Both the position numbers and the translations under genes were made by a program. From NCBI GenBank assembly GCA_040400605.1, contig JBBAPZ010000001.1, positions 158,444 through 222,443 on the forward strand: 64,000 bases of DNA, written 5' to 3'. The notes beneath the pieces were generated by a model. The model was not told the DNA's origin and ran no database searches. It saw only the letters and a list, made by a program, of their open reading frames with translations. The DNA is from Candidatus Sericytochromatia bacterium (GTDB taxonomy: Bacteria > Cyanobacteriota > Sericytochromatia > S15B-MN24 > JAQBPE01). Shown one piece after another: positions 1-64,000 of the stretch (its first letter is position 1; each line of letters begins with the position of its first letter).

Positions 1-4
1 TACC

Positions 5-1261
5 GTGAGTGGCGTGTCAATCGCATTGCTGTTCGCGTGGGGCCGTGACGCCGGCTTGTTGCACTTGCGCCGTTTTTTTGGTCCCAAGGGCGTTGACATT
101 CGAACGGTTGTAGGAGATTTTGCCGCAGCGACGCGTGAGTCGTTGGATGTTAGAACGAATGCGGAAAATTTTATGGACGCCTTGGAGCACGCCCTGAAGC
201 CACGACATCAGATGCTGTTACTGAAAGGGGGAGCTGGCGACTATGACCTGTTCGCCAGTCGGGGCCTTGCCGATCCGACAGCGTATCTTTCTTTGGGGCC
301 ACAAGCGGAAGATGTGATCATCCCGCTTCGCGTCGGGGAAAGGACGATTCTGCGGCTCATGTTGGGGCGAACAGATCGTCAGTGGTTTGGTCGTGGGGTT
401 GAGTACGGGTCCGAAGACTACGCGTTGATTGACAGCCTTGGTCAGTCGTTGGCGCTGTCCATCCGCAACGCACAGTTGTTTGATGAGTTGGCCAGTCAGG
501 AGCGGATGCGGCGTGAGCTTGAAATCGGCTTTGAAGTCCAAATGGGCCTGTTGCCGAAGATACTGCCTTCCGTGCCCGGTGTAGCCCTTGCCGCTGCCTG
601 CTTGCCTGCCATGGAAGTTGGCGGTGACCTTTATGATTTCATTCAGATAGATGCGACACGCTGGGGCTTCTTGCTTGGTGATGTGGCGGGCAAAGGTGTT
701 CCCGCCGCGTTGATGATGGCGGTCACCCTGACGTTGTTCCGGGCGATCGCCCCTGGTATTCCTTCCCCCGCGCAAACGTTGACGCGTCTTAACAAGTTGG
801 TTTACCGCAATCGACCCTCAAACAAATATTTTGTCGCTGCCATTTACATTATTTATGATTCGCGGGATGGTTCCGTGCGGTTATGCAATGCCGGGTTGCC
901 ACATCCGTTGGTGGATGGTGTGGCCTGTCAGGTCACCGGCATGCCGCTGGGCTTGATGCTGAAAACGACGTATCAAGACCGCGTGATCGATCTCAATGTC
1001 GGACAAAATCTGGTTCTGTACACCGATGGCATTGAAGATGTTGAAAATTCCCAAGGACAGGCGTTTGGTCTGCAACGATTGCAAGCGCACCTCGAACGGC
1101 TGCGAGGCCACAGCCCAAGCGAGACGCTTGATGCTTTAAACGGGCGCTTGGCCGAATTCGGTGAAAACTCGCTGCCTGCTGATGATCAAACGATTTTAAT
1201 CTTGCAGCGCACTCAGATTGTTGGGCACTCCGAAGCCCTGCCTGGAGCCCCTATACGCTGA
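5..1261 (+). CDS. GAF + PP2C/SpoIIE (RsbU-like) Ser/Thr phosphatase; probably 5'-truncated by the window edge
   Basis: SpoIIE motifs EVGGDLYD, GDVAGKGVPAAL, LYTDG and DDQT, preceded by a GAF C-terminal helix (LALSIRNAQLF) and a coiled coil (RRELEIGFEVQ). Confidence 0.9.
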   Translation: MSGVSIALLFAWGRDAGLLHLRRFFGPKGVDIRTVVGDFAAATRESLDVRTNAENFMDALEHALKPRHQMLLLKGGAGDYDLFASRGLADPTAYLSLGPQAEDVIIPLRVGERTILRLMLGRTDRQWFGRGVEYGSEDYALIDSLGQSLALSIRNAQLFDELASQERMRRELEIGFEVQMGLLPKILPSVPGVALAAACLPAMEVGGDLYDFIQIDATRWGFLLGDVAGKGVPAALMMAVTLTLFRAIAPGIPSPAQTLTRLNKLVYRNRPSNKYFVAAIYIIYDSRDGSVRLCNAGLPHPLVDGVACQVTGMPLGLMLKTTYQDRVIDLNVGQNLVLYTDGIEDVENSQGQAFGLQRLQAHLERLRGHSPSETLDALNGRLAEFGENSLPADDQTILILQRTQIVGHSEALPGAPIR

Positions 1262-2250
1262 ATGCTGGCATCAATCAAGCGGGTCAATAGATCACCAAAC
1301 GAGATGCCAGCCGTACGTGCCGCAAGCGGAATCAACGATTGCTCAGTCAGTCCGGGCAATGTATTGGTTTCCAGGATGTAAATCCCATCACCATTCAGGA
1401 TGAAATCGCTACGCGAGATGGCATGGCAACCCAAACCGCGATGTGCTCGGAGCGCCAGCTCCTGGACCGCTTGGGCACGTTCGGGAGACAAAGGCGCAGG
1501 ACATACTTCGAGGGACGCCCCTGGGGTGTATTTAGCGGTGTAATCGAACAGGTCTCCGACTTGGGGTGTAATCGCAACCAGTGGCAGCGCCTGCAGTGGA
1601 TAAGTACCAATGACCCCTGCCGTCACTTCGATCCCCCGAATGCGCCGCTCAACCAGTATCTCATCGTCCATACCGGCTACGGATTCCATCACGGGCCAAA
1701 AGGTTGCAGGTGATTCGACGACACCCAGCCCCAACGTGGAGCCCTGGGATACTCCCTTGACAATCAGATCCCAGCCCAAGTTCTCACCGATGAAGGCCTC
1801 AATCACCTTTTTTTCAAGGGGTTGATCACCCAAAGCGGCCGCACTGGTCACACCAGCAAACCAGCCGACACCAACGACAGAACGAAAGTCATAACCAGGT
1901 GCCTGCAACATGCCAAGATCCCGGTAAACACTTTTGGCGCGCGCCTTATTCAATGCCAGCGCACTGCCAAGCACGCCGGAACCGTAATAGGGTACACCCA
2001 AAAAGTCTAACAATCCTTGAATGCGCCCATCCTCACCCCATTGGCCGTGCAAGGCCAAAAATACAAAATCTGCGCGCTGCTTGAGCGTGCACAACGCTTC
2101 CGGTGCCCGCAACCAATCATTCAATTCGATGGCGAACGCGTCAAAATACTGCGGATCCAAGTGCGCCAGCACCGCCTGACCGGACCGCAACGACACATCA
2201 CGCTCGCTGGATGGTCCACCCATCACCACTGCAACACGTCGCTTGCCCAT
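1213..2250 (-). CDS. ddl: D-alanine--D-alanine ligase
   Basis: GGPSSERDVSLRSG, LALHGQWGEDG, FDYTAKY, ILETNTLPG. Confidence 0.95.
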   Translation of the reverse strand: MGKRRVAVVMGGPSSERDVSLRSGQAVLAHLDPQYFDAFAIELNDWLRAPEALCTLKQRADFVFLALHGQWGEDGRIQGLLDFLGVPYYGSGVLGSALALNKARAKSVYRDLGMLQAPGYDFRSVVGVGWFAGVTSAAALGDQPLEKKVIEAFIGENLGWDLIVKGVSQGSTLGLGVVESPATFWPVMESVAGMDDEILVERRIRGIEVTAGVIGTYPLQALPLVAITPQVGDLFDYTAKYTPGASLEVCPAPLSPERAQAVQELALRAHRGLGCHAISRSDFILNGDGIYILETNTLPGLTEQSLIPLAARTAGISFGDLLTRLIDASIQRIGAPGRASECPTI

Positions 2251-2605
2251 GCTTTAAGCCTGTCTTTCTTCATGCCGCCGCCGTCAAGGCATTCTCGGAT
2301 CCGCGTCAACATCGATTCATATCGACGCCATTATAACGCCGCTTCGCACAACTGGCAGTTGTGGCCATCACGTCACCGGCTGATTGAAACGGAATGGTCC
2401 CACCGTGATCACGTGCTACCGCGGTAGATGCCGGCCAGACGCGGCAACGTGTCCTGTTGGTTAAACCAATCAAGAGTCCCGCACGGATGCACGATTGACC
2501 TGACCTGGATGCGCCAATTGTCAGAGCCCGCTTCTAAGAACTGCAACTGGCGGTTTTTGCCCATGGGCGCTATCCAGATCGGCTGTTAGCCTGCCTCACG
2601 AGGCG

Positions 2606-2614
2606 TGCTATGAT
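2606..2614 (+). promoter_or_regulatory. candidate extended -10 promoter (TGnTATGAT) for the PGI/PMI operon
   Basis: TGCTATGAT about 57 nt upstream of the ATG at 2671. Confidence 0.4.
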
Positions 2615-2670
2615 GGCGCAGACAGTGGGTCGTATGAATGATGAAAGAATGCAGCGAAAGGACGGGAAAC

Positions 2671-3729
2671 ATGTTGCTGGATGATCCGCAGCGATTGGCC
2701 GCGCTTGATGCTTCTGGGATGTTGCACTGCCTGCATGACCTGCCTGATGTCGCTTTGTCCTCGTTTGAGGGTGGTGCGAGCCAAGCGCTGCCAATCGCGA
2801 CACCCAAACTGATACTCGTTTGTGGGATGGGTGGCTCTGCGATCAGCGGCGATTTACTTCGAACCTTGGCGCTGGCCACGTGTTCCGCTCCGATTATGGT
2901 TCATCGGGGCGATCGCTTGCCGGCCTTTGTTGACAGCGCCTGTCTGGTCGTTGTGATGAGCTACTCAGGCAACACGGCGGAAAGTTTGGGTTGCCTGCAT
3001 GACGCCCTAGAACGCCAAGTACCGCTCGTTGTCATCTCAAGTGGTGGCGAAGCCTCCAAACTGGCCCACTCCCATAAACGCTCACTGCTGACGATTCCCG
3101 GTGGCAAGCAGCCACGCGCCGCTTTGGGGGAGTTGTTCTTCAGCCTGCTGGGACTGACCTCACCCCTCACCGGCATCACCGAAGAAGACGTTCGGTCAAC
3201 TGTACGTGCCTTGGTGCGGCTGCGTCAACAAATTGACGTCTCTGTCCCATTGACGGACAATCCGGCCAAGGCGCTGGCGATGGCGTGTCACGGACGCCGC
3301 ATCCTGATCGCAGGCACGACACCTATCAGCGAAGCAATCGCGAACCGCTGGAAATGTCAGTTCAACGAAAATGCAAAACTGACAGTGCAACTAGCGACGT
3401 TTCCCGAGCTTACCCACAATGATGTTGTCAATCTGCTGGATGCGAGCGATCCGACGGAAATGGCCCTCGTGTTCGCCGATCCGGAGGATTCAACACTGAT
3501 TCGGCGTCAACGGCAGATCTGTCTGGACCTGTTTAAAGAGAAAGGCTTGCTGATTGAAGTACTGGGCGCAATTGGCGACACGGCGCTTGAAAGATGCTTG
3601 AGTAGCGTGTATTTAGGCGACTATGTCAGCGTCTATTTAGCGTTTCTGAAGAACGTCGACCCTACCCCGGTTGATGCGATTACCCGTCTTAAAACGCGCA
3701 TGCAATCGATTGCGGAGTCTGCACGGTGA
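2671..3729 (+). CDS. bifunctional phosphoglucose/phosphomannose isomerase (SIS domains)
   Basis: GMGGSAISGD, SYSGNTAE, QPRAA, RWKCQFNENAK, PELTHN, DPTPVDAI. Start placed at ATG 2671 after the AAGGA RBS. Confidence 0.92.
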   Translation: MLLDDPQRLAALDASGMLHCLHDLPDVALSSFEGGASQALPIATPKLILVCGMGGSAISGDLLRTLALATCSAPIMVHRGDRLPAFVDSACLVVVMSYSGNTAESLGCLHDALERQVPLVVISSGGEASKLAHSHKRSLLTIPGGKQPRAALGELFFSLLGLTSPLTGITEEDVRSTVRALVRLRQQIDVSVPLTDNPAKALAMACHGRRILIAGTTPISEAIANRWKCQFNENAKLTVQLATFPELTHNDVVNLLDASDPTEMALVFADPEDSTLIRRQRQICLDLFKEKGLLIEVLGAIGDTALERCLSSVYLGDYVSVYLAFLKNVDPTPVDAITRLKTRMQSIAESAR

Positions 3730-4811
3730 AGGCGGTTATCATCGCAGGCGGCACCGGAACGCGTTTGCGGCCGTTAACCTATACGACACCCAAACCAATG
3801 GTGCCCCTGCTCGGAAAACCGTTCATGCAGCATCAACTGGCGCTATTGCGACGTCACGGGGTGTCGGATGTCATTATCAATTTACACTACCTCCCAGAAG
3901 TGATTCAAAACTACTTTGGTGATGGTCGCGATCACCACCTCCCCATCCGTTACAGCCTGGAAACAAAACCCTTGGGCACCGCTGGCGCGGTCAAACTGGC
4001 CGAAGAACATTTGGGTTCAGCGCCCGTTGTGATCATCAACGGCGATATTTTGACCGACGTGGACCTTCAGGACATGCTGGCCTTTCACCTCGAAAAAAAG
4101 GCAGTCGCGACAATCGCCTTGGCCCGCGTCGCCGATCCAACAGCCTATGGCCTCGTTATAACGGATGCCGAAGGCCAAGTGCAGCAGTTTCTTGAGAAAC
4201 CATCCCGAGATGAAGTCATTGCGGATACCGTCAACGCCGGCGTGTACATTTTGGATCCGCAACTGTTGCGCTTCATTCCGACAGGAGAAGCCTATTCTTT
4301 CGAGCGGGGCTTGTTTCCGCTTCTGCTGCAACTTCGCGAACGGGTTTATGGTTATCACACCCAACGTTACTGGCTAGACATCGGTTCACCCGAAAAGTAC
4401 CAGCAGGCACACACAGACATTCTCCAAGGACGACTCCGCATCCCATTGGACGCTGAACGCCGAACCGGTGACATCTGGGTGGAACGCGATGTCTGGGTGG
4501 ATGAAAGTGCAGAATTGAAAGGTCCGATTTATCTGGCAAAAGGTAGCCGAATCGGCAAGCGGGTATCAGTGACCGAATTCAGTGTCATTGGCCCCGGTGT
4601 CGTTGTCGATGATGACGCGCGGGTGGCCCAATCCATCGTGGGTGAAGGTTCTGTGATCGGACAGGGTGCATTTATCGGACACAGTCTCATTGGTTCACAT
4701 TGCGTGATCGGCGCAGCCTCTCAGGTACCGGAGGGTTTATTGCTGGGCGATGGCTCTTCCTTGGCCTGTGGAACCAATCTAAACCGTTTTTCGTCCCGGT
4801 TGAGCGCCTGA
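3726..4811 (+). CDS. NDP-sugar synthase (mannose-1-phosphate guanylyltransferase-like) with C-terminal hexapeptide repeats
   Basis: AGGTGTRLRPLT..PKPM, PLGTAGA, NGDILTD, YWLDIGSP. GTGA overlap with the upstream gene. Confidence 0.92.
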   Translation: MKAVIIAGGTGTRLRPLTYTTPKPMVPLLGKPFMQHQLALLRRHGVSDVIINLHYLPEVIQNYFGDGRDHHLPIRYSLETKPLGTAGAVKLAEEHLGSAPVVIINGDILTDVDLQDMLAFHLEKKAVATIALARVADPTAYGLVITDAEGQVQQFLEKPSRDEVIADTVNAGVYILDPQLLRFIPTGEAYSFERGLFPLLLQLRERVYGYHTQRYWLDIGSPEKYQQAHTDILQGRLRIPLDAERRTGDIWVERDVWVDESAELKGPIYLAKGSRIGKRVSVTEFSVIGPGVVVDDDARVAQSIVGEGSVIGQGAFIGHSLIGSHCVIGAASQVPEGLLLGDGSSLACGTNLNRFSSRLSA

Positions 4812-4947
4812 TTGTGGCTCAACCGTGTACCACGTCGTCAGCCATCGATAAGTTTGGTGAGTTCATGCAGACAACTCGCAGGTCCCTCAACTGGCGAAAT
4901 CAAGTTGCCCGAAGAGATGCCTGTTCGATGCAATGATAGCGGAGCGT

Positions 4948-5049
4948 GTGCATTTATTGGACACCGTCTCATTGGTTCGTAAGCAGTAATCGGCGCAGAC
5001 TCTCAGGTACCGGAGGGTTAATTACTGGGCGATAGCTCTTCCTTGGCCT
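4948..5049 (+). repeat. diverged non-coding direct copy of 4666-4767 (3' region of the NDP-sugar synthase gene)
   Basis: Ungapped 102-bp alignment at offset 282 with 13 mismatches by hand count. Confidence 0.9.
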
Positions 5050-5196
5050 AATGCCCTCAAGCAGATTAACGTCTCTGACTTTGTCAGATGGTCCATTTCC
5101 AGAAGTCACGGGCAGACCGTTACGGGATGAGTAGATGAATCGCTGCCCGGGCACCCGGGTTTTGACAACTGATGACTGACTCGCCGGCCGATGTTG

Positions 5197-5526
5197 TCAC
5201 CTACCGATACTTCGACCATCAGATGTCTGAAGACGGTCCTCACACACTGTCATTCGATAGACCAGCCTAATCGAATCAGTCATGGCCCTCATATGTTCGA
5301 TTTTTGCCACCAGGCCGGGTGAAACCGGTGTCTCCAATTCATCAAAGGCTTCTGCCGAAGGCCATTGCGCATAGGCGACGTACACACCGGGCGCTTCGGT
5401 TGTATGCAGTCGAGAACCCCAACTACCTCGAAGGTCAAAAATCATATCTGTCACGCTTTGCCACGCGATCTCAAAGTCCGCTTCACATCCAGACCTGACC
5501 TGAAACTCATACAGTGCGACAAACAC
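5197..5526 (-). CDS. antibiotic biosynthesis monooxygenase (ABM)-like dimeric alpha/beta barrel protein
   Basis: FVALYEFQVRSGCEADFEIAW...GSRLH...YVAYAQWPSAEAF pattern. GTG 5526 follows GAGGA. Confidence 0.8.
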   Translation of the reverse strand: MFVALYEFQVRSGCEADFEIAWQSVTDMIFDLRGSWGSRLHTTEAPGVYVAYAQWPSAEAFDELETPVSPGLVAKIEHMRAMTDSIRLVYRMTVCEDRLQTSDGRSIGR

Positions 5527-6115
5527 GACATATCCTCGCGATAGGAGCAAGCGTAATTGGCAAAGACCCAGAGCACACTGTTGCGCGGATTATCGGAACA
5601 AAGTCGTCATCAGCAAGTCTGCGCCCAGCCATTCACTATAATAGTGCAATCGTTGTTCGAGAAAAACCGCTCTCATCTCTTACCACTACTTGAAGGCCGT
5701 CTTGACCTGACAGACGATAATAATGGTATATTACCCCATTCGACTTTCCGTCGTGGCAAGACGAGACGCGACACGAATATTGGGCAGACCAGCCACCAAA
5801 TTCACCTTCGCAGTAGGCTGCGCTGACCAGTCAAATTGACGGTTCCATTCAGCGGGCTGTCGACAGTTTCCAGTAAAAAAAAACGTCGAAATCAAGTCAT
5901 CGTCTTGTCAGTGAAAATATTCGTTCCACAAAATTAGTTCTATTCGTATGCGGACGAATGCTGATCAAAAAAGCGTCACATCGGTATTTCGATCATTTTT
6001 CAATTCGTGAAGTGCCGAACGGGCGTTCAGCAGACTACCATAATCTTTTTTCAAAAAATGTGGGTATAAGGTCAGAGGTATTGCCCAAAGCATCGTCCGT
6101 ACGTGACGTTGACCT

Positions 6116-7939
6116 ATGCGGAGAAGCGTAATGGGTATTCAGTGGTTGGTCAGTTTTTTAAGGCACCCGCGCACGGAGCGAGTGTGCTTTGTGTTTTTTC
6201 TAGCTGCAACAGCGTGGCTGACAGGGCAAGTCGTGGGTCAAGAGCTGACTCAACTCGGCGTAGGTATCGAGTACTGGAACACTCCGATGGCCATCGTGCG
6301 TGGTTTCATGTACTTCGGCCAGTATACCTTGGGTGGTCCATATTTTTACTTTTTGGCTCTTATGGCATTGGTGTTGAGTCGTGACGTGTTGTCGTTGCCT
6401 GGACGATATCGCCAAGTAGGCCCTTTTTTCATTTCGATGACGGCGTTACTCACCTCCGGCTTTGCTGCGGTACTGGTTATTGGCTTTCTGGTCATTTGTT
6501 TTGAGGTCTTGCGACCGCGCGGGCGCACTTGGAACCTTTTGGCAGAATGGGCCCAATCCAGTTGGGGTTTTTACCTGTTTCATCGCGTTTTGACCTATCA
6601 GCACAATTTTGGATTTGGATTCCCGTCTCGCGAAGACAATCGCTATATTTTGGCTGGGTTCTTGACTTTTTGTTGTTGGTTGATTGCAGTTGAGTCGCTC
6701 AAAAATTGGTTGAATGATAATGCATGGCAGTGGCCTGCGTTCGCCAGGCAAATTTCCTTGGAAGTCTTGGCCCACGGCTTTGCCTTGGCCGTCGCCTTGG
6801 TGTCAACGGCGATGCGCGGGGCGCAAGGGTGGGTCGGGGTGTTCTTGGTTTTGGTTCCCGCTATGGCGTTGGTTTATGGTTTTAATCTGTATACCCGAGT
6901 GCGAGAATCCGAACAGGAGTTGGCGGCGCGCAGTGCACAGTTGACCTCATTGCATACCATCACGCGACACATTTCCTCGCAGATTGACCTGGCGCAAACC
7001 CTCAGTGTTATTGTGGAACAGGTTCCCAAGGTTCTCAATTGCTCCAAATGCCTGTTGCTGTTGATGGATGCTAAAACTGGTGTATTGTTGACGCATTCGC
7101 GTCAGGACGATGCGCTGGCTGGTAGCTTGCGTGTGGCACCTGATGACGCATTTGTACGCGAGTTGTTTTCCAATCCAGGCATCACCAATTATCCTGATTT
7201 GCGGGTTCATCCACAAATCAACCCGGCGTTTGCGGATTACGGATCCTTGCTTGCCGTGCCCTTGTTGAGCGAGCGTGAGGTAGTGGGTTTATTGGCGCTG
7301 GTGCACGTCACCAGGGATTTTTATGACACCGACGACGCGAACGTTTTGCAGATTGTGGCTTCCCAAGCCACCAGCGCGATCAACAATGCACAGCTGTATC
7401 GTCAAAGTCAGATGCTGGCGTACACGGACGGTCTCACAAAAGTTTTCAACCGCCGTTACTTTGAGGATCAGTTTAATAAGGAGATGGCACGTTCGAGACG
7501 GATGAAGCGGCCTGTTTCAGTTCTGTTGCTGGACGTTGATCACTTCAAAAAGTTTAATGATACCTACGGACACGCGACGGGCGACGATGTCCTGCGGATG
7601 GTTGGGCAAAGTCTGCCAGCAGCAGTCCGCGAAACCGACACGGTTGCACGATACGGTGGTGAAGAATTTGTCATCTTGCTGCCTGAAACCCCTCTGGACC
7701 GGGCCGCCGAGGTGGCGGAGCGTGTGAGATTAAAAGTCAAGGCAGCTGGGGTTCAGAGCGCCGACGGCGCCCTTTTAAATGTAACCGTCAGTATTGGTGT
7801 CGCAACCGTGATTGATGAAGACCTTAGTGGTGCTGATGTGTTGGCCGTTGCTGACGGCAATCTTTATCACGCTAAACGTCAAGGACGTGATCAAGTTTGT
7901 TGCATCGACGTGGTCGCCAAGCCAAGTGGCGTGGTTTAA
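6116..7939 (+). CDS. membrane-bound GAF-GGDEF diguanylate cyclase
   Basis: Multi-TM N-terminus, GAF domain, then DGLT, DVDHFKKFNDTYGH..GD and RYGGEEF. Confidence 0.93.
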   Translation: MRRSVMGIQWLVSFLRHPRTERVCFVFFLAATAWLTGQVVGQELTQLGVGIEYWNTPMAIVRGFMYFGQYTLGGPYFYFLALMALVLSRDVLSLPGRYRQVGPFFISMTALLTSGFAAVLVIGFLVICFEVLRPRGRTWNLLAEWAQSSWGFYLFHRVLTYQHNFGFGFPSREDNRYILAGFLTFCCWLIAVESLKNWLNDNAWQWPAFARQISLEVLAHGFALAVALVSTAMRGAQGWVGVFLVLVPAMALVYGFNLYTRVRESEQELAARSAQLTSLHTITRHISSQIDLAQTLSVIVEQVPKVLNCSKCLLLLMDAKTGVLLTHSRQDDALAGSLRVAPDDAFVRELFSNPGITNYPDLRVHPQINPAFADYGSLLAVPLLSEREVVGLLALVHVTRDFYDTDDANVLQIVASQATSAINNAQLYRQSQMLAYTDGLTKVFNRRYFEDQFNKEMARSRRMKRPVSVLLLDVDHFKKFNDTYGHATGDDVLRMVGQSLPAAVRETDTVARYGGEEFVILLPETPLDRAAEVAERVRLKVKAAGVQSADGALLNVTVSIGVATVIDEDLSGADVLAVADGNLYHAKRQGRDQVCCIDVVAKPSGVV

Positions 7940-8107
7940 AGCCATCTCGGACGTGATAAGGCACTAAAAATTGCGGAGTCGACGCTGCCCAACCTGGGTA
8001 TGTGCCGTCGGCTATGGTGGCTGCCCAAATTGGGTTTTTCGCTTGTCACGCGGTGCAAAAGTCAGTCTGTTCTGTCCCGAGTGAGGTTTCACTCAATGAC
8101 TGGCGCC

Positions 8108-10801
8108 CTAGCGATCGCCTTCCTCCAGCGTACCGAGTGCGGCACGTGCCGCAGCCAGACGCGCAATCGGGACGCGATACGGCGAACAACTGACGTAATC
8201 CAGTCCGATCGCGTGTGCGAAGGCGATTGAGCGGGGCTCACCACCGTGTTCGCCACAGATGCCTAACTGGAGTGTGGCGCGTGTGGAACGACCCAACTCG
8301 CACGCCATCCGCATGAACATGCCGACCCCATCCTGGTCGAGTACCTCAAACGGGTTGTCCTGTAAAATGTGGTTTTGGAGATAACAGCCCAAAAAATGGC
8401 GCTCGGCATCATCACGGCTAAAACCAAACGTCATCTGGGTCAGGTCGTTGGTACCAAACGAGAAGAATGCCGCTTCACGCGCGATGGCATCCGCGGTCAA
8501 TGCTGCGCGTGGAACTTCAATCATGGTTCCAGTTTCATAAGGGATGTCCAAGCCTGCTTCGCTCAGGATCGCTTGCGCGACCGCTTGGATCTGCCGCTTG
8601 ACGGCAATCAACTCGTTCACGTGCGCAACCAACGGAATCATGATTTCCGGCCGCACCGCCATCCCGTCGCGAACCACATCACAGGCAGCTTCAAAAATGG
8701 CGCGCACTTGCATCGCATTGATTTCCGGGTGCAACAGCCCCAGCCGACAACCCCGCAAGCCCATCATCGGGTTGAGTTCCTGCATGCGCGTAACTGTCTC
8801 CAGCGCAGCGTGGAGCGATGCCAACCGCAGGGGGTTTTTACCGCTTGCGCTTAAATCGCCAATTTCGGCGTGCAACTCTCCAATCGACGGTAAAAATTCG
8901 TGCAACGGCGGGTCAAGCAAACGTATCGTGACAGGCAAACCGCGCATAACCTTGAAAATCTCGTAAAAGTCCTGGCGTTGCATGGGCAACAGGCGTTGAA
9001 GCGCAGCGTCGCGAGTTTTTTGGTCATCCGCAAGAATCAACTCACGCATGACTCCAAGGCGTGACTCGGACATAAACATGTGTTCGGTTCGGCATAGCCC
9101 GATGCCCTTGGCACCCAGTTCGAGTGCACGTTGTGCATCTTGCGGGGTGTCGGCGTTGCTGCGCACCTGTAGACGGCTGTGCTGATCCGCCCAAGCCATC
9201 AACCGTTCGAACTCAGGTGGTAGAATCGGGTCAACGAGGCCAACGGTGCCGTCAATCACCTCACCCGTGCTGCCGTTCAATGTCAGCACATCGTCAGCGC
9301 GCCAAACCCGTTCGCCAATACGCAAGGTATCTGCCATCAGATCCAATTCCAGTGCATCACAGCCCGCAACACACGGAATCCCCATGCCCCTTGCAACCAC
9401 CGCGGCATGGCTTGTCATCCCCCCACGACTGGTGAGTACACCTTGCGCGTGAATCATGCCGTGAATATCATCCGGGCAGGTCTCTTCCCGGACCAAAATA
9501 ACTTTCTCCCCCTTTGAACCACGTTTTTGGGCCTCGTTGGCACTAAACACGATGACACCCGTCGCTGCACCGGGGGATGCAGCCAAGCCGCGCGCAACAA
9601 CGAGGGGTTGCGCCTGTGGATCCAAACGGCGATGCAACAACTGGTTCAAACTCTGGGGATCGATACGCAGCAACGCGTCTTTTTGATCAATCAGGCCTTG
9701 ATCCACAAAATCCGTTGCTATACGCAAAGCCGCTTGAGCCGTCCGTTTCGCGCTACGTGTCTGCAACAGGTACAAGGTTCCTTGCTCAATCGTAAACTCA
9801 AGGTCCTGCACATCGCGATAATGTGTTTCCAATGTTTTTGCCAAAGCATTCAAACGCGTAAAAAGCTCGGGAAATGCGGTTTGAAGCTCGCAGATGGGAT
9901 GCGGCGTTCGCACACCGGCGACAACATCTTCACCTTGTGCATTGAGCAAATACTCACCATACAATCCCGGCTCACCCGTGCTCGGATTCCGTGTAAACGC
10001 GACACCTGTTCCCGAATCAGGCCCCATGTTGCCAAAGACCATGACCTGAATGTTCACAGCTGTACCAAGATCCTCAGCGATCCGATGATACGCCCGATAC
10101 GTCTTGGCCCGTTGCGTGTTCCAACTCTTGAAAACCGCTTCGATCGCACCACGCAACTGAACCATTGGGTCCAAAGGAAAACCGCAGCGCCGCTCGCGTA
10201 CCACAACCGCCAAGAATCGCGGAATCAGCGCTTCAAACGCGTCAACACCCAACTCGTGATCGAAGCTGACGCCGCGTTCGTGTTTGCACTGATTCAGCAC
10301 CGTTTCAAATGCTTGCGCCGCAATACCCATCACAACATTGCCATACATCGCGATGAAGCGGCGAAAAACATCCAACGCAAACCGACGATCACCACTTTGC
10401 GCCGCCATAGCAGCCACCGTTTCATGATTCAACCCCAAATTCAACACCGTATCCATCATTCCCGGCATCGAAAAACGTGCACCGGATCGCACCGACACAA
10501 GCAAGGGACGCTTCGCGTCACCAAAAGCCCTTCCCGTTTGTTGTTCGAGTTGCGCAAGATAGCTTAGAATCTCCTCCCACAGTCCGACCGGCAACTGCTG
10601 TCCCAGCTCCAAATATGTTTGACAAACGCTGGTGGCAATTGTGAATCCAGGTGGCACTGGCAACCCAAGACGGGTCATTTCAGCTAAATTGGCGCCCTTG
10701 CCACCCAAAATATCCCGCATCGTCGCATCGCCCTCATCAAAGCGATACAAACGCTTGTTCGGATCACCCGTCTTGGGCGTGACAAGCGACGGCCAACTCA
10801 T
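8108..10801 (-). CDS. ppdK: pyruvate, phosphate dikinase
   Basis: LGGKGANLAEM, GGMTSHAAVVARG, GIGLCRTEHMF, FSFGTNDLTQ, GICGEHGG. Confidence 0.97.
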   Translation of the reverse strand: MSWPSLVTPKTGDPNKRLYRFDEGDATMRDILGGKGANLAEMTRLGLPVPPGFTIATSVCQTYLELGQQLPVGLWEEILSYLAQLEQQTGRAFGDAKRPLLVSVRSGARFSMPGMMDTVLNLGLNHETVAAMAAQSGDRRFALDVFRRFIAMYGNVVMGIAAQAFETVLNQCKHERGVSFDHELGVDAFEALIPRFLAVVVRERRCGFPLDPMVQLRGAIEAVFKSWNTQRAKTYRAYHRIAEDLGTAVNIQVMVFGNMGPDSGTGVAFTRNPSTGEPGLYGEYLLNAQGEDVVAGVRTPHPICELQTAFPELFTRLNALAKTLETHYRDVQDLEFTIEQGTLYLLQTRSAKRTAQAALRIATDFVDQGLIDQKDALLRIDPQSLNQLLHRRLDPQAQPLVVARGLAASPGAATGVIVFSANEAQKRGSKGEKVILVREETCPDDIHGMIHAQGVLTSRGGMTSHAAVVARGMGIPCVAGCDALELDLMADTLRIGERVWRADDVLTLNGSTGEVIDGTVGLVDPILPPEFERLMAWADQHSRLQVRSNADTPQDAQRALELGAKGIGLCRTEHMFMSESRLGVMRELILADDQKTRDAALQRLLPMQRQDFYEIFKVMRGLPVTIRLLDPPLHEFLPSIGELHAEIGDLSASGKNPLRLASLHAALETVTRMQELNPMMGLRGCRLGLLHPEINAMQVRAIFEAACDVVRDGMAVRPEIMIPLVAHVNELIAVKRQIQAVAQAILSEAGLDIPYETGTMIEVPRAALTADAIAREAAFFSFGTNDLTQMTFGFSRDDAERHFLGCYLQNHILQDNPFEVLDQDGVGMFMRMACELGRSTRATLQLGICGEHGGEPRSIAFAHAIGLDYVSCSPYRVPIARLAAARAALGTLEEGDR

Positions 10802-11640
10802 ATCAACAACTCCTGAGGACGCGTCAGCGCAAGAATCTCCGAAGCCGTTTCTTCAATGGCCTTGTGCGTCACGTCCACAACGGGACAACGCAATCGTCGA
10901 AAAATCTGCTCCGCAAAGGTCAACTCTTCAACAATCTTGGCGCGATCCGCATAGGCACTCTCCGGTGGCAAGCCCAAAGCACCCAAGCGACTGGTTCGAA
11001 TACCGGTCAAAAACTCCGGCTTGACAGTCAAGCCAATCACCGTTCCCGGAGCCATCCGGAATAACACCGCCGGCGGTTCGTGACCGGGAACCAATGGCAC
11101 GTTGGCTGTCTTGATTCCCTGATTCTGTGCGAGATACAAACACGTTGGGGTCTTGGACGTCCGCGATACGCCAACCAATACCAAATCGGCCTGAAGCAAG
11201 CCGTGAGGACTTTTTCCATCATCGTACTTGATCGCAAAATCGATGGCATCCATCCGTTTGAAGTATCCATCATCCTTCTGATGCATGGCACCGGCCTCGT
11301 AACGGGGTGCGCGCTGCACCTGGGTCGCAATCTCCGTAATCAAGGCGCTCAGCAAATCGACACTCGGCAAGCCAAGTGATGCACACGCTGTCTGCAAGGT
11401 ATCGCGTAAATCCTCGCGTACAAACGTGTATGCGATCAAACATGGGCCCCGCCCAATAAGACGCAACAAATTCTGCAAGTGCTCCGTGCCCACAACCCGT
11501 GGCAATCGAACCAGTTTCAACGGTGCGTCCTGAAATTGACTCATTGCAGCCTTGCTCACCATCTCGGCCGTTTGGCCGCTGGCATCTGACAAGGTATACA
11601 CCACGAGTGGATTTTCAAAGTCGACGGGGACTGCGTCCAT
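10798..11640 (-). CDS. PPDK/PEPS regulatory kinase-pyrophosphorylase (DUF299)
   Basis: SDASGQTAE, AIKYDDG, GVSRTSKTP, AIEETA. ATGA overlap with ppdK. Confidence 0.95.
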   Translation of the reverse strand: MDAVPVDFENPLVVYTLSDASGQTAEMVSKAAMSQFQDAPLKLVRLPRVVGTEHLQNLLRLIGRGPCLIAYTFVREDLRDTLQTACASLGLPSVDLLSALITEIATQVQRAPRYEAGAMHQKDDGYFKRMDAIDFAIKYDDGKSPHGLLQADLVLVGVSRTSKTPTCLYLAQNQGIKTANVPLVPGHEPPAVLFRMAPGTVIGLTVKPEFLTGIRTSRLGALGLPPESAYADRAKIVEELTFAEQIFRRLRCPVVDVTHKAIEETASEILALTRPQELLI

Positions 11641-11909
11641 GTGACCTCCTCACAACGACGATGACGGGCGACATTTATTATAAACCGGGTGATGCCGTTG
11701 CACTCGTTTTTTCGTACCAGTCACTATCAGTCACGATCCACAACAATCTTTATGGGATGCTCACCCGTTCACCCCATGAAACGCCAACGGGTTGGCATCA
11801 CGTGCTTCTTCGCCCTGACAGCCCCACGGCAACTCGGCGTGGCGACAGCCAGACAATCGCACCTGCGGCGTCACAACGCGCAAGTTTGGATGGTGGTCGG
11901 CGCGTCTTT

Positions 11910-13154
11910 TTATTCGGCAGCAAGCGCCCGCTTGAGGTTGATTCGACCGTGACCGGCATAGGGATCAACGCCGGTTTGAACAATGTCGTCAGCTGTTGCG
12001 ATGAGCCTCTCGCGAAGCGTCTGGACAGTCCAGTCGGGATGGGCGCTTGACAACAATGCAGCAGTCGCACTGACGAACGGGGTTGCCATCGAGGTGCCAC
12101 TCATCACACGATATCCGGTGCCGAGCGCGATGGGATACGTTGAAACGATGCCTTCACCGGGTGCAGCGAGATCAACCCATTCACCAAAACTCGAAAACGT
12201 CGCCCATCCATCGCGATCCGTACTCGCCGCAACACCCACGGCGTCAACATCCGCACCCGGATAACTCGGAATGTTTTTACCAGAATTGCCCACCGCCGCA
12301 ACCACCAAAACATTCTTCTGCGCAGCATACCGCAAGGCATCGCGCATCGCCTGGCTTTCCAGTGTCGACCCCCAACTGGCATTGATAACCCGCGCCCCGT
12401 GGTCAACCGCCCAAACGATCGCCGCCATGCTCGCCCCTGAAGTCGAATGCCCAAAGCGATTAAAAATGCGCACTGGCAGCAACTTGACACCAGGCGCCAA
12501 CCCTGCGATGCCCACACCATTGTCCGCCTGTGCCGCAATGATACCGGCCACGTGCGTTCCGTGACCATAAGGATCCTCATGGCCACCCGGCGCCCCATTG
12601 GGTACGGTCAAATCCCACCCCGGCAACACCTGACCCGCCAAATCCGGATGATTACCATCAATTCCGGAATCGATCACAGCCACCACCGTTTCAGACGTCC
12701 CACGCACCGTCCGCCACACATCCGACAGACCACACAACCGCCAGCCATGCTGCACAGGCCACAGCGGGTCATTGGGCATAAGCGCCTCATTCGTGCGACG
12801 CATCACGCCTGCACGCACAGCAAGCCCCGTTGGCCGTTCGAGATCAATACCCCGCTCAGGCTCCGCCCAAACAGCCCCGCGCACCGAGCCAGCCACCCTC
12901 GTCTGCCCTACGCCAAACCGATGAACCCCCAAACCTAACTGACCCAAATAACGCACACCCAACTCATCCGCCACCGCCCGGGGTGATACGCCAGGCTTCA
13001 ATTTAATCAACTGTGTCTCAGTAGCACGTATCTGCACCTCACCGCCCAGCGGAGCAACCGCCGGAGATAAAGACACACGGGCGCAAGCGGTCATCGCTGC
13101 CAGCAAACACAACCACGTCACACACCGCAACCCTTTGAAATAATCATTCAACAC
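11910..13154 (-). CDS. S8 subtilisin-like serine protease, probable lipoprotein
   Basis: Catalytic triad motifs VIDSG, GHGTHVAG and SGTSMATP. Lipobox-like LLAAMTAC. Confidence 0.93.
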   Translation of the reverse strand: MLNDYFKGLRCVTWLCLLAAMTACARVSLSPAVAPLGGEVQIRATETQLIKLKPGVSPRAVADELGVRYLGQLGLGVHRFGVGQTRVAGSVRGAVWAEPERGIDLERPTGLAVRAGVMRRTNEALMPNDPLWPVQHGWRLCGLSDVWRTVRGTSETVVAVIDSGIDGNHPDLAGQVLPGWDLTVPNGAPGGHEDPYGHGTHVAGIIAAQADNGVGIAGLAPGVKLLPVRIFNRFGHSTSGASMAAIVWAVDHGARVINASWGSTLESQAMRDALRYAAQKNVLVVAAVGNSGKNIPSYPGADVDAVGVAASTDRDGWATFSSFGEWVDLAAPGEGIVSTYPIALGTGYRVMSGTSMATPFVSATAALLSSAHPDWTVQTLRERLIATADDIVQTGVDPYAGHGRINLKRALAAE

Positions 13155-13387
13155 GTTTTTTTAACCTGAATTTTCTGTTTACTTAATATTTTATCGCGCT
13201 ATGAGTATAACATTGTTGAGATGGGGAGGCGATTGCTTGCCTAAACTGATCCATTGTTTGCAACGCAGTACGGCCACTGGTTTAGTCGGCCTCGCATGCA
13301 AACGGTCACCAAACTGGCATCACCACAGTATTTGACACCGTCCGGCTTCACGACTCTGTCAAGCGGGCACTCAGGGCGCGATCGCTT

Positions 13388-13915
13388 TCAGGGAGATTGT
13401 GGCACATACGGGCGCCAGTGGGTCTTGGTTCGCACCAGAATGGCGTGGGGCGCAAGAACGGGGTGTGGGGTACGCTCCCAGCGCAGTCCGAATCCGTCAT
13501 CCCGCTCATAGGCGAATTGAATGGCCGCCCCCTTGGCAGCATCTGTCCGGGCGGTTACGATGCCTTGCCAGCCAGCATATAGAGCACCGAGCAGTGCAAG
13601 GCCCATGCTGGCCACGACGGTTCTGTGACGCAACCCATCCCGCAGTGTGGGGGCTTTGGGGGTAAGCCAAATGGCGCCTTGGTTATCAATGAGGGTTAGG
13701 CCTTGCTCGCTCAAGCCCCAGGTGGCGATGGTGCCATCGAGGTCGGCTGCTTCATCGTTGGGCAGAACGATCCAGTGTTCGACGTCGATGATGGCAGGTT
13801 CCAACGGCGTGAGGCGTACTTGGCGCCAATCCCCAGACGCCTCGACACAACTGGTGATGAGCGCCCATCGCCTGCGGGGCCAAACGCCAGTTACAAACCA
13901 GGTGGCTGGGCTCAT
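13388..13915 (-). CDS. hypothetical single-TM protein coupled to the JAB gene
   Basis: AGGAG RBS, ATGA overlap with the upstream stop, hydrophobic stretch VVASMGLALLGALYAGW. Confidence 0.65.
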   Translation of the reverse strand: MSPATWFVTGVWPRRRWALITSCVEASGDWRQVRLTPLEPAIIDVEHWIVLPNDEAADLDGTIATWGLSEQGLTLIDNQGAIWLTPKAPTLRDGLRHRTVVASMGLALLGALYAGWQGIVTARTDAAKGAAIQFAYERDDGFGLRWERTPHPVLAPHAILVRTKTHWRPYVPQSP

Positions 13916-15000
13916 GGTTGTTCTCCTTGGTTAACGAGCTGTAGCAGCCGATCCGCCACGCGTGTTTTGCTCGGTTCGCGCAGGGCAAAACGCCTGTTCC
14001 CCAGTGGGATGACAATGCCTGTTTGGGGGAGGGTGTCAACCAGTTCCGGCACGTTGAGATGCTGCGGCGTCGATTCCTGGTTGCTTTGAACCCAGAGCCA
14101 CAGGGGACCGGTCAGATGACTGGCTTCGATGTCCGCGTAAGTCAATTGGATCATCACGGTGTCATTCCCCACAAGCTGGGCACCCATGGTTCGGCTCAAA
14201 TCAGGTGCTTCAGCGCCTGCAGGTGTCAATGCGTACAACCAGGACGTGCTCGGGGCGGCGAGCACCCACCGGAAAGCGTTTTCATCATTGGGACTCAAGA
14301 GGCGCGCGGTTTGGGTCGCCATCGATTGCTGTCTCAATGAAGCGCCCCACCCAAAGAGGAGCACACCAAGGATGGCGAGCGCGCCTGAGAGACCGAACAC
14401 CCAAGCCAGAGGCTCCGGGCGACTGAAGCGGTGGGGCGGCTTGATTGAATCGTTCAAGCCGGTTGCGGGGTCGAAGCGTGCCTCACGTGCGTCGGGGGCA
14501 TCGGGACCCAGTTGGCCTGGGCGTTCCCAATAATAGATGCCGGCTAACTGGCTGCGGGGATCCACCACCATGGCCAGTTGAAATGGCAAGTTAAAATGCT
14601 GTTGATGGGTTTCTAAATCCGTTTCGGAGAAATAAACCCCGCTTCCTGAGTGAGTATGAACCCATCCCACGCAAGTCAGACCGTTCGGCAATTCTCCGGC
14701 TGGAATCGGAAAGTCGTGTTGATTCCGGGTCAACGCCTCAGCTTTGAAGGTAAACTCGCCCCTGTTCGAACGGGTATTTTCTGCCGGAACAAAATCCTTG
14801 ACGATGATCCGAAACAAACCCTCCTCATTCGTGCGAACCGTGCCAATCAAAAAAGCGCCCAATTCCGCTTCCAAGCTTTTGCGCGCCCAAGACCACAAGC
14901 GCGTAAGCAGTGGACGCGCTATCTGCAAGGTGATGGGACCATCGTTTTGCCATTGCCACAAACGATTCAAGGTGGTCGCTCCCTCCCAGTCACCATTCAC
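13912..15000 (-). CDS. JAB/MPN (JAMM) metalloprotease domain with a TM helix and a C-terminal domain
   Basis: ELGAFLIG plus an intact HxHx7Sx2D (HTH-SGSGVYF-S-ET-D), AMVVDP, then TM LAWVFGLSGALAILGVLLFGWG. Confidence 0.85.
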   Translation of the reverse strand: MNGDWEGATTLNRLWQWQNDGPITLQIARPLLTRLWSWARKSLEAELGAFLIGTVRTNEEGLFRIIVKDFVPAENTRSNRGEFTFKAEALTRNQHDFPIPAGELPNGLTCVGWVHTHSGSGVYFSETDLETHQQHFNLPFQLAMVVDPRSQLAGIYYWERPGQLGPDAPDAREARFDPATGLNDSIKPPHRFSRPEPLAWVFGLSGALAILGVLLFGWGASLRQQSMATQTARLLSPNDENAFRWVLAAPSTSWLYALTPAGAEAPDLSRTMGAQLVGNDTVMIQLTYADIEASHLTGPLWLWVQSNQESTPQHLNVPELVDTLPQTGIVIPLGNRRFALREPSKTRVADRLLQLVNQGEQP

Positions 15001-15326
15001 CGGTGAGTGCCAACGCTACACAGCACCACCCGCCCATCGTAATCATTGTACGACGGTTCGAGACGTCATAAAACCAGAAAGTCTTCAAAACAGCGTTTTG
15101 GATGCTTGTTTCAGGGCCCCTTGTCCGGAAACGGACCCAGCACGTCACACGGATCGAAAAACTTGAAGGGTAAGATCCTGACTTGGTTTGCAGGATTACT
15201 TGCCACGAACCGTCAAAGGCCCGGTCTGAGCAATGCGGGTGCTTCCTTTGATGGTTTTCCCTTTGGTCGGTCGATGATTAAGCGGCTGGGGACAGGGGTA
15301 AAATAGGCAGGGTAACTGGGGTTCGG

Positions 15327-15833
15327 GTGGGTGACATGCAGCAGGCTTTGATTGTATTGACCGGTCAACATGTGGTGCAACCCGATGGCATCCGTGCCAT
15401 TCAGGCAGCCGTTGCGGTGTTTTCGACTTGGGGTGGTGTGGCATTCATCGCTTACCACGATGCTCACCACGGTGCGCAATTACGAAAAATCTTAAGCGCG
15501 CCCCTGCCTCGATTTTTCCCCCAGGTGGCGCGTCCGGTTCTTGGCGAGCGTTTTACGCAAGCGTTCGCCTACACATTCATTCAGGGCTTTGACCGCGTTG
15601 TTTTGATGAATGAACCCGTCGCAGGCTTGCAAGTTGGTGATATTGCACGATGGTTCAGCGCACTTGAAAGTGGCGGCGTGCATATGGAAGAGGCAAACGG
15701 TGCCATCGTTATCGGTTTGAAGCGTGAGTATTTCCCGTCGGTTGGTGCCGTCATTGAGGGGATTGCGTGGGATCAGGCCGGGGCGAGGGGCGAAGCCCTG
15801 CGGATGTTGTCCTTGATTGAGATGCAGCGATGA
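15327..15833 (+). CDS. hypothetical protein, distantly DUF2064/TIGR04282 glycosyltransferase-like
   Basis: LGERFTQAF...GFDRVVLM, IVIGL and IAW segments recall the family pattern. ATGA overlap with the next gene. Confidence 0.55.
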   Translation: MGDMQQALIVLTGQHVVQPDGIRAIQAAVAVFSTWGGVAFIAYHDAHHGAQLRKILSAPLPRFFPQVARPVLGERFTQAFAYTFIQGFDRVVLMNEPVAGLQVGDIARWFSALESGGVHMEEANGAIVIGLKREYFPSVGAVIEGIAWDQAGARGEALRMLSLIEMQR

Positions 15834-16285
15834 CTGGTGAACGGATAAGCGTACAGGTTTTTAAGGCACGTGCGGCCGTGCTGCGCTTTGCCCGCGTGTT
15901 TCCGGGATTTTTGGCGGCGGCCGTCGCGTTATGGCTTTTGGCCTGCGCGATCGCCTGGTGGCTCAATGCGTGGTTGATGCCGGTGTTTATGCTGTTCCCT
16001 CTGCTTTCGGCGTTGGTGGGTTATTGGCACCTGCAACAAATGGCCAAACTTCAAATTGTGGTCTTGGCCGATCGTCTTCGCGTAACCCAAGGCAATCACA
16101 TAACCCTTGATGCCGCGTGGCAACAAATGAGCCGGTTGACGGTTCGAACAGGAAAAAATGGCCCCATTTATGAGATTTGGCTCAAAAATACACCCATCGT
16201 TCTGCCGGTCGGGTTTGTGGATCGCGGCCCGGAGTTGATGACACTCGTCGCGCAACGTTCGCGGCGTGCGTGGGAATCGCTCTAA
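15830..16285 (+). CDS. hypothetical membrane protein (2 TM plus a PH-like beta domain)
   Basis: Two hydrophobic helices followed by a beta-rich soluble region. Coupled to the upstream gene. Confidence 0.7.
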   Translation: MTGERISVQVFKARAAVLRFARVFPGFLAAAVALWLLACAIAWWLNAWLMPVFMLFPLLSALVGYWHLQQMAKLQIVVLADRLRVTQGNHITLDAAWQQMSRLTVRTGKNGPIYEIWLKNTPIVLPVGFVDRGPELMTLVAQRSRRAWESL

Positions 16286-16315
16286 AGGCCGGCGCTTGAA
16301 ATCCTGATGGAGCAG

Positions 16316-16344
16316 TTGAAAGCGTGATGGGCTTGTGCTAAGCT
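16316..16344 (+). promoter_or_regulatory. sigma70-type promoter of the 6S RNA
   Basis: TTGAAA (16316-16321), 17-bp spacer, TAAGCT (16339-16344) with a TG extension. The predicted start near 16351 coincides with the 5' end of the RNA's closing stem. Confidence 0.7.
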
Positions 16345-16351
16345 AGGCCGC

Positions 16352-16540
16352 ATTCCAGTGGAACTCTCGTCGCTTGGTGTGTTTTTGCCTACATTTTTTG
16401 AACCAGGGAGTCCTTATCTCCGGTGGTGGCCGTAGACCTTCCGCGAAAGTTGAGAAGGAAACGATAAGCCACAGGGCGGACACCCACCTGCAACTTGCAG
16501 GGTTCAAAAACCGCCTTGCAGCCTGAGCTTCCGCTGGGGT
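16352..16540 (+). ncRNA. ssrS: 6S RNA
   Basis: ~189-nt rod. Terminal stem ATTCCAGTGGAACTC / GAGCTTCCGCTGGGGT, central bubble, inner stem TTTTTGAACC / GGTTCAAAAA, 6S-typical GGGAG and CACCCACCTG elements, followed by a T-tract. Confidence 0.85.
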
Positions 16541-16578
16541 TTTTTTCTGCGGGTGCCGATGCGGGCGATTGTGACGCT

Positions 16579-17064
16579 GTGACTGAGTATCAAGTTTCAT
16601 TATTGGATGTGCAAGCGACCTCGGCGTTTGGTTGTGCTTTAGGCGCAAGCGCACGTGCGGGTGACTGCCTGCTCCTCGACGGGGAGCTTGGTGCGGGAAA
16701 GACGTCTTTGACGCAGGGTTTGGCCCGCGGTTTGGGCATTGCTGAGGTGGTGTCGTCTCCGACTTTCAGTTTGCTGAATGAATACGGCAGCGGGCGTTTG
16801 AGACTGTCGCACTTCGATCTTTACCGTTTGGCGTCCTCTGAGATCGCAGGCTTGGGCTTTGTTGATATTTGGGATCACCCGCCCGGGGTGGTGGTCATTG
16901 AATGGGCCGAACGGGCGGAACAGCCTTTGGCGCTTTTACCGGAAGATGCCTTGTGCATCCGGTTGAAGCCTATGGGGGATGGGCGCTTGGCCGTGATTCA
17001 GACGACCGGCCAAGCCAGTGAGCGATGGTTATCAGAGGCGCGGATTCATGTGGCTGGGCATTGA
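16579..17064 (+). CDS. tsaE: tRNA threonylcarbamoyladenosine biosynthesis ATPase TsaE
   Basis: GELGAGKT, VSSPTF, HFDLYRL, IEWAE. Start moved to GTG 16579, downstream of the 6S RNA. Confidence 0.93.
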   Translation: MTEYQVSLLDVQATSAFGCALGASARAGDCLLLDGELGAGKTSLTQGLARGLGIAEVVSSPTFSLLNEYGSGRLRLSHFDLYRLASSEIAGLGFVDIWDHPPGVVVIEWAERAEQPLALLPEDALCIRLKPMGDGRLAVIQTTGQASERWLSEARIHVAGH

Positions 17065-17770
17065 TGCGGCAACCGACTACCTGTCGCTCGCGCTGTGGCA
17101 AGCGGGGGCACCGGTTGCGCATATCGGGATGCGTTGCCAGGAAACGCAGGCAGAAGATGTGTTTGCGTTGCTCGAGTTTTTGATGCAGCAGAATCGATTG
17201 ACCCCTGATGCGCTGCTTGGCGTGGGTGTGGCGCGGGGCCCCGGCAGTTTCACGGGTGTACGCGTGGGGTTGAGTCTTGCGAAAACGGTAGGACAGATGT
17301 TGGGTATCCCGGTGCATCCAGTGGATACACTGGATGCGCTCGCTTGGGGATGTGAAGGGGCCGAGTGGGTGGCACCGATGCTTGATGCGCGGCGTGGTGC
17401 CGTGTTTGGGGCCCTTTATCGACGGGGCGGCGATGGCTGGGAAACAGTGCTTGCAGGGCGTTTGGTTGCTGTGGGGGATTGGTTGGACCTGATTGATGCG
17501 ACAGTGCCGCAAGGGGCTGTGACAAGTGTGGTGGGAGCCGGTCTCAATCGGTATCGGGAGGCGGTTACAGCCCGTGATCCGTCACGCTGGCACAGCGCAA
17601 GTGGCATTGGCTCGGCCGTGTTGGCGCTTGCGGTGGCAAAACTTGCTGAGCAACGGGGACAGGCTGATCGGATGGTCGATGCGGAAGGGTTGTCTGCATT
17701 GTATTTGCGGGAGCCTCAAGCGGTGATTGATTGGGAACAGCGACAGCGCGAGGGGGGCCGTCTTGTTTAA
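17048..17770 (+). CDS. tsaB: t6A biosynthesis protein TsaB
   Basis: LGIDAAT, GPGSFTGVRVG, DARRG, LYLR. Confidence 0.93.
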   Translation: MWLGIDAATDYLSLALWQAGAPVAHIGMRCQETQAEDVFALLEFLMQQNRLTPDALLGVGVARGPGSFTGVRVGLSLAKTVGQMLGIPVHPVDTLDALAWGCEGAEWVAPMLDARRGAVFGALYRRGGDGWETVLAGRLVAVGDWLDLIDATVPQGAVTSVVGAGLNRYREAVTARDPSRWHSASGIGSAVLALAVAKLAEQRGQADRMVDAEGLSALYLREPQAVIDWEQRQREGGRLV

Positions 17771-18272
17771 TGTACGCAAGATGCGCGACTCTGATCTCAC
17801 GCGCGTCGTTGACATGGAGCGTGCCTGTTTCGGTGAACGTTGGAGCCTTGCCGCGTTTCAAAATGAACTGGCAAATGTGGCAAGTTCTTATTTTGTGGCA
17901 CAGATTGGCGAAGAACTGGTGGGCTACGCCGGCTATTGGCTGATCCTCGAAGAGGCCCACATCACGACGATTGGGGTTGATCCTAAATCGCAGCGGCGCG
18001 GCTTTGGTGAGCGCTTGCTGATCCATCTCATTGAACATGCGGCGAAACAAGGTGCCCGTTGGGTGACACTGGAAGTGCGCGTGTCAAATGCAGCAGCGAT
18101 TCGCTTATATGAAAAATATGGTTTTACATCGCTTGGGCGGCGCAAGGCGTATTACGCCGACAATCGGGAAGATGCTTTGGTGATGTGGACCGAGAACATC
18201 GAGGAACCGGGGTATCAGGCACGTCTGCGTGAGTTGCGTGATCGGATCGATTCAGACATCCAGGCACGTTAG
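17763..18272 (+). CDS. rimI: ribosomal-protein-alanine N-acetyltransferase
   Basis: EAHITTIGV, QRRGFG, TLEVRVSN..AIRLY..YGF, YY.DNREDA. TTG start after GAGGGG. Confidence 0.93.
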   Translation: MFNVRKMRDSDLTRVVDMERACFGERWSLAAFQNELANVASSYFVAQIGEELVGYAGYWLILEEAHITTIGVDPKSQRRGFGERLLIHLIEHAAKQGARWVTLEVRVSNAAAIRLYEKYGFTSLGRRKAYYADNREDALVMWTENIEEPGYQARLRELRDRIDSDIQAR

Positions 18273-18301
18273 CGCTGGCTTGTTTCTAGAAAGGAGCGGT
18301 T

Positions 18302-19999
18302 GTGGCCGTTCATCAGCGTTGCAAGTTGTTGGTTGGTGCGTTGCTTGTTTTGGGGGTGCTTGGGGCGCCAGTGTCAGCAGACGAACGCAATGACAAGGCG
18401 GTTCAAGTGTCGGTCCTCGGAACGACTGATGTGCACGGACACATCTATCCGACAAATTATTACCACGATGCGGGTGACGAAGCCTTAGGGGTCGCCCGTG
18501 TCCAAACGCTCATCAAACAGGAACGGACACGCAATCCGAACGTCTTGCTGGTGGACTCCGGTGATTGCCTGCAAGGAACACCCTTGACGTATTATCACGC
18601 ACGCATCGCGACCCACGCACCCAATCCGATGGTTGCTGCCTACAACTTGATGGGATTTGATGCGTTCGCCATTGGCAATCACGAATACAACTACGGCATT
18701 TCCTATCTGGAAAAAGCGCGTCGGGAGTCTCGCTATCCGTTTTTGTCGGCCAATATCTATCATCACGGGACGGATAAATTGGTTTATCGCCCTTGGATCA
18801 TCAAAACCGTTGACCAGGTAAGGATCGGGGTGATTGGGTTCACAACCCCCGGGGTGGCGGTGTGGGACCGCAAGCATGTCAGTGGCAAGCAAGATTTCGG
18901 TGACATCGTCGTCGCAGCCAAACGTGAGATCCCGCGTGTGAAAGCAGCCGGGGTTGACGCCATTGTCGTGATCATTCACTCAGGGCTCGGTGCACCTTAC
19001 GACAGCACCTTCAGTGGTTATGCTGCAGATGAGGGCATTCCGGAAGAAAATGCCTGCGCGCACCTGGCCGAAGCGTGTCCGGACATTGATGCGATCCTGC
19101 TGGGACACTCACACAAAGACTTGCCCAAACTGCTGCACCACGGTGTTTTGCTGACGCAGGCCAAGAAATGGGGGGAGCGCCTCGCAGTGGTGGATCTAAC
19201 CTTTAAAAAGGTGGACGACCGGTGGCGTCTCACCGGCAAGGATGCCCGCACGCTCAGTACGGAAGGGGTTCCACCGGACGAAGCCATACTGGCTGCGAGC
19301 CGGCAAGCCCACGAGGCGACTTTGCGCTATGTCAGAACACCGATTGCCAGGTCCAGTGTTGCTTGGACGGGGATCGGTGCGCGCACGCAAGATATCCCAT
19401 TGATGGACCTCATCAGCGAGGTGCAGCGCGAAGCGGCGCAAGCGCAACTTTCGGCGGTGAGCGTGTTCAACAGCAACGCCCATCTGCCCAAAGGGCGAAT
19501 TACCGTCGCAGACCTCGCGGCACTGTACGTGTACGAAAACACGCTGACCCGGATTCGCTTGACCGGTCAGCAGCTACGAGACTATCTGGAGTTCTCGGCA
19601 TCCTTTTACAAACCCTATGCCCCGGGTGGATTGATTTTCGATGACAGCCAACCGGCATACAACCAGGACCTCGTCGCAGGTGTAGATTACACCATTGATG
19701 TTCGTCAGCCGGTTGGTTCGCGGATTGTCGGCCTGCGTTATCAGGGGCAAGACGTGATGCCAAAACAAGCTTTTACCATGGCGGTAAACAGCTATCGCCA
19801 AAATGGGGGCGGTGGCTACACGATGCTTAAGCAGGCTACACTTGAGAAATCTGACTTTCCTGAGATTCGGGAGTTGTTGATTGAACAGGTCAAGCGCTGG
19901 CGCACCATTTCACCAGAAAAAGTGTTCAAGGCCAACTGGCGCCTGTTGCCAGCTGATGGCGTCGCATCAGACGGCCGTCACTATCAGGCCGTAAACTGA
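18302..19999 (+). CDS. secreted bifunctional 2',3'-cyclic-nucleotide 2'-phosphodiesterase / 5'-nucleotidase family protein
   Basis: Signal peptide, TTDVHG, VDSGD, GNHEYNYG, LGHSH, C-terminal NSYRQNGGGGY. Confidence 0.92.
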   Translation: MAVHQRCKLLVGALLVLGVLGAPVSADERNDKAVQVSVLGTTDVHGHIYPTNYYHDAGDEALGVARVQTLIKQERTRNPNVLLVDSGDCLQGTPLTYYHARIATHAPNPMVAAYNLMGFDAFAIGNHEYNYGISYLEKARRESRYPFLSANIYHHGTDKLVYRPWIIKTVDQVRIGVIGFTTPGVAVWDRKHVSGKQDFGDIVVAAKREIPRVKAAGVDAIVVIIHSGLGAPYDSTFSGYAADEGIPEENACAHLAEACPDIDAILLGHSHKDLPKLLHHGVLLTQAKKWGERLAVVDLTFKKVDDRWRLTGKDARTLSTEGVPPDEAILAASRQAHEATLRYVRTPIARSSVAWTGIGARTQDIPLMDLISEVQREAAQAQLSAVSVFNSNAHLPKGRITVADLAALYVYENTLTRIRLTGQQLRDYLEFSASFYKPYAPGGLIFDDSQPAYNQDLVAGVDYTIDVRQPVGSRIVGLRYQGQDVMPKQAFTMAVNSYRQNGGGGYTMLKQATLEKSDFPEIRELLIEQVKRWRTISPEKVFKANWRLLPADGVASDGRHYQAVN

Positions 20000-20036
20000 C
20001 GACTGCTTAAACGTGGCAAGCTCCGCCCGGCTCATG

Positions 20037-20042
20037 TATAAT
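20037..20042 (+). promoter_or_regulatory. -10 element (TATAAT) of the tRNA promoter
   Basis: Perfect TATAAT 8 nt before the tRNA, with TGGCAA 17 bp upstream. Confidence 0.6.
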
Positions 20043-20050
20043 GTCATCAC

Positions 20051-20124
20051 GCCTCGGTAGTTCAGTTGGATAGAACGCGTCCGTCCTAAGGATGATGTCG
20101 GGGGTTCGAGTCCCTCCCGGGGCG
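20051..20124 (+). tRNA. tRNA-Arg (anticodon CCT), CCA not encoded
   Basis: Acceptor stem GCCTCGG/CCGGGGC plus G, D-arm GTTC/GAAC with A20, anticodon arm CGTCC-GTCCTAA-GGATG, T-arm GGGGG-TTCGAGT-CCCTC. Confidence 0.95.
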
Positions 20125-20280
20125 CTGGTACATAACAGGTCGGTCCCAGCAAATGCTGGCAACCGGCCCGTTATGGAAGCCATTGGTCATCATTACTGTC
20201 CACAATTGCCTCACGACTCGGTCAGTGTTGTGTGGCCCGATCTAACGACTGGACTGTTCACATCAACAAGACCGGTTGTG

Positions 20281-20622
20281 TCATCCACTAATCGTATCTG
20301 CGACAGAAGCGACGATGAGTCCTCCAAACGCTACCGCCCACGCAACTGGCGACTTGAAACCGGTTACCAACACGCTAAGCATCCCGATCAACCCAACAGG
20401 ATACGCGACATTTCTCACTGTTCGCGCATCGAATCTAGGCAATACGGACTTTGAGTGCTGACTAGGGGAACCGAATGCCGCATTATCTTGATACCGACTA
20501 GCCATGATTACTGTGTTAACGACCGGCGAAGTCTCAGATTTGTCGGACTGCTTCGAGGACGTTAAGGCTGTAGAGGTCGGAATTGACGCCCCGCCATTCG
20601 GGTTGAAAGTTGGTCCTGCCAT
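20281..20622 (-). CDS. small hypothetical protein with two C-terminal hydrophobic segments
   Basis: AAAGGA RBS 8 nt before the ATG, Ser/Thr-rich N-terminus, C-terminal hydrophobic hairpin. Confidence 0.55.
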   Translation of the reverse strand: MAGPTFNPNGGASIPTSTALTSSKQSDKSETSPVVNTVIMASRYQDNAAFGSPSQHSKSVLPRFDARTVRNVAYPVGLIGMLSVLVTGFKSPVAWAVAFGGLIVASVADTISG

Positions 20623-21129
20623 CGTTCTTTTCCTTTCGCTTTCCAGCGTGACAAGAGGGCTCCCGACGTCGTTATAGTCAATGAACCGCCTTGACGTGTG
20701 TGAAAAAGACGGATATCACCCCAATTTTAAATGATGAGATGCACGAGCAACGAGATTCCGAACGGGGATGACCCGGCTGCGTTGTATGATCGCTTCTTGC
20801 CGCGCTGCGAGGTCAGGCAGCCGTCGACAGCGGGCCGCAAACGCATCGTCACCCAGCGCGTGCCACGTGGCATGCGCCGCAGTACAAGGAGCCGATCGAA
20901 GACAATTTCGTCAACCACTTGCGAACAACGCCGGCCACCGAGATCCGGCGGGGAAGCGTTATTCTTTGCAGCATCGATCACGTTCAAGCCCTTTCATCCG
21001 ATCGATCGTCAATTCATTGGCGCAGGTCTGTCCGTTACACAAGATTTAAAACCGTTTAAGAATCAAGCAAGTTTTAGTAAAGCCAACCGATAATCGTCTT
21101 CAGGTATTGGTGATTCAGGGGGGCTTCAG

Positions 21130-22203
21130 TTGATCAAGCGTGCTGGTATCGTCGTGATGGTGATGGGATTGGCGGTTGCAGGGTGTACGCGTGCGGGGAC
21201 AGGTGGTTTCACGGGTTTAAACGTAGCGCCGCAGGGCACCGCTGCGCAAAAAACGTCTGATTATGCATCCAATGGGATTGCGATTGCGGACACGCAGCAG
21301 TTTTTGACAGATTCCACGCAATCCGAAGAGCATCCCATTTGGTCGCCGGATGGACAGCTGATTGCGTTTCAGCGTGCTGAAGTCGAAGGTGGTGCTTACA
21401 ATGTGTGGATCATGAAGGCTGATGGCAGTGCCAAGCGTCAGTTAACCTTCAATCAGTCTGATTGCCAACAGCCGACGTGGACGCCTGATGGCCGTTTTAT
21501 CGCTTTTCGTGAGGCCGATCAAAAGCCTGGTTCAGGGGGCAGCCGCGAATTCGACATCGGACTTGTGGAGGTTGCGACGGGCAAGCGTCAGCCTTTGATT
21601 CAGTATCCGGGTGATGACAAGCATCCGACCTTTTCTGCGAACGGTCGTTGGCTCGTGTTCAATTCCGAGCGCGATGGGCGGAAGGCCAATCTGTATATTG
21701 TGCCGATGGACAAGCCCAATGGCAAGCCGCGTCGTCTGACGGACAATGGCAATCAAAACGATGTGCATCCCAGTTTTTCAAAGGATGGACGCTCAATATT
21801 GTACCATTCGTATTTGTTGGGGCGATCGCCCGTTGCTGGTGAGCAACCCACTCGTATCGGCTTGGTGCCATTTGCGGGAGGACCCACGCGTTGGTTGCCG
21901 CTTGAACCGCTGGTCGCACCAAAGCACCCGTTTTTTACCGCGGTGCCGGGGGTCATCACCTTCCATGCCACGGATGCGGCATCCGGTCGCCGTAACATCT
22001 ATGTTTATGATTTCAACCAACAGGGTGCACCAATGGCTGTGACCAGTATCAAAAATGCGAAGCACCCGCAGGTGTCTCCGGATGGAAAGTGGTTGGCTTA
22101 CAGCCACAAACGAAAGGTTGGCGAGCAGCAAGACGGCCAATATGATATCGCGATTGTACAAATGAACTGGTCCGCGCTGCGTAAAGCGGCAAAACCGTCG
22201 TGA
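21130..22203 (+). CDS. TolB-like PD40-repeat beta-propeller lipoprotein
   Basis: Lipobox LAVAGC, repeated P-x-W/F-S-P/x-D/N-G motifs (HPIWSPDG, QPTWTPDG, HPTFSANG, HPSFSKDG, HPQVSPDG). Confidence 0.88.
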   Translation: MIKRAGIVVMVMGLAVAGCTRAGTGGFTGLNVAPQGTAAQKTSDYASNGIAIADTQQFLTDSTQSEEHPIWSPDGQLIAFQRAEVEGGAYNVWIMKADGSAKRQLTFNQSDCQQPTWTPDGRFIAFREADQKPGSGGSREFDIGLVEVATGKRQPLIQYPGDDKHPTFSANGRWLVFNSERDGRKANLYIVPMDKPNGKPRRLTDNGNQNDVHPSFSKDGRSILYHSYLLGRSPVAGEQPTRIGLVPFAGGPTRWLPLEPLVAPKHPFFTAVPGVITFHATDAASGRRNIYVYDFNQQGAPMAVTSIKNAKHPQVSPDGKWLAYSHKRKVGEQQDGQYDIAIVQMNWSALRKAAKPS

Positions 22204-22302
22204 TCAAGGCTGTGAGCAATCGACAGAAAATCTTGGGACCCGTTTGAAGACCTTGTGCAAAACGCCCGGTCGTTGGGTTAACCAACTTTGAACCCAGGCC
22301 AC

Positions 22303-23418
22303 TCAACCGCCTGGGATCACTTCCCGTTCGTTTGTCTGCGCTGGGTTTTTCTTGAGTTTTTCATAATGACCGCTGGTTGACCAACGGGACAGTTTCAGTC
22401 TGTTGACATACTGTATGAAGCGAACCAGTCCGGCGTCGATCTGCAACATCGTTTGCGTTTGAAACCGTATGTTGTCATAAATCATGCCGTCTTCATCCCT
22501 TAACCACAAAAATCCCAAAACGGTCAGTACCAGGCGTACATACGATGCCATACGGCCGAACAACGATTCCGGCTTGCGTGCAATGTAAATCGGCTGTGTG
22601 CGGGCCTGCCCGTTGGCCAAGGGTGTGTAGGCAAAAATCATGCGGGTGGGTTCAGCCTGCCACCGGCCGAACCAGCGGACATCTTCCAAGGTTCGCAGCA
22701 TACCGATTGAGGCATCAACATAGCGCATGCTGTAAGCGTAACGCGTACCCAGCAAGCCACGGATCGTTCGTTGCACCAAGGTTTTATCGGGAATGGCACC
22801 TTCCATGCGAAACTCGATAATGCGGCCATCCGCTGCTTCCTCGGTTTTCAGGGTCATCTCAATCGGAATATTGTGAACCGTGCGTAAATGTTGCGCATCC
22901 AAGCCGTTGATCATGTTGATGTTATGATGACAGGGTCGGGTGACCGCCCTGCCACGAATCGCATACACCGCTGACCCTTGCAGTTCAGGGTATTCCGGCA
23001 CATCGCCTGCTGCTTGTCGCTCAGGCCAGATCCAGATAAACCCGTAGCGTTCGCGTACATCATAGGCCTGCAACCGTGCACGCTCCGGAATGGCTTCGCC
23101 GCAGGGGATATCCGTGCAGACGCCGTCTCCGTCATAGCGCCAGTGATGAAAAAAACAGCGCAACTGATTGCCATCAACGCGACCAATGCCCAGATCTGTT
23201 CCCATATGGGAACAAAACGCATCCATCGCGCGTAACCGCCCGTCCTCACCACGAAAAACAACCACACGCTGATTGCAGAGCTCGTACGCCTTGACTTTCA
23301 GGGGTGCCACATCCTCTGTGGGGCCAAGCAAATACCACGCGAGTGGGACGACATCCCAGTTATTGAATACGGGGTGCCCCACATGCGGTTGAGTGGCCCC
23401 GTTTTTATCTCGATTCAT
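22303..23418 (-). CDS. Rieske non-heme iron oxygenase
   Basis: CSH...CFFH Rieske ligands, mononuclear iron motif NGLDAQHLRTVH, late Asp (DED). Confidence 0.92.
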   Translation of the reverse strand: MNRDKNGATQPHVGHPVFNNWDVVPLAWYLLGPTEDVAPLKVKAYELCNQRVVVFRGEDGRLRAMDAFCSHMGTDLGIGRVDGNQLRCFFHHWRYDGDGVCTDIPCGEAIPERARLQAYDVRERYGFIWIWPERQAAGDVPEYPELQGSAVYAIRGRAVTRPCHHNINMINGLDAQHLRTVHNIPIEMTLKTEEAADGRIIEFRMEGAIPDKTLVQRTIRGLLGTRYAYSMRYVDASIGMLRTLEDVRWFGRWQAEPTRMIFAYTPLANGQARTQPIYIARKPESLFGRMASYVRLVLTVLGFLWLRDEDGMIYDNIRFQTQTMLQIDAGLVRFIQYVNRLKLSRWSTSGHYEKLKKNPAQTNEREVIPGG

Positions 23419-23622
23419 GATACTTCCGCTCTGCGCGCACGATCACCCTTTGCAATCCAATTTTACCCCTCATCGCAGTGCTTTGACAAAACGCCGTCAG
23501 TAGTGAAAACCAGACATGGCAATGTGAACGACTGTCGCTTTGATGTTGCCGATTCAATTGCGGTTGTTGACCACGCTGACAGCGCATTGGCACGCCGTGG
23601 TGACAGGGTGTTGGGCGGGGTG

Positions 23623-25182
23623 TCATTTTGCGCCATCGTCGGTGCGCAGGTCGTCCAGCAGTGTGTGATCAGCGAGTCGGACAAACAGCAGTGTCGGTTT
23701 GATGTCACCCCATTTCATGCCTTGCCTGGTTTGCCAGGCGGCCAGAATCGATGCTGCCTGGGGGTGAATGAGTGGTTCAATCGGCCCCAATTGGCCCAAC
23801 TCTCTGGCCAGACGATAATGGTGGCTGTTCAGCAATTGGGCGTCAATATGGGCAGCCAGTGCGACGGTGTCTTGGCTGCAATGGTCCATCACGAGGCAGT
23901 AGCGATCGCCCCCGATGCGGCACGGCACAAAACTCGCAACCGATGCGTCGTCAGGCAACAGCTTCGACACCTCGGCACGGATCAATGTTTCGGACAGTTT
24001 TTCGCCCACGAGATCGGATACCAGTCGCCCACGCCCCAGAAAAGCCAAGGTTGGGGTTTGCGCAATCCGTCCCACCACTTGCACGACATCCCCCAACCGA
24101 TACCGGTACAAACCACCCATCTGAGACACAATCACCTGGTACGATTCACCCATTTTCAGCTCGTGCAGTCCGAGCCAATGACCATCGTCCGTTTCAAACT
24201 CAAAATAGACATCATCAAGCAGGGGCACACCGCCTGTGACACCAGTCAAGGGAATGGTGAGAGGGGCTTCGGTGGCCAAGAGCCCTTTGCCCTGAAAGCG
24301 CACGTCCGGCAGGCAGTCTTGCAAGCGTTCCGCCACCGCTTGCGCGTGACCATCCCTCCAGCAGGAAACCAAACGCAGTGAGGGCCAGATGCGGCGCCAG
24401 TCTATCGTCGTTTCTGCGAGGGCTTGGCGAGTGTCTGGGTGCAGTGCCGGCCCATTGGCTGTCAGCAAATCCTGACGATTGGCTGAAATCCAGTCAAACA
24501 GGATCAACAGGTAGGTGGGATTCCAGATCGAAATCGATTCGAGATCTCGCGCTTTAAGCAGCGCAACGCTGACCGCTTGCTTGAATGATTCGGCATCACG
24601 TGCGGCGGCGGCGTCCGGCACCTGAACAAAAAATGGATCCAGCCATGGTTTGAGCCAACGCCCCAAGTAATCCGCATCGGATTCGAAACCTACTTGCGAA
24701 CCTGCGGCGATCGAATGGCTTGCGAGGTGAAAGCGCGGCGAAATGGAAAAATAAAAACGCCCTTGGCCAAGCCCGGGGTCGTGGCGTAGCAAATCACCCA
24801 CCCACAAAACAAACATTCTCCTGAAGGACTGCAACAAGGTGGGAGGGTAGGGAATGAGCTTGGATTGGCCCGCGCTCCCGGACGTTGGTTCGAATTGGCG
24901 TACGATACCTGGCAGCAACACATCAGGTTCGCCGCGGGTGACGCGTTCAACCCATGGTGTCAGGTCATCGAAGGACACAATGGGCAAACGGCGTAAAAAG
25001 TCAGGCGGTGTTTCAATGCCGTAATGCCGTCCATACGACGACTGTCGAGCCAGGCGCGTCAGGCGTTTCAATACGGTTGCCTGTGCATGGGCTGGGTGGC
25101 GCAGGCTGTGCGCAAAGCGTGCCAGAAACGGAGCACTGTAAGCGAGAAACAATCCCCGCAGCAACCAACGGAGGGGCTTCAC
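23623..25182 (-). CDS. GH3-family acyl-acid amido synthetase (adenylating enzyme)
   Basis: PTSGSAGQSKLIP, KGLLATE, YFEF, GGLYRYRLGDVV, FLGR...DLVGEKL. Confidence 0.9.
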   Translation of the reverse strand: MKPLRWLLRGLFLAYSAPFLARFAHSLRHPAHAQATVLKRLTRLARQSSYGRHYGIETPPDFLRRLPIVSFDDLTPWVERVTRGEPDVLLPGIVRQFEPTSGSAGQSKLIPYPPTLLQSFRRMFVLWVGDLLRHDPGLGQGRFYFSISPRFHLASHSIAAGSQVGFESDADYLGRWLKPWLDPFFVQVPDAAAARDAESFKQAVSVALLKARDLESISIWNPTYLLILFDWISANRQDLLTANGPALHPDTRQALAETTIDWRRIWPSLRLVSCWRDGHAQAVAERLQDCLPDVRFQGKGLLATEAPLTIPLTGVTGGVPLLDDVYFEFETDDGHWLGLHELKMGESYQVIVSQMGGLYRYRLGDVVQVVGRIAQTPTLAFLGRGRLVSDLVGEKLSETLIRAEVSKLLPDDASVASFVPCRIGGDRYCLVMDHCSQDTVALAAHIDAQLLNSHHYRLARELGQLGPIEPLIHPQAASILAAWQTRQGMKWGDIKPTLLFVRLADHTLLDDLRTDDGAK

Positions 25183-25841
25183 TGTGCCACGTCAGTAGTG
25201 GGTTCGTGAGGGGCTGACTCCGGGGTTCGTGCCTCGATGACGATGTCGGGCAAGACATCAACGGTGGCGCGTACCAACGCGTTTGCCCTGACGACGACAC
25301 CGGGGCCATAACGGCTTGAGGCGCCAAGAAATGCGCGATCCTCAAAGCACACACGCTTGATGTAAATTTTCATCCCGCCATATTGTCGGCTCGGTGAAAT
25401 GTAGTGGGAAGTCACTTTGACGCCGTAGCCAAAAATGACGTTGTCACCCACTTCCAGCATGCCGCGATCCGCAATTTCAAACCCCGGTGCAAAATACACG
25501 TTGCGTCCGATGCGCGCACCCCAAGCCCGCAACCACAACTGAAAAAGACCCGGTACGAGGCGCAGGACATTTTCGAGAAAAGGGACGGCAATCAACCCTT
25601 GTTGAATCATGTGGGTACCGAACCAAGGGGAGTAGCCTTGGGCGATCGAAAAGGTTCCCTCTTCCAGGCGCCACACCAGTTGATGAAGGTGATAGGCGAG
25701 CAGTGGCAGCAAATAGGCCGCCGTTGGAATCAGGGCCAAGGTTGGCCAGCAGGGGTGAAAGACGAACCATGTAATCGCCCCGAGCAGTGCCCCAAGGTGC
25801 ACAGACGGGAACAGGGTCATCAGACGGGCAAGCAATGTCAT
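25179..25841 (-). CDS. membrane protein with a hexapeptide acyltransferase-like domain (Pls/PosA C-terminal-domain-like unit)
   Basis: Two TM helices, then WLRAWGARIGRNVYF and left-handed beta-helix repeats. ATGA/GTGA overlaps with both neighbours. Confidence 0.75.
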   Translation of the reverse strand: MTLLARLMTLFPSVHLGALLGAITWFVFHPCWPTLALIPTAAYLLPLLAYHLHQLVWRLEEGTFSIAQGYSPWFGTHMIQQGLIAVPFLENVLRLVPGLFQLWLRAWGARIGRNVYFAPGFEIADRGMLEVGDNVIFGYGVKVTSHYISPSRQYGGMKIYIKRVCFEDRAFLGASSRYGPGVVVRANALVRATVDVLPDIVIEARTPESAPHEPTTDVAQ

Positions 25842-26593
25842 TGATAAGGCCACACCAATTGTCTAAAAACTGTACCTGGCACTGGAACGCCAACGGTGTC
25901 CGGTGGGTGTTCGAATCTTCGATAGGTATCGTGCATGCGATCCCACCAACTGAAATTGGCACCGTAATTGTAATTGATTCCGGCACCCGCATGATGCCAC
26001 GCGTGATCCGTTGGGGTAATCAATACGCGTCCCACCCACGCATCAATCCGCGGCGACAGATAACACCCCGAATGCCGCCACAAATCCATTGCCGATGACA
26101 AAGCCGCCGCCCACAACACCGCCGCTTCGCAGCCCGTTACAAACACCCAGGCACCATTCAGCCACAGGTAAACAATCAAAAAACTGGCCCAAACGGGATT
26201 GCGGGAGGTCGCCCACACATCCAACACCCGCGACCCGTGATGAACGCGATGAATGGGCCACAAGGAACGGCGATGCAGCAAGCGGTGGTTCCAGTAATAG
26301 GCATAGTCAACACCCACGAATACGCCCAAAAAAGCCACCCATCCCGGCACAGACCATATTCCTTCCAGATTCGGGCAAAGCCAGCGCAAGCCCTGAACCA
26401 CCAGCCATGCCTGCAACAAAGGAATCGTCACGCCTTGGATCCACAAGCCCACAGCATCCATCGACCATTCCGTTGGTCGACGGCTTCGTAACCAGCCAGC
26501 AACGCCGAGGCGCCGCCAGACCACAATGGTGAAAAGCAGGAAACAGACACCGGTCAATGCGGCGCTACCCAATTGATGAACCACGCGTTCCAT
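25838..26593 (-). CDS. sterol desaturase / fatty acid hydroxylase superfamily membrane diiron enzyme
   Basis: His boxes YYWNHRLLH, HRVHH and HAWHH, plus NYG..FSWWDRM..TY. Confidence 0.92.
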   Translation of the reverse strand: MERVVHQLGSAALTGVCFLLFTIVVWRRLGVAGWLRSRRPTEWSMDAVGLWIQGVTIPLLQAWLVVQGLRWLCPNLEGIWSVPGWVAFLGVFVGVDYAYYWNHRLLHRRSLWPIHRVHHGSRVLDVWATSRNPVWASFLIVYLWLNGAWVFVTGCEAAVLWAAALSSAMDLWRHSGCYLSPRIDAWVGRVLITPTDHAWHHAGAGINYNYGANFSWWDRMHDTYRRFEHPPDTVGVPVPGTVFRQLVWPYQ

Positions 26594-26605
26594 CTTGCAG
26601 CCTTC

Positions 26606-27640
26606 TTAGATGTACATCGTCACGCGGGCCGATTTGGGCGGTAGGCAGGCCGGGTCCCGCCCCTCGTGAATCTCTTTTTGAATGCTTTCCACGTAGACAT
26701 GAATCAAGTCAGAGGGCGTATTGGCGAAATCTTCACCATAGCGACGAATCACGTCCCCTTGCTGTTTCAGTGCAACAATGTCTTGGTCGATGATGGCCTG
26801 TGAGTAGCGCCGGATCGCCCAGGTTATCCAACGCGTCCAGATGCCATAATTGTAGGTGACATCGGTATAGACCAAAGTTTTGCCAGCCTCAAGCGGTATG
26901 GCCTGCGACGTGATGATGAGGTGTCGGGTGGGACCCATGTGATACTCAACGCAACTGACATTGGGCGCAAAAAACTCATCGGTGTGTCCGATGCTGTGCC
27001 CACCGGGGTTCAGAAATCGGCTGAACCAGCCCAAATTCGTGTTTTCGTTAAAATACTCCGCCCGCACGCTCGCACCTTGGCGCGCAATGGACACATCAAT
27101 GGGCTGACGGCGTTCCCGACGAAAAATACCAGGATGGACATAAACCGTGTGAGGAATATCAATAAAATTCTCAATGCAATTGGTGACGGAATTTTCAAAC
27201 AGGTTAATCACCCGCACGGTACGATAACCCGCTTCACCATAGCGCCGCATCCGAAACGGCTCTACCGTCAACGTCGGCGTCGCATTCAAACGAACATAAA
27301 CAAAGCCATCCAATTCGCGGGTCTCATAGACAACCGCGCACCGTTTGGCTACCTGCTTGAAATTGGTGCCTTCGGACGGTACCGCGACCACCGCACCACC
27401 TGTGCCATAGGTCCAGCCATGATACCCGCAGACGAGTTTGCCATCCACAACGCGCCCCTTCGACAGCGGCGCTGCGCGGTGTTTGCACCGGTCTTGCAAC
27501 ACAACCGCCTCCCCGGACTCGTTTCTGAAAACCACGAGATTTTCACCGAGAACCTGCCGCGCCAACACATCCTGTCGGCCCAACGCACGCGACTCGGAAA
27601 CGATGTACCAAAAATCCCTTTCACTTACCCCCACAAACAA
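26606..27640 (-). CDS. Rieske non-heme iron oxygenase (VanA-like architecture)
   Basis: RCKH...CGYHGW, ENFIDIPHTVYVH, IIDQD. Confidence 0.92.
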   Translation of the reverse strand: MFVGVSERDFWYIVSESRALGRQDVLARQVLGENLVVFRNESGEAVVLQDRCKHRAAPLSKGRVVDGKLVCGYHGWTYGTGGAVVAVPSEGTNFKQVAKRCAVVYETRELDGFVYVRLNATPTLTVEPFRMRRYGEAGYRTVRVINLFENSVTNCIENFIDIPHTVYVHPGIFRRERRQPIDVSIARQGASVRAEYFNENTNLGWFSRFLNPGGHSIGHTDEFFAPNVSCVEYHMGPTRHLIITSQAIPLEAGKTLVYTDVTYNYGIWTRWITWAIRRYSQAIIDQDIVALKQQGDVIRRYGEDFANTPSDLIHVYVESIQKEIHEGRDPACLPPKSARVTMYI

Positions 27641-27643
27641 CCC

Positions 27644-27937
27644 TCACTGCGGCAACGGCTTGAGGGTGAGGGGACAACAGACATCAATCTGACAGGCAAG
27701 GCGCGCGCGGGGATTGTCCGTCAACACATCCAGCAGTTCCTGCTCATCGCCACCCGGGGGTTCCAACTGTTCGAGGCCCGCCTGCACTTCAACAAGGCAT
27801 GTGCCACAGATACCTGTGCGACAACCAAATAAAATTGGTGAACGCGTGGCATCAAGTTCCACAGAGAGCGATCGCCCCGCCGATACGGTTGACGGCTCGT
27901 ACCCCGGTTCCTCATAGTGAATCTGAAATTGCGTCAC
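27644..27937 (-). CDS. 2Fe-2S ferredoxin
   Basis: FGCRTGICGTC...RLACQ. GTGA overlap with the upstream gene. Confidence 0.92.
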   Translation of the reverse strand: MTQFQIHYEEPGYEPSTVSAGRSLSVELDATRSPILFGCRTGICGTCLVEVQAGLEQLEPPGGDEQELLDVLTDNPRARLACQIDVCCPLTLKPLPQ

Positions 27938-29169
27938 GTCACCGCCTCCCGCATCGTGGGACGAACCCCAGGAATTCGATCCGGCTTCACATTTCGCGCA
28001 AAGTCAGCCAACGCTCGCCGATTTTGCGTCAGATAACCTTGCATCGTTGTCTGACGCATCAGGCTCAAATTCTTGTTCTCCGCATTGACGTAACCCAAGG
28101 GATCCAAATAGCGCTGATACGAATCGATCGCCGTCTGCATGGTTGCAAACGAAGCCGTGTTGCCATTGTTTTCTTCCGCGAAGCAAAGCCGCATCATCTC
28201 CAACGCTTCACCATGCGCCATCCCGAAAATACCACTGCGCAACACTTTGTAGATTGCCTGAAATGTTGCTGGCTCGTGCCAGAACAAACCATTGACCACA
28301 GCGGAAAAATGGCGGTGATCCTTTTGGCACCCCATAATCGCACGGTTGCCCACCATCGCCTCAAACGCCGACGGCTTGGGCAGGGCGTCAATCACCTCGC
28401 AGCCAACGATACAGGAACTGTTAAAATGAAAACTCTCATCCATAAAATGATAATGGCTGATGGCAGAGGGTACTGCGGCTGTTTCTCGTTCCGGCAGACG
28501 CATGTAATACTGAGACAATTTGTGTTGCACCATCTTGCCATTCAAGGTGCGTAAGCCACGCACCGTAAAATACTGCGACGCGATGAACGCATTGCTTGAC
28601 GTGAGCAGGTTGTACGCCTGCAACTGAAAGGTGCGCCACATATCCTTCAATTTGTTGGTGTCCGGAAAAAGCATGGTCTGCGCGTAGGGGCTGCGCATGG
28701 ACCATGAAAACACCCGCTCACCGAAAAGCGCTTCCTCGACTTGATCGCTCACAGTTTTGAACGCATTGATATGCGCGCGTTCCTGGGCCGATTCGAGGTC
28801 CAACATATCACAGACCCCGCGAAAATCTTCCAAGGCATAAAGTCCGGCTGCGCAGGTCTGATTCAAGAAAATTGTGGCGACTTCCGCTGAGATGATCTGC
28901 GAATAATACGCCACCCAATACAACTGATTCAAACGCAAACGCTGCGTCTCATCCGCCTGATCCCACAATGGCGTACCATGTAGCAGCGAATGCTCCGGCG
29001 AGTTCCAATACTGATGCTGGCAGTCCTCATATCGAAACTTTTTCGCCGCTTGGTCAAGCAATGCCGTATGATCCTGCTCCTTGTTGCGTGAATGATTCAG
29101 ATGAATCTTCTTGCAGAGTTTTTCATCCTGAACGATTGCCGAAACCGGACGGGGCAGCTTCTCACTCAT
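27934..29169 (-). CDS. AurF/CylC-like dimetal-carboxylate enzyme, candidate halogenase
   Basis: SAEVAT, QERAH and HFMDESFH ligand motifs. N-terminal FRYEDC..YW..PE.SLL.GTPLW...Q.L.LN.LYW recalls CylC-family proteins (recognition by eye). ATGA overlap at 29166-29169. Confidence 0.72.
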   Translation of the reverse strand: MSEKLPRPVSAIVQDEKLCKKIHLNHSRNKEQDHTALLDQAAKKFRYEDCQHQYWNSPEHSLLHGTPLWDQADETQRLRLNQLYWVAYYSQIISAEVATIFLNQTCAAGLYALEDFRGVCDMLDLESAQERAHINAFKTVSDQVEEALFGERVFSWSMRSPYAQTMLFPDTNKLKDMWRTFQLQAYNLLTSSNAFIASQYFTVRGLRTLNGKMVQHKLSQYYMRLPERETAAVPSAISHYHFMDESFHFNSSCIVGCEVIDALPKPSAFEAMVGNRAIMGCQKDHRHFSAVVNGLFWHEPATFQAIYKVLRSGIFGMAHGEALEMMRLCFAEENNGNTASFATMQTAIDSYQRYLDPLGYVNAENKNLSLMRQTTMQGYLTQNRRALADFARNVKPDRIPGVRPTMREAVT

Positions 29170-30065
29170 ACACACCTCGTTGCTTCCAAAGGGTCAAACG
29201 CACGCAATTCTTCCAGAGCCACAATCACATCGTGTGCGCCCTCCTGCGCCATCAACTGGCGCAAGGTATTCAAACGCGAGGCGCTGTGTGCCATTGTATC
29301 CAATTCCTCCAGGGTCTTCACCCGTTCGGCACGCGACAAGCCACCCACTGCCTCATCAATGGCCGACAGTACCGCTTGCGGCCCTACCTGCACCATGCCC
29401 AAAAATTGCCTGAGCGTATCAATCAACACCTGACGCTCACTGCGACCCAACTTGGCCACCAACGACTTTTGCACATTGAGTACGACCCCACCACCATGAT
29501 GACGCGCTTCGTCCTTTAAAATGGCCTGTAACACCTGCCGAAACCACGGTTCTTGGCAGCCCCGCATCATGTCGCTGTAGCGCTGCAAGCCCCAGCCTTC
29601 CAGCACCACTTGAATCAAAAAGACGAGTGTTGCCGGGTTGTGAGCGGCGATCGATTCATTCAGGATACGGTGAAACGCATTGGGCTTGACTTGGGCGATC
29701 GCCTGACCCAACGCCTCTTTCACCCAGGCATAATGGGTGGCCTCATCAGCCGCGAACAAGGCATATAGCATGCGTTCCTCATCGGAATCAGCCAGCATGC
29801 ACATGCGAGACGCATACACCATGCCGGCATCCTCAATGTAAAAAGCTTCCTCAAGCAAACCCCGATTACACCGCGAAACAATTTGCTGCTGCACATCACG
29901 CCGTGCCGAACGGTAGACGCTTGTGCGTTCCAGATTAAAAAATTGCCCATCCCAAAAATTATCAGGCACACCCTTAAAAGACTCGAAAGTACTCCCCGCC
30001 TTGTGCAAAGCGTGACGCAAAATCGACTGGGTGCGATCGCACACGGGCATGTCATCAACGACCAT
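29166..30065 (-). CDS. ferritin-like diiron carboxylate protein
   Basis: FYIE, ADEATH, VLEGWG and KDEARH give a full E / ExxH / E / ExxH set. Start at ATG 30065 after AGGGAG. Confidence 0.85.
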   Translation of the reverse strand: MVVDDMPVCDRTQSILRHALHKAGSTFESFKGVPDNFWDGQFFNLERTSVYRSARRDVQQQIVSRCNRGLLEEAFYIEDAGMVYASRMCMLADSDEERMLYALFAADEATHYAWVKEALGQAIAQVKPNAFHRILNESIAAHNPATLVFLIQVVLEGWGLQRYSDMMRGCQEPWFRQVLQAILKDEARHHGGGVVLNVQKSLVAKLGRSERQVLIDTLRQFLGMVQVGPQAVLSAIDEAVGGLSRAERVKTLEELDTMAHSASRLNTLRQLMAQEGAHDVIVALEELRAFDPLEATRCV

Positions 30066-30906
30066 CGGAAACACTCCCTGTATCCAACGCACCAACCAGG
30101 GGTTGTATTCCGGACTCCCGTTCAATGGCTACACTGACGTCACGCACAACCGGTCGCGCCTTGAGGCGATAAAAAGGCGCCAGGGTCACCTTTTTGACGC
30201 GCTTCCACCCATAGGCAAACGGCAAACCGAAAGTCATTTCCGCCAAACATACCAACTCGGCACCGTCTCGCCAGTACGGGTTTTTTTGCTCAAAAAAACG
30301 AATGCGCGGAAAACGCACCATTTCATCTGGCGTCGCCTCGGCGACGCCACTTTTCAGTTGTCCTTTCGACACCGCATAACGAATTAAACCGGATTCCGGA
30401 TCATAATCCGCGCCAAACAAGCCCTGCGCAAATCGATGAATCAAAACTTGCACGGTCAGCGGCGTCGCACATTCATGCCGTGGGTAATGCGTTGGGAAAT
30501 TGTTGGCCATCAGCAAATAGGTCTTGTATCCTTTGCTGATTAAAAACCAGTACAACGGCTCAAACGGTCGCTTCAGCTTCGCAAACCACAAATACCGCAA
30601 AAATGCCACACCCAAAACCTTTTGCCCCCAAAATGCCGCTTCAACCACGGTGTCACCACTAAAAATGGCCCGCACCGTTCGACCCGATTCGTCTGTCAGC
30701 ACCATCTGCCGCAAGGTCGAGAAACCCCTCAACACGTTTGACCCGCGTTCCAGCAACAAAATAACCGCATCTTTATTGGCAAGATCGATTTCAAACTGTT
30801 CCTGTGACACCGCCGTGTAGTACGTTTCGAAAATCGCATACATGCGCTGACGCACCTTGTGGTCCAGTTCACGGACGGCAACCGTTCGCGAGATCAATGC
30901 TGACAC
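30055..30906 (-). CDS. GNAT-fold-like conserved hypothetical protein
   Basis: GNAT-like order of elements: VILL...LRGFST, IFSGDTVV...FWG, YWFLISKGYKTY. Overlaps both neighbours. Confidence 0.7.
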   Translation of the reverse strand: MSALISRTVAVRELDHKVRQRMYAIFETYYTAVSQEQFEIDLANKDAVILLLERGSNVLRGFSTLRQMVLTDESGRTVRAIFSGDTVVEAAFWGQKVLGVAFLRYLWFAKLKRPFEPLYWFLISKGYKTYLLMANNFPTHYPRHECATPLTVQVLIHRFAQGLFGADYDPESGLIRYAVSKGQLKSGVAEATPDEMVRFPRIRFFEQKNPYWRDGAELVCLAEMTFGLPFAYGWKRVKKVTLAPFYRLKARPVVRDVSVAIERESGIQPLVGALDTGSVSDGR

Positions 30907-32015
30907 GCGTCCCCCTTGCGTTTTGCCGCCAAGACCGCAGAATCGTTTTGGTCACCATCCCAACTGCCCCACGGTACCGCCCGTTGCTGCTCGACATGCC
31001 GAATAAACTCAACGATTGGGCGATCCGCGCCGATCGGTGTCTGAAACTTCCAATGAATCGTCTGGAAAACCTGCGTATCGCCCTTGGCAAAATAATTGCC
31101 CACAATCTCCGTCACTTTTAAGATGACCCGGTTGAGCAACCACCCCATCACCCCTTTGCGCTTGGCCGTCACCAAAATGGTCTGGCCCTCCGATGTCCCT
31201 TTAGCCGTCGGACGCAAGGCAAAAATGATGTGAAAATGCAAAAAATCAGGCCCAACCGTCACCGAACCGGTAGAACCATTCCAATAAACCATCCGATACG
31301 TCAAAGGCCCCGCATACCAACGCGCCAGCAAACGGTTGAAGGGGTTGTTTGTTGGAACGGGACGATCATTGTCAAACATTTGACAGTTTTGCGCCGGGGA
31401 CGATACCGCAAAATGCAAACCATCCGCCAACGATGATGCCAATGGGTGTACCGAGTGAAAGTGCTGCTCATCAATCGCATTTACCATCACAATGTTTGGA
31501 TGGCACCCCTTCTCAAACCGATTGCCAAGCAACCAATCAATTTCCTGACCGGCCAATTCCGGGATGTAAGGCACTGGGCGCAAAGCAACCGCTCCATTCC
31601 AGATCCAGACCATGCCATACTGCTCCGCCACGGGCCACACCTTGACACCCACGCGCGCAGGATGCGATTGGCACGGAATGTCGACCACCTGCCCTTGCGC
31701 ACCCATTTTCCAGTGGTGAAAGAAACAGCGAATCCCCTCACCATCCACCCGCCCTTCAGCCAAATGGGCACCCATGTGGGGGCAATACGCATCCATCGCG
31801 CGGGCGACGCCTTGCTCATCGCGGAATACGACAATGTTCCGACCAAGAAAATTCAGGGGTTGGATCTGCCCGCGCCGCAATTCGCCGGCCGCACACGCCC
31901 AATACCAACCCTCCACAACCGAGTCGAAACTGCCAAAGACTGTGCCAGCACAATCGCGAGCAGGCTCAGTACAAGGTGTGATCGATAAGTCCGGGTTCAC
32001 CCATGTCTCTTGCAT
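30894..32015 (-). CDS. Rieske non-heme iron oxygenase (first gene of the operon)
   Basis: YCPH...CFFH, NAIDEQHFHSVH, KGD. GGGAG RBS. Confidence 0.92.
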   Translation of the reverse strand: MQETWVNPDLSITPCTEPARDCAGTVFGSFDSVVEGWYWACAAGELRRGQIQPLNFLGRNIVVFRDEQGVARAMDAYCPHMGAHLAEGRVDGEGIRCFFHHWKMGAQGQVVDIPCQSHPARVGVKVWPVAEQYGMVWIWNGAVALRPVPYIPELAGQEIDWLLGNRFEKGCHPNIVMVNAIDEQHFHSVHPLASSLADGLHFAVSSPAQNCQMFDNDRPVPTNNPFNRLLARWYAGPLTYRMVYWNGSTGSVTVGPDFLHFHIIFALRPTAKGTSEGQTILVTAKRKGVMGWLLNRVILKVTEIVGNYFAKGDTQVFQTIHWKFQTPIGADRPIVEFIRHVEQQRAVPWGSWDGDQNDSAVLAAKRKGDACQH

Positions 32016-32427
32016 AGTCGGTCTCCCTGTCCCACCGCACCTTGTCTGTGCCGTTCGTCAACCCTTTTTCACCCAAAACTTTGCGAGTGGCCTGCCGCGA
32101 GGTGTATCGGTGTTATCGCTGTTTTTTGGCATCGCTTGCTACTATTTATACCCGTCACAATGACAATTCGATCGTTCGTGCCGGCGTGAAAGGCGTCGAT
32201 TTCGCTGTTGGGACGATAACTGGCCGCCCCAGATGCAACGATAACAAACCCGACGCCCAGTGTCACAACCAGCATAAAGCGACCGAACATTTCACGACCA
32301 ATCAGCAAATGGATGCCTTCCCCCTTGCGAGACGCATCGTTGTGTGGCTGTTATCATGGTGACAGAGTCGTGAACGTTGCTGTGAAATGGGTCACGGGGC
32401 GAAATGGTTGGCTTGAAAGGATAGTCT

Positions 32428-33288
32428 GTGTCGCAGCGTATGGATGGGAAGACGGTTGTAATCACGGGCGCATCAAGTGGACTCGGATTGGCATCCGTCC
32501 GCGCTTTGGCAGCCCAGGGCGCGCGGATCATCGCTGCGGTTCGGGATGTCGACAAACTGCAGGCCATTCTTGGCCCAACGGACCAGTTAACGCAGATTGC
32601 CCTGTGCGATTTGGCGGATATGGCCAGTATCCAGCGTTTTGCCGAGCGCTTGTTGGCATCGGAGAAGACGATTGATGTATTAATCAACAACGCAGGTGTC
32701 ATGAACTTTCGCCACATCCAAACGCGCGATGGCTTCGAATCCAATTTTGGCGTCAATCATTTGGGTCATTTTTTACTGACGGCCCGACTTTTTCCACTTT
32801 TGGCAGCGGCGCCCGCAGCACGGGTCGTCACGGTCAGCAGTATCGCCCACCGTCGTGGAACCCTGGACTTTGCCAATGCCGATCCGGCCAAGGACTTTGG
32901 TGCGCCCCACTCCTATGCCAACAGCAAATTGGCAAACCTGGTTTTCAGTCTCGAGTTGTCCCGCCGCCTGAAGCAGACCCATCCCCACATGGCGGCTGTC
33001 GCAGCCCATCCCGGTTGGACCCACACCCCGTTGTTTCGTGATATGAGCGTGACTGCCTGGTTGAGCCGCTTTTTGGCCATGGATGCGGAATCGGGCGCTG
33101 CACCGCAAATCGCGGCAGCCTTGGACACATCCATCCCCAATGGTGCTTACTGGGGCCCCAACGGTTTTCGCGAAATTTGGGGCAAACCGGGCCCGGCGGC
33201 ACCTTCTATGCAGGCGCTTGACGAGGGGCTCGCTCAAATCCTTTGGCAACGCTCGGAAACCTGGACCCAAACGCCGTTTAAGCTGTGA
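32428..33288 (+). CDS. SDR oxidoreductase (retinol dehydrogenase-like)
   Basis: TGASSGLG, INNAG, NHLGHF, YANSK, HPG. Confidence 0.93.
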   Translation: MSQRMDGKTVVITGASSGLGLASVRALAAQGARIIAAVRDVDKLQAILGPTDQLTQIALCDLADMASIQRFAERLLASEKTIDVLINNAGVMNFRHIQTRDGFESNFGVNHLGHFLLTARLFPLLAAAPAARVVTVSSIAHRRGTLDFANADPAKDFGAPHSYANSKLANLVFSLELSRRLKQTHPHMAAVAAHPGWTHTPLFRDMSVTAWLSRFLAMDAESGAAPQIAAALDTSIPNGAYWGPNGFREIWGKPGPAAPSMQALDEGLAQILWQRSETWTQTPFKL

Positions 33289-33305
33289 GCCACCACACCG
33301 GGTTG

Positions 33306-35591
33306 TCAAGACGGGAACTTTTGGTCGGTGCGATCGCCTGGCCACCAGTTCCAACGACCCGCGAGCAGCAACAAAGCAGGAGCCAGTATCGCGCGAATCA
33401 AAGTCGCATCAAGCAAAATGGCCACGGCCAACCCGAGGCCGAACAATTGCGTGAATACAATTCGCGCAAAGGCAAACGAACCGAACACCAAGATCATCAT
33501 CAAGGCCGCCGCCGCAATGATGCTGCCAGACTGGCCCATTCCTGCCAAAATCGCCTGCTCTTCATTCATCTGACTTCGCGCTTCCCGTACCCGACTGAGT
33601 AAAAAGATTTCGTAATCCATACTCAGGCCAAACGTCACACAAAACACCAATACCGGAATGAACAAAGGCCAGGCGTTAATCGGTTCGGCAAGGCCAATCC
33701 AACTGGACAACCAACCATCCTGAAAAACCAGCACGAGCGCCCCAAGCGATGCTGAAACAGCCAACAGATTCAGTAAAATTGCTTTAAACGGGATCAGTAT
33801 TGAACGGAACAGGATGCCAAGCAAGACAAACGACCCCACAAACACGGCGGTGAGGCACCAAGGCGCCCGCTGTTCCAATGCGAGTCTATAATCGAGGTTG
33901 AACGCGGCATTGCCGCTGATCGCAACCGCCAACTCTCCCGCATACCGCCGATACTCCGCAACGATGCCCTCCGCCTCTTTCAGCGTCACGGCATCTTGTG
34001 GCCACACCAAAAACAAGGCTTTTCGGTGGTCCCGACTCAGGGTATAGGTCGCGATCGCGGGATAACGCTGCAAGGCGCGCTCAGCATTCGCGTACAACAG
34101 GCGATAAGCCATCGCCTTTGTGCCAGGCCGCAAGTCCACCGGCGACAAAACAGCCTTGATGCGCGGATCCTCATGCAAGCGCCGCGACAGTTCCAACATC
34201 TGCTTAACCCCTGCTGCACCCAATACCCCACCGGTGTCACGGGTGCTTACAACCATCGGAATCGGTTGACTGACACTCGCACCATTCAGACGCTTCAACA
34301 CTGATGCAGCCTTGACCGCCTCCAGTTCTGCCGGGAAATGACGGGTTTCCGGCACCCCAAACACCGCTCTGGAGGCATTCCAGGCGATCGCCAACAACAG
34401 TGCGAGTACACCGAGGCTCAACCAAAACCGATGGCGTTGAACAAAAGCGCCCCAACGCAACCATTTCTGAGCCCCCCACCCCGAATCGGTCAGGCGTGAC
34501 CAACCTGCCGGCCAATCGAGCCACCGGTCACCCAGCAGCAACAGAGCAGGCAACAAGGTGCATACAGCGGCAAGCGCGGCGCCCACGACCAGAACGCCCG
34601 CAACCCCCACCGAGTAAGCATCCGTGGTTCCTAAAATCAGCAAAGCTGCCATGCAAATCACAACCAGGCAGCCCGACGCCAGCACCGTGCGAACAGCCGT
34701 TTTAAACACCATCCTGACAGCGTCTGCTGCCGATGCTCCGCCACGCCGCACCTCACGAAATCGTGAAACAACCAGCAGCGAGTAATCAATTCCCAACGCC
34801 AAACCGATCATCGACACGGTGGTCTGGGCAAATCCATTCATGCCAACCCAGTCTGTTCCCACAACCAACAAGGCCATGGCAAGCAAACACGCAGCCGCGC
34901 CCAACAAAACCGGCATGGCGGCAGCCAGTGGCGTACCAAATACCAGCATCAGCAAGACCAAGGCAGGAAGCAGTACACGCCGTTCCGCCGTGGCACTGTC
35001 ACCCATCGTTCCCCCAACAATGTCGGCTTCCAAAACCCCCGCGCCCGTCACATAAACCTGTGCCGCGGAATCGAAAGCCTTCAGCGTGGGTAATTCCTGT
35101 TGGATTATCTCGCGAACAGGCGGCAGGAGACTGCGTTCGCGATCCCGCAAGGTCCGACCGATAAACCACACTTCGGCGTGGGCATCACGTAAGCGCGGCA
35201 ACGACAAACCAAGCGGAGGCTTGGAATCGACAACACCCAAGACGTCCGGCACCGACGCAAGTCGCTGTCTCAGGCGCGCACGCCAGGCATCCAGTGCCGG
35301 ATCGCCTGGCGTGCGCGCTGGCGTCTCAATCACGACAACCAGCGGCGCGATGTAGGGATTGACGAAATTGTCCGTCAACTCATTCATCACATCGACCGCT
35401 TGACTGCCCGGAATATCCAGGTGACTGCGCGCCAGTCGATCACCCAAATGCAAACTGAGCGGCAGCGACATCAGCATCACGACCAACCAACAACCAACAA
35501 TCGCCCACGGACGTTTGATAATCAACTCAACGATGGCGCCACTCACGCGTAAATACCACCTTGCAAACAAACTTGTGTCACGATGCGCCAA
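33306..35591 (-). CDS. MMPL family (RND superfamily) transporter
   Basis: GLALGIDYSLLVVSRFRE, FGLSMDYEIFLLSRVRE, LLDATLIR, GRWNWWP. About 12 TM helices. Confidence 0.93.
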   Translation of the reverse strand: MAHRDTSLFARWYLRVSGAIVELIIKRPWAIVGCWLVVMLMSLPLSLHLGDRLARSHLDIPGSQAVDVMNELTDNFVNPYIAPLVVVIETPARTPGDPALDAWRARLRQRLASVPDVLGVVDSKPPLGLSLPRLRDAHAEVWFIGRTLRDRERSLLPPVREIIQQELPTLKAFDSAAQVYVTGAGVLEADIVGGTMGDSATAERRVLLPALVLLMLVFGTPLAAAMPVLLGAAACLLAMALLVVGTDWVGMNGFAQTTVSMIGLALGIDYSLLVVSRFREVRRGGASAADAVRMVFKTAVRTVLASGCLVVICMAALLILGTTDAYSVGVAGVLVVGAALAAVCTLLPALLLLGDRWLDWPAGWSRLTDSGWGAQKWLRWGAFVQRHRFWLSLGVLALLLAIAWNASRAVFGVPETRHFPAELEAVKAASVLKRLNGASVSQPIPMVVSTRDTGGVLGAAGVKQMLELSRRLHEDPRIKAVLSPVDLRPGTKAMAYRLLYANAERALQRYPAIATYTLSRDHRKALFLVWPQDAVTLKEAEGIVAEYRRYAGELAVAISGNAAFNLDYRLALEQRAPWCLTAVFVGSFVLLGILFRSILIPFKAILLNLLAVSASLGALVLVFQDGWLSSWIGLAEPINAWPLFIPVLVFCVTFGLSMDYEIFLLSRVREARSQMNEEQAILAGMGQSGSIIAAAALMMILVFGSFAFARIVFTQLFGLGLAVAILLDATLIRAILAPALLLLAGRWNWWPGDRTDQKFPS

Positions 35592-35687
35592 ACGGTGTTT
35601 CCCTTACGGCCCAGCGATCGCAAAAACACGAACGTACGCGTATTCTTGTACCCGGTTCAACCAGCGCCTATCGTCGGGGCAGTCCGT

Positions 35688-35724
35688 GAGGCGGTGACGG
35701 AACCGGTCAGTTCGTCACCGCCTC
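35688..35724. promoter_or_regulatory. strong intergenic inverted repeat between the divergent MMPL and pgi genes
   Basis: GAGGCGGTGACG(G)AAC-CGGTCA-GTTCGTCACCGCCTC: 15-bp stem with one bulge, no adjacent T-tract. Confidence 0.6.
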
Positions 35725-36080
35725 GAAATCAGCTATTGGCAACGCTTGGCGTACCGCATTTGCGCCACCGAAAGCAACCCGCGCCTGATTAACCAAAGGA
35801 AGCGGGCCATCTGCCCCACAAGCGGCAGGCAAACTCGTGAAAGCGATCAGTCAAAAGCCGTTTTCAGGTGGGTGGACAGGACTTGTCGTATCGGGCAGGG
35901 CAGTCTGCAGTGCATTGTTTTATTAGGTTCCAGACCATACCGGTTGATCGTATCGTGAATCAAGGTAACAATGAGTCAGTTAAAATCCCTCGACAGGTCA
36001 TGATCAATGCCGGGTTTTTGTCGGCAAGCAAAGAAAGCAGGCGGAGCGTGGAGTTTTTGAACCCGGAATGGCAAGCGCGC

Positions 36081-37487
36081 ATGGCGGTGCGTCTTGATTA
36101 TAACTATATGCTTTCGCGGATGATCGGGACGCAATCAGGGCTTGATGAATCGGCGCTGGAGGCGTTGGGACCTGCGCTCGCCTTGGCCCATCACGCCATT
36201 GAAACCCGCACGGGTGACGGTTCGGAGTTTTTGGGTTTTCTTGACCTGCCCGAACAGGCCCCGAGCGAATTAGCGGCCATTCAAGCCTGTGCCGATCGCC
36301 TCGCAGCGCTGGCCGATACCCACGTCGTTCTCGGTATCGGCGGCTCCTACCTCGGTGCACGCGCCATTTTGGAGGCACTCTTTTCGCCCTATCGCAACGA
36401 ACTGAGTCGCGCACAGCGTAACGGCCGCCCGCGCATCTATTTTGAGGGCAACAATCTCGACACAGACGTAATGCACGCATTACTTGAACGGCTGCCCACG
36501 CAGGGACCTGTTGGGATAGATGATGGCTTTACCCAAAATGTCATTTCCAAGTCGGGCGGGACCATTGAAACGGCGGTGGCATTTCGGTTGTTTCGACAAC
36601 GCGCCGAACAGGTTTATGGTTCGGCGGTTCGGGATGTCATCGTCGCCACCACAGATGCGCAACTTGGTAATTTGAAACGTCTCAGCGATCGTGCCGGTTA
36701 TGAGACCTTTGTGATTCCAGACAATGTGGGGGGGCGATTCTCGATCCTCACACCGGTCGGTTTGCTTCCTGCGGCGATTGCGGGCGTTGACATCCGGGCG
36801 TTGGTCGCCGGTGCCCACGCAATGGCCATTCGTTGTCGCAGCAACAAAATGTTTGAGAATCCCGCTTATATGTACGCTGCGTTGATGCATCTTTCTTACC
36901 AGCGTGGGCGCAACGTGTCCTTGATGGCTTCTTGGAGCAAGCGTCTGGAATACGTGGGTTTTTGGTACGACCAACTGTGCGCCGAAAGTCTCGGCAAGGC
37001 CGAGGGCGGGCGCATACCCATTGCATCGGTCAATTCCCGGGATCTTCATGCCCGGGGGCAACAAATCCAGGAGGGACCGCGCAATACCGTTGTGACAAAC
37101 CTGGTGGTTGAACGCAGCGCGCATGCCATCACTGTTCCCGATGATCGTGACGACCTTGATGGGCTCAACTATTTGACGGGATGGAGCCTCGATCAGATGC
37201 AGACGGGCGCAATGGAGGGAACACGTTTTGCCTACGCCAAAGACGGGCGACCCAGCATCAATTTGATCCTGCCTGAAATCAATGCCTATACGCTTGGCCA
37301 ACTGTTTTATCTGCTGGAAGTGGCTACCCTGACGGAAGGTTATCTGCAAGGCATCAACCCGTTGGATCAACCCGGCGTCGAAGCGTACAAAAAATTCATG
37401 TTCGGCAATCTCGGTCGTCCAGATATGGCCAATTATAAAGCGGAGTTCGACGCTAGACCCCAAGGGCTCGCCCACAGCGTTGTATAA
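36081..37487 (+). CDS. pgi: glucose-6-phosphate isomerase
   Basis: GIGGSYLG, ISKSGGTIET, IPDNVGGRFS, QLCAESLGK, NPLDQPGVEAYK. The start could instead be GTG 36048. Confidence 0.95.
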   Translation: MAVRLDYNYMLSRMIGTQSGLDESALEALGPALALAHHAIETRTGDGSEFLGFLDLPEQAPSELAAIQACADRLAALADTHVVLGIGGSYLGARAILEALFSPYRNELSRAQRNGRPRIYFEGNNLDTDVMHALLERLPTQGPVGIDDGFTQNVISKSGGTIETAVAFRLFRQRAEQVYGSAVRDVIVATTDAQLGNLKRLSDRAGYETFVIPDNVGGRFSILTPVGLLPAAIAGVDIRALVAGAHAMAIRCRSNKMFENPAYMYAALMHLSYQRGRNVSLMASWSKRLEYVGFWYDQLCAESLGKAEGGRIPIASVNSRDLHARGQQIQEGPRNTVVTNLVVERSAHAITVPDDRDDLDGLNYLTGWSLDQMQTGAMEGTRFAYAKDGRPSINLILPEINAYTLGQLFYLLEVATLTEGYLQGINPLDQPGVEAYKKFMFGNLGRPDMANYKAEFDARPQGLAHSVV

Positions 37488-37713
37488 GTGATCGTCGTTG
37501 AATCACCGCTTGACGCGGCCGCACATGATGACAAAGGCGTTTTTTGGGAACTCCCATCTTGTTTTTGTGTGCTTGTTGTTTCAAACGGGTTTGAATTGCG
37601 CGCGACACAAGCGCATGCGTTGCTGCATCGCTGCCAGTCCTTTTTGCCTGTGTTTGGGAGCCGGCGATCGATTGTTTCCGGTAGGTGGCGCGCCCCAGCT
37701 GCTTGCAGAGGTC

Positions 37714-37747
37714 GCGGTGGGGACGCGGGTTACCCCGCGCCCCCCGC
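37714..37747. repeat. GC-rich REP-like hairpin between convergent genes
   Basis: GCGG(T)GGGG(A)CGCGGG-TTAC-CCCGCGCCCCCCGC. Confidence 0.5.
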
Positions 37748-37957
37748 ACAGATCCCAGCGGGCGCTGCTATCGCACTGGGCCCCTACCGCGGGTTTTGGC
37801 GTCAAACCTCGCTGTCGGCCATTGGTTGAGAATCTTTGGTGTCGGCAGAGTGCAAAACGAACCGTCATGCCGTGGGCGGCCACGCCGAACCTTGGTTACC
37901 AGTCCTCAAGCCTTGGGTGACCTGATTAAAACCTGCAGTCATTCAAGGATTGGTGCG

Positions 37958-38860
37958 CTAGGAGCCGATCCACTCAGACAATGTGAGCCTGCCGGATTGC
38001 AGATCCGTCGAGCCGAGTTTGATGGAGCCGCCCCGAGCTGTAACCCGGAGGGCCTTGTACCAATAGCGCCCATCGTTTCGCTGACAGGCCACATACCAAA
38101 CGCCAGGCGGGAGGTCGAAGTTGGCCACGCCATTCTCGTCGGTGACACTTTGAACAAAGCCTACATGAGGCTGCCCACCCTGACGCACCACCGCCTGTTG
38201 CAATGCCTCGTTGCGTCTGCCAAGCCATGCAGCCAAACGCACCTGATACTCAACATCGCCACTGCTGCCGAGCCCCTGGTTTTCATTGTAACCATCAATG
38301 ATGCGATTCAGCGCCTCCGTGACGTGCGCACACCAGATCTGACGCCCATTCATTTTGGAGAAAATGGCGCCAATCCCCAAATCGTCAGGCCGATCACCAT
38401 ATTTTTTGAACACCTCGTCAAACGCGGGCATCAACGTGGCCAATACCTCAGGCTCAGCGGCGTGAGCAATCCGAAAGCCCTCTCGAAATCGTTCCAGCTC
38501 AAACGAATGCACCAGACTGAAACTGCGCCAACTGGCAATCCGCGGCACAGGTGTCAGATTGGTCTGTTTGCTGTCAGGTTCCGGCCTCGATGCACTCAAA
38601 CTTGCCATCACCAGCGGAAAGAGGCGTTTGACATCATAAGAAAACGCCACAACATCCTCGCCCTCATCCAATGCCCCTTGGGCATCGCCGAAGCTGATGG
38701 CAACCGGCGCGGCGCACGCAGTCACGGACCAAAACAGGCACCCCAGCACAACCGCGCCCGGGACGACCAGTTTGACGCCAAGCCGCTTGACACATCGGAT
38801 GACAGACATGCTGCGCAGTGTAACCCGGGATTTCATCTGCTGACTGTGACCAATGGCCAT
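37958..38860 (-). CDS. hypothetical exported protein with a C-terminal beta-sandwich (carboxypeptidase regulatory-like) segment
   Basis: Signal-like VVPGAVVLGCLFWSVTACA, and VTDENGVANFDLPPGVWYV. Confidence 0.7.
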   Translation of the reverse strand: MAIGHSQQMKSRVTLRSMSVIRCVKRLGVKLVVPGAVVLGCLFWSVTACAAPVAISFGDAQGALDEGEDVVAFSYDVKRLFPLVMASLSASRPEPDSKQTNLTPVPRIASWRSFSLVHSFELERFREGFRIAHAAEPEVLATLMPAFDEVFKKYGDRPDDLGIGAIFSKMNGRQIWCAHVTEALNRIIDGYNENQGLGSSGDVEYQVRLAAWLGRRNEALQQAVVRQGGQPHVGFVQSVTDENGVANFDLPPGVWYVACQRNDGRYWYKALRVTARGGSIKLGSTDLQSGRLTLSEWIGS

Positions 38861-38925
38861 CGCTCCCCTATGCGGATTCCATATTATGTTAAAATCCTTT
38901 TCAGGGCAATTTCGAAAGGGCGACC

Positions 38926-39159
38926 ATGCTGGTTGAAACGCGCGATTTACTGACTCCTCATCACGCGGCGGCCTTGTTAAATAACACGCTTCGTGAATTC
39001 GTCAGCCTGGTCGATGCTGGGGTCTTGCAGCCCTTTGTGGAGATCGACGGTTTGCGTTTTTATCACCGAAACGAAGTGTTGGCTCGTAAACGGTTTCAAG
39101 ACACGTTAGCGGGACGGGCACCTCGCTGTACGGTACCCAAAACCCAAGAATTATTTTGA
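38926..39159 (+). CDS. small MerR/excisionase-type HTH protein
   Basis: LLTPHHAAALLN...LVDAGVL...DGLRFYHRNEV pattern. AAAGGG RBS. Confidence 0.7.
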   Translation: MLVETRDLLTPHHAAALLNNTLREFVSLVDAGVLQPFVEIDGLRFYHRNEVLARKRFQDTLAGRAPRCTVPKTQELF

Positions 39160-39166
39160 TGGCTCA

Positions 39167-39631
39167 ATGGAACACGGTGAATCGTGGGTACAATGCGTGG
39201 GACTGATTGTCACGCTGTTGCGGTTGCACGCGCTTGAACACAAGGGGGAGCCACTTTTGCCTCAGCCTTTTCCCAATTCGCCGTTTGATCATTTGGCGCA
39301 GTTTTGGATGCAACGGGCGCGCGAGGTAGGCGTGACAGAGCAGCAAGTGTTACAGCTGTTGGGTTTTAAGGGGGGAGTCGGGCCGCTTGAAACCTTGTTG
39401 TCCGGTCGACCCGCCAGCGAAACCTTGCCTGAAATTGCCCAAGGGATTGTTGAAGGCACCGGAGAGGTAATCAAAGCAACGCGAGGGCAGGTTGAAGCGG
39501 CGTTGCCGGTCGTCATTCCAGAAGAGCATAAAACGATTGTCAAGAAGTTACACATGCTGGATGGTGAGGGATTGAGGCAATTGGATGTCTACCTCAATTT
39601 TTTGATCGCGCAGGGTATGGTGAAGCGCTGA
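39167..39631 (+). CDS. hypothetical protein, possible degenerate Xre-like regulator
   Basis: AREVGVTEQQVLQLL (HTH-like) and a C-terminal LDGEGLRQLDVYLNFL helix pair. 7 bp from the upstream gene. Confidence 0.6.
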   Translation: MEHGESWVQCVGLIVTLLRLHALEHKGEPLLPQPFPNSPFDHLAQFWMQRAREVGVTEQQVLQLLGFKGGVGPLETLLSGRPASETLPEIAQGIVEGTGEVIKATRGQVEAALPVVIPEEHKTIVKKLHMLDGEGLRQLDVYLNFLIAQGMVKR

Positions 39632-39703
39632 CAGTTGTTTGAGCGCAGGGGGAGGTTAAAGGGCATTGACCACTGATAACGTCGCATATCCAACGGGGTT
39701 GCA

Positions 39704-40435
39704 ATGATGATTACGTTCAGGAATGTGAGCAAGCGTTATGGTTCGCACCAGGTGCTTCGCGAGATCAACTGTCAGATTGATGAAGGTCAGAAGGTGGTGT
39801 TGATTGGCCCGAGCGGTTCGGGCAAAAGTACGTTGTTGCGATGTATCAATCAGTTGGAAACCATTTCAAGTGGGCAGATTATCGTTGACGGGTACGATAT
39901 GGGGGATCCCCAAACCCAGATTGGTCGTTTACGTTCCGAGATCGGGATGGTGTTTCAGGGTTTCAATCTCTTTCCGCATAAAACCGTCCTTGACAATGTC
40001 ACGTTGGCACCGATTCAGGTTCGCAAGATGTCGCAGGCCTCAGCCGCGTTAGTGGGAATTGAGTTGTTGGAGCGGGTGGGGCTCGCTCACAAGGCGCACG
40101 TTTACCCGTCGCAGTTGTCGGGCGGTCAGCAGCAGCGTGTGGCGATCGCCCGGGCGCTTGCGATGCGGCCCCGCATCATGTTGTTTGATGAACCGACTTC
40201 GGCACTTGATCCGGAAATGGTTAATGAAGTCTTGCAGGTGATGGCCGAACTGGCTCATACAGGGATGACCATGGTCGTTGTGACCCACGAAATGGGCTTT
40301 GCGAGAAACGTGGCGGATCGATTGTTATTCATGGACGGTGGCACCTTGGTCGAAGACCGTCAGCCGGAGGCATTTTTCAGTGACCCTGAAACGGATCGGG
40401 CGCGGCAGTTTCTGAGCAAGGTCCTGTCACACTGA
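39704..40435 (+). CDS. polar amino acid ABC transporter ATP-binding subunit (GlnQ-like)
   Basis: [49 protein letters not shown]. Confidence 0.95.
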
Positions 40436-40454
40436 GGAATCCGGCGGTGCCCCG

Positions 40455-41027
40455 TCAGCACGGTTCATCGCGCAAACCCAGTGCGCCAAACACCTTTGTC
40501 CACCGCACACAACGCTCGGTTTGGCACGTGCTTGGTTTGGTGCATGTACAGGCGTGAATCAAAGGTGCCTCAAGTGCCAGCGCCAGTCTGGCAATGGCTT
40601 GATCACTCGCGCGCCAGAAGGGGCGCTCCAGTGCCTGAAAACCCCACGCGGCCAACAACTGATTGGTGGCGGTAATTCGCGCGACGTGAGCAGGTTGGGT
40701 CAGGTCACGCCGCACAGGTAAACACAAGCCGTACGCACCATGCTCGGCTGCAGCCGTGATCAAAGCCAGCAAAGCGGGCAAAACCAAGGGATCGTCCTGG
40801 GCTGCAATGGTGTGGTGCTGACAACCAAAATGGGCCAGCAGTGCGTCCACGGCCTGTGCCCTTGCCGGATGCCAAGACACCCGAGACGGCACAACAGCCA
40901 ACCACTCCCGTTCAAGCCTGGTGAACCACGTGGCCAAAACACATGCTTCGAGGCTTCCATCCAACCACAGGGCGATCCGCCCACCACCCTCAGGCGCCTT
41001 GGCTGAAGAGGCGTCCATTCGCATCAA
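40455..41027 (-). CDS. QueC-like protein with a degenerate PP-loop
   Basis: IALWLDGSLEA sits where SGGLDS is expected. C-terminal RPF...IARLA..LEAPL...C.C....C....C.RW..VF..LG..D follows the QueC layout. Confidence 0.6.
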   Translation of the reverse strand: MMRMDASSAKAPEGGGRIALWLDGSLEACVLATWFTRLEREWLAVVPSRVSWHPARAQAVDALLAHFGCQHHTIAAQDDPLVLPALLALITAAAEHGAYGLCLPVRRDLTQPAHVARITATNQLLAAWGFQALERPFWRASDQAIARLALALEAPLIHACTCTKPSTCQTERCVRWTKVFGALGLRDEPC

Positions 41028-42337
41028 ACGGCTTGCAACTGGCGCCGCGGACCATCCAACAACCGCTCAAGGATAATGGTCTGGTCTCGCTCAGGTCCCA
41101 CCGCAACCATCGCCAACGGTGCTCCCACCAATGCAGCAAGCCGTTCAAGATACCGTTGGGCTTGGATCGGCAACTCGTCATAGTGACGACAGTGACGGGT
41201 ACTGGCTTGCCAACCGGGTATCTCCTCATAAATGGGCTCTGCTTGCGCAAGCTCAGTCAGTGTCGCTGGAAACTCATCCAGCACCCGCCCATCAATACGG
41301 TAACCGACACAGATGCGCAAGCTTTCAAAACCATCCAGCACATCCAACTTGGTTACAGCGATGCTATCCAAACCGTTCAAACGGGTCGCGAGACGCCCAA
41401 CGACAGCATCAAACCATCCACAGCGCCTCGCGCGCCCGGTGGTGGTGCCAAATTCCTGACCGTTACGCCGTAATTGCTCTCCGGTTTCATCCGACAACTC
41501 CGTCGGAAATGGTCCCGCGCCCACCCGCGTGGTATACGCTTTGACAACACCCAAAACCCGGTCGATCGCATTAGGGCCCACGCCAGCGCCGATACACGCG
41601 CCACCGGCAATGGGGTGCGACGAGGTAACAAAGGGATAACTGCCAAAGTCAATATCAAGCAAAGTGCCTTGAGCGCCCTCGAACAAAATTGGCTCATCAC
41701 GCGTAATAGCACCGTGCAAAAGCGAAACGGTATCCTTGATATAAGGCGTAAGTGCATCGGCATAAGCCATGTATTGGTCATAAACCTGGTTCACATCCAG
41801 CGGCGCACAATCATAAATACGGGTCAGAATCAGGTTTTTTGTTTCCATAATGTCTTCAAGACGCGTTTTAAAGCCCATGGGATCCCGCAAGTCGCCAACG
41901 CGAAGTCCGGAACGATTGGCCTTGTCGGTATAGGTTGGTCCGATGCCACGCCCCGTGGTTCCGAGGGCACTTCCCCCGCGACGTCGCTCTTCAGACTCAT
42001 CAATGATGCGATGATAGGGCATCGTGAGGTGGGCACCAGATGAAAGATGGAGACGGCCAAGGTCAATGCCCTTGTTTTTGAGCATCGTCAATTCGTCCAA
42101 CAATCGTGCAGGATCGATCACCGTTCCCGAACCAATGACGCACGCCACTTCTGGATACAGGATACCTGACGGCACCAGATGCAACTTGTATGTTTCACCA
42201 TCGACAATCACCGTGTGCCCGGCATTGGCCCCGCCTTGATAACGCACGACCCACCGCGCCTGACTTGCCAGCCAATCCGTTATCTTGCCTTTACCTTCAT
42301 CGCCCCACTGGGCCCCGACCACCACCACGTTGGCCAC
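41024..42337 (-). CDS. purA: adenylosuccinate synthetase
   Basis: GAQWGDEGKGK, GGANAGHT, EGAQG, AYTTRVG.GPFPTE, TTTGR.RRCGWFD. GTG 42337 after AGGAG. Confidence 0.97.
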   Translation of the reverse strand: MANVVVVGAQWGDEGKGKITDWLASQARWVVRYQGGANAGHTVIVDGETYKLHLVPSGILYPEVACVIGSGTVIDPARLLDELTMLKNKGIDLGRLHLSSGAHLTMPYHRIIDESEERRRGGSALGTTGRGIGPTYTDKANRSGLRVGDLRDPMGFKTRLEDIMETKNLILTRIYDCAPLDVNQVYDQYMAYADALTPYIKDTVSLLHGAITRDEPILFEGAQGTLLDIDFGSYPFVTSSHPIAGGACIGAGVGPNAIDRVLGVVKAYTTRVGAGPFPTELSDETGEQLRRNGQEFGTTTGRARRCGWFDAVVGRLATRLNGLDSIAVTKLDVLDGFESLRICVGYRIDGRVLDEFPATLTELAQAEPIYEEIPGWQASTRHCRHYDELPIQAQRYLERLAALVGAPLAMVAVGPERDQTIILERLLDGPRRQLQAV

Positions 42338-42534
42338 GATCACACTCCTGTCACTGCTTCATCATTGCTTAAACCCTACAGTATGCCAGAGCCCACACAC
42401 CCTAACAAGGCCAGTTCCTTTGTAGGGCCTGTGTCTGGCCCGCACTACCATGGCATCCACCAGTGTACAGGACCGGTAGGGCCGTAACCCTTCAAACACG
42501 GCTTGCATCGGTGCGGGGGCTGCCAGGGAGCGCA

Positions 42535-44019
42535 ATGATGGATGAACTGTGTGCCTATGTTCGTGCGTTGGATCGTATCATCGCCGACAGCCGCCTCGGT
42601 GACCACCATACGGCAACACGGTTGATGCTGAGCTTGCCAAAGCCTGCCGCGAGCCTTCTGGATGGACAACGCCTGCTGGATCGCAAGCGTAACGAATTAT
42701 TCGAACACTGCCAGCAACTGCGACAACAATGGCTGCACTTGCCTGCAAACGATGCGTCGCGCCTGCTTGAAGCATTCGGCGAACTCGCCCGACACGCGCG
42801 TGCCGATACGATTCGAGCGTGTCGACAAGAAGGGTCAAACATTAATGGCCAAATGATTCAACCCATGATTTTCAAGACCGCCGACTGGATTGACAACACC
42901 CGGGCGATCGCCGCACACGAAGGCCCCTTCGACAGTTTACACTGTCACAATGTTTCAGATGGCAGCACCGCCTGCCTGCACCTCGCCTCGGCTTGGCTAT
43001 ACCTGCGGGCACCGCAACCCTGCATGCTCGGATTTCAAAGAATCCTGGACGACGCCGAACTGGGAACACCCTTGTCTGTGCGCATTCAACCGGATTATAC
43101 GCGGCTCTGTCTTGAAGGCGGTGTGATGCCACTCAGGCTGACTTTGCGCAACCAATCCGAAGACGTCCTGCTCCTTTCCGGACTGGACTGTGCGCCATTG
43201 TCCACCCCGCCGGAGAGTTGGATACGGCACATTCACGGTCAAGTTGTGCATGCTTTGGAACCCCACAACCTCACCATCCAAGTGGACAACGCCTCAGGCA
43301 CTCCGATCATGCTCCATTTGGCCACACTCCGTCCTCGACAGGAACGCAGCTTATTGTTGCAAGTCCGCTTCCACTGCAGTGGCGACCATTGGCGTCAGTT
43401 TGGCATTGAGTACATTCGCCTCAGCCTGACAGACTTTCAGAGCAAAGCATTCATTCAATGGCCGCCTGGCGAATCTTTTTACTGTGCTGGCCTGCGTTTT
43501 CGCCGTGCCCAAGAAAGTGAACCCGCTGCCGCACTTAACGCACCCGCAGTCTACCTGCCGCACGCAAAGGCCGAGGTCACTCGGACACAACGCTTCGCGT
43601 ACCCGTTTTATGTTTTGCGTGGCCCGTTTCCGCTGGAACGTGCACACGCCATCGCAGGACCGTCCAGCGAGTTTTTGTATTATTCTCAATGGCAAAATGC
43701 CTGGATAGCGCGCATCAAGGGGGTCGTGACAATCGTCACGGAGGAACGATGTATGCCATGTCCAAGCATCGATTCTGCCGTTTTTGAGTTTGTCGACGCC
43801 CACCAATTGGCCATACCCGTGCTGATTACCCCGCAGAGCCTTGCCCGCATCAACCAGGAAACATCCTTGGCCCTTCAACCGTCACCGTATGCCTGGGAGC
43901 ACGTACACAGTCTGAGCCGCGCGACCCTCGCAGCCGTGCTCAACTGGGCGATCGCCCAGAATTGCCCCGTGCGTGTCGACAAACCCTCGCTCAACCGCTC
44001 GGCCTTGCTGCTGGGTTAG
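42535..44019 (+). CDS. hypothetical protein (~490 aa)
   Basis: Long ORF filling the gap between purA and the next gene. GGAG RBS before ATG 42535. No family recognised. Confidence 0.7.
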   Translation: MMDELCAYVRALDRIIADSRLGDHHTATRLMLSLPKPAASLLDGQRLLDRKRNELFEHCQQLRQQWLHLPANDASRLLEAFGELARHARADTIRACRQEGSNINGQMIQPMIFKTADWIDNTRAIAAHEGPFDSLHCHNVSDGSTACLHLASAWLYLRAPQPCMLGFQRILDDAELGTPLSVRIQPDYTRLCLEGGVMPLRLTLRNQSEDVLLLSGLDCAPLSTPPESWIRHIHGQVVHALEPHNLTIQVDNASGTPIMLHLATLRPRQERSLLLQVRFHCSGDHWRQFGIEYIRLSLTDFQSKAFIQWPPGESFYCAGLRFRRAQESEPAAALNAPAVYLPHAKAEVTRTQRFAYPFYVLRGPFPLERAHAIAGPSSEFLYYSQWQNAWIARIKGVVTIVTEERCMPCPSIDSAVFEFVDAHQLAIPVLITPQSLARINQETSLALQPSPYAWEHVHSLSRATLAAVLNWAIAQNCPVRVDKPSLNRSALLLG

Positions 44020-44022
44020 CAC

Positions 44023-44406
44023 TCACCACGCCTTCCTGCGCAAACTTTCCTCAAAAAATGCGTGCGCATCAAGCAATCCAGCGTGCTCTGGCACCTCGGG
44101 CAACCCGGGCGAAAGACGCAATGCCACCTGACGTAAAACATAATGTGTCGAATGACGTAAAATCTCGGGTAATTCCGCTTGTTTCAGAAACTGATGCTCC
44201 CGCATCGACAGAATGTGGATATGTTCCATCAAAATGACCAATGCCTCATCAATGCTTGCCTGGGCTTGCTGTAACGCCGACAGACGCTCAGCAGGGTCAG
44301 GTGCCAGCAAAACAAAATAACGCGCCTGGATCACCTCCAGCAGATGAAGTGAATGTCTGTGTCCGGAATGGTCTTCAAGGAGAATGCGCCGCTTCAAACC
44401 AAGCAA
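44023..44406 (-). CDS. hypothetical helical protein
   Basis: Strong GGGAGG RBS before in-frame TTG 44406. Amphipathic helices. Confidence 0.6.
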   Translation of the reverse strand: MLGLKRRILLEDHSGHRHSLHLLEVIQARYFVLLAPDPAERLSALQQAQASIDEALVILMEHIHILSMREHQFLKQAELPEILRHSTHYVLRQVALRLSPGLPEVPEHAGLLDAHAFFEESLRRKAW

Positions 44407-44608
44407 CCATAACCTCCCCTCTTTTCCCACAAGCAAACCGACCCTGATTGGGAAAGAAAAACCACCCCTGACTGTCATACCCGCCAAGCGCCCCTTTTTA
44501 CCCAAAACATGGCGACGGGTATCGCTACGCCAATGCGTTGAACTGTCGCATTCACTGCTCACGCTGTCATCGCGTGCACCAAGGCCAAACGACGCATCGT
44601 CGAACGAT

Positions 44609-46534
44609 TCAAACCAGGGCTTCCAGTTCTTCCCACCGGGCGTAGCGCCCGTCAATACACGCGCGTAGACGTTCGGCCTCTTGCATTAAAGGAGCCACTT
44701 GACTCACCGCATCGACATACAGGCGGGGATCCGCAAGCTGTGATTCAATCGCCTGCAAAGCCGCTTCATCATCCGCCAACAATTGTTCGATGGCTTCCAG
44801 TTCGCGCTTCTCTTTGTAACTCAAGCGGCGTGGCGTGACCTGTACCGGGTCTTTATCCTCACCTTTCCCCACCTGCGCCAGGGGCACTGTCCCCGTATTG
44901 GTGTCACGTTCACGCGACGCCAGGTAGCTGTCATAATTTCCCGGATGCAACACGACTTGTCCGTCACCTTCAAACGCCAGTATCCAGGTCGCCACCCGAT
45001 TTAAAAAATAACGATCATGGCTCACCGCAAACACGCAGCCAGGAAAAGTCAACAAAGCCTCTTCCAAGACGCGCAAGGTTGGCAAGTCCAAGTCGTTGGT
45101 CGGCTCATCCAAGATCAGGACATTCCCACCCCGTGCGAGCAGTTTGGCCAATTGCGCCCGATTCTGTTCCCCACCCGAAAATCGGGACAAGACCTGATTG
45201 GCTTGGTCATCATCAAACAAAAAGCGCTTCAGGTACGTGCGTGCCGTGATAGTTTGGCCATCCACGGTCAAATAGAGGCCATCACCCACCACTTCAGACA
45301 GCAAGGTTTTGGTGCAGTCCAGTTGTTCGCGACCCTGTTCGGCATAGACAAATCGGGTGTTAGCCCCGATGGTCACCTCACCCGCGTCAGGTTGGATCAG
45401 ACCCTGCACGATGCGCATGAGGGTTGTTTTACCCAAACCGTTGGCGCCCACCACCCCGATGCGATCACCCGCGCTCAGACTCAGACTCAGGCCTTTAAAC
45501 AAGGTCCGGCCCGCAATCGCATGCCCGACATTCTTCAATTCAAGAATCTGTTTCCCCAGCCTGAATTCGCCTGTGGGAATCCGCAGTTCCACGTCATCCA
45601 ACACAAGCGGACCCGCCTCGGCAGCCAACGCCTCATACGCCGCTTCGCGCGCCTGACTCTTCGCTTGGCGCGCTTTGGGCTGCTTGCGCACCCACGCAAG
45701 CTCCCGCCTCAGCAAATTTTGCCGCGCCCGCTCGCGGTGCGCATCGGCTGCCTGCCGCGCCATTTTCGCTTCCAGATAGGCGGAGTAATTCCCCGCGTAA
45801 CCAGTCAGGCTGCCCGCCTCCAATTCAATAATCCGATCGGCAATGCGATCCAGGAAATACCGGTCATGCGTGACCAGCAAACAACTACCACCAAACCCGC
45901 GCAAATACGTCTCAAGCCAGGCAATACTCGCCGCATCCAGGTGGTTGGTTGGTTCATCCAGAATCAAACAGTCAGGTTTTGCAACCAAAGCCTGCGCCAG
46001 TGCTACCCGCCGGCGCTCACCGCCTGACAATCCAGCCACCAGGCGCTCGGGCGCAGGCACGCACAAGTGCTGCCGAATCATCTGCGCATCCCGCTCCAGA
46101 TTCCAGGCGCCGTGCAACTCCAGCCATTCCGCAAGGGCGGTGTGCGCTTCGAGCAAAGCGGCATCATCACCGTTTGCCGCGAGGCGATCGCCCAACTCCA
46201 CATACCGTTGCAGGGCCTCGCGCAACGGCGCGGCACCCGATAACACCGCCTCCTCCACCGTGACACCTTCGTCCCAGTTGTGATCCTGACTCAGGTATGC
46301 CAGGCTCGCGCCCCTGCGAACAACCACCTGCCCCACATCGGGGCGCAATTGGCCGGCCAATGCCTTGAGCAGGGTACTTTTTCCCGCGCCGTTCACCCCA
46401 ATCAGGCCCACGCATTCCCCACAGTGCACCGTCAACGACACACCGGCAAGGATTTCCCGCGCCGCGTAGCGATGATGCACGCCTTCGAGCGAGACCACGG
46501 GATCACCCGGCTTGGCCACAACAAACTCTGTCAC
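44609..46534 (-). CDS. ABC-F family ATPase, Uup-like
   Basis: Two ABC domains (GVNGAGKS, GANGLGKT, LDEPTN twice) and a C-terminal LSYKEKREL...RWEELE coiled coil. Confidence 0.93.
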   Translation of the reverse strand: MTEFVVAKPGDPVVSLEGVHHRYAAREILAGVSLTVHCGECVGLIGVNGAGKSTLLKALAGQLRPDVGQVVVRRGASLAYLSQDHNWDEGVTVEEAVLSGAAPLREALQRYVELGDRLAANGDDAALLEAHTALAEWLELHGAWNLERDAQMIRQHLCVPAPERLVAGLSGGERRRVALAQALVAKPDCLILDEPTNHLDAASIAWLETYLRGFGGSCLLVTHDRYFLDRIADRIIELEAGSLTGYAGNYSAYLEAKMARQAADAHRERARQNLLRRELAWVRKQPKARQAKSQAREAAYEALAAEAGPLVLDDVELRIPTGEFRLGKQILELKNVGHAIAGRTLFKGLSLSLSAGDRIGVVGANGLGKTTLMRIVQGLIQPDAGEVTIGANTRFVYAEQGREQLDCTKTLLSEVVGDGLYLTVDGQTITARTYLKRFLFDDDQANQVLSRFSGGEQNRAQLAKLLARGGNVLILDEPTNDLDLPTLRVLEEALLTFPGCVFAVSHDRYFLNRVATWILAFEGDGQVVLHPGNYDSYLASRERDTNTGTVPLAQVGKGEDKDPVQVTPRRLSYKEKRELEAIEQLLADDEAALQAIESQLADPRLYVDAVSQVAPLMQEAERLRACIDGRYARWEELEALV

Positions 46535-46704
46535 CTTGATTACCCCAACGGTCTTCTAACCTTAACCAACCACACCCAAGGCCCAATTCCGGATCGTTCC
46601 GACCACTCAGCCATCCGGTCGCTGCAATGCCAAACGCACGCCTTAAGGGCGAACAGACACGCATTCAAACGGGCAGCCACCCTGCTCAAGCAACCTATCT
46701 CCGC

Positions 46705-46830
46705 CAGTTGGCCATCGCCACTGGGGCCGGGCCCACGCCAGTCCATCAGTTGGCCTTCGCCACTGGGGCCGGGCCCACGCCAGTCCATCAGTTGGCCTTC
46801 GCCACTGGGGCCGGGCCCACGCCAGTCCAT
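46705..46830. repeat. 3 x 42-bp tandem repeat
   Basis: Unit CAGTTGGCCWTCGCCACTGGGGCCGGGCCCACGCCAGTCCAT at 46705, 46747 and 46789. One mismatch, no spacers. Confidence 0.95.
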
Positions 46831-46909
46831 CGAACCTGGAAAAGCATGTTGACGGTTAAAATCAACGGCAAAACAAACATTGCCCCCGAACTTCAGCATC
46901 GACGGCTTC

Positions 46910-47389
46910 CTAGAGTGTGGCACCAGGGCGTTTGAACAGAAAGCAATGGCAAAAGCCTGGGTGATAACTCGTCAAGGTAACTGTTTTGTCAGCGTTTTCG
47001 GTGATGGTGCCACGATCCGGCCAAAACGCGGTCTTTTGCTCCATCTCTGCCATTGAGGCATACTGCTTTGTCCCGGGCACATCAAGCTCGCGCGCAGGCT
47101 CACACGGGCAATTGACCTTCAGGTTTTTTTGCGGTTGCCCCTTGGCATCGCGCAGCAATTCACCTTGCGCGTCCCGTTTGTGGTACGACAGGAAGCTGTA
47201 ACACGGGCACGCCTGGAAGCCATACTCGATGCGATTCTTGGCCAGGCCTTCGCGTACGAGTTCCGTGACTTCCGCTTGCTCGTAAAGTTCCCAGTCAAAC
47301 TTTTGACAAACCGTTTGGACGAACGATTCGATCTTCGAGCGCTCTGCCGCCAATTGGACGGGATCATAAACCTGTGACATGCCGGACAC
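46910..47389 (-). CDS. ferredoxin-thioredoxin reductase catalytic-subunit-like protein with insertions
   Basis: VREGLAKNRIEYG..ACPC, NCPC, FCHCFLF. Confidence 0.8.
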   Translation of the reverse strand: MSGMSQVYDPVQLAAERSKIESFVQTVCQKFDWELYEQAEVTELVREGLAKNRIEYGFQACPCYSFLSYHKRDAQGELLRDAKGQPQKNLKVNCPCEPARELDVPGTKQYASMAEMEQKTAFWPDRGTITENADKTVTLTSYHPGFCHCFLFKRPGATL

Positions 47390-47539
47390 CCCCTTTGCAC
47401 GATACGTTCATGAGATAACACGCCCTTGCGCCGATGAAAAGTCCGTAACGTGGGCCAGCTCCAACCAACCGACGTATTCAAATCAGACTGCCAAATACCC
47501 GTCAGCATCGAGCAAACCGTTCTTGGGGCGGCTTGGGAG

Positions 47540-47797
47540 TTAGCATTCTTTCATCTCCACAGCCCTGGTCCGGATGAATGCCGCAGCGAATTGAAAAATG
47601 AGACCAGAGCACGAATTGGCTGACGGCAGCGCTGGCTGCGGACGTCCCTTCAGTTCGCTCAAGGTCTGTTTGATGGCTTGTGCGTCAGATTGCACCTGGT
47701 CAAGCAGATCACGCAATTCGGCAGTTTGATTGAAAAGCGCCTGAATGGCTTAGCGGACGGATGCTTGATTCGTGAGGTCAGGCAGATTCGTCTTCAT
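47540..47797 (-). pseudogene. possible decayed coiled-coil ORF with an internal stop
   Basis: MKTNLPDLTNQASVR*AIQALFNQTAELRDLLDQVQSDAQAIKQTLSELKG reads through a TAA at 47752-47750. Confidence 0.3.
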
Positions 47798-47894
47798 CAA
47801 TCGAGCCGCCACCGCATCACGCGCTGGTTGAAATCGGCAGGATTAAACTCGCCGGGCTCACCTCACTGATTTGGCAACGATGACACCGTACGCA

Positions 47895-49448
47895 TCAGGA
47901 CAACGGGAAAGCCTGGTTTCGAATGAACGCACAGATTTCCTTGAACCGCGATCGCACCCCTGTACCGTGTACGACACCCAGCAAGGTCGAGAAAATCTGG
48001 CTTGCGTTGGGTAACAAAGGAAACCACCACAATTTGCCAAAACGCTGCCCACTAACCTCAATGAGGCGCGTGTTCACCATTTCCATCAAGCCGGCCTCGC
48101 CCCCAGACTTGCCAATGCCACTCTCCTTGATGCCCCCGCGTGGCAACAAGGGATTGCCATACGACGCAAGGCCCGTATTAACCCAGATGGTTCCCGCCTG
48201 CAACTGGCCCGCAATGCGCTCGGCCCGTGCCAGATCGGGGGTCCAGATGCTGGCACTCAGACCGAAATTCGATGCATTGGCCGCTTGGATCATCTCGGAT
48301 TCGGATTCACAGACGACGACGGGTAGGAGTGGGCCGAAGGTTTCTTCCTGCATCACCCGCATATCAGGCGTGACACCTGTGAGGATTGTGGGTGCGTAAA
48401 AACACCCTGGCCCATCAAGCCGATGCCCGCCCAACAATACGCTTGCCCCCTTTGCCACGGCATCTTCGACCTGCGCGTCCACCCGTTCGAGTTGTGCTTC
48501 GTTGATGAGTGGACCCACCTGCGAGGCAGGTTCCAGTCCATCGCCCACCACCAGCGCGGCACTTTGCTTGATGAGTTCTGACAAGAATGGGTCCGCGATG
48601 CGCGCATGCACGTAAAGACGCTCAATCGAGGCGCAAACCTGACCTGTATTGGCGAAGGCCCCCCAGACGATGCCGCGAACGGCGAGAGGGATGTTCACGT
48701 CCTCGAGCACCAGTGCAGGGTCCTTGCCGCCCAATTCCAAGGTCGCGCTGCGCAGGCGTGTGGCTGAGGCGATGCCTACGGCGCGGCCGGTTGCAACGGA
48801 GCCAGTGAAGCAGAGGTGGTCGATCGCCCCGTTGGTGAGCGCCTCGCCGGTCGTGCGATCGCCTGTCACGATGGCTAGCACCTCATCTGGAATACCACTC
48901 TGGTGCGCGAGGCGAACCAGTGCCTGTGAGACCAAAGGCGTCAACTCGGAAGGCTTGAACACCACCGTGTTGCCGCTCGCAAGCGCTGGCGCAATATCGG
49001 CGATCGCAAGCAAAACCGGATAATTCCACGGCGCGATGACCCCGATGACCCCTTTCGGACGGTATTGCAGGTACGTCTTGCGCGAAGCCAGGAGCCAGTT
49101 GCCGCCACGTAGGGGGCGATCGCGCAGCAGCCGTTCGCTGTGACGGGCATAGTGCTCAAGAAACTCACACACCGAAAACCACTCACTATACGCATCAGAC
49201 AATGGCTTGCCGTTTTCTTGCGTCAGCAAGCGCGCTAACGCCTCACGGTCCCGCACGATCGCAGCTTTCCAGGCCCGCAGGCGTCGCGCCCGTTCACGGT
49301 AACCAAGTTCCCACCAGGCCGCCTGGGCGGAGCGCGCAGACGCGATCGCTGTATCCACCTGTTCAGGTGAAGCAATCACAACGGTGCCTACGACCGCCTT
49401 TGTAGCAGGGTTGGTCGAGACGAGGCACGGCCCCTGTACATCTGTCAT
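47895..49448 (-). CDS. NAD(P)-dependent aldehyde dehydrogenase
   Basis: IAPWNYP, KPSELTP, FTGS, LELGGKDP, GQVCAS, EETFGP. Confidence 0.95.
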   Translation of the reverse strand: MTDVQGPCLVSTNPATKAVVGTVVIASPEQVDTAIASARSAQAAWWELGYRERARRLRAWKAAIVRDREALARLLTQENGKPLSDAYSEWFSVCEFLEHYARHSERLLRDRPLRGGNWLLASRKTYLQYRPKGVIGVIAPWNYPVLLAIADIAPALASGNTVVFKPSELTPLVSQALVRLAHQSGIPDEVLAIVTGDRTTGEALTNGAIDHLCFTGSVATGRAVGIASATRLRSATLELGGKDPALVLEDVNIPLAVRGIVWGAFANTGQVCASIERLYVHARIADPFLSELIKQSAALVVGDGLEPASQVGPLINEAQLERVDAQVEDAVAKGASVLLGGHRLDGPGCFYAPTILTGVTPDMRVMQEETFGPLLPVVVCESESEMIQAANASNFGLSASIWTPDLARAERIAGQLQAGTIWVNTGLASYGNPLLPRGGIKESGIGKSGGEAGLMEMVNTRLIEVSGQRFGKLWWFPLLPNASQIFSTLLGVVHGTGVRSRFKEICAFIRNQAFPLS

Positions 49449-49820
49449 TGTGCGCTTCAAACGCTGCCCCCCTGCGCCTCCGCAATCGGTATCCATACCG
49501 CCACTATACACCAGGATGCCGCCCACCTCACGCAAGCCCCGTTTAGACCATTCAGGTGCGCGGAACCACCAGCTTGTTTTGACACCGGCTCAGAGCGGGT
49601 GCAACCAGTCTTGGCATCCGGAGCGACGTCCCCTTGTGCCGGTCGCTTCGTGCCTTAAAGAAGTCGCCACTTGTGCTTGATGTCGGTTAATGTCGTGTTC
49701 AAAACCGGGTTTGCACCGTGAGGCGTGAATTTCCGTTGCGGGATGTGCGTCTGTGATACCTTTAAAGAAGTGGGGCCATTACAATCACTCCCCGGGACAC
49801 AAGTCTGGCAGGATACCGTT

Positions 49821-52800
49821 ATGAGTCTGGCACGCGTTGCATATTATCTGAAAGAAGCAGGGGCTGTCACCCCGCTCATCCAAGCGCTTGCAGGCACATC
49901 GCCCACACTCACCCGCGTGGGCGGCCTCGCAACCACTTCCAGGGCAGCCGTTATCGCAGCTCTCGCCCAATCCGGTCAGATGGGTCTCTTCATCGCGCGA
50001 AACCATGACCAGGCCCAAGCGTACCTGAGCCTGTTTGAGTCTTTTAGTCTGGATGCCGCCTATTTTCCTGGTGCCGAGGCATCCCTCTATGAAAGCGGGG
50101 CAAGTGATTCCGACACGCACGTTGAGCAGCAACGCGTGTTGGCCCGAGTGTTGAATGGCGAGGTGAAATGGGTCATCACCACGCCGCGGGGACTGGCCAA
50201 GCGCTTGGTGACCCCAGATGACTACCGTGCAGCGTGTCAGGCATTACGGGTGGGCGATCGCACGGCGCCCGCCAAACTGGTTCAAGAACTCGTCCGCCTT
50301 GGGTATCGCGCGGTGCCACAGGTCAACCAGATTGGTGACTTTGCCAGGCGTGGTGGCATCGTGGATGTGTTCTCGCCGGCCACGGATACGCCGGTGCGCC
50401 TTGAGTGGTTCGGGGATGAGATTGATTCTATGCGCGCGTTCGAACCGGAAAGTCAGCGTTCGGGCGACAGCGTGCCAGGTCTCACCCTGATTCCAGTGGG
50501 TGAACTGCTGCTGCCCACGGACGGACCCGGTGATTTTGAGCGACATGTACGAGAGGCGTTTGTCAGGGCGCAGAAAAAGCTGAACTTTATTGCCAATCGG
50601 CTCAAAGCGGAGAGTGAACAGGCGATCGCCCGGCTTGCCGCTTTCAACTACTTTGAAGGCTGCGGTTACTACGCCCCGTTCATTCACGAACGGATGGGCA
50701 CCTTGCTCGACTATTTGCCAGTGAGCACGGCTCTGTACTGGGAAGAACGTACAGCGATTGCGTCGGAATTAAAAAAATGGGGCGCGAAGCAAGACGATGC
50801 TTACCTCAAAGGCGTGAGTGACGGCCGCCTGTTGCCTTTGCCGTATTTATTGCATCTCTCGGGAGACGAATGCCTGAATCTGGCCGCGGTGCGCCATCAA
50901 GTCGATTTTAGCGTCGACAGTGCGTCCGAACGGCATATCGACGGGCCTGAGGCGCAACGCTTTCACAGTGATTTCGACAAGCTTGCGATCCAGCTCAATC
51001 AGTGGCAGCACGCCGGGCAACGGGTGCTTGTGGTCACCCAGCAGCCACAACGGGCCTTCGCCATTTTGGATGAACGCGGCGTGAACGCATCGCTCGCGGC
51101 GCCGCCCGAAGCCTACGGTGGTGAGACGGGTGGCATCTGGGTCGTGCGTGAAGGGCTTGCGCAGGGGTGTGCGTTCCCGGATTTAAAATTGGTGGTCCTG
51201 ACGGACTTGGAGTTATTTGGTCAACACCGCCGCAGTTCAGGGAAGCGGTATCGCAAATTCACCAACCAAGGTGCCAGTGTGTCCTCAGTTGCGGAACTGA
51301 AGCCCGGGGACTACGTCGTTCACGCCAAGCATGGCATCGGGCGCTACGTGGGCTTGACGCGCATGGCTGTGGACAACCAGGAACGCGAATACCTGTCGCT
51401 GGTGTATCTGAACGATGACAAGTTGTTTGTGCCCGTGGAGCAGGTGAATTTGCTCCATCGCTATCGGGCCAGCGGAGAAGGTGCGGCACCGCGTCTGCAC
51501 AAAATGGGGGGTGTGGAATGGGAAAACACCAAGAAACGGGTGAAAAAGGGCTTGCTCGATCTGGCGGATGACCTGGTCAAACTGTATGCCGAACGTGCCA
51601 GTTTGGAGGGTTTTGCCTGCCCGCCTGACACACCGTGGCAGCGCGAGATGGAAGAAGCATTTCCGTATCAGGAGACCTTGGATCAGCTAAAAGCCATTCA
51701 AGAGACCAAAGCGGACATGGAAAAGCCGCGTCCCATGGACCGCCTGGTGTGCGGGGATGTGGGATTCGGCAAAACGGAAGTGGCCATTCGTGCCACTTTC
51801 AAAGCCGTCATGGCTGGCAGACAAGTCGCGATACTCGCGCCAACAACGGTACTCGCGCAGCAGCATTACATGGTGTTTCGCGAGCGTTTTGCGCCTTACC
51901 CGATTCGAGTGGGCTTGCTGTCGCGTTTTCGAACGGCCAAGGAGCAAAAAGAGGTCGTGTCGAAGTTGCGTTCGGGCGAAATGGATGTGGTCATTGGCAC
52001 CCACCGCCTGTTAAGCAAGGACATGGGGTTCAATGCACTGGGCCTGGTGGTGATTGACGAGGAACATCGCTTCGGGGTGGCCAATAAGGAACGCCTCAAG
52101 CAGGTGAAGTCCATGGTGGATGTGTTGACCATGAGTGCGACACCCATTCCAAGGACACTTTACATGGCGTTATCCGGGGCGCGGGATATGAGTCTGATTG
52201 CCACGCCGCCCCTCAACCGGCAGCCGGTGAAAACAATTGTCGGTCCTTATGATCCAGAGGCCGTTCGTCAGGCCATTTTGCATGAAATCGGTCGCGAGGG
52301 TCAGGTATTCTTCTTGCACAACCGCATCGAATCGATTGGCGCGGTGGCGCAGCAACTGGCGCAACTGGTGCCGGAGGCACGTGTAAGGGTGGCACACGGG
52401 CAGATGAACGAAGCCGAACTCGAAGATATCATGCTGGCCTTTAAAGACCATGAGTTTGACATTCTGCTCTGCACCACCATCATCGAGTCGGGCCTGGATA
52501 TTCCACGGGCCAATACGATGATCATCGACAATGCGGATGGTCTGGGCCTGGCGCAGCTATACCAACTGCGGGGCCGGGTGGGACGTTCTGAGACCAAGGC
52601 TTACTGTCACTGCTACTACCGGGCCGGAAAGGAATTGACGGATGAGGCACGCGATCGCCTGCAGGCCCTGAGTCAATTCACGGCGCTTGGTTCCGGCTAC
52701 CAGATTGCGATGCGCGATCTTGAAATCAGAGGCGTTGGCAATTTGCTCGGTGCTGAACAGCACGGGCATATGGTGTCAATTGGTTTCGACCTTTACACCC

Positions 52801-53306
52801 AACTACTGGAGGAGGCCATCGAATCTGCGCGCGGCAGCGAGGTCACCAAACCTTTGGAGTCGACCGTGGTGGATCTTCACGTCAGCGCCTTTATTCCAGA
52901 AGATTATTTGGGTGAGGGTGCCGACAAGATGGCGCAGTACCGGCGCCTGGCGAGTGTCACCGGGGAACGCGAATTGGCGTTGCTGCAAGCGGAATGGCAG
53001 GAGCGTTTTGGCAAGTTCCCCACCTCCGTCATCAATCTTTTCCGCATTGTTGGGGTCAAGTTGCTCGCGACCGAACTGGGTATTCAAGCCATCAGGACGG
53101 ATAGCAAGTTCATTCGCATTCAAGGCGGCAACGTGACCGCGCAGGCATTTTTCAAAGTGCGTGCAGCCGACAGGGGCTTAAGTGCCTGGAATTATACGGC
53201 ACAAGAGATCACGCTGGGACGGGGAAATCTTCGTCCTGAAGACGAACTGACGGCGCTTGAACGCTTGCTCAAACCATTGGCGGACAGTATACTTAGCGCC
53301 GTTTGA
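49821..53306 (+). CDS. mfd: transcription-repair coupling factor
   Basis: GDYVVH..HGIGRY, GDVGFGKTEVA, DEEHRFGV, SATPIPRTL, QLRGRVGR, DLEIRG.GNLLG. Confidence 0.97.
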   Translation: MSLARVAYYLKEAGAVTPLIQALAGTSPTLTRVGGLATTSRAAVIAALAQSGQMGLFIARNHDQAQAYLSLFESFSLDAAYFPGAEASLYESGASDSDTHVEQQRVLARVLNGEVKWVITTPRGLAKRLVTPDDYRAACQALRVGDRTAPAKLVQELVRLGYRAVPQVNQIGDFARRGGIVDVFSPATDTPVRLEWFGDEIDSMRAFEPESQRSGDSVPGLTLIPVGELLLPTDGPGDFERHVREAFVRAQKKLNFIANRLKAESEQAIARLAAFNYFEGCGYYAPFIHERMGTLLDYLPVSTALYWEERTAIASELKKWGAKQDDAYLKGVSDGRLLPLPYLLHLSGDECLNLAAVRHQVDFSVDSASERHIDGPEAQRFHSDFDKLAIQLNQWQHAGQRVLVVTQQPQRAFAILDERGVNASLAAPPEAYGGETGGIWVVREGLAQGCAFPDLKLVVLTDLELFGQHRRSSGKRYRKFTNQGASVSSVAELKPGDYVVHAKHGIGRYVGLTRMAVDNQEREYLSLVYLNDDKLFVPVEQVNLLHRYRASGEGAAPRLHKMGGVEWENTKKRVKKGLLDLADDLVKLYAERASLEGFACPPDTPWQREMEEAFPYQETLDQLKAIQETKADMEKPRPMDRLVCGDVGFGKTEVAIRATFKAVMAGRQVAILAPTTVLAQQHYMVFRERFAPYPIRVGLLSRFRTAKEQKEVVSKLRSGEMDVVIGTHRLLSKDMGFNALGLVVIDEEHRFGVANKERLKQVKSMVDVLTMSATPIPRTLYMALSGARDMSLIATPPLNRQPVKTIVGPYDPEAVRQAILHEIGREGQVFFLHNRIESIGAVAQQLAQLVPEARVRVAHGQMNEAELEDIMLAFKDHEFDILLCTTIIESGLDIPRANTMIIDNADGLGLAQLYQLRGRVGRSETKAYCHCYYRAGKELTDEARDRLQALSQFTALGSGYQIAMRDLEIRGVGNLLGAEQHGHMVSIGFDLYTQLLEEAIESARGSEVTKPLESTVVDLHVSAFIPEDYLGEGADKMAQYRRLASVTGERELALLQAEWQERFGKFPTSVINLFRIVGVKLLATELGIQAIRTDSKFIRIQGGNVTAQAFFKVRAADRGLSAWNYTAQEITLGRGNLRPEDELTALERLLKPLADSILSAV

Positions 53307-53345
53307 TGCGCTTTGATGCTTCATTTGTAACCGAGGATTCCATTC

Positions 53346-54437
53346 TTGCAAGAGTCAACATTACGGGCATTACAGGGAATCGCTGCCGCGGTGGGCATTG
53401 GTTTGGTGGCCACGCTCATCGCCTGGTATGCGGAAACTTATCGCAACTATGCGGCCATCGTGGATGGCACGTATATTTCCCGTGCGGACTATGAGACACT
53501 GGCCGAACGGATGAAAAAAGACTATTCCGCCCGTTTCGGCGTTGATTTTGACTCCGAAAACGGCAAACGGATCGCAGCGGACATCAAAGAGACGCTGGTC
53601 AAGCAGTTGATTGATCGGGAACTGGTCAGGCAAGAGGCCACGCGGCGCAAAATTGTGGTTGGCGATGCCATGGTTGAAGATCGCATCACCACCATCAAAC
53701 GCGACTTCAAGGAAAAAGGGGCTTTCGAACAAGCCCTTCAAAACAATCAAATGACTGTGGATGCTTTCAAGGAACGTATCAGGGAAACCTTGCTGGTTGA
53801 AACGGTATCCAAAGCAGTCAACAAGGAGTCTCAGATATCCGAAACGGCCATCCAGCGCTATTACGAGAAAAACAAGGAACTGTTCCGCCGGCCTGAAGAG
53901 GTTAATGCACGTCATATTTTGGTCAAGGATGAAAAATCGGCCAAGGACATTTTACGTAAGCTAAAGGCTAACGAGCCATTTACAGGCCTTGCCATGGTGT
54001 ATTCTCTTGACCCGGGTTCCAAATCGCGGGGGGGGGAATTGGGTTACTTTACCCGTGGTCAGATGGTGCCGGAGTTTGAGAAGGTGGCTTTCGCGTTGAA
54101 GTATCGCGAGGTGAGCAAGCCGGTTAAAACGCAGTTTGGATACCATATCATTCAAGGGGGGGAACTTCGACCGGCTCGCATTTTGCCGTTGAACAACGTG
54201 CGCGAGGACATCAAGGAGCGTATCTTGCGCGAAAACTCGCAGCAGGCTTACCAGCGTTGGCTGACCGAGCGGCGCGCGAAAGCCGATATCAGCTACGGCC
54301 AGGCTTTCAAACCTGCCGTGCTTGAGACCTCAGCGCCAACACCCGGCGCGTTGCCCACATCGATTGCGTCACCGAAAGGCAAATCTGCGCCAGTGACGGC
54401 GGCACCGGCCAAACCGGGTACAGGCACACGGCCGTGA
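53346..54437 (+). CDS. PrsA/SurA-type parvulin peptidyl-prolyl isomerase
   Basis: N-terminal TM, SurA-like N domain, ARHILV, GGELG.F..GQMVPEFE, PVKTQFGYHII. Confidence 0.92.
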   Translation: MQESTLRALQGIAAAVGIGLVATLIAWYAETYRNYAAIVDGTYISRADYETLAERMKKDYSARFGVDFDSENGKRIAADIKETLVKQLIDRELVRQEATRRKIVVGDAMVEDRITTIKRDFKEKGAFEQALQNNQMTVDAFKERIRETLLVETVSKAVNKESQISETAIQRYYEKNKELFRRPEEVNARHILVKDEKSAKDILRKLKANEPFTGLAMVYSLDPGSKSRGGELGYFTRGQMVPEFEKVAFALKYREVSKPVKTQFGYHIIQGGELRPARILPLNNVREDIKERILRENSQQAYQRWLTERRAKADISYGQAFKPAVLETSAPTPGALPTSIASPKGKSAPVTAAPAKPGTGTRP

Positions 54438-55924
54438 TGCCTGCGATGACGGGAGGCGGACCCGATGCCGCTCAAACTGGCATCACCGTTGTGGGCTTGG
54501 GGCCGGGGGACCTTGAGTTGTTAACGGTGTCGGCGCGTCGTGCGATCGATGAAGCCACAGCATTGTACGTACGCACGGAGCGCCATCCAACGGTTGTGGC
54601 GCTGCAAGCGGAGGGCAAAACGTTTGCGTCCTTCGATCACCTCTATGAGCGCGGCAGCGACTTCGATACCTTGTATCAGTCAATCGTTGCTGAGTTGCTC
54701 CGTGCGGGTGCTACGCAACCGGTTGTCTATGCGGTGCCTGGTCATCCTCTCGTGGCAGAGCGAACCGTCCTTGCGCTGCTTGCACAAAAGGAGATTCCGG
54801 TGCGGGTGATCGCCGGTTTATCCGGTCTTGAAGCGACTTACACAGCGCTCGGTATCAATCCCGCAGAGGGTTTGCAGATTTTGGACGCTTTGGGGATCGA
54901 GGGGCTGCAACCCAATCCGGAGATGGCGTGTTTGGTCCTGCAGGTTTACAACCGCCGGGTGGCTGGTCAGGTCAAGCTGCATTTGATGCGTTTTTATCCT
55001 GACGAACATCCCGTGCGTCTGGTAACGGCAGCGTCGGTCAGTGGGGAAGAGGTGGTGCGCACGTTGCCATTGTTTGAGTTGGATCGTGTCGCTGACGTCA
55101 ATCATTTGAGCAGCCTGTATGTGCCATCTGCGCCGGCAATTGGTGTGGAGCGTCTGCGGCAGATTGTCGATCGCCTGCGCGGACCGGGCGGCTGCCCGTG
55201 GGATCAGGAGCAAACCCATCAAAGCTTGACGCGGTATATGCTCGAAGAAGCTTACGAAGCCATTGATGCCATTGAGTCGGGTGACACAGCCGCACTGATT
55301 GAGGAACTCGGCGATGTGTTGTTACAGGTGGTGCTGCACGCGAGGATTGCGGAAGAGTCCGATGAAGGGTTTGATTTGCGCGAGGTTGCAGATGCGATTT
55401 CGGACAAGTTGATTTTCAGACATCCCCACGTGTTTGGCGACGCACAGGTTGCGAACACGGATGAGGTTCTGGCCAATTGGGAAGTTTTGAAGCAGGTTGA
55501 GAAACATCAAAAAGGCGTTGAGTCAGCGTCCTTGTTGGGGCAACTGCCTGCGATGGCTGCGTTGGGTTTTGCGGAAAAGACGGTCAAGCGCGCGATGAAG
55601 GTTGGGTTTGCGTGGCCGGATGTGGCGGCGGCGCAGGCCAAGTTGCAAGAGGAGTGGCAAGAGTTTGAGCTTGCGATCGCGACCGCTGACAAAACTGCCA
55701 TGGCTGCGGAGTTGGGGGACTTTCTGTTTGCGATTGTGGGTGTGGCGGCGATGCTCAAGTTGGATCCCGAAGTCTCTTTGCGGGCAGCCGTTCGTCGTTT
55801 CGTCTCGCGATTTGAACAAATGGAGTCGGTTTGTCAGGCAGAGGGCGATCGTTGGGAGCAGTTGTCACTAGACGATCGCCTCGCGCTCTGGATGCGCGTC
55901 AAACGGATTGCATCCACACGATGA
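54434..55924 (+). CDS. mazG: YabN-type tetrapyrrole-methylase-like / MazG nucleotide pyrophosphohydrolase fusion
   Basis: VVGLGPGD, YAVPGHPLVAE, GCPWDQEQTH, EEAYE, EELGDVLLQ, RHPHVF. Confidence 0.92.
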   Translation: MMPAMTGGGPDAAQTGITVVGLGPGDLELLTVSARRAIDEATALYVRTERHPTVVALQAEGKTFASFDHLYERGSDFDTLYQSIVAELLRAGATQPVVYAVPGHPLVAERTVLALLAQKEIPVRVIAGLSGLEATYTALGINPAEGLQILDALGIEGLQPNPEMACLVLQVYNRRVAGQVKLHLMRFYPDEHPVRLVTAASVSGEEVVRTLPLFELDRVADVNHLSSLYVPSAPAIGVERLRQIVDRLRGPGGCPWDQEQTHQSLTRYMLEEAYEAIDAIESGDTAALIEELGDVLLQVVLHARIAEESDEGFDLREVADAISDKLIFRHPHVFGDAQVANTDEVLANWEVLKQVEKHQKGVESASLLGQLPAMAALGFAEKTVKRAMKVGFAWPDVAAAQAKLQEEWQEFELAIATADKTAMAAELGDFLFAIVGVAAMLKLDPEVSLRAAVRRFVSRFEQMESVCQAEGDRWEQLSLDDRLALWMRVKRIASTR

Positions 55925-56372
55925 GCCGCTTGCTGAGTGCTGGTTTGTGCGCTTTGATCAGGGGCCCTCTGTGCGCTCGCACGCCGGATAACCAATACCG
56001 GTCTCAGTACAGGTGAAGCAGGTGGTCAAGCAAACGCTGTCAGTTCACCGAGAGTCCTCCTGGTCATCGGGTCTGGGCTTTGTCAATGAAAGCATCCGAG
56101 CCACAGAACGGGCGATTTCGGTTGAGCGACGAAGGTCACTCAAACAATCATCTCAACACTTTTCGATCCCGTGACATGATGAACGGGGGGCAGATGAGCA
56201 ACGGTTTGCTCTGAAATGGGTCGACTGTACCAGCTACAGGGGCGTGCGGGACGAATGATTGGGTCTGGATAAAGAAGCGCGATCGGGATGGCTGGTGCGT
56301 CATGCACTAACAAAACTGGAAAAATCGTGTATACATAAAGGCGTGACACAACGGGTTGGCAAGGTGGATCGG

Positions 56373-57746
56373 ATGCGTGACAGATTGAAACGGACCCAGC
56401 GACTGGTGGGGTTTGCATCGCTTGCCCTGGGTGTACTGCTGGCGGGTGGTATTCCCTCTGAGGCCTGTACATCGCCTTCGTCAGTGATGGTGGATGTTGA
56501 CAAGTTGACCAATCGTGCGGTGGAGCAGGATCGACAAGGCGAGTTTCAGTTGGCGATCGCGGATCTCAAACAGGTTTTAGACGCCAATCCGCAGTTGCGC
56601 AGGCCCCGTTATTTCCTGGCCAATACATATTGGCGTGACAATCAGTGGGTGGCTGCGCGCAGGGAATGGGAGATTCTGTTACGCCAGGAACAGTCTGACC
56701 GCTTGGGTCAAGAGGCGTATAACTGGTTGAAAGAGTATGATCAGCGCGCCGCAGCGCCCACTGTTACCACCTACGTTGGACAAGCTGCAGGTTTTCGTGA
56801 CGGCACCTTGGACGTGGCGCAGTTTCGCAACCCGACCGGACTCACGATTGACAGGCTGGGGCGACTCTACGTTGCCGATACCGGTAACTGTCGCATCCGC
56901 AGAGTCGAAACTGACGGTCGGGTGGTGACTGTGGCTGGATCAGGTCGGAAAGGGTACAAAGATGGTCTGGCGCTGGCTGCAAGCCTTGATAGTCCTCGCA
57001 GTGTCTGCGTGGACCGGGCGGGAAACTGTTTTTTCATTGACGGCTATCGTATACGCTTTGTAACCCCGGGTGGCAAGGTGGGGACGTTAACGGGAGCAGC
57101 CCAAGCCGGAGTGGAAGACGGTGACTACCGCACTGCCCGATTGTCAAACCCGGAAACGATTGCCATCGACGCATTTGGTAACGTGTGGCTGGCGGACAAC
57201 GGAACCGCGATTCGCTTGGTCAATCCGCAAGGTGATGTGCGGCTGGTAGCTGGCAGCCTCGAAACGGGTGGTAACCAGGACGGCCCTGGCTTGCAGGCCC
57301 GTTTTGGTCATATCACGGCGATGAGTTTTAAAGACCCCAATCATTTGCTTTTGTTTGATTCGATACACCGACGGGTATCGGAACTGGAAACAACCAGCGG
57401 GAAGGTAAAGCACTTCAGTGCCTGCGGTAAAAACGGATACTTGGATGGCCCGCTTGCGGCGGCTCATTTCAGCGCATTCACGGCGGCTTTTTACGATGAC
57501 AGGAAGCAGGCCATTTATGTGGCAGATGACGGCAATCATGCCTTGCGCCTGATAACGCCCGATGAACAGGTCGTAACCTTGGCGGGTGGTTTTGACGGTG
57601 GCGGTACACGTTATGACGGGACGGGCATATTTGCGCGGTTCGGTACCGTTGGACCCTTGACTGTCTGGAATGATACGGTTTATGTGCTGGATCGTGATCG
57701 GCATTGCATTCGGCGTGTGAATGTCAAGTTACCAGAAGACGAGTAA
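56373..57746 (+). CDS. exported TPR + NHL-repeat protein
   Basis: Signal peptide, a TPR pair, repeated DG....A.F..P.....D..G.LYVAD.GN..IR motifs. Confidence 0.85.
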   Translation: MRDRLKRTQRLVGFASLALGVLLAGGIPSEACTSPSSVMVDVDKLTNRAVEQDRQGEFQLAIADLKQVLDANPQLRRPRYFLANTYWRDNQWVAARREWEILLRQEQSDRLGQEAYNWLKEYDQRAAAPTVTTYVGQAAGFRDGTLDVAQFRNPTGLTIDRLGRLYVADTGNCRIRRVETDGRVVTVAGSGRKGYKDGLALAASLDSPRSVCVDRAGNCFFIDGYRIRFVTPGGKVGTLTGAAQAGVEDGDYRTARLSNPETIAIDAFGNVWLADNGTAIRLVNPQGDVRLVAGSLETGGNQDGPGLQARFGHITAMSFKDPNHLLLFDSIHRRVSELETTSGKVKHFSACGKNGYLDGPLAAAHFSAFTAAFYDDRKQAIYVADDGNHALRLITPDEQVVTLAGGFDGGGTRYDGTGIFARFGTVGPLTVWNDTVYVLDRDRHCIRRVNVKLPEDE

Positions 57747-57791
57747 GCCCGCTGGGCAGAGCGAGCGGCGTCAAGAGGGGTTATAAAAGCC

Positions 57792-58412
57792 ATGTTCAAA
57801 TCGCGGAACGCGGATGAGTTGTATCGACATTTAAATTTGCTGGGCAACAATTTAGTGCTGTCAGTGACGCAGTTTGAGTCGATGGTGCAGGATTGGGATC
57901 AGCGAAGGGTCCATATGCAGGCGATTCAGGCCAGCGAACTGGAAGGCGATCGCCTGTTGCGTGATTTGCGCGACTATCTGAAAGATACATTTTTCGTGCC
58001 GGGCGATCGCGCAGCCGTCTATGCAGTCACCAACGAACTGGATGACATTGTCGATCGCGCCTTGAAAATCTCTGATTACATGCTGCTATACAAAGTTGAC
58101 GTGCCGCCACAGGCGTTTGGCGAACTGGCGGCCATCCTGAAACAATGCGCAAGCAGGCTTCAACGGGCACTCACACTGTTGCCGGAACGCAAGCGGCGTG
58201 CAGAAGTGAATCAACTGTGCCTGGAGGTTGTTGATCTGCAAGGCGCCGCGGATGACATCCATCACCGCGGACTCACCGAATTGTTCGACCACCCGCAAGA
58301 CCTCATTGCGCTCCTCAAATGGAAAGACCTTTACGATTGGGTCGAAGACGCCGTCGATCACGCTAACCACGTCGCCTATCGCCTCATTGCACTGAATGGC
58401 GCCTTGCACTGA
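57792..58412 (+). CDS. DUF47 / PhoU-like phosphate transport regulator family protein
   Basis: E.EGD, L.DTFFVP.DR, LDDIVD, LF......ALLKWKDLYDWVEDAVD. Confidence 0.88.
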   Translation: MFKSRNADELYRHLNLLGNNLVLSVTQFESMVQDWDQRRVHMQAIQASELEGDRLLRDLRDYLKDTFFVPGDRAAVYAVTNELDDIVDRALKISDYMLLYKVDVPPQAFGELAAILKQCASRLQRALTLLPERKRRAEVNQLCLEVVDLQGAADDIHHRGLTELFDHPQDLIALLKWKDLYDWVEDAVDHANHVAYRLIALNGALH

Positions 58413-58413
58413 C

Positions 58414-60087
58414 TCAGAACAACCCCTCAGATTCCGTACGCGCCGTTTCGGTCGCTTGGGTGTTGTTGAGCGGTGCGACTTGACTGGGCAATTGCGCGTC
58501 AACGGCATCGATATGTTGGATGCCGTTTTTGTCGATAACCACGCGAATGCGTTGATAAGCAGGTTTCTGAACCCGATTTTGATCATCCCATTGGGTCATG
58601 CGAAACACGACATTCAGATGATACACTTTGGGCGCCCGCAATCGTATGAAGCGCCGCGTTGACGATTCATAAAATTGAACCCGCGCAGTGGGATCATCCA
58701 AACTGCCCAGGAGATCCTGCACACTGAAGCGCAAGATGTGCTTGATGTTCGTCTGCTGAGACTGTAAGGCAATCATCCGACGCGCATCGAGTCGGGTATC
58801 ACTCGTGTAGGTGATCACCGTTTCTTGCCGTTCCTGGTCGAGATCAACCACATGATTGGCATTGCGCACCGCCAAAACATCTTGAGGAACCTCTGCTTTG
58901 GAACGATAACGAATCTTTTCACGGCAGCGCCCGAGCCGCAAGCGTCGAAGGGGATCCGTGATGATCAATTTGTTATCTGGAAAATGATGTGATACCTTTT
59001 CCCAGACATATTCCCGAAACACCTCTTTCATTCGGTCCTTGAGCACATAGATCACAGCAAACAAGGCCAAGGCAGTCCACAAATTGCTCTGATACAACGG
59101 CAAAATGTAGGTGCGGTCGCTAAAGCCAGCGAACAAGGCGGCAACCATTGCGCCAACGACAGCAGCCAAATTGCGCCAACGCGTCGTCTCTTGCGTGGTT
59201 TTAACATCCAGATACAACACCTGTTCCATGATCTTCTTCAAGGCCCCTGCGCGGTAAGTGTACAGTGCCAGCCCACGCGGGTCTGCCGTGTCCAAACTCA
59301 GGTATCCCATCACACGCCTGTGTTCACTTTCACGCGCGGCACAGATTTCCAAGGCGTTGAGGGCTGCAATGCCTTGCGCATCCAAATGCAGGCCATCTTG
59401 CAAAGCGTGATGAATGGCCGCCAACGAGTGGTCAAATCGGTACGTGAGAAACTCATCGACGTGCCGTAGGCGATCGCACCACTCACGGGTGACCTCGGTT
59501 TGGCTCTGGAGTAATCGAACGTCTGCCAACAGGCCGCGATATTTTTCTAAAATCTCTGGCATCTCCCGGCAAAATGCCATAATTGCATCGACGGTGTCAC
59601 GCGATGGGTCATACCGCCCGAAAGCTGCCTGCGGCATCACGGCGGATTGAATGGCCCGAACCCGACGCCTCAGTTGCCCACTGACGACGCAGGCAAACAA
59701 ACGCGCGGCATTCCAGACGCCTGACGCATTCTCTGTTCGTCCCTCAATCAATTGTTTTAACTCAAAAGAAACCACATTGAGGGGTGAGTGCTGATTAAGC
59801 GGATCCAACAACGCCACCTCGGTCAAAGCCGGCGTGCGGTAACGCAGGTAACCGCGCAAACAACGATAAAAATCCTCACGTGGAAAATTCAGGGGTGACA
59901 CACCCAGGTTCAATGGGAAGAAAAAGAACGCTTCGACACGATATTGTTCGAAGGTTTTGGATTGGGATACGTGCCGCGCAGAGACATCATACGACAGCTG
60001 AATCTCAAACTGGGAACGATCGTGCAAGGCCACTTGAGCATCGAACCAATTGCAACTGGTTAAACGGGGCATGGGCATTCCAATCAC
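58414..60087 (-). CDS. conserved hypothetical membrane protein (557 aa, 2 TM)
   Basis: Long ORF with a helical N-domain, two TM helices, YVLKDRMKE and a beta-rich C-terminus. No function recognised. Confidence 0.8.
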   Translation of the reverse strand: MIGMPMPRLTSCNWFDAQVALHDRSQFEIQLSYDVSARHVSQSKTFEQYRVEAFFFFPLNLGVSPLNFPREDFYRCLRGYLRYRTPALTEVALLDPLNQHSPLNVVSFELKQLIEGRTENASGVWNAARLFACVVSGQLRRRVRAIQSAVMPQAAFGRYDPSRDTVDAIMAFCREMPEILEKYRGLLADVRLLQSQTEVTREWCDRLRHVDEFLTYRFDHSLAAIHHALQDGLHLDAQGIAALNALEICAARESEHRRVMGYLSLDTADPRGLALYTYRAGALKKIMEQVLYLDVKTTQETTRWRNLAAVVGAMVAALFAGFSDRTYILPLYQSNLWTALALFAVIYVLKDRMKEVFREYVWEKVSHHFPDNKLIITDPLRRLRLGRCREKIRYRSKAEVPQDVLAVRNANHVVDLDQERQETVITYTSDTRLDARRMIALQSQQTNIKHILRFSVQDLLGSLDDPTARVQFYESSTRRFIRLRAPKVYHLNVVFRMTQWDDQNRVQKPAYQRIRVVIDKNGIQHIDAVDAQLPSQVAPLNNTQATETARTESEGLF

Positions 60088-60259
60088 ATCGCGCGTTACG
60101 GATTTATGCCCCGGCCTGCTACTTTAAAACGAAACAATCACCGGGCAAACCATCCGATTCGCCGAGCATATGACAACCGCGAGACCATGGTGCGTGGTTT
60201 GGTCATCCGCTCAAGACGCCCCGGGACGGAGCACTGCTGCGGCAAGGGACTTAAAGGTC

Positions 60260-61399
60260 TCACGCGGCATCCGCACGTCTGACCCGTTCCCAGGTGCCGG
60301 ACTGTTTCCTGGTGAGTGAGCGCCACGCCCCGGCGATCGCCGCCACCTGAAAAAAACAGTAATAAAACGCGAGCTTGGCACCACGCCCTCGTGACCCGCA
60401 TAAACCCCGCCAGGCGGCAAAATAAAAGAGACACTGACCCAACAACATCAGCTGGTACAATGGGCTGTTCGCGAGGTAAACGTTGCACACCAGTACAACA
60501 GGAAACAAAAAGGGTACCACCATCCATCGCAACAAACGGTGAGAAACAAGTTGCCAAACAGACCAGGCATCCAGACAATTGCGCTTGGGCCACAGCATCC
60601 CAAACGCTTGATACGCGCCTGCCACGATACGGGTTTTGCGTTCGAATTCATCGGCAAGGCTGGCAGAACCGGTTTCAACGCTTTTGGCGGTCGCTTCGTA
60701 CAGCGCACGATAACCAGCCTGCAACACCTGAATACTCAAGACAAAGTCATCTAAAATGGTTCCTTCTGCCAATGGATTGAACAGGCTGCGACGCATCGCG
60801 AAAATTTCACCGGCTGCACCAACGACTGACTGCACCCGTGAATCGTTTTGCTTTAACCAGGATTCATAACGCCAATAAAGCGACTCGGTCACAACCGCAG
60901 ATTCGGCATCATTGGACACACTTTTGGCTCCGGCCACCAACCCGACTGCCGGGTCTGCAAAATGGCGAATCAATGCCTTCAACGAACCACGATGAAGCCG
61001 TGTGTTGGCATCGGTAAAGACAAGCACCGGGTCGTTTGAGTGCGCAACACCTCGGTTGATGGCGTGTGCCTTGCCGCGTCTCGTTGGATCACACAGGACC
61101 GTGAGGCAATCAAGTGAAAGATCACGCAAGACCGTCGGCGTGGCATCACTGCTGCCATCAGCTACAACAACGATCGACAGGCGCTCACGCGGGTAATCCA
61201 GTGCGCAAAGGTGATGAATCGTTTCACCAATGACCAGGGCTTCGTTATACGCTGCTATCACAATCGTCAGCGGTGGCCAATCGTCACCCGAGAAATGTGA
61301 GCGCCAACGATGACGCGCCACCAGGTGGGTGATCACCCCATACAGCCCGTGGGTGTATACAATTAAACCAATGGCGAACCAAAAAACAATTTGCAGCAC
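60260..61399 (-). CDS. GT2 family glycosyltransferase (CESA-like), membrane-bound
   Basis: IAAYNE, DGSSDAT, GKAHAIN, FTDAN, LDD, RKTRI, C-terminal TMs. Confidence 0.9.
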   Translation of the reverse strand: MLQIVFWFAIGLIVYTHGLYGVITHLVARHRWRSHFSGDDWPPLTIVIAAYNEALVIGETIHHLCALDYPRERLSIVVVADGSSDATPTVLRDLSLDCLTVLCDPTRRGKAHAINRGVAHSNDPVLVFTDANTRLHRGSLKALIRHFADPAVGLVAGAKSVSNDAESAVVTESLYWRYESWLKQNDSRVQSVVGAAGEIFAMRRSLFNPLAEGTILDDFVLSIQVLQAGYRALYEATAKSVETGSASLADEFERKTRIVAGAYQAFGMLWPKRNCLDAWSVWQLVSHRLLRWMVVPFLFPVVLVCNVYLANSPLYQLMLLGQCLFYFAAWRGLCGSRGRGAKLAFYYCFFQVAAIAGAWRSLTRKQSGTWERVRRADAA

Positions 61400-61493
61400 G
61401 ACATCTTGCCTCGTATACCCATGATATCCGAACGGAAGCAAGTCTAGGTCAAAACAGGATTGGCGCACCGGTTTCGTGTGACAGCATTTTTCG

Positions 61494-62150
61494 TCACGTC
61501 AGCGCGCACGGGTCATCAAGCTCAACGTATCCGAAATAGGGCTCGTCAGGTGACTGGTCCTCTGGCACCGCCCCCGGCGTTCCGCGCACCTGTTCTTCTC
61601 CCGAATGCACCGCCCGGGCATGATGGGCTTGCGCGACTGCCCGGTAAAACCGGTAATCAGGCTCGTGACGTTCAACAAGTGCCCAAAAGCGCCGCGAGTG
61701 ATTGGCTTCAATCAAATGCGCCAGTTCGTGCAACACAAGATAGCGCAAGGCACGGGGTGGCATGCCATCGATCGCATAGCAAGAAAAAGTCAACACGCGC
61801 GTCTTGACGTTAACTTGCGCCAGACGCGACAAGCGCGCCTGCCCAATGCGAACCCCATTGACCAACACCCGAAAGGTCTGGGCATTCAACTGATGCACGT
61901 ACCTTTCGAAGGCCTCAGCTGTCCAGACGGGGCCTGTCAAAGCCAATTCAGGCGCAAGCCGTGCCAAGGAACGCTGGCGCTTGAGTCCCCACTTTCGCAA
62001 CCGGTCCAGCGTCAACTGCTGTTCGCGCGGACTCCACGCAATCGGCAAACGAACCTCGAGCACATTACCTTTGAAACGCGCACGCGCATGCCGAATGGGC
62101 GCATATTCGATCTGAATGTCTAAAGTCAATCGCTCAAACCCTGACATCAT
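61494..62150 (-). CDS. YgjP/DUF45-like zinc metallopeptidase-fold protein
   Basis: YLVLHELAHLIEANHSRRFWALV...PDY. Confidence 0.88.
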   Translation of the reverse strand: MMSGFERLTLDIQIEYAPIRHARARFKGNVLEVRLPIAWSPREQQLTLDRLRKWGLKRQRSLARLAPELALTGPVWTAEAFERYVHQLNAQTFRVLVNGVRIGQARLSRLAQVNVKTRVLTFSCYAIDGMPPRALRYLVLHELAHLIEANHSRRFWALVERHEPDYRFYRAVAQAHHARAVHSGEEQVRGTPGAVPEDQSPDEPYFGYVELDDPCALT

Positions 62151-62610
62151 GGCACCATGTTCGCATAGTGCCAACCGAAGAACCAGCCCCTTAACAAAAA
62201 ATATTCAATGTCGGGCACAAGTGTATCAACGACATCAACACGTTGGATAACCCCCGATGCGATCAACCAGCTTCCAATCAATAACCGCCATTTCCCAGGC
62301 GACTGAAGCCGCTTTCATAAAGTAACCAATCGCAAACTTGACCAATCGGATGATTCAGCCACACCAAGAATGGGTTGACGCACGGATGCTTGAACAAGTA
62401 CCCGGAACGGCAAATGACGATTGTAACGAGTGAAACGTCGGTCAGTTTACCCACGGGCTGCAAATCGCTGAAAACAGTGGCTATATCCGCCTGCATTGGT
62501 GCGTCTCAAAGGATTCAAACGGGTTTGTCGCCACTTGGTCGTTGTGGTACGATTTTGAGGCCACGACGAAGCTGTCGGGGTCAGAGCGATGTAGATGTTG
62601 AGGGCTCCTT

Positions 62611-63873
62611 ATGTTGTTAGCTGAACCAAAATCTGAATCCCCACTGGACGGCGCGCGTCAGCAACTCGCGAAGGTCGTCGACATCATGGGGCTTGGCCAA
62701 AGTGTCTACAATCGTTTGGCCCATCCCGACCGCATTGTGACGGTGCATAGTCCTGTACGGATGGATGATGGCAGCATTCAGGTTTTTGCTGGCTATCGGG
62801 TGCAGCACAACAATGCACTGGGCCCTTACAAAGGGGGCTTGCGTTACCACCATCACGCGGAAATGGACGAGTTTTGTGCGCTCGCGATGTTGATGACCTG
62901 GAAGTGTGCACTGGTCGGATTGCCTTACGGTGGCGCCAAAGGCGGTATCACGGTTGATCCCAAAACGCTGTCGGTGGGTGAACTGGAACGACTGACCAGG
63001 CGCTTCACCTCAGACTTGATTCCCATTATCGACCCTCAAAAAGACATTCCCGCGCCGGATGTCAACACAGGTCCTCGTGAAATGGCGTGGATCATGGATA
63101 CGTTCAGTGTCAACAAAGGCTATGCGGTTCCTGGCATCGTGACAGGCAAGCCAATTTGCATTGGTGGCTCCTTGGGCCGTTCAGAAGCCACCGGGCGTGG
63201 TGTAACGATTATTTTGGAAGAGACGCTCAGGCATTTGGGTCGTAAGGTTAGCGGCGCCCGTGTCGTCATTCAGGGGTTTGGCAATGTCGGTGGCGTGACG
63301 GCGAGCTTGTTGTATCAAATGGGGGCAAAGGTGATTGCCGTCAGTGACTGGCGTGGTGGCATCACCAGTGAGCATGGTCTCAACATTCCGGAACTTCAGG
63401 CACACTATCGGATGGCGGGTTCGTTTGAGGGTTTCATGGGTGGCAACCCCATTGGCAACGATGAGTTGTTGTTGTTGCCGTGTGACGTTTTGATCCCTGC
63501 AGCGCTGGAGAGTGTTTTAACGGTTGAAAATGCGGATCGCATCAAGGCTGAAGTGATTATCGAGGCGGCCAATGCACCGATAACGCCTGGCGGAGAAGCG
63601 ATTCTTGAAAAGCGGGGGGTGGTGGTTGTTCCGGACATTCTCGCGAATGCAGGCGGTGTGGTTGTCAGTTACTTCGAGTGGGTACAGGGCATGAGTCAGT
63701 TGTTCTGGACCGAAGAAGAGGTGAATGAGCGTCTCCGCCGAGTGCTGACCCGTGCCTTTGCGCAGGTTGCCCAATTGGTTGATCGCGAAAAACTGTCATT
63801 TCGAATGGCTGCGTATTCTGTTGGGGTCGGTGCTGTGGCTGAAGCGACCCGTGTCCGGGGTCTTTATCCGTGA
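62611..63873 (+). CDS. gdhA: glutamate dehydrogenase (Glu/Leu/Phe/Val family)
   Basis: GPYKGGLRY, MTWKCA, GGAKGG, DIPAPD, QGFGNVG, PDILANAGGVVVSYFEWVQ. Confidence 0.95.
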   Translation: MLLAEPKSESPLDGARQQLAKVVDIMGLGQSVYNRLAHPDRIVTVHSPVRMDDGSIQVFAGYRVQHNNALGPYKGGLRYHHHAEMDEFCALAMLMTWKCALVGLPYGGAKGGITVDPKTLSVGELERLTRRFTSDLIPIIDPQKDIPAPDVNTGPREMAWIMDTFSVNKGYAVPGIVTGKPICIGGSLGRSEATGRGVTIILEETLRHLGRKVSGARVVIQGFGNVGGVTASLLYQMGAKVIAVSDWRGGITSEHGLNIPELQAHYRMAGSFEGFMGGNPIGNDELLLLPCDVLIPAALESVLTVENADRIKAEVIIEAANAPITPGGEAILEKRGVVVVPDILANAGGVVVSYFEWVQGMSQLFWTEEEVNERLRRVLTRAFAQVAQLVDREKLSFRMAAYSVGVGAVAEATRVRGLYP

Positions 63874-63889
63874 ACTTAAGGGGGCTTAC

Positions 63890-64000
63890 GTGAGTGGCGT
63901 CTCGATTGCTGCCTCATTGATTCTGGGTTGTGTCGCCAGTTTGTTGGCGCTCAAGACGCGAGCGGCGCTGATTGCGCCGCTCGGTTCGAATTATGTTCGC
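63890..64000 (+). CDS. 5' end of a probable membrane protein, truncated by the window
   Basis: AAGGGG RBS, GTG start, open hydrophobic frame to the window end (MSGVSIAASLILGCVASLLAL...). Confidence 0.55.
   Translation, partial: MSGVSIAASLILGCVASLLALKTRAALIAPLGSNYVR

Follow-up and report, generated by a model that had tools for sequence, protein, structure and literature searches.

Organization of the locus

The window, by which we mean the whole 64,000-nucleotide stretch of Sericytochromatia DNA analyzed here, contains a cassette of ten coupled or closely spaced genes, all on the minus strand, extending from position 22303 to 32015. Read in the direction of transcription, it opens with Rieske oxygenase A (30894..32015), which has Rieske and mononuclear-iron motifs and KshA as its best solved relative, and continues with a putative acyltransferase of GNAT fold (30055..30906; Z 13.4, rmsd 2.6, 151 aligned positions) that has no Pfam match, a second predicted ferritin-like diiron protein (29166..30125, with a likely start at 30065), and the predicted CylC-like ferritin-fold diiron protein that is the main subject of this work (27934..29175). 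The stop codon of the CylC-like gene is overlapped by a 2Fe-2S ferredoxin gene (27644..27937), whose product is likely the electron donor, and beyond it lie Rieske oxygenase B (26606..27640), of VanA/PaO type with SxtDIOX/SxtT as best solved relatives; a membrane diiron enzyme of the fatty-acid hydroxylase/sterol-desaturase family (25838..26593) with a weak, below-cut-off match to OlsE; a putative hexapeptide-repeat acyltransferase with a hydrophobic N-terminus (25179..25853); a GH3-family acyl-adenylate/amide ligase (23623..25182) with TSGS, LATE and YRLGD motifs and a weak match to OlsH, also below cut-off; and Rieske oxygenase C (22303..23418).

Two accessory genes flank the upstream end. 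A short-chain dehydrogenase (SDR) gene (32428..33288) is divergent from the operon on the plus strand and is not of the SDR type found within many related cassettes; that type is present in 19 of 84 loci, and a 36% match to it lies on another contig (C92) of this genome. A predicted MMPL lipid exporter follows on the minus strand (33306..35591), and MMPL genes also flank the related loci L001, L005, L006 and L007. Scans for promoters and terminators stayed at chance level (11 versus 8.2 ± 2.5, and 18 versus 19.6 ± 4.7), and there is no sign of recent transfer in the base composition, the GC and GC3 of the cassette matching those of its neighbors. Elsewhere in the window, a tRNA-Arg(CCT) gene (20051-20125, plus strand) lies about 2.2 kb past the end of the cassette with no GC island, a JAB-domain protein of prokaryotic type, which has a hydrophobic stretch and is extended at its C-terminus, is encoded at 13912-15000 (minus strand), and four further genes have no Pfam match: 42463-44019 (plus, 518 aa), 37958-38860 (minus, 300 aa), 39167-39631 (plus, 154 aa) and 40455-41027 (minus, 190 aa).

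The second ferritin-like protein has a full set of four Glu and two His as invariant residues (E78, E108-x-x-H111, E156 and E186-x-x-H189), and in 36 of 36 rows the last ligand is immediately followed by one more invariant His (E186-x-x-H189-H190). Its gene immediately precedes the CylC-like gene in 69 of 77 loci, and lies 7-10 kb away from it in six. A complex prediction for the two proteins with four Fe scored 0.00 in a setting where the controls did not fold, and carries no weight in either direction.

Environmental sequence data also contain parts of the locus. Two metatranscriptome runs from one study yield short contigs over parts of the CylC-like gene and Rieske A, which may represent DNA carry-over, and the runs containing at least half of the gene's words are labelled as freshwater, lake, subsurface or unspecified metagenomes. 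In one DNA run, X3, there is a gap across codon 217.

The CylC-like protein and its family

The CylC-like open reading frame encodes 413 amino acids from a GTG codon, and its likely start is an ATG at 29169, two codons inside the GTG, that overlaps the stop of the upstream gene as ATGA and gives a protein of 411 residues. Residues are numbered throughout on the 413-residue GTG form. An earlier note on this DNA had ended the reading frame at the ATG and left the residue at its missing-glutamate site unnamed; that residue is Gln217.

The ligand motifs that the note described are all present: Glu98 in SAEVAT (28882..28884), which is the first predicted iron ligand and corresponds to NocO E94; Q131-E132-x-x-H135 (28771..28785), a QExxH motif with Gln where AurF has D135; and H243-x-x-D246-E247-x-x-H250 (28426..28449), an HxxDExxH motif, all on the minus strand. 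The six predicted ligands E98, E132, H135, H243, E247 and H250 are invariant in 97 of 97 homologue rows, as are both of the other second-sphere residues. Eight of the nine residues that are essential one by one in NocO, including the Gln that replaces AurF D135, are kept in all 97.

An AlphaFold2 model (mean pLDDT 81.7) is a ferritin-like four-helix bundle resembling AurF (Z 17.4, rmsd 3.8, 284 aligned, 11% identity), and the next solved folds by VIA realignment are CmlI (Z 16.6) and then ribonucleotide reductase R2 (Z 14.8 and below). Foldseek returned no match to the model at E ≤ 0.001, a PDB sequence search with the CylC-like protein alone gave one irrelevant match, and phmmer found none to AurF or CmlI. 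The protein scores 22.6 bits against the Pfam AurF model (PF11583), below the gathering cut-off of 29.6. In sequence it is nearest to the CylC type: 1129 proteins match it at E ≤ 0.001, and in a library of 50% clusters its relatives include full-length CylC-type representatives at about 30-35% identity with E-values down to 1e-65. The earlier view that it is not an N-oxygenase of the AurF/CmlI family thus agrees with both the nearest sequences and the Pfam score, and the motifs, full-length homology and AurF-like ferritin fold are those of the CylC family.

Within that family, a quick tree of 71 rows, of which 32 including the query carry Gln at position 217, groups the Gln rows on a single branch (SH-aLRT 100), next to the Glu rows. 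The branch leading to the Gln clade is long (1.46), the tree carries a warning of long-branch joining for the far rows and P0136, and sll0266 is not among its rows. The cyanobacterial homologues from Rieske clusters, 55-60% identical to the CylC-like protein, fall in the Gln branch, and identity to the 29 Glu-type rows is 25-34%. From these comparisons the protein almost certainly belongs to a Gln/Rieske clade of the CylC family. Five distant relatives at 19-21% identity (P0237, P0239, P0247, P0258 and P0259) stand between AurF and CylC and have an EExxH-type second motif and an acid at the Gln217 column.

Gln217 and the acid-free helix

The earlier note had pointed to a segment with neither Glu nor Asp where a fourth glutamate would be expected. 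Residues 203-220 indeed lack both, and the acid-free run extends to 50 residues, 179-228, spanning the entire predicted helix 196-225. Taken alone this is a weak signal, with a chance probability of about 0.13 at 10.7% Asp plus Glu, and 49 of the 396 18-residue windows of the protein contain no acid. The acid-free helix-3 segment is nonetheless a conserved trait at the sequence level, since none of the 97 homologue rows (94 distinct) has Asp or Glu in 203-220.

Gln217 (28525..28527, minus strand) stands at the position of AurF E196, CylC E283 and NocO E252. In a 24-row alignment the query and the representative of its clade have Gln in this column, all 17 CylC-type rows have Glu, and five far relatives have an acid (Glu in four, Asp in one). 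Gln is likely the derived state because these far outgroup relatives carry an acid there. The 24-row profile aligns the column to a CmlI Glu situated 27 residues ahead of the last motif's first His; the match has an E-value of 1.5e-4 over the whole sequence, and the stretch around the column itself is weakly matched. The published pairs CylC E283/H310, BrtJ E219/H246, ColD E278/H305 and NocO E252/H279 are likewise all 27 apart (PMC12101540), whereas here Gln217 stands 26 residues before the His. The CylC and NocO sequences are absent from the comparison set, and NocO was placed through its published primers; those for E252A put E252 three residues past a conserved Lys, as Gln217 is past K214.

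The earlier note held that CylC-type halogenases are marked by the loss of one glutamate; this is only half right, and at the level of sequence it fails. According to the accessible text of Wang et al. 2025 (PMC12101540), CylC, NocO, BrtJ and ColD retain the residue in their sequences, and models predict that it has shifted from the first coordination sphere, freeing a site for chloride. The same source reports that NocO E252A holds its iron but loses chlorination, and it mentions 'a small subset' of homologues with Gln without, in the text available, linking them to a cluster type. In the CylC-like protein the fourth carboxylate, equivalent to AurF E196, is missing, and the second-sphere Glu of the proven dimetal-carboxylate halogenases (E283/E252) is replaced by Gln217. 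Judged by its residues, the missing Glu sets this protein apart from the product-linked halogenases, rather than joining it to them, because those enzymes keep the Glu.

The Glu/Gln state and the gene neighborhood

A total of 126 CylC-like reading frames from 124 loci were scored for Glu or Gln and for their neighbors. The loci comprise 80 fetched by clade patterns, four from relatives, and 40 chosen among the matches to a Glu-type query, which was run against 201 cyanobacterial genomes (50 matched) and five further genomes. The 97 Gln rows represent 94 distinct sequences, three rows being the same contigs fetched twice. The 80 clade loci were selected by similarity and include many from Nostoc; kin are not independent; and the neighborhoods scored extended up to 10 kb per side around most Gln rows but some 5 kb around Glu rows.

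Two or more cassette genes accompany 95 of the 97 Gln rows, and an ACP or fatty acyl-AMP ligase (FAAL) was detected beside none of the 97. No Glu row among the 29 has two cassette genes, and 23 of the 29 have an ACP or FAAL nearby; the six others occur in glycosyltransferase, sulfotransferase/P450, trans-AT or dialkylresorcinol-like settings. The ACP profile derives from Glu-type neighbors, and all four of its matches that were checked against Pfam were confirmed. All 13 Gln rows that came from the Glu-query sample are accompanied by at least three cassette gene types. A second residue of helix 3 co-varies with Gln217: position 210 (28546..28548, minus strand) is Thr in 97 of 97 Gln rows and Asn in 29 of 29 Glu rows. 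The Gln trait counts as a single evolutionary event rather than as a statistical correlation. Two Glu-type homologues, at L166:4282-11012 and L167:81-7393, have no detected ACP and lie by a fatty-acid hydroxylase and sulfotransferase, with PhyH or P450/KAS III; in both, helix 3 begins RGLR as in the Gln clade.

Conservation and spread of the cassette

Across 47 related loci of at least 20 kb, the ferritin-like gene and a Rieske gene are present in 47, the ferredoxin in 46, the GNAT-like gene in 45, the hydroxylase in 41, the hexapeptide gene in 37 and GH3 in 35; the 12 long loci where GH3 was unseen include some in which it was perhaps cut by the locus edge. Relatives of the CylC-like protein are encoded in 399 stretches of the genome collection, and named carriers include cyanobacteria, Sericytochromatia, Myxococcota, Bdellovibrionales, gamma- and betaproteobacteria, Elusimicrobia and a planctomycete. 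Of 40 related genomes, 11 have a close homologue and one a distant one. The GNAT-like family is no private marker of the cassette, being found in eight related genomes that yielded no CylC-like gene. Searches with profiles of the GNAT-like and ferritin-like families, and one with a single sequence, recovered no informative solved relative.

Individual lineages have genes added to the cassette, including a SAM methyltransferase in five loci (L012, L047, L053, L073 and L074; for example L053:15370-16245), an amidohydrolase with an Mpo1-like match (L037:5928-8045), a GMC oxidoreductase with MMPL (L005:16155-20464) and an asparagine-synthase-like amidotransferase (L011:5004-6944), which hints that these additions reflect variants of the product. 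By inspection of sequence, small toxin-antitoxin-like genes separate the ferredoxin from Rieske B in many Nostoc copies (L024-L079) and also surround the cassette.

Carrier proteins and acyl activation

The absence of an ACP and a FAAL from the window, claimed in the earlier note, was borne out: neither an ACP profile nor a FAAL query matched any of the window's 919 six-frame segments, and the eight PF00550 matches in the genome all lie off the locus contig, C1. The cognate ACP and FAAL that are a trait of the clusters of proven halogenases are thus not found here. The note's suggestion of a new substrate presentation is plausible, and has already been published for clusters of this type (PMC8406957).

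The GH3 ligase of this operon went unremarked in the note. It scores 41.8 bits against the OlsH model, for which the cut-off is 620. OlsH, the one characterized bacterial GH3 in the literature covered, makes N-acyl-ornithine from free fatty acid and ATP with neither ACP nor CoA, as described in the accessible text of PMC12493201, and by analogy GH3 could give a carrier-free acyl activation, such that the cassette may produce an oxidised N-acyl amino lipid with no carrier involved. The weakness of the OlsH match and the 12 long loci in which GH3 was unseen tell against this, and housekeeping ACPs or the FAAL/ACP cluster on contig C8 could act in trans. That cluster (L099:3843-17631; G000:C8:87842-101630), a second lipid cluster unlinked to the cassette, encodes another GH3 ligase, an ICMT/PEMT-type methyltransferase, a FAAL, a hexapeptide acyltransferase, three ACP-like genes, a ketosynthase pair, an AMP ligase, two KAS III, a carboxyltransferase and an SDR.

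Proposed function and alternatives

CylC and NocO, the two assayed family members, are chlorinases that need ferredoxin-type reduction. We tentatively favor a role for the CylC-like protein as a diiron chlorinase that attacks an unactivated C-H bond of a free or amide-linked lipid, and regard the whole of this mechanism, chlorination included, as somewhat short of an even call. Two irons would bind, with one coordination site left open for chloride, and the adjacent ferredoxin would reduce the 3-His/3-Glu diiron center as inferred from NocO; activation of O2, abstraction of hydrogen from an alkyl chain and rebound of chlorine would follow as proposed for that enzyme, with Gln217 keeping the hydrogen-bond role proposed for NocO E252. 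The weakest step is the one in which GH3 would take the place of FAAL and ACP, activating a free fatty acid by adenylation and coupling it to an amino acid in the manner of the planctomycete enzyme OlsH. From there the Rieske, hydroxylase, second diiron and acyltransferase enzymes would assemble an oxidised and possibly chlorinated N-acyl amino lipid, and the MMPL protein would export it. Chlorine rebound is favored on three grounds: eight of the nine essential residues do not vary, there is no fourth carboxylate, and Gln can still form the hydrogen bond. The inactivity of NocO E252A, the long branch of the Gln clade and the second fixed difference in helix 3, T210 rather than Asn, are counted against it. 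A further point against is that we know of no chlorinated lipid from Synechocystis PCC 6803, which carries sll0266.

Hydroxylation or desaturation of a lipid through the same diiron C-H activation, with the Glu to Gln and Asn to Thr changes marking a switch of outcome, comes close behind, given that the residue altered here is indispensable in NocO and that the clade has no known product; we consider it a serious possibility at roughly one chance in three. The clade differs from four product-linked halogenases (PMC12101540) at a residue needed for chlorination, the change is derived, with acids in the far outgroups, and five other O2-using enzymes share the cassette; moreover, the accessible text of PMC8406957 links the clade to no product, halogenated or otherwise. 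Diiron hydroxylases, however, typically have four carboxylates where this protein has three, the change from Glu to Gln is conservative and leaves a residue that still accepts a hydrogen bond, and no hydroxylating CylC relative appears in the papers covered here.

It is also conceivable, though unlikely, that the protein uses ordinary acyl-ACP or acyl-CoA from central fatty-acid metabolism, in which case its substrate presentation would not be new, whatever the reaction. Such a source is proposed by Eusebio et al. (PMC8406957), and it fits the PP-binding matches in the genome and the FAAL/ACP/KS cluster on contig C8, as well as the six Glu-type genes that likewise have no detected ACP or FAAL within about 5 kb. 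The contrast in neighborhoods, with ACP or FAAL beside no Gln row and most Glu rows, argues against it, as does the presence in the cassette of its own adenylating enzyme.

That the protein is an N-oxygenase of AurF/CmlI type, whose substrate would be an amine from the cassette's own pathway, is improbable. AurF and CmlI are the closest solved folds and share the three His ligands, and many relatives are named 'P-aminobenzoate N-oxygenase AurF' in databases; yet the PDB searches returned no CylC structure, so that fold rank cannot separate CylC from AurF, and structural identity to AurF and CmlI is just 10-11%. The set of three His and four carboxylates is not found, Asp and Glu being absent from 179-228, Gln replaces AurF D135, and neither the sub-threshold Pfam score nor phmmer ties the protein to that family.

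Still less credible is a weakly active or structural role as partner of the neighboring 4-Glu/2-His protein, comparable to the second subunit of multicomponent monooxygenases: the frequent adjacency of the two genes and the complete ligand set of the neighbor would suit it, but the genes are well separated in six loci, and the invariance of the six ligands and both other second-sphere residues is unlike that of a metal-free subunit. Least credible of all is a cassette whose target is not a fatty acid but a sterol or hopanoid made by the cell itself, since the kinship of Rieske A to KshA and SdmA and the nearby sterol-desaturase-family, SDR and MMPL genes are outweighed by steroid-family matches that are all far below cut-off and by the squalene/oxidosqualene cyclase domain, not found in this genome (94.6% complete) or in four of the five other cassette-bearing genomes searched.

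Relationship to known systems and significance

Earlier work has already described this branch, its type of cassette and the lack of a carrier. Eusebio et al. 2021 (PMC8406957) described 36 'Rieske-containing' clusters with no known product as the commonest type of CylC cluster (36 of 95), each with one CylC homologue, two to four Rieske proteins, a sterol desaturase and acyltransferases, and with no carrier or activating domain. In their account the Rieske and PriA types form a clade of their own that includes deltaproteobacterial and Melainabacteria members; they suggest an untethered substrate, and caution that some homologues may not halogenate. The present locus has a single CylC homologue, three Rieske proteins, a sterol-desaturase-family gene, acyltransferases and no carrier, and in our quick tree it shares one branch with cyanobacterial Rieske-cluster homologues, as a member of the Rieske/PriA clade would; it resembles the published 'Rieske-containing' and 'PriA-containing' clusters (sll0266 type) in gene types, in its ferritin-like protein, in forming its own clade and in having members outside the cyanobacteria (PMC8406957). 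It differs in its host, a member of the Sericytochromatia that is likely non-photosynthetic, and in the MMPL exporter that adjoins the operon. Gln and a GH3 ligase go without mention in the accessible text on those clusters (PMC8406957), and the accessible part of a 2026 preprint (10.64898/2026.09.06.749771) mentions neither Rieske nor GH3. Wang et al. 2025 screened sll0266 for expression, and according to the text available only NocO was characterized (PMC12101540); our literature search, with most subscription papers outside its scope, found no product or assay for the Gln/Rieske branch.

Compared with CylC, NocO, BrtJ and ColD, the protein shares QExxH, HxxDExxH, the first Glu, a predicted 3-His/3-Glu site and the ferritin-like fold; CylC and NocO, as described in PMC12101540, act on acyl-ACP, whereas the cassette here has no carrier. 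With AurF and CmlI it shares the fold and three His ligands, but those enzymes have four carboxylate ligands, an Asp before the second Glu and different substrates. The cassette GH3 is like OlsH (PMC12493201, as far as accessible) in fold and nucleotide-binding motifs, although its score lies far below that model's cut-off.

This analysis contributes three points: Gln and the Rieske cassette correspond one to one, a Thr co-varies with that Gln, and GH3 is a candidate for carrier-free activation. Whether CylC-type enzymes can act without a carrier, and whether all of them halogenate, are questions that the field itself lists as open (PMC8406957). The fullest reading of the locus, which we offer as doubtful, is that the Gln clade comprises carrier-free C-H chlorinases on GH3-made N-acyl amino acids, leading to a chlorinated or cryptically chlorinated amino lipid through a ten-gene pathway common to cyanobacteria, Sericytochromatia, myxobacteria, Bdellovibrionota, Elusimicrobiota, planctomycetes and proteobacteria. 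The locus is a compact, uninterrupted and coupled copy of the cassette with an exporter, and is suited to heterologous expression. A carrier-free aliphatic chlorinase, if this reading is true, would be a useful biocatalyst, and the choice of Glu or Gln at a single residue would then predict carrier dependence across the family.
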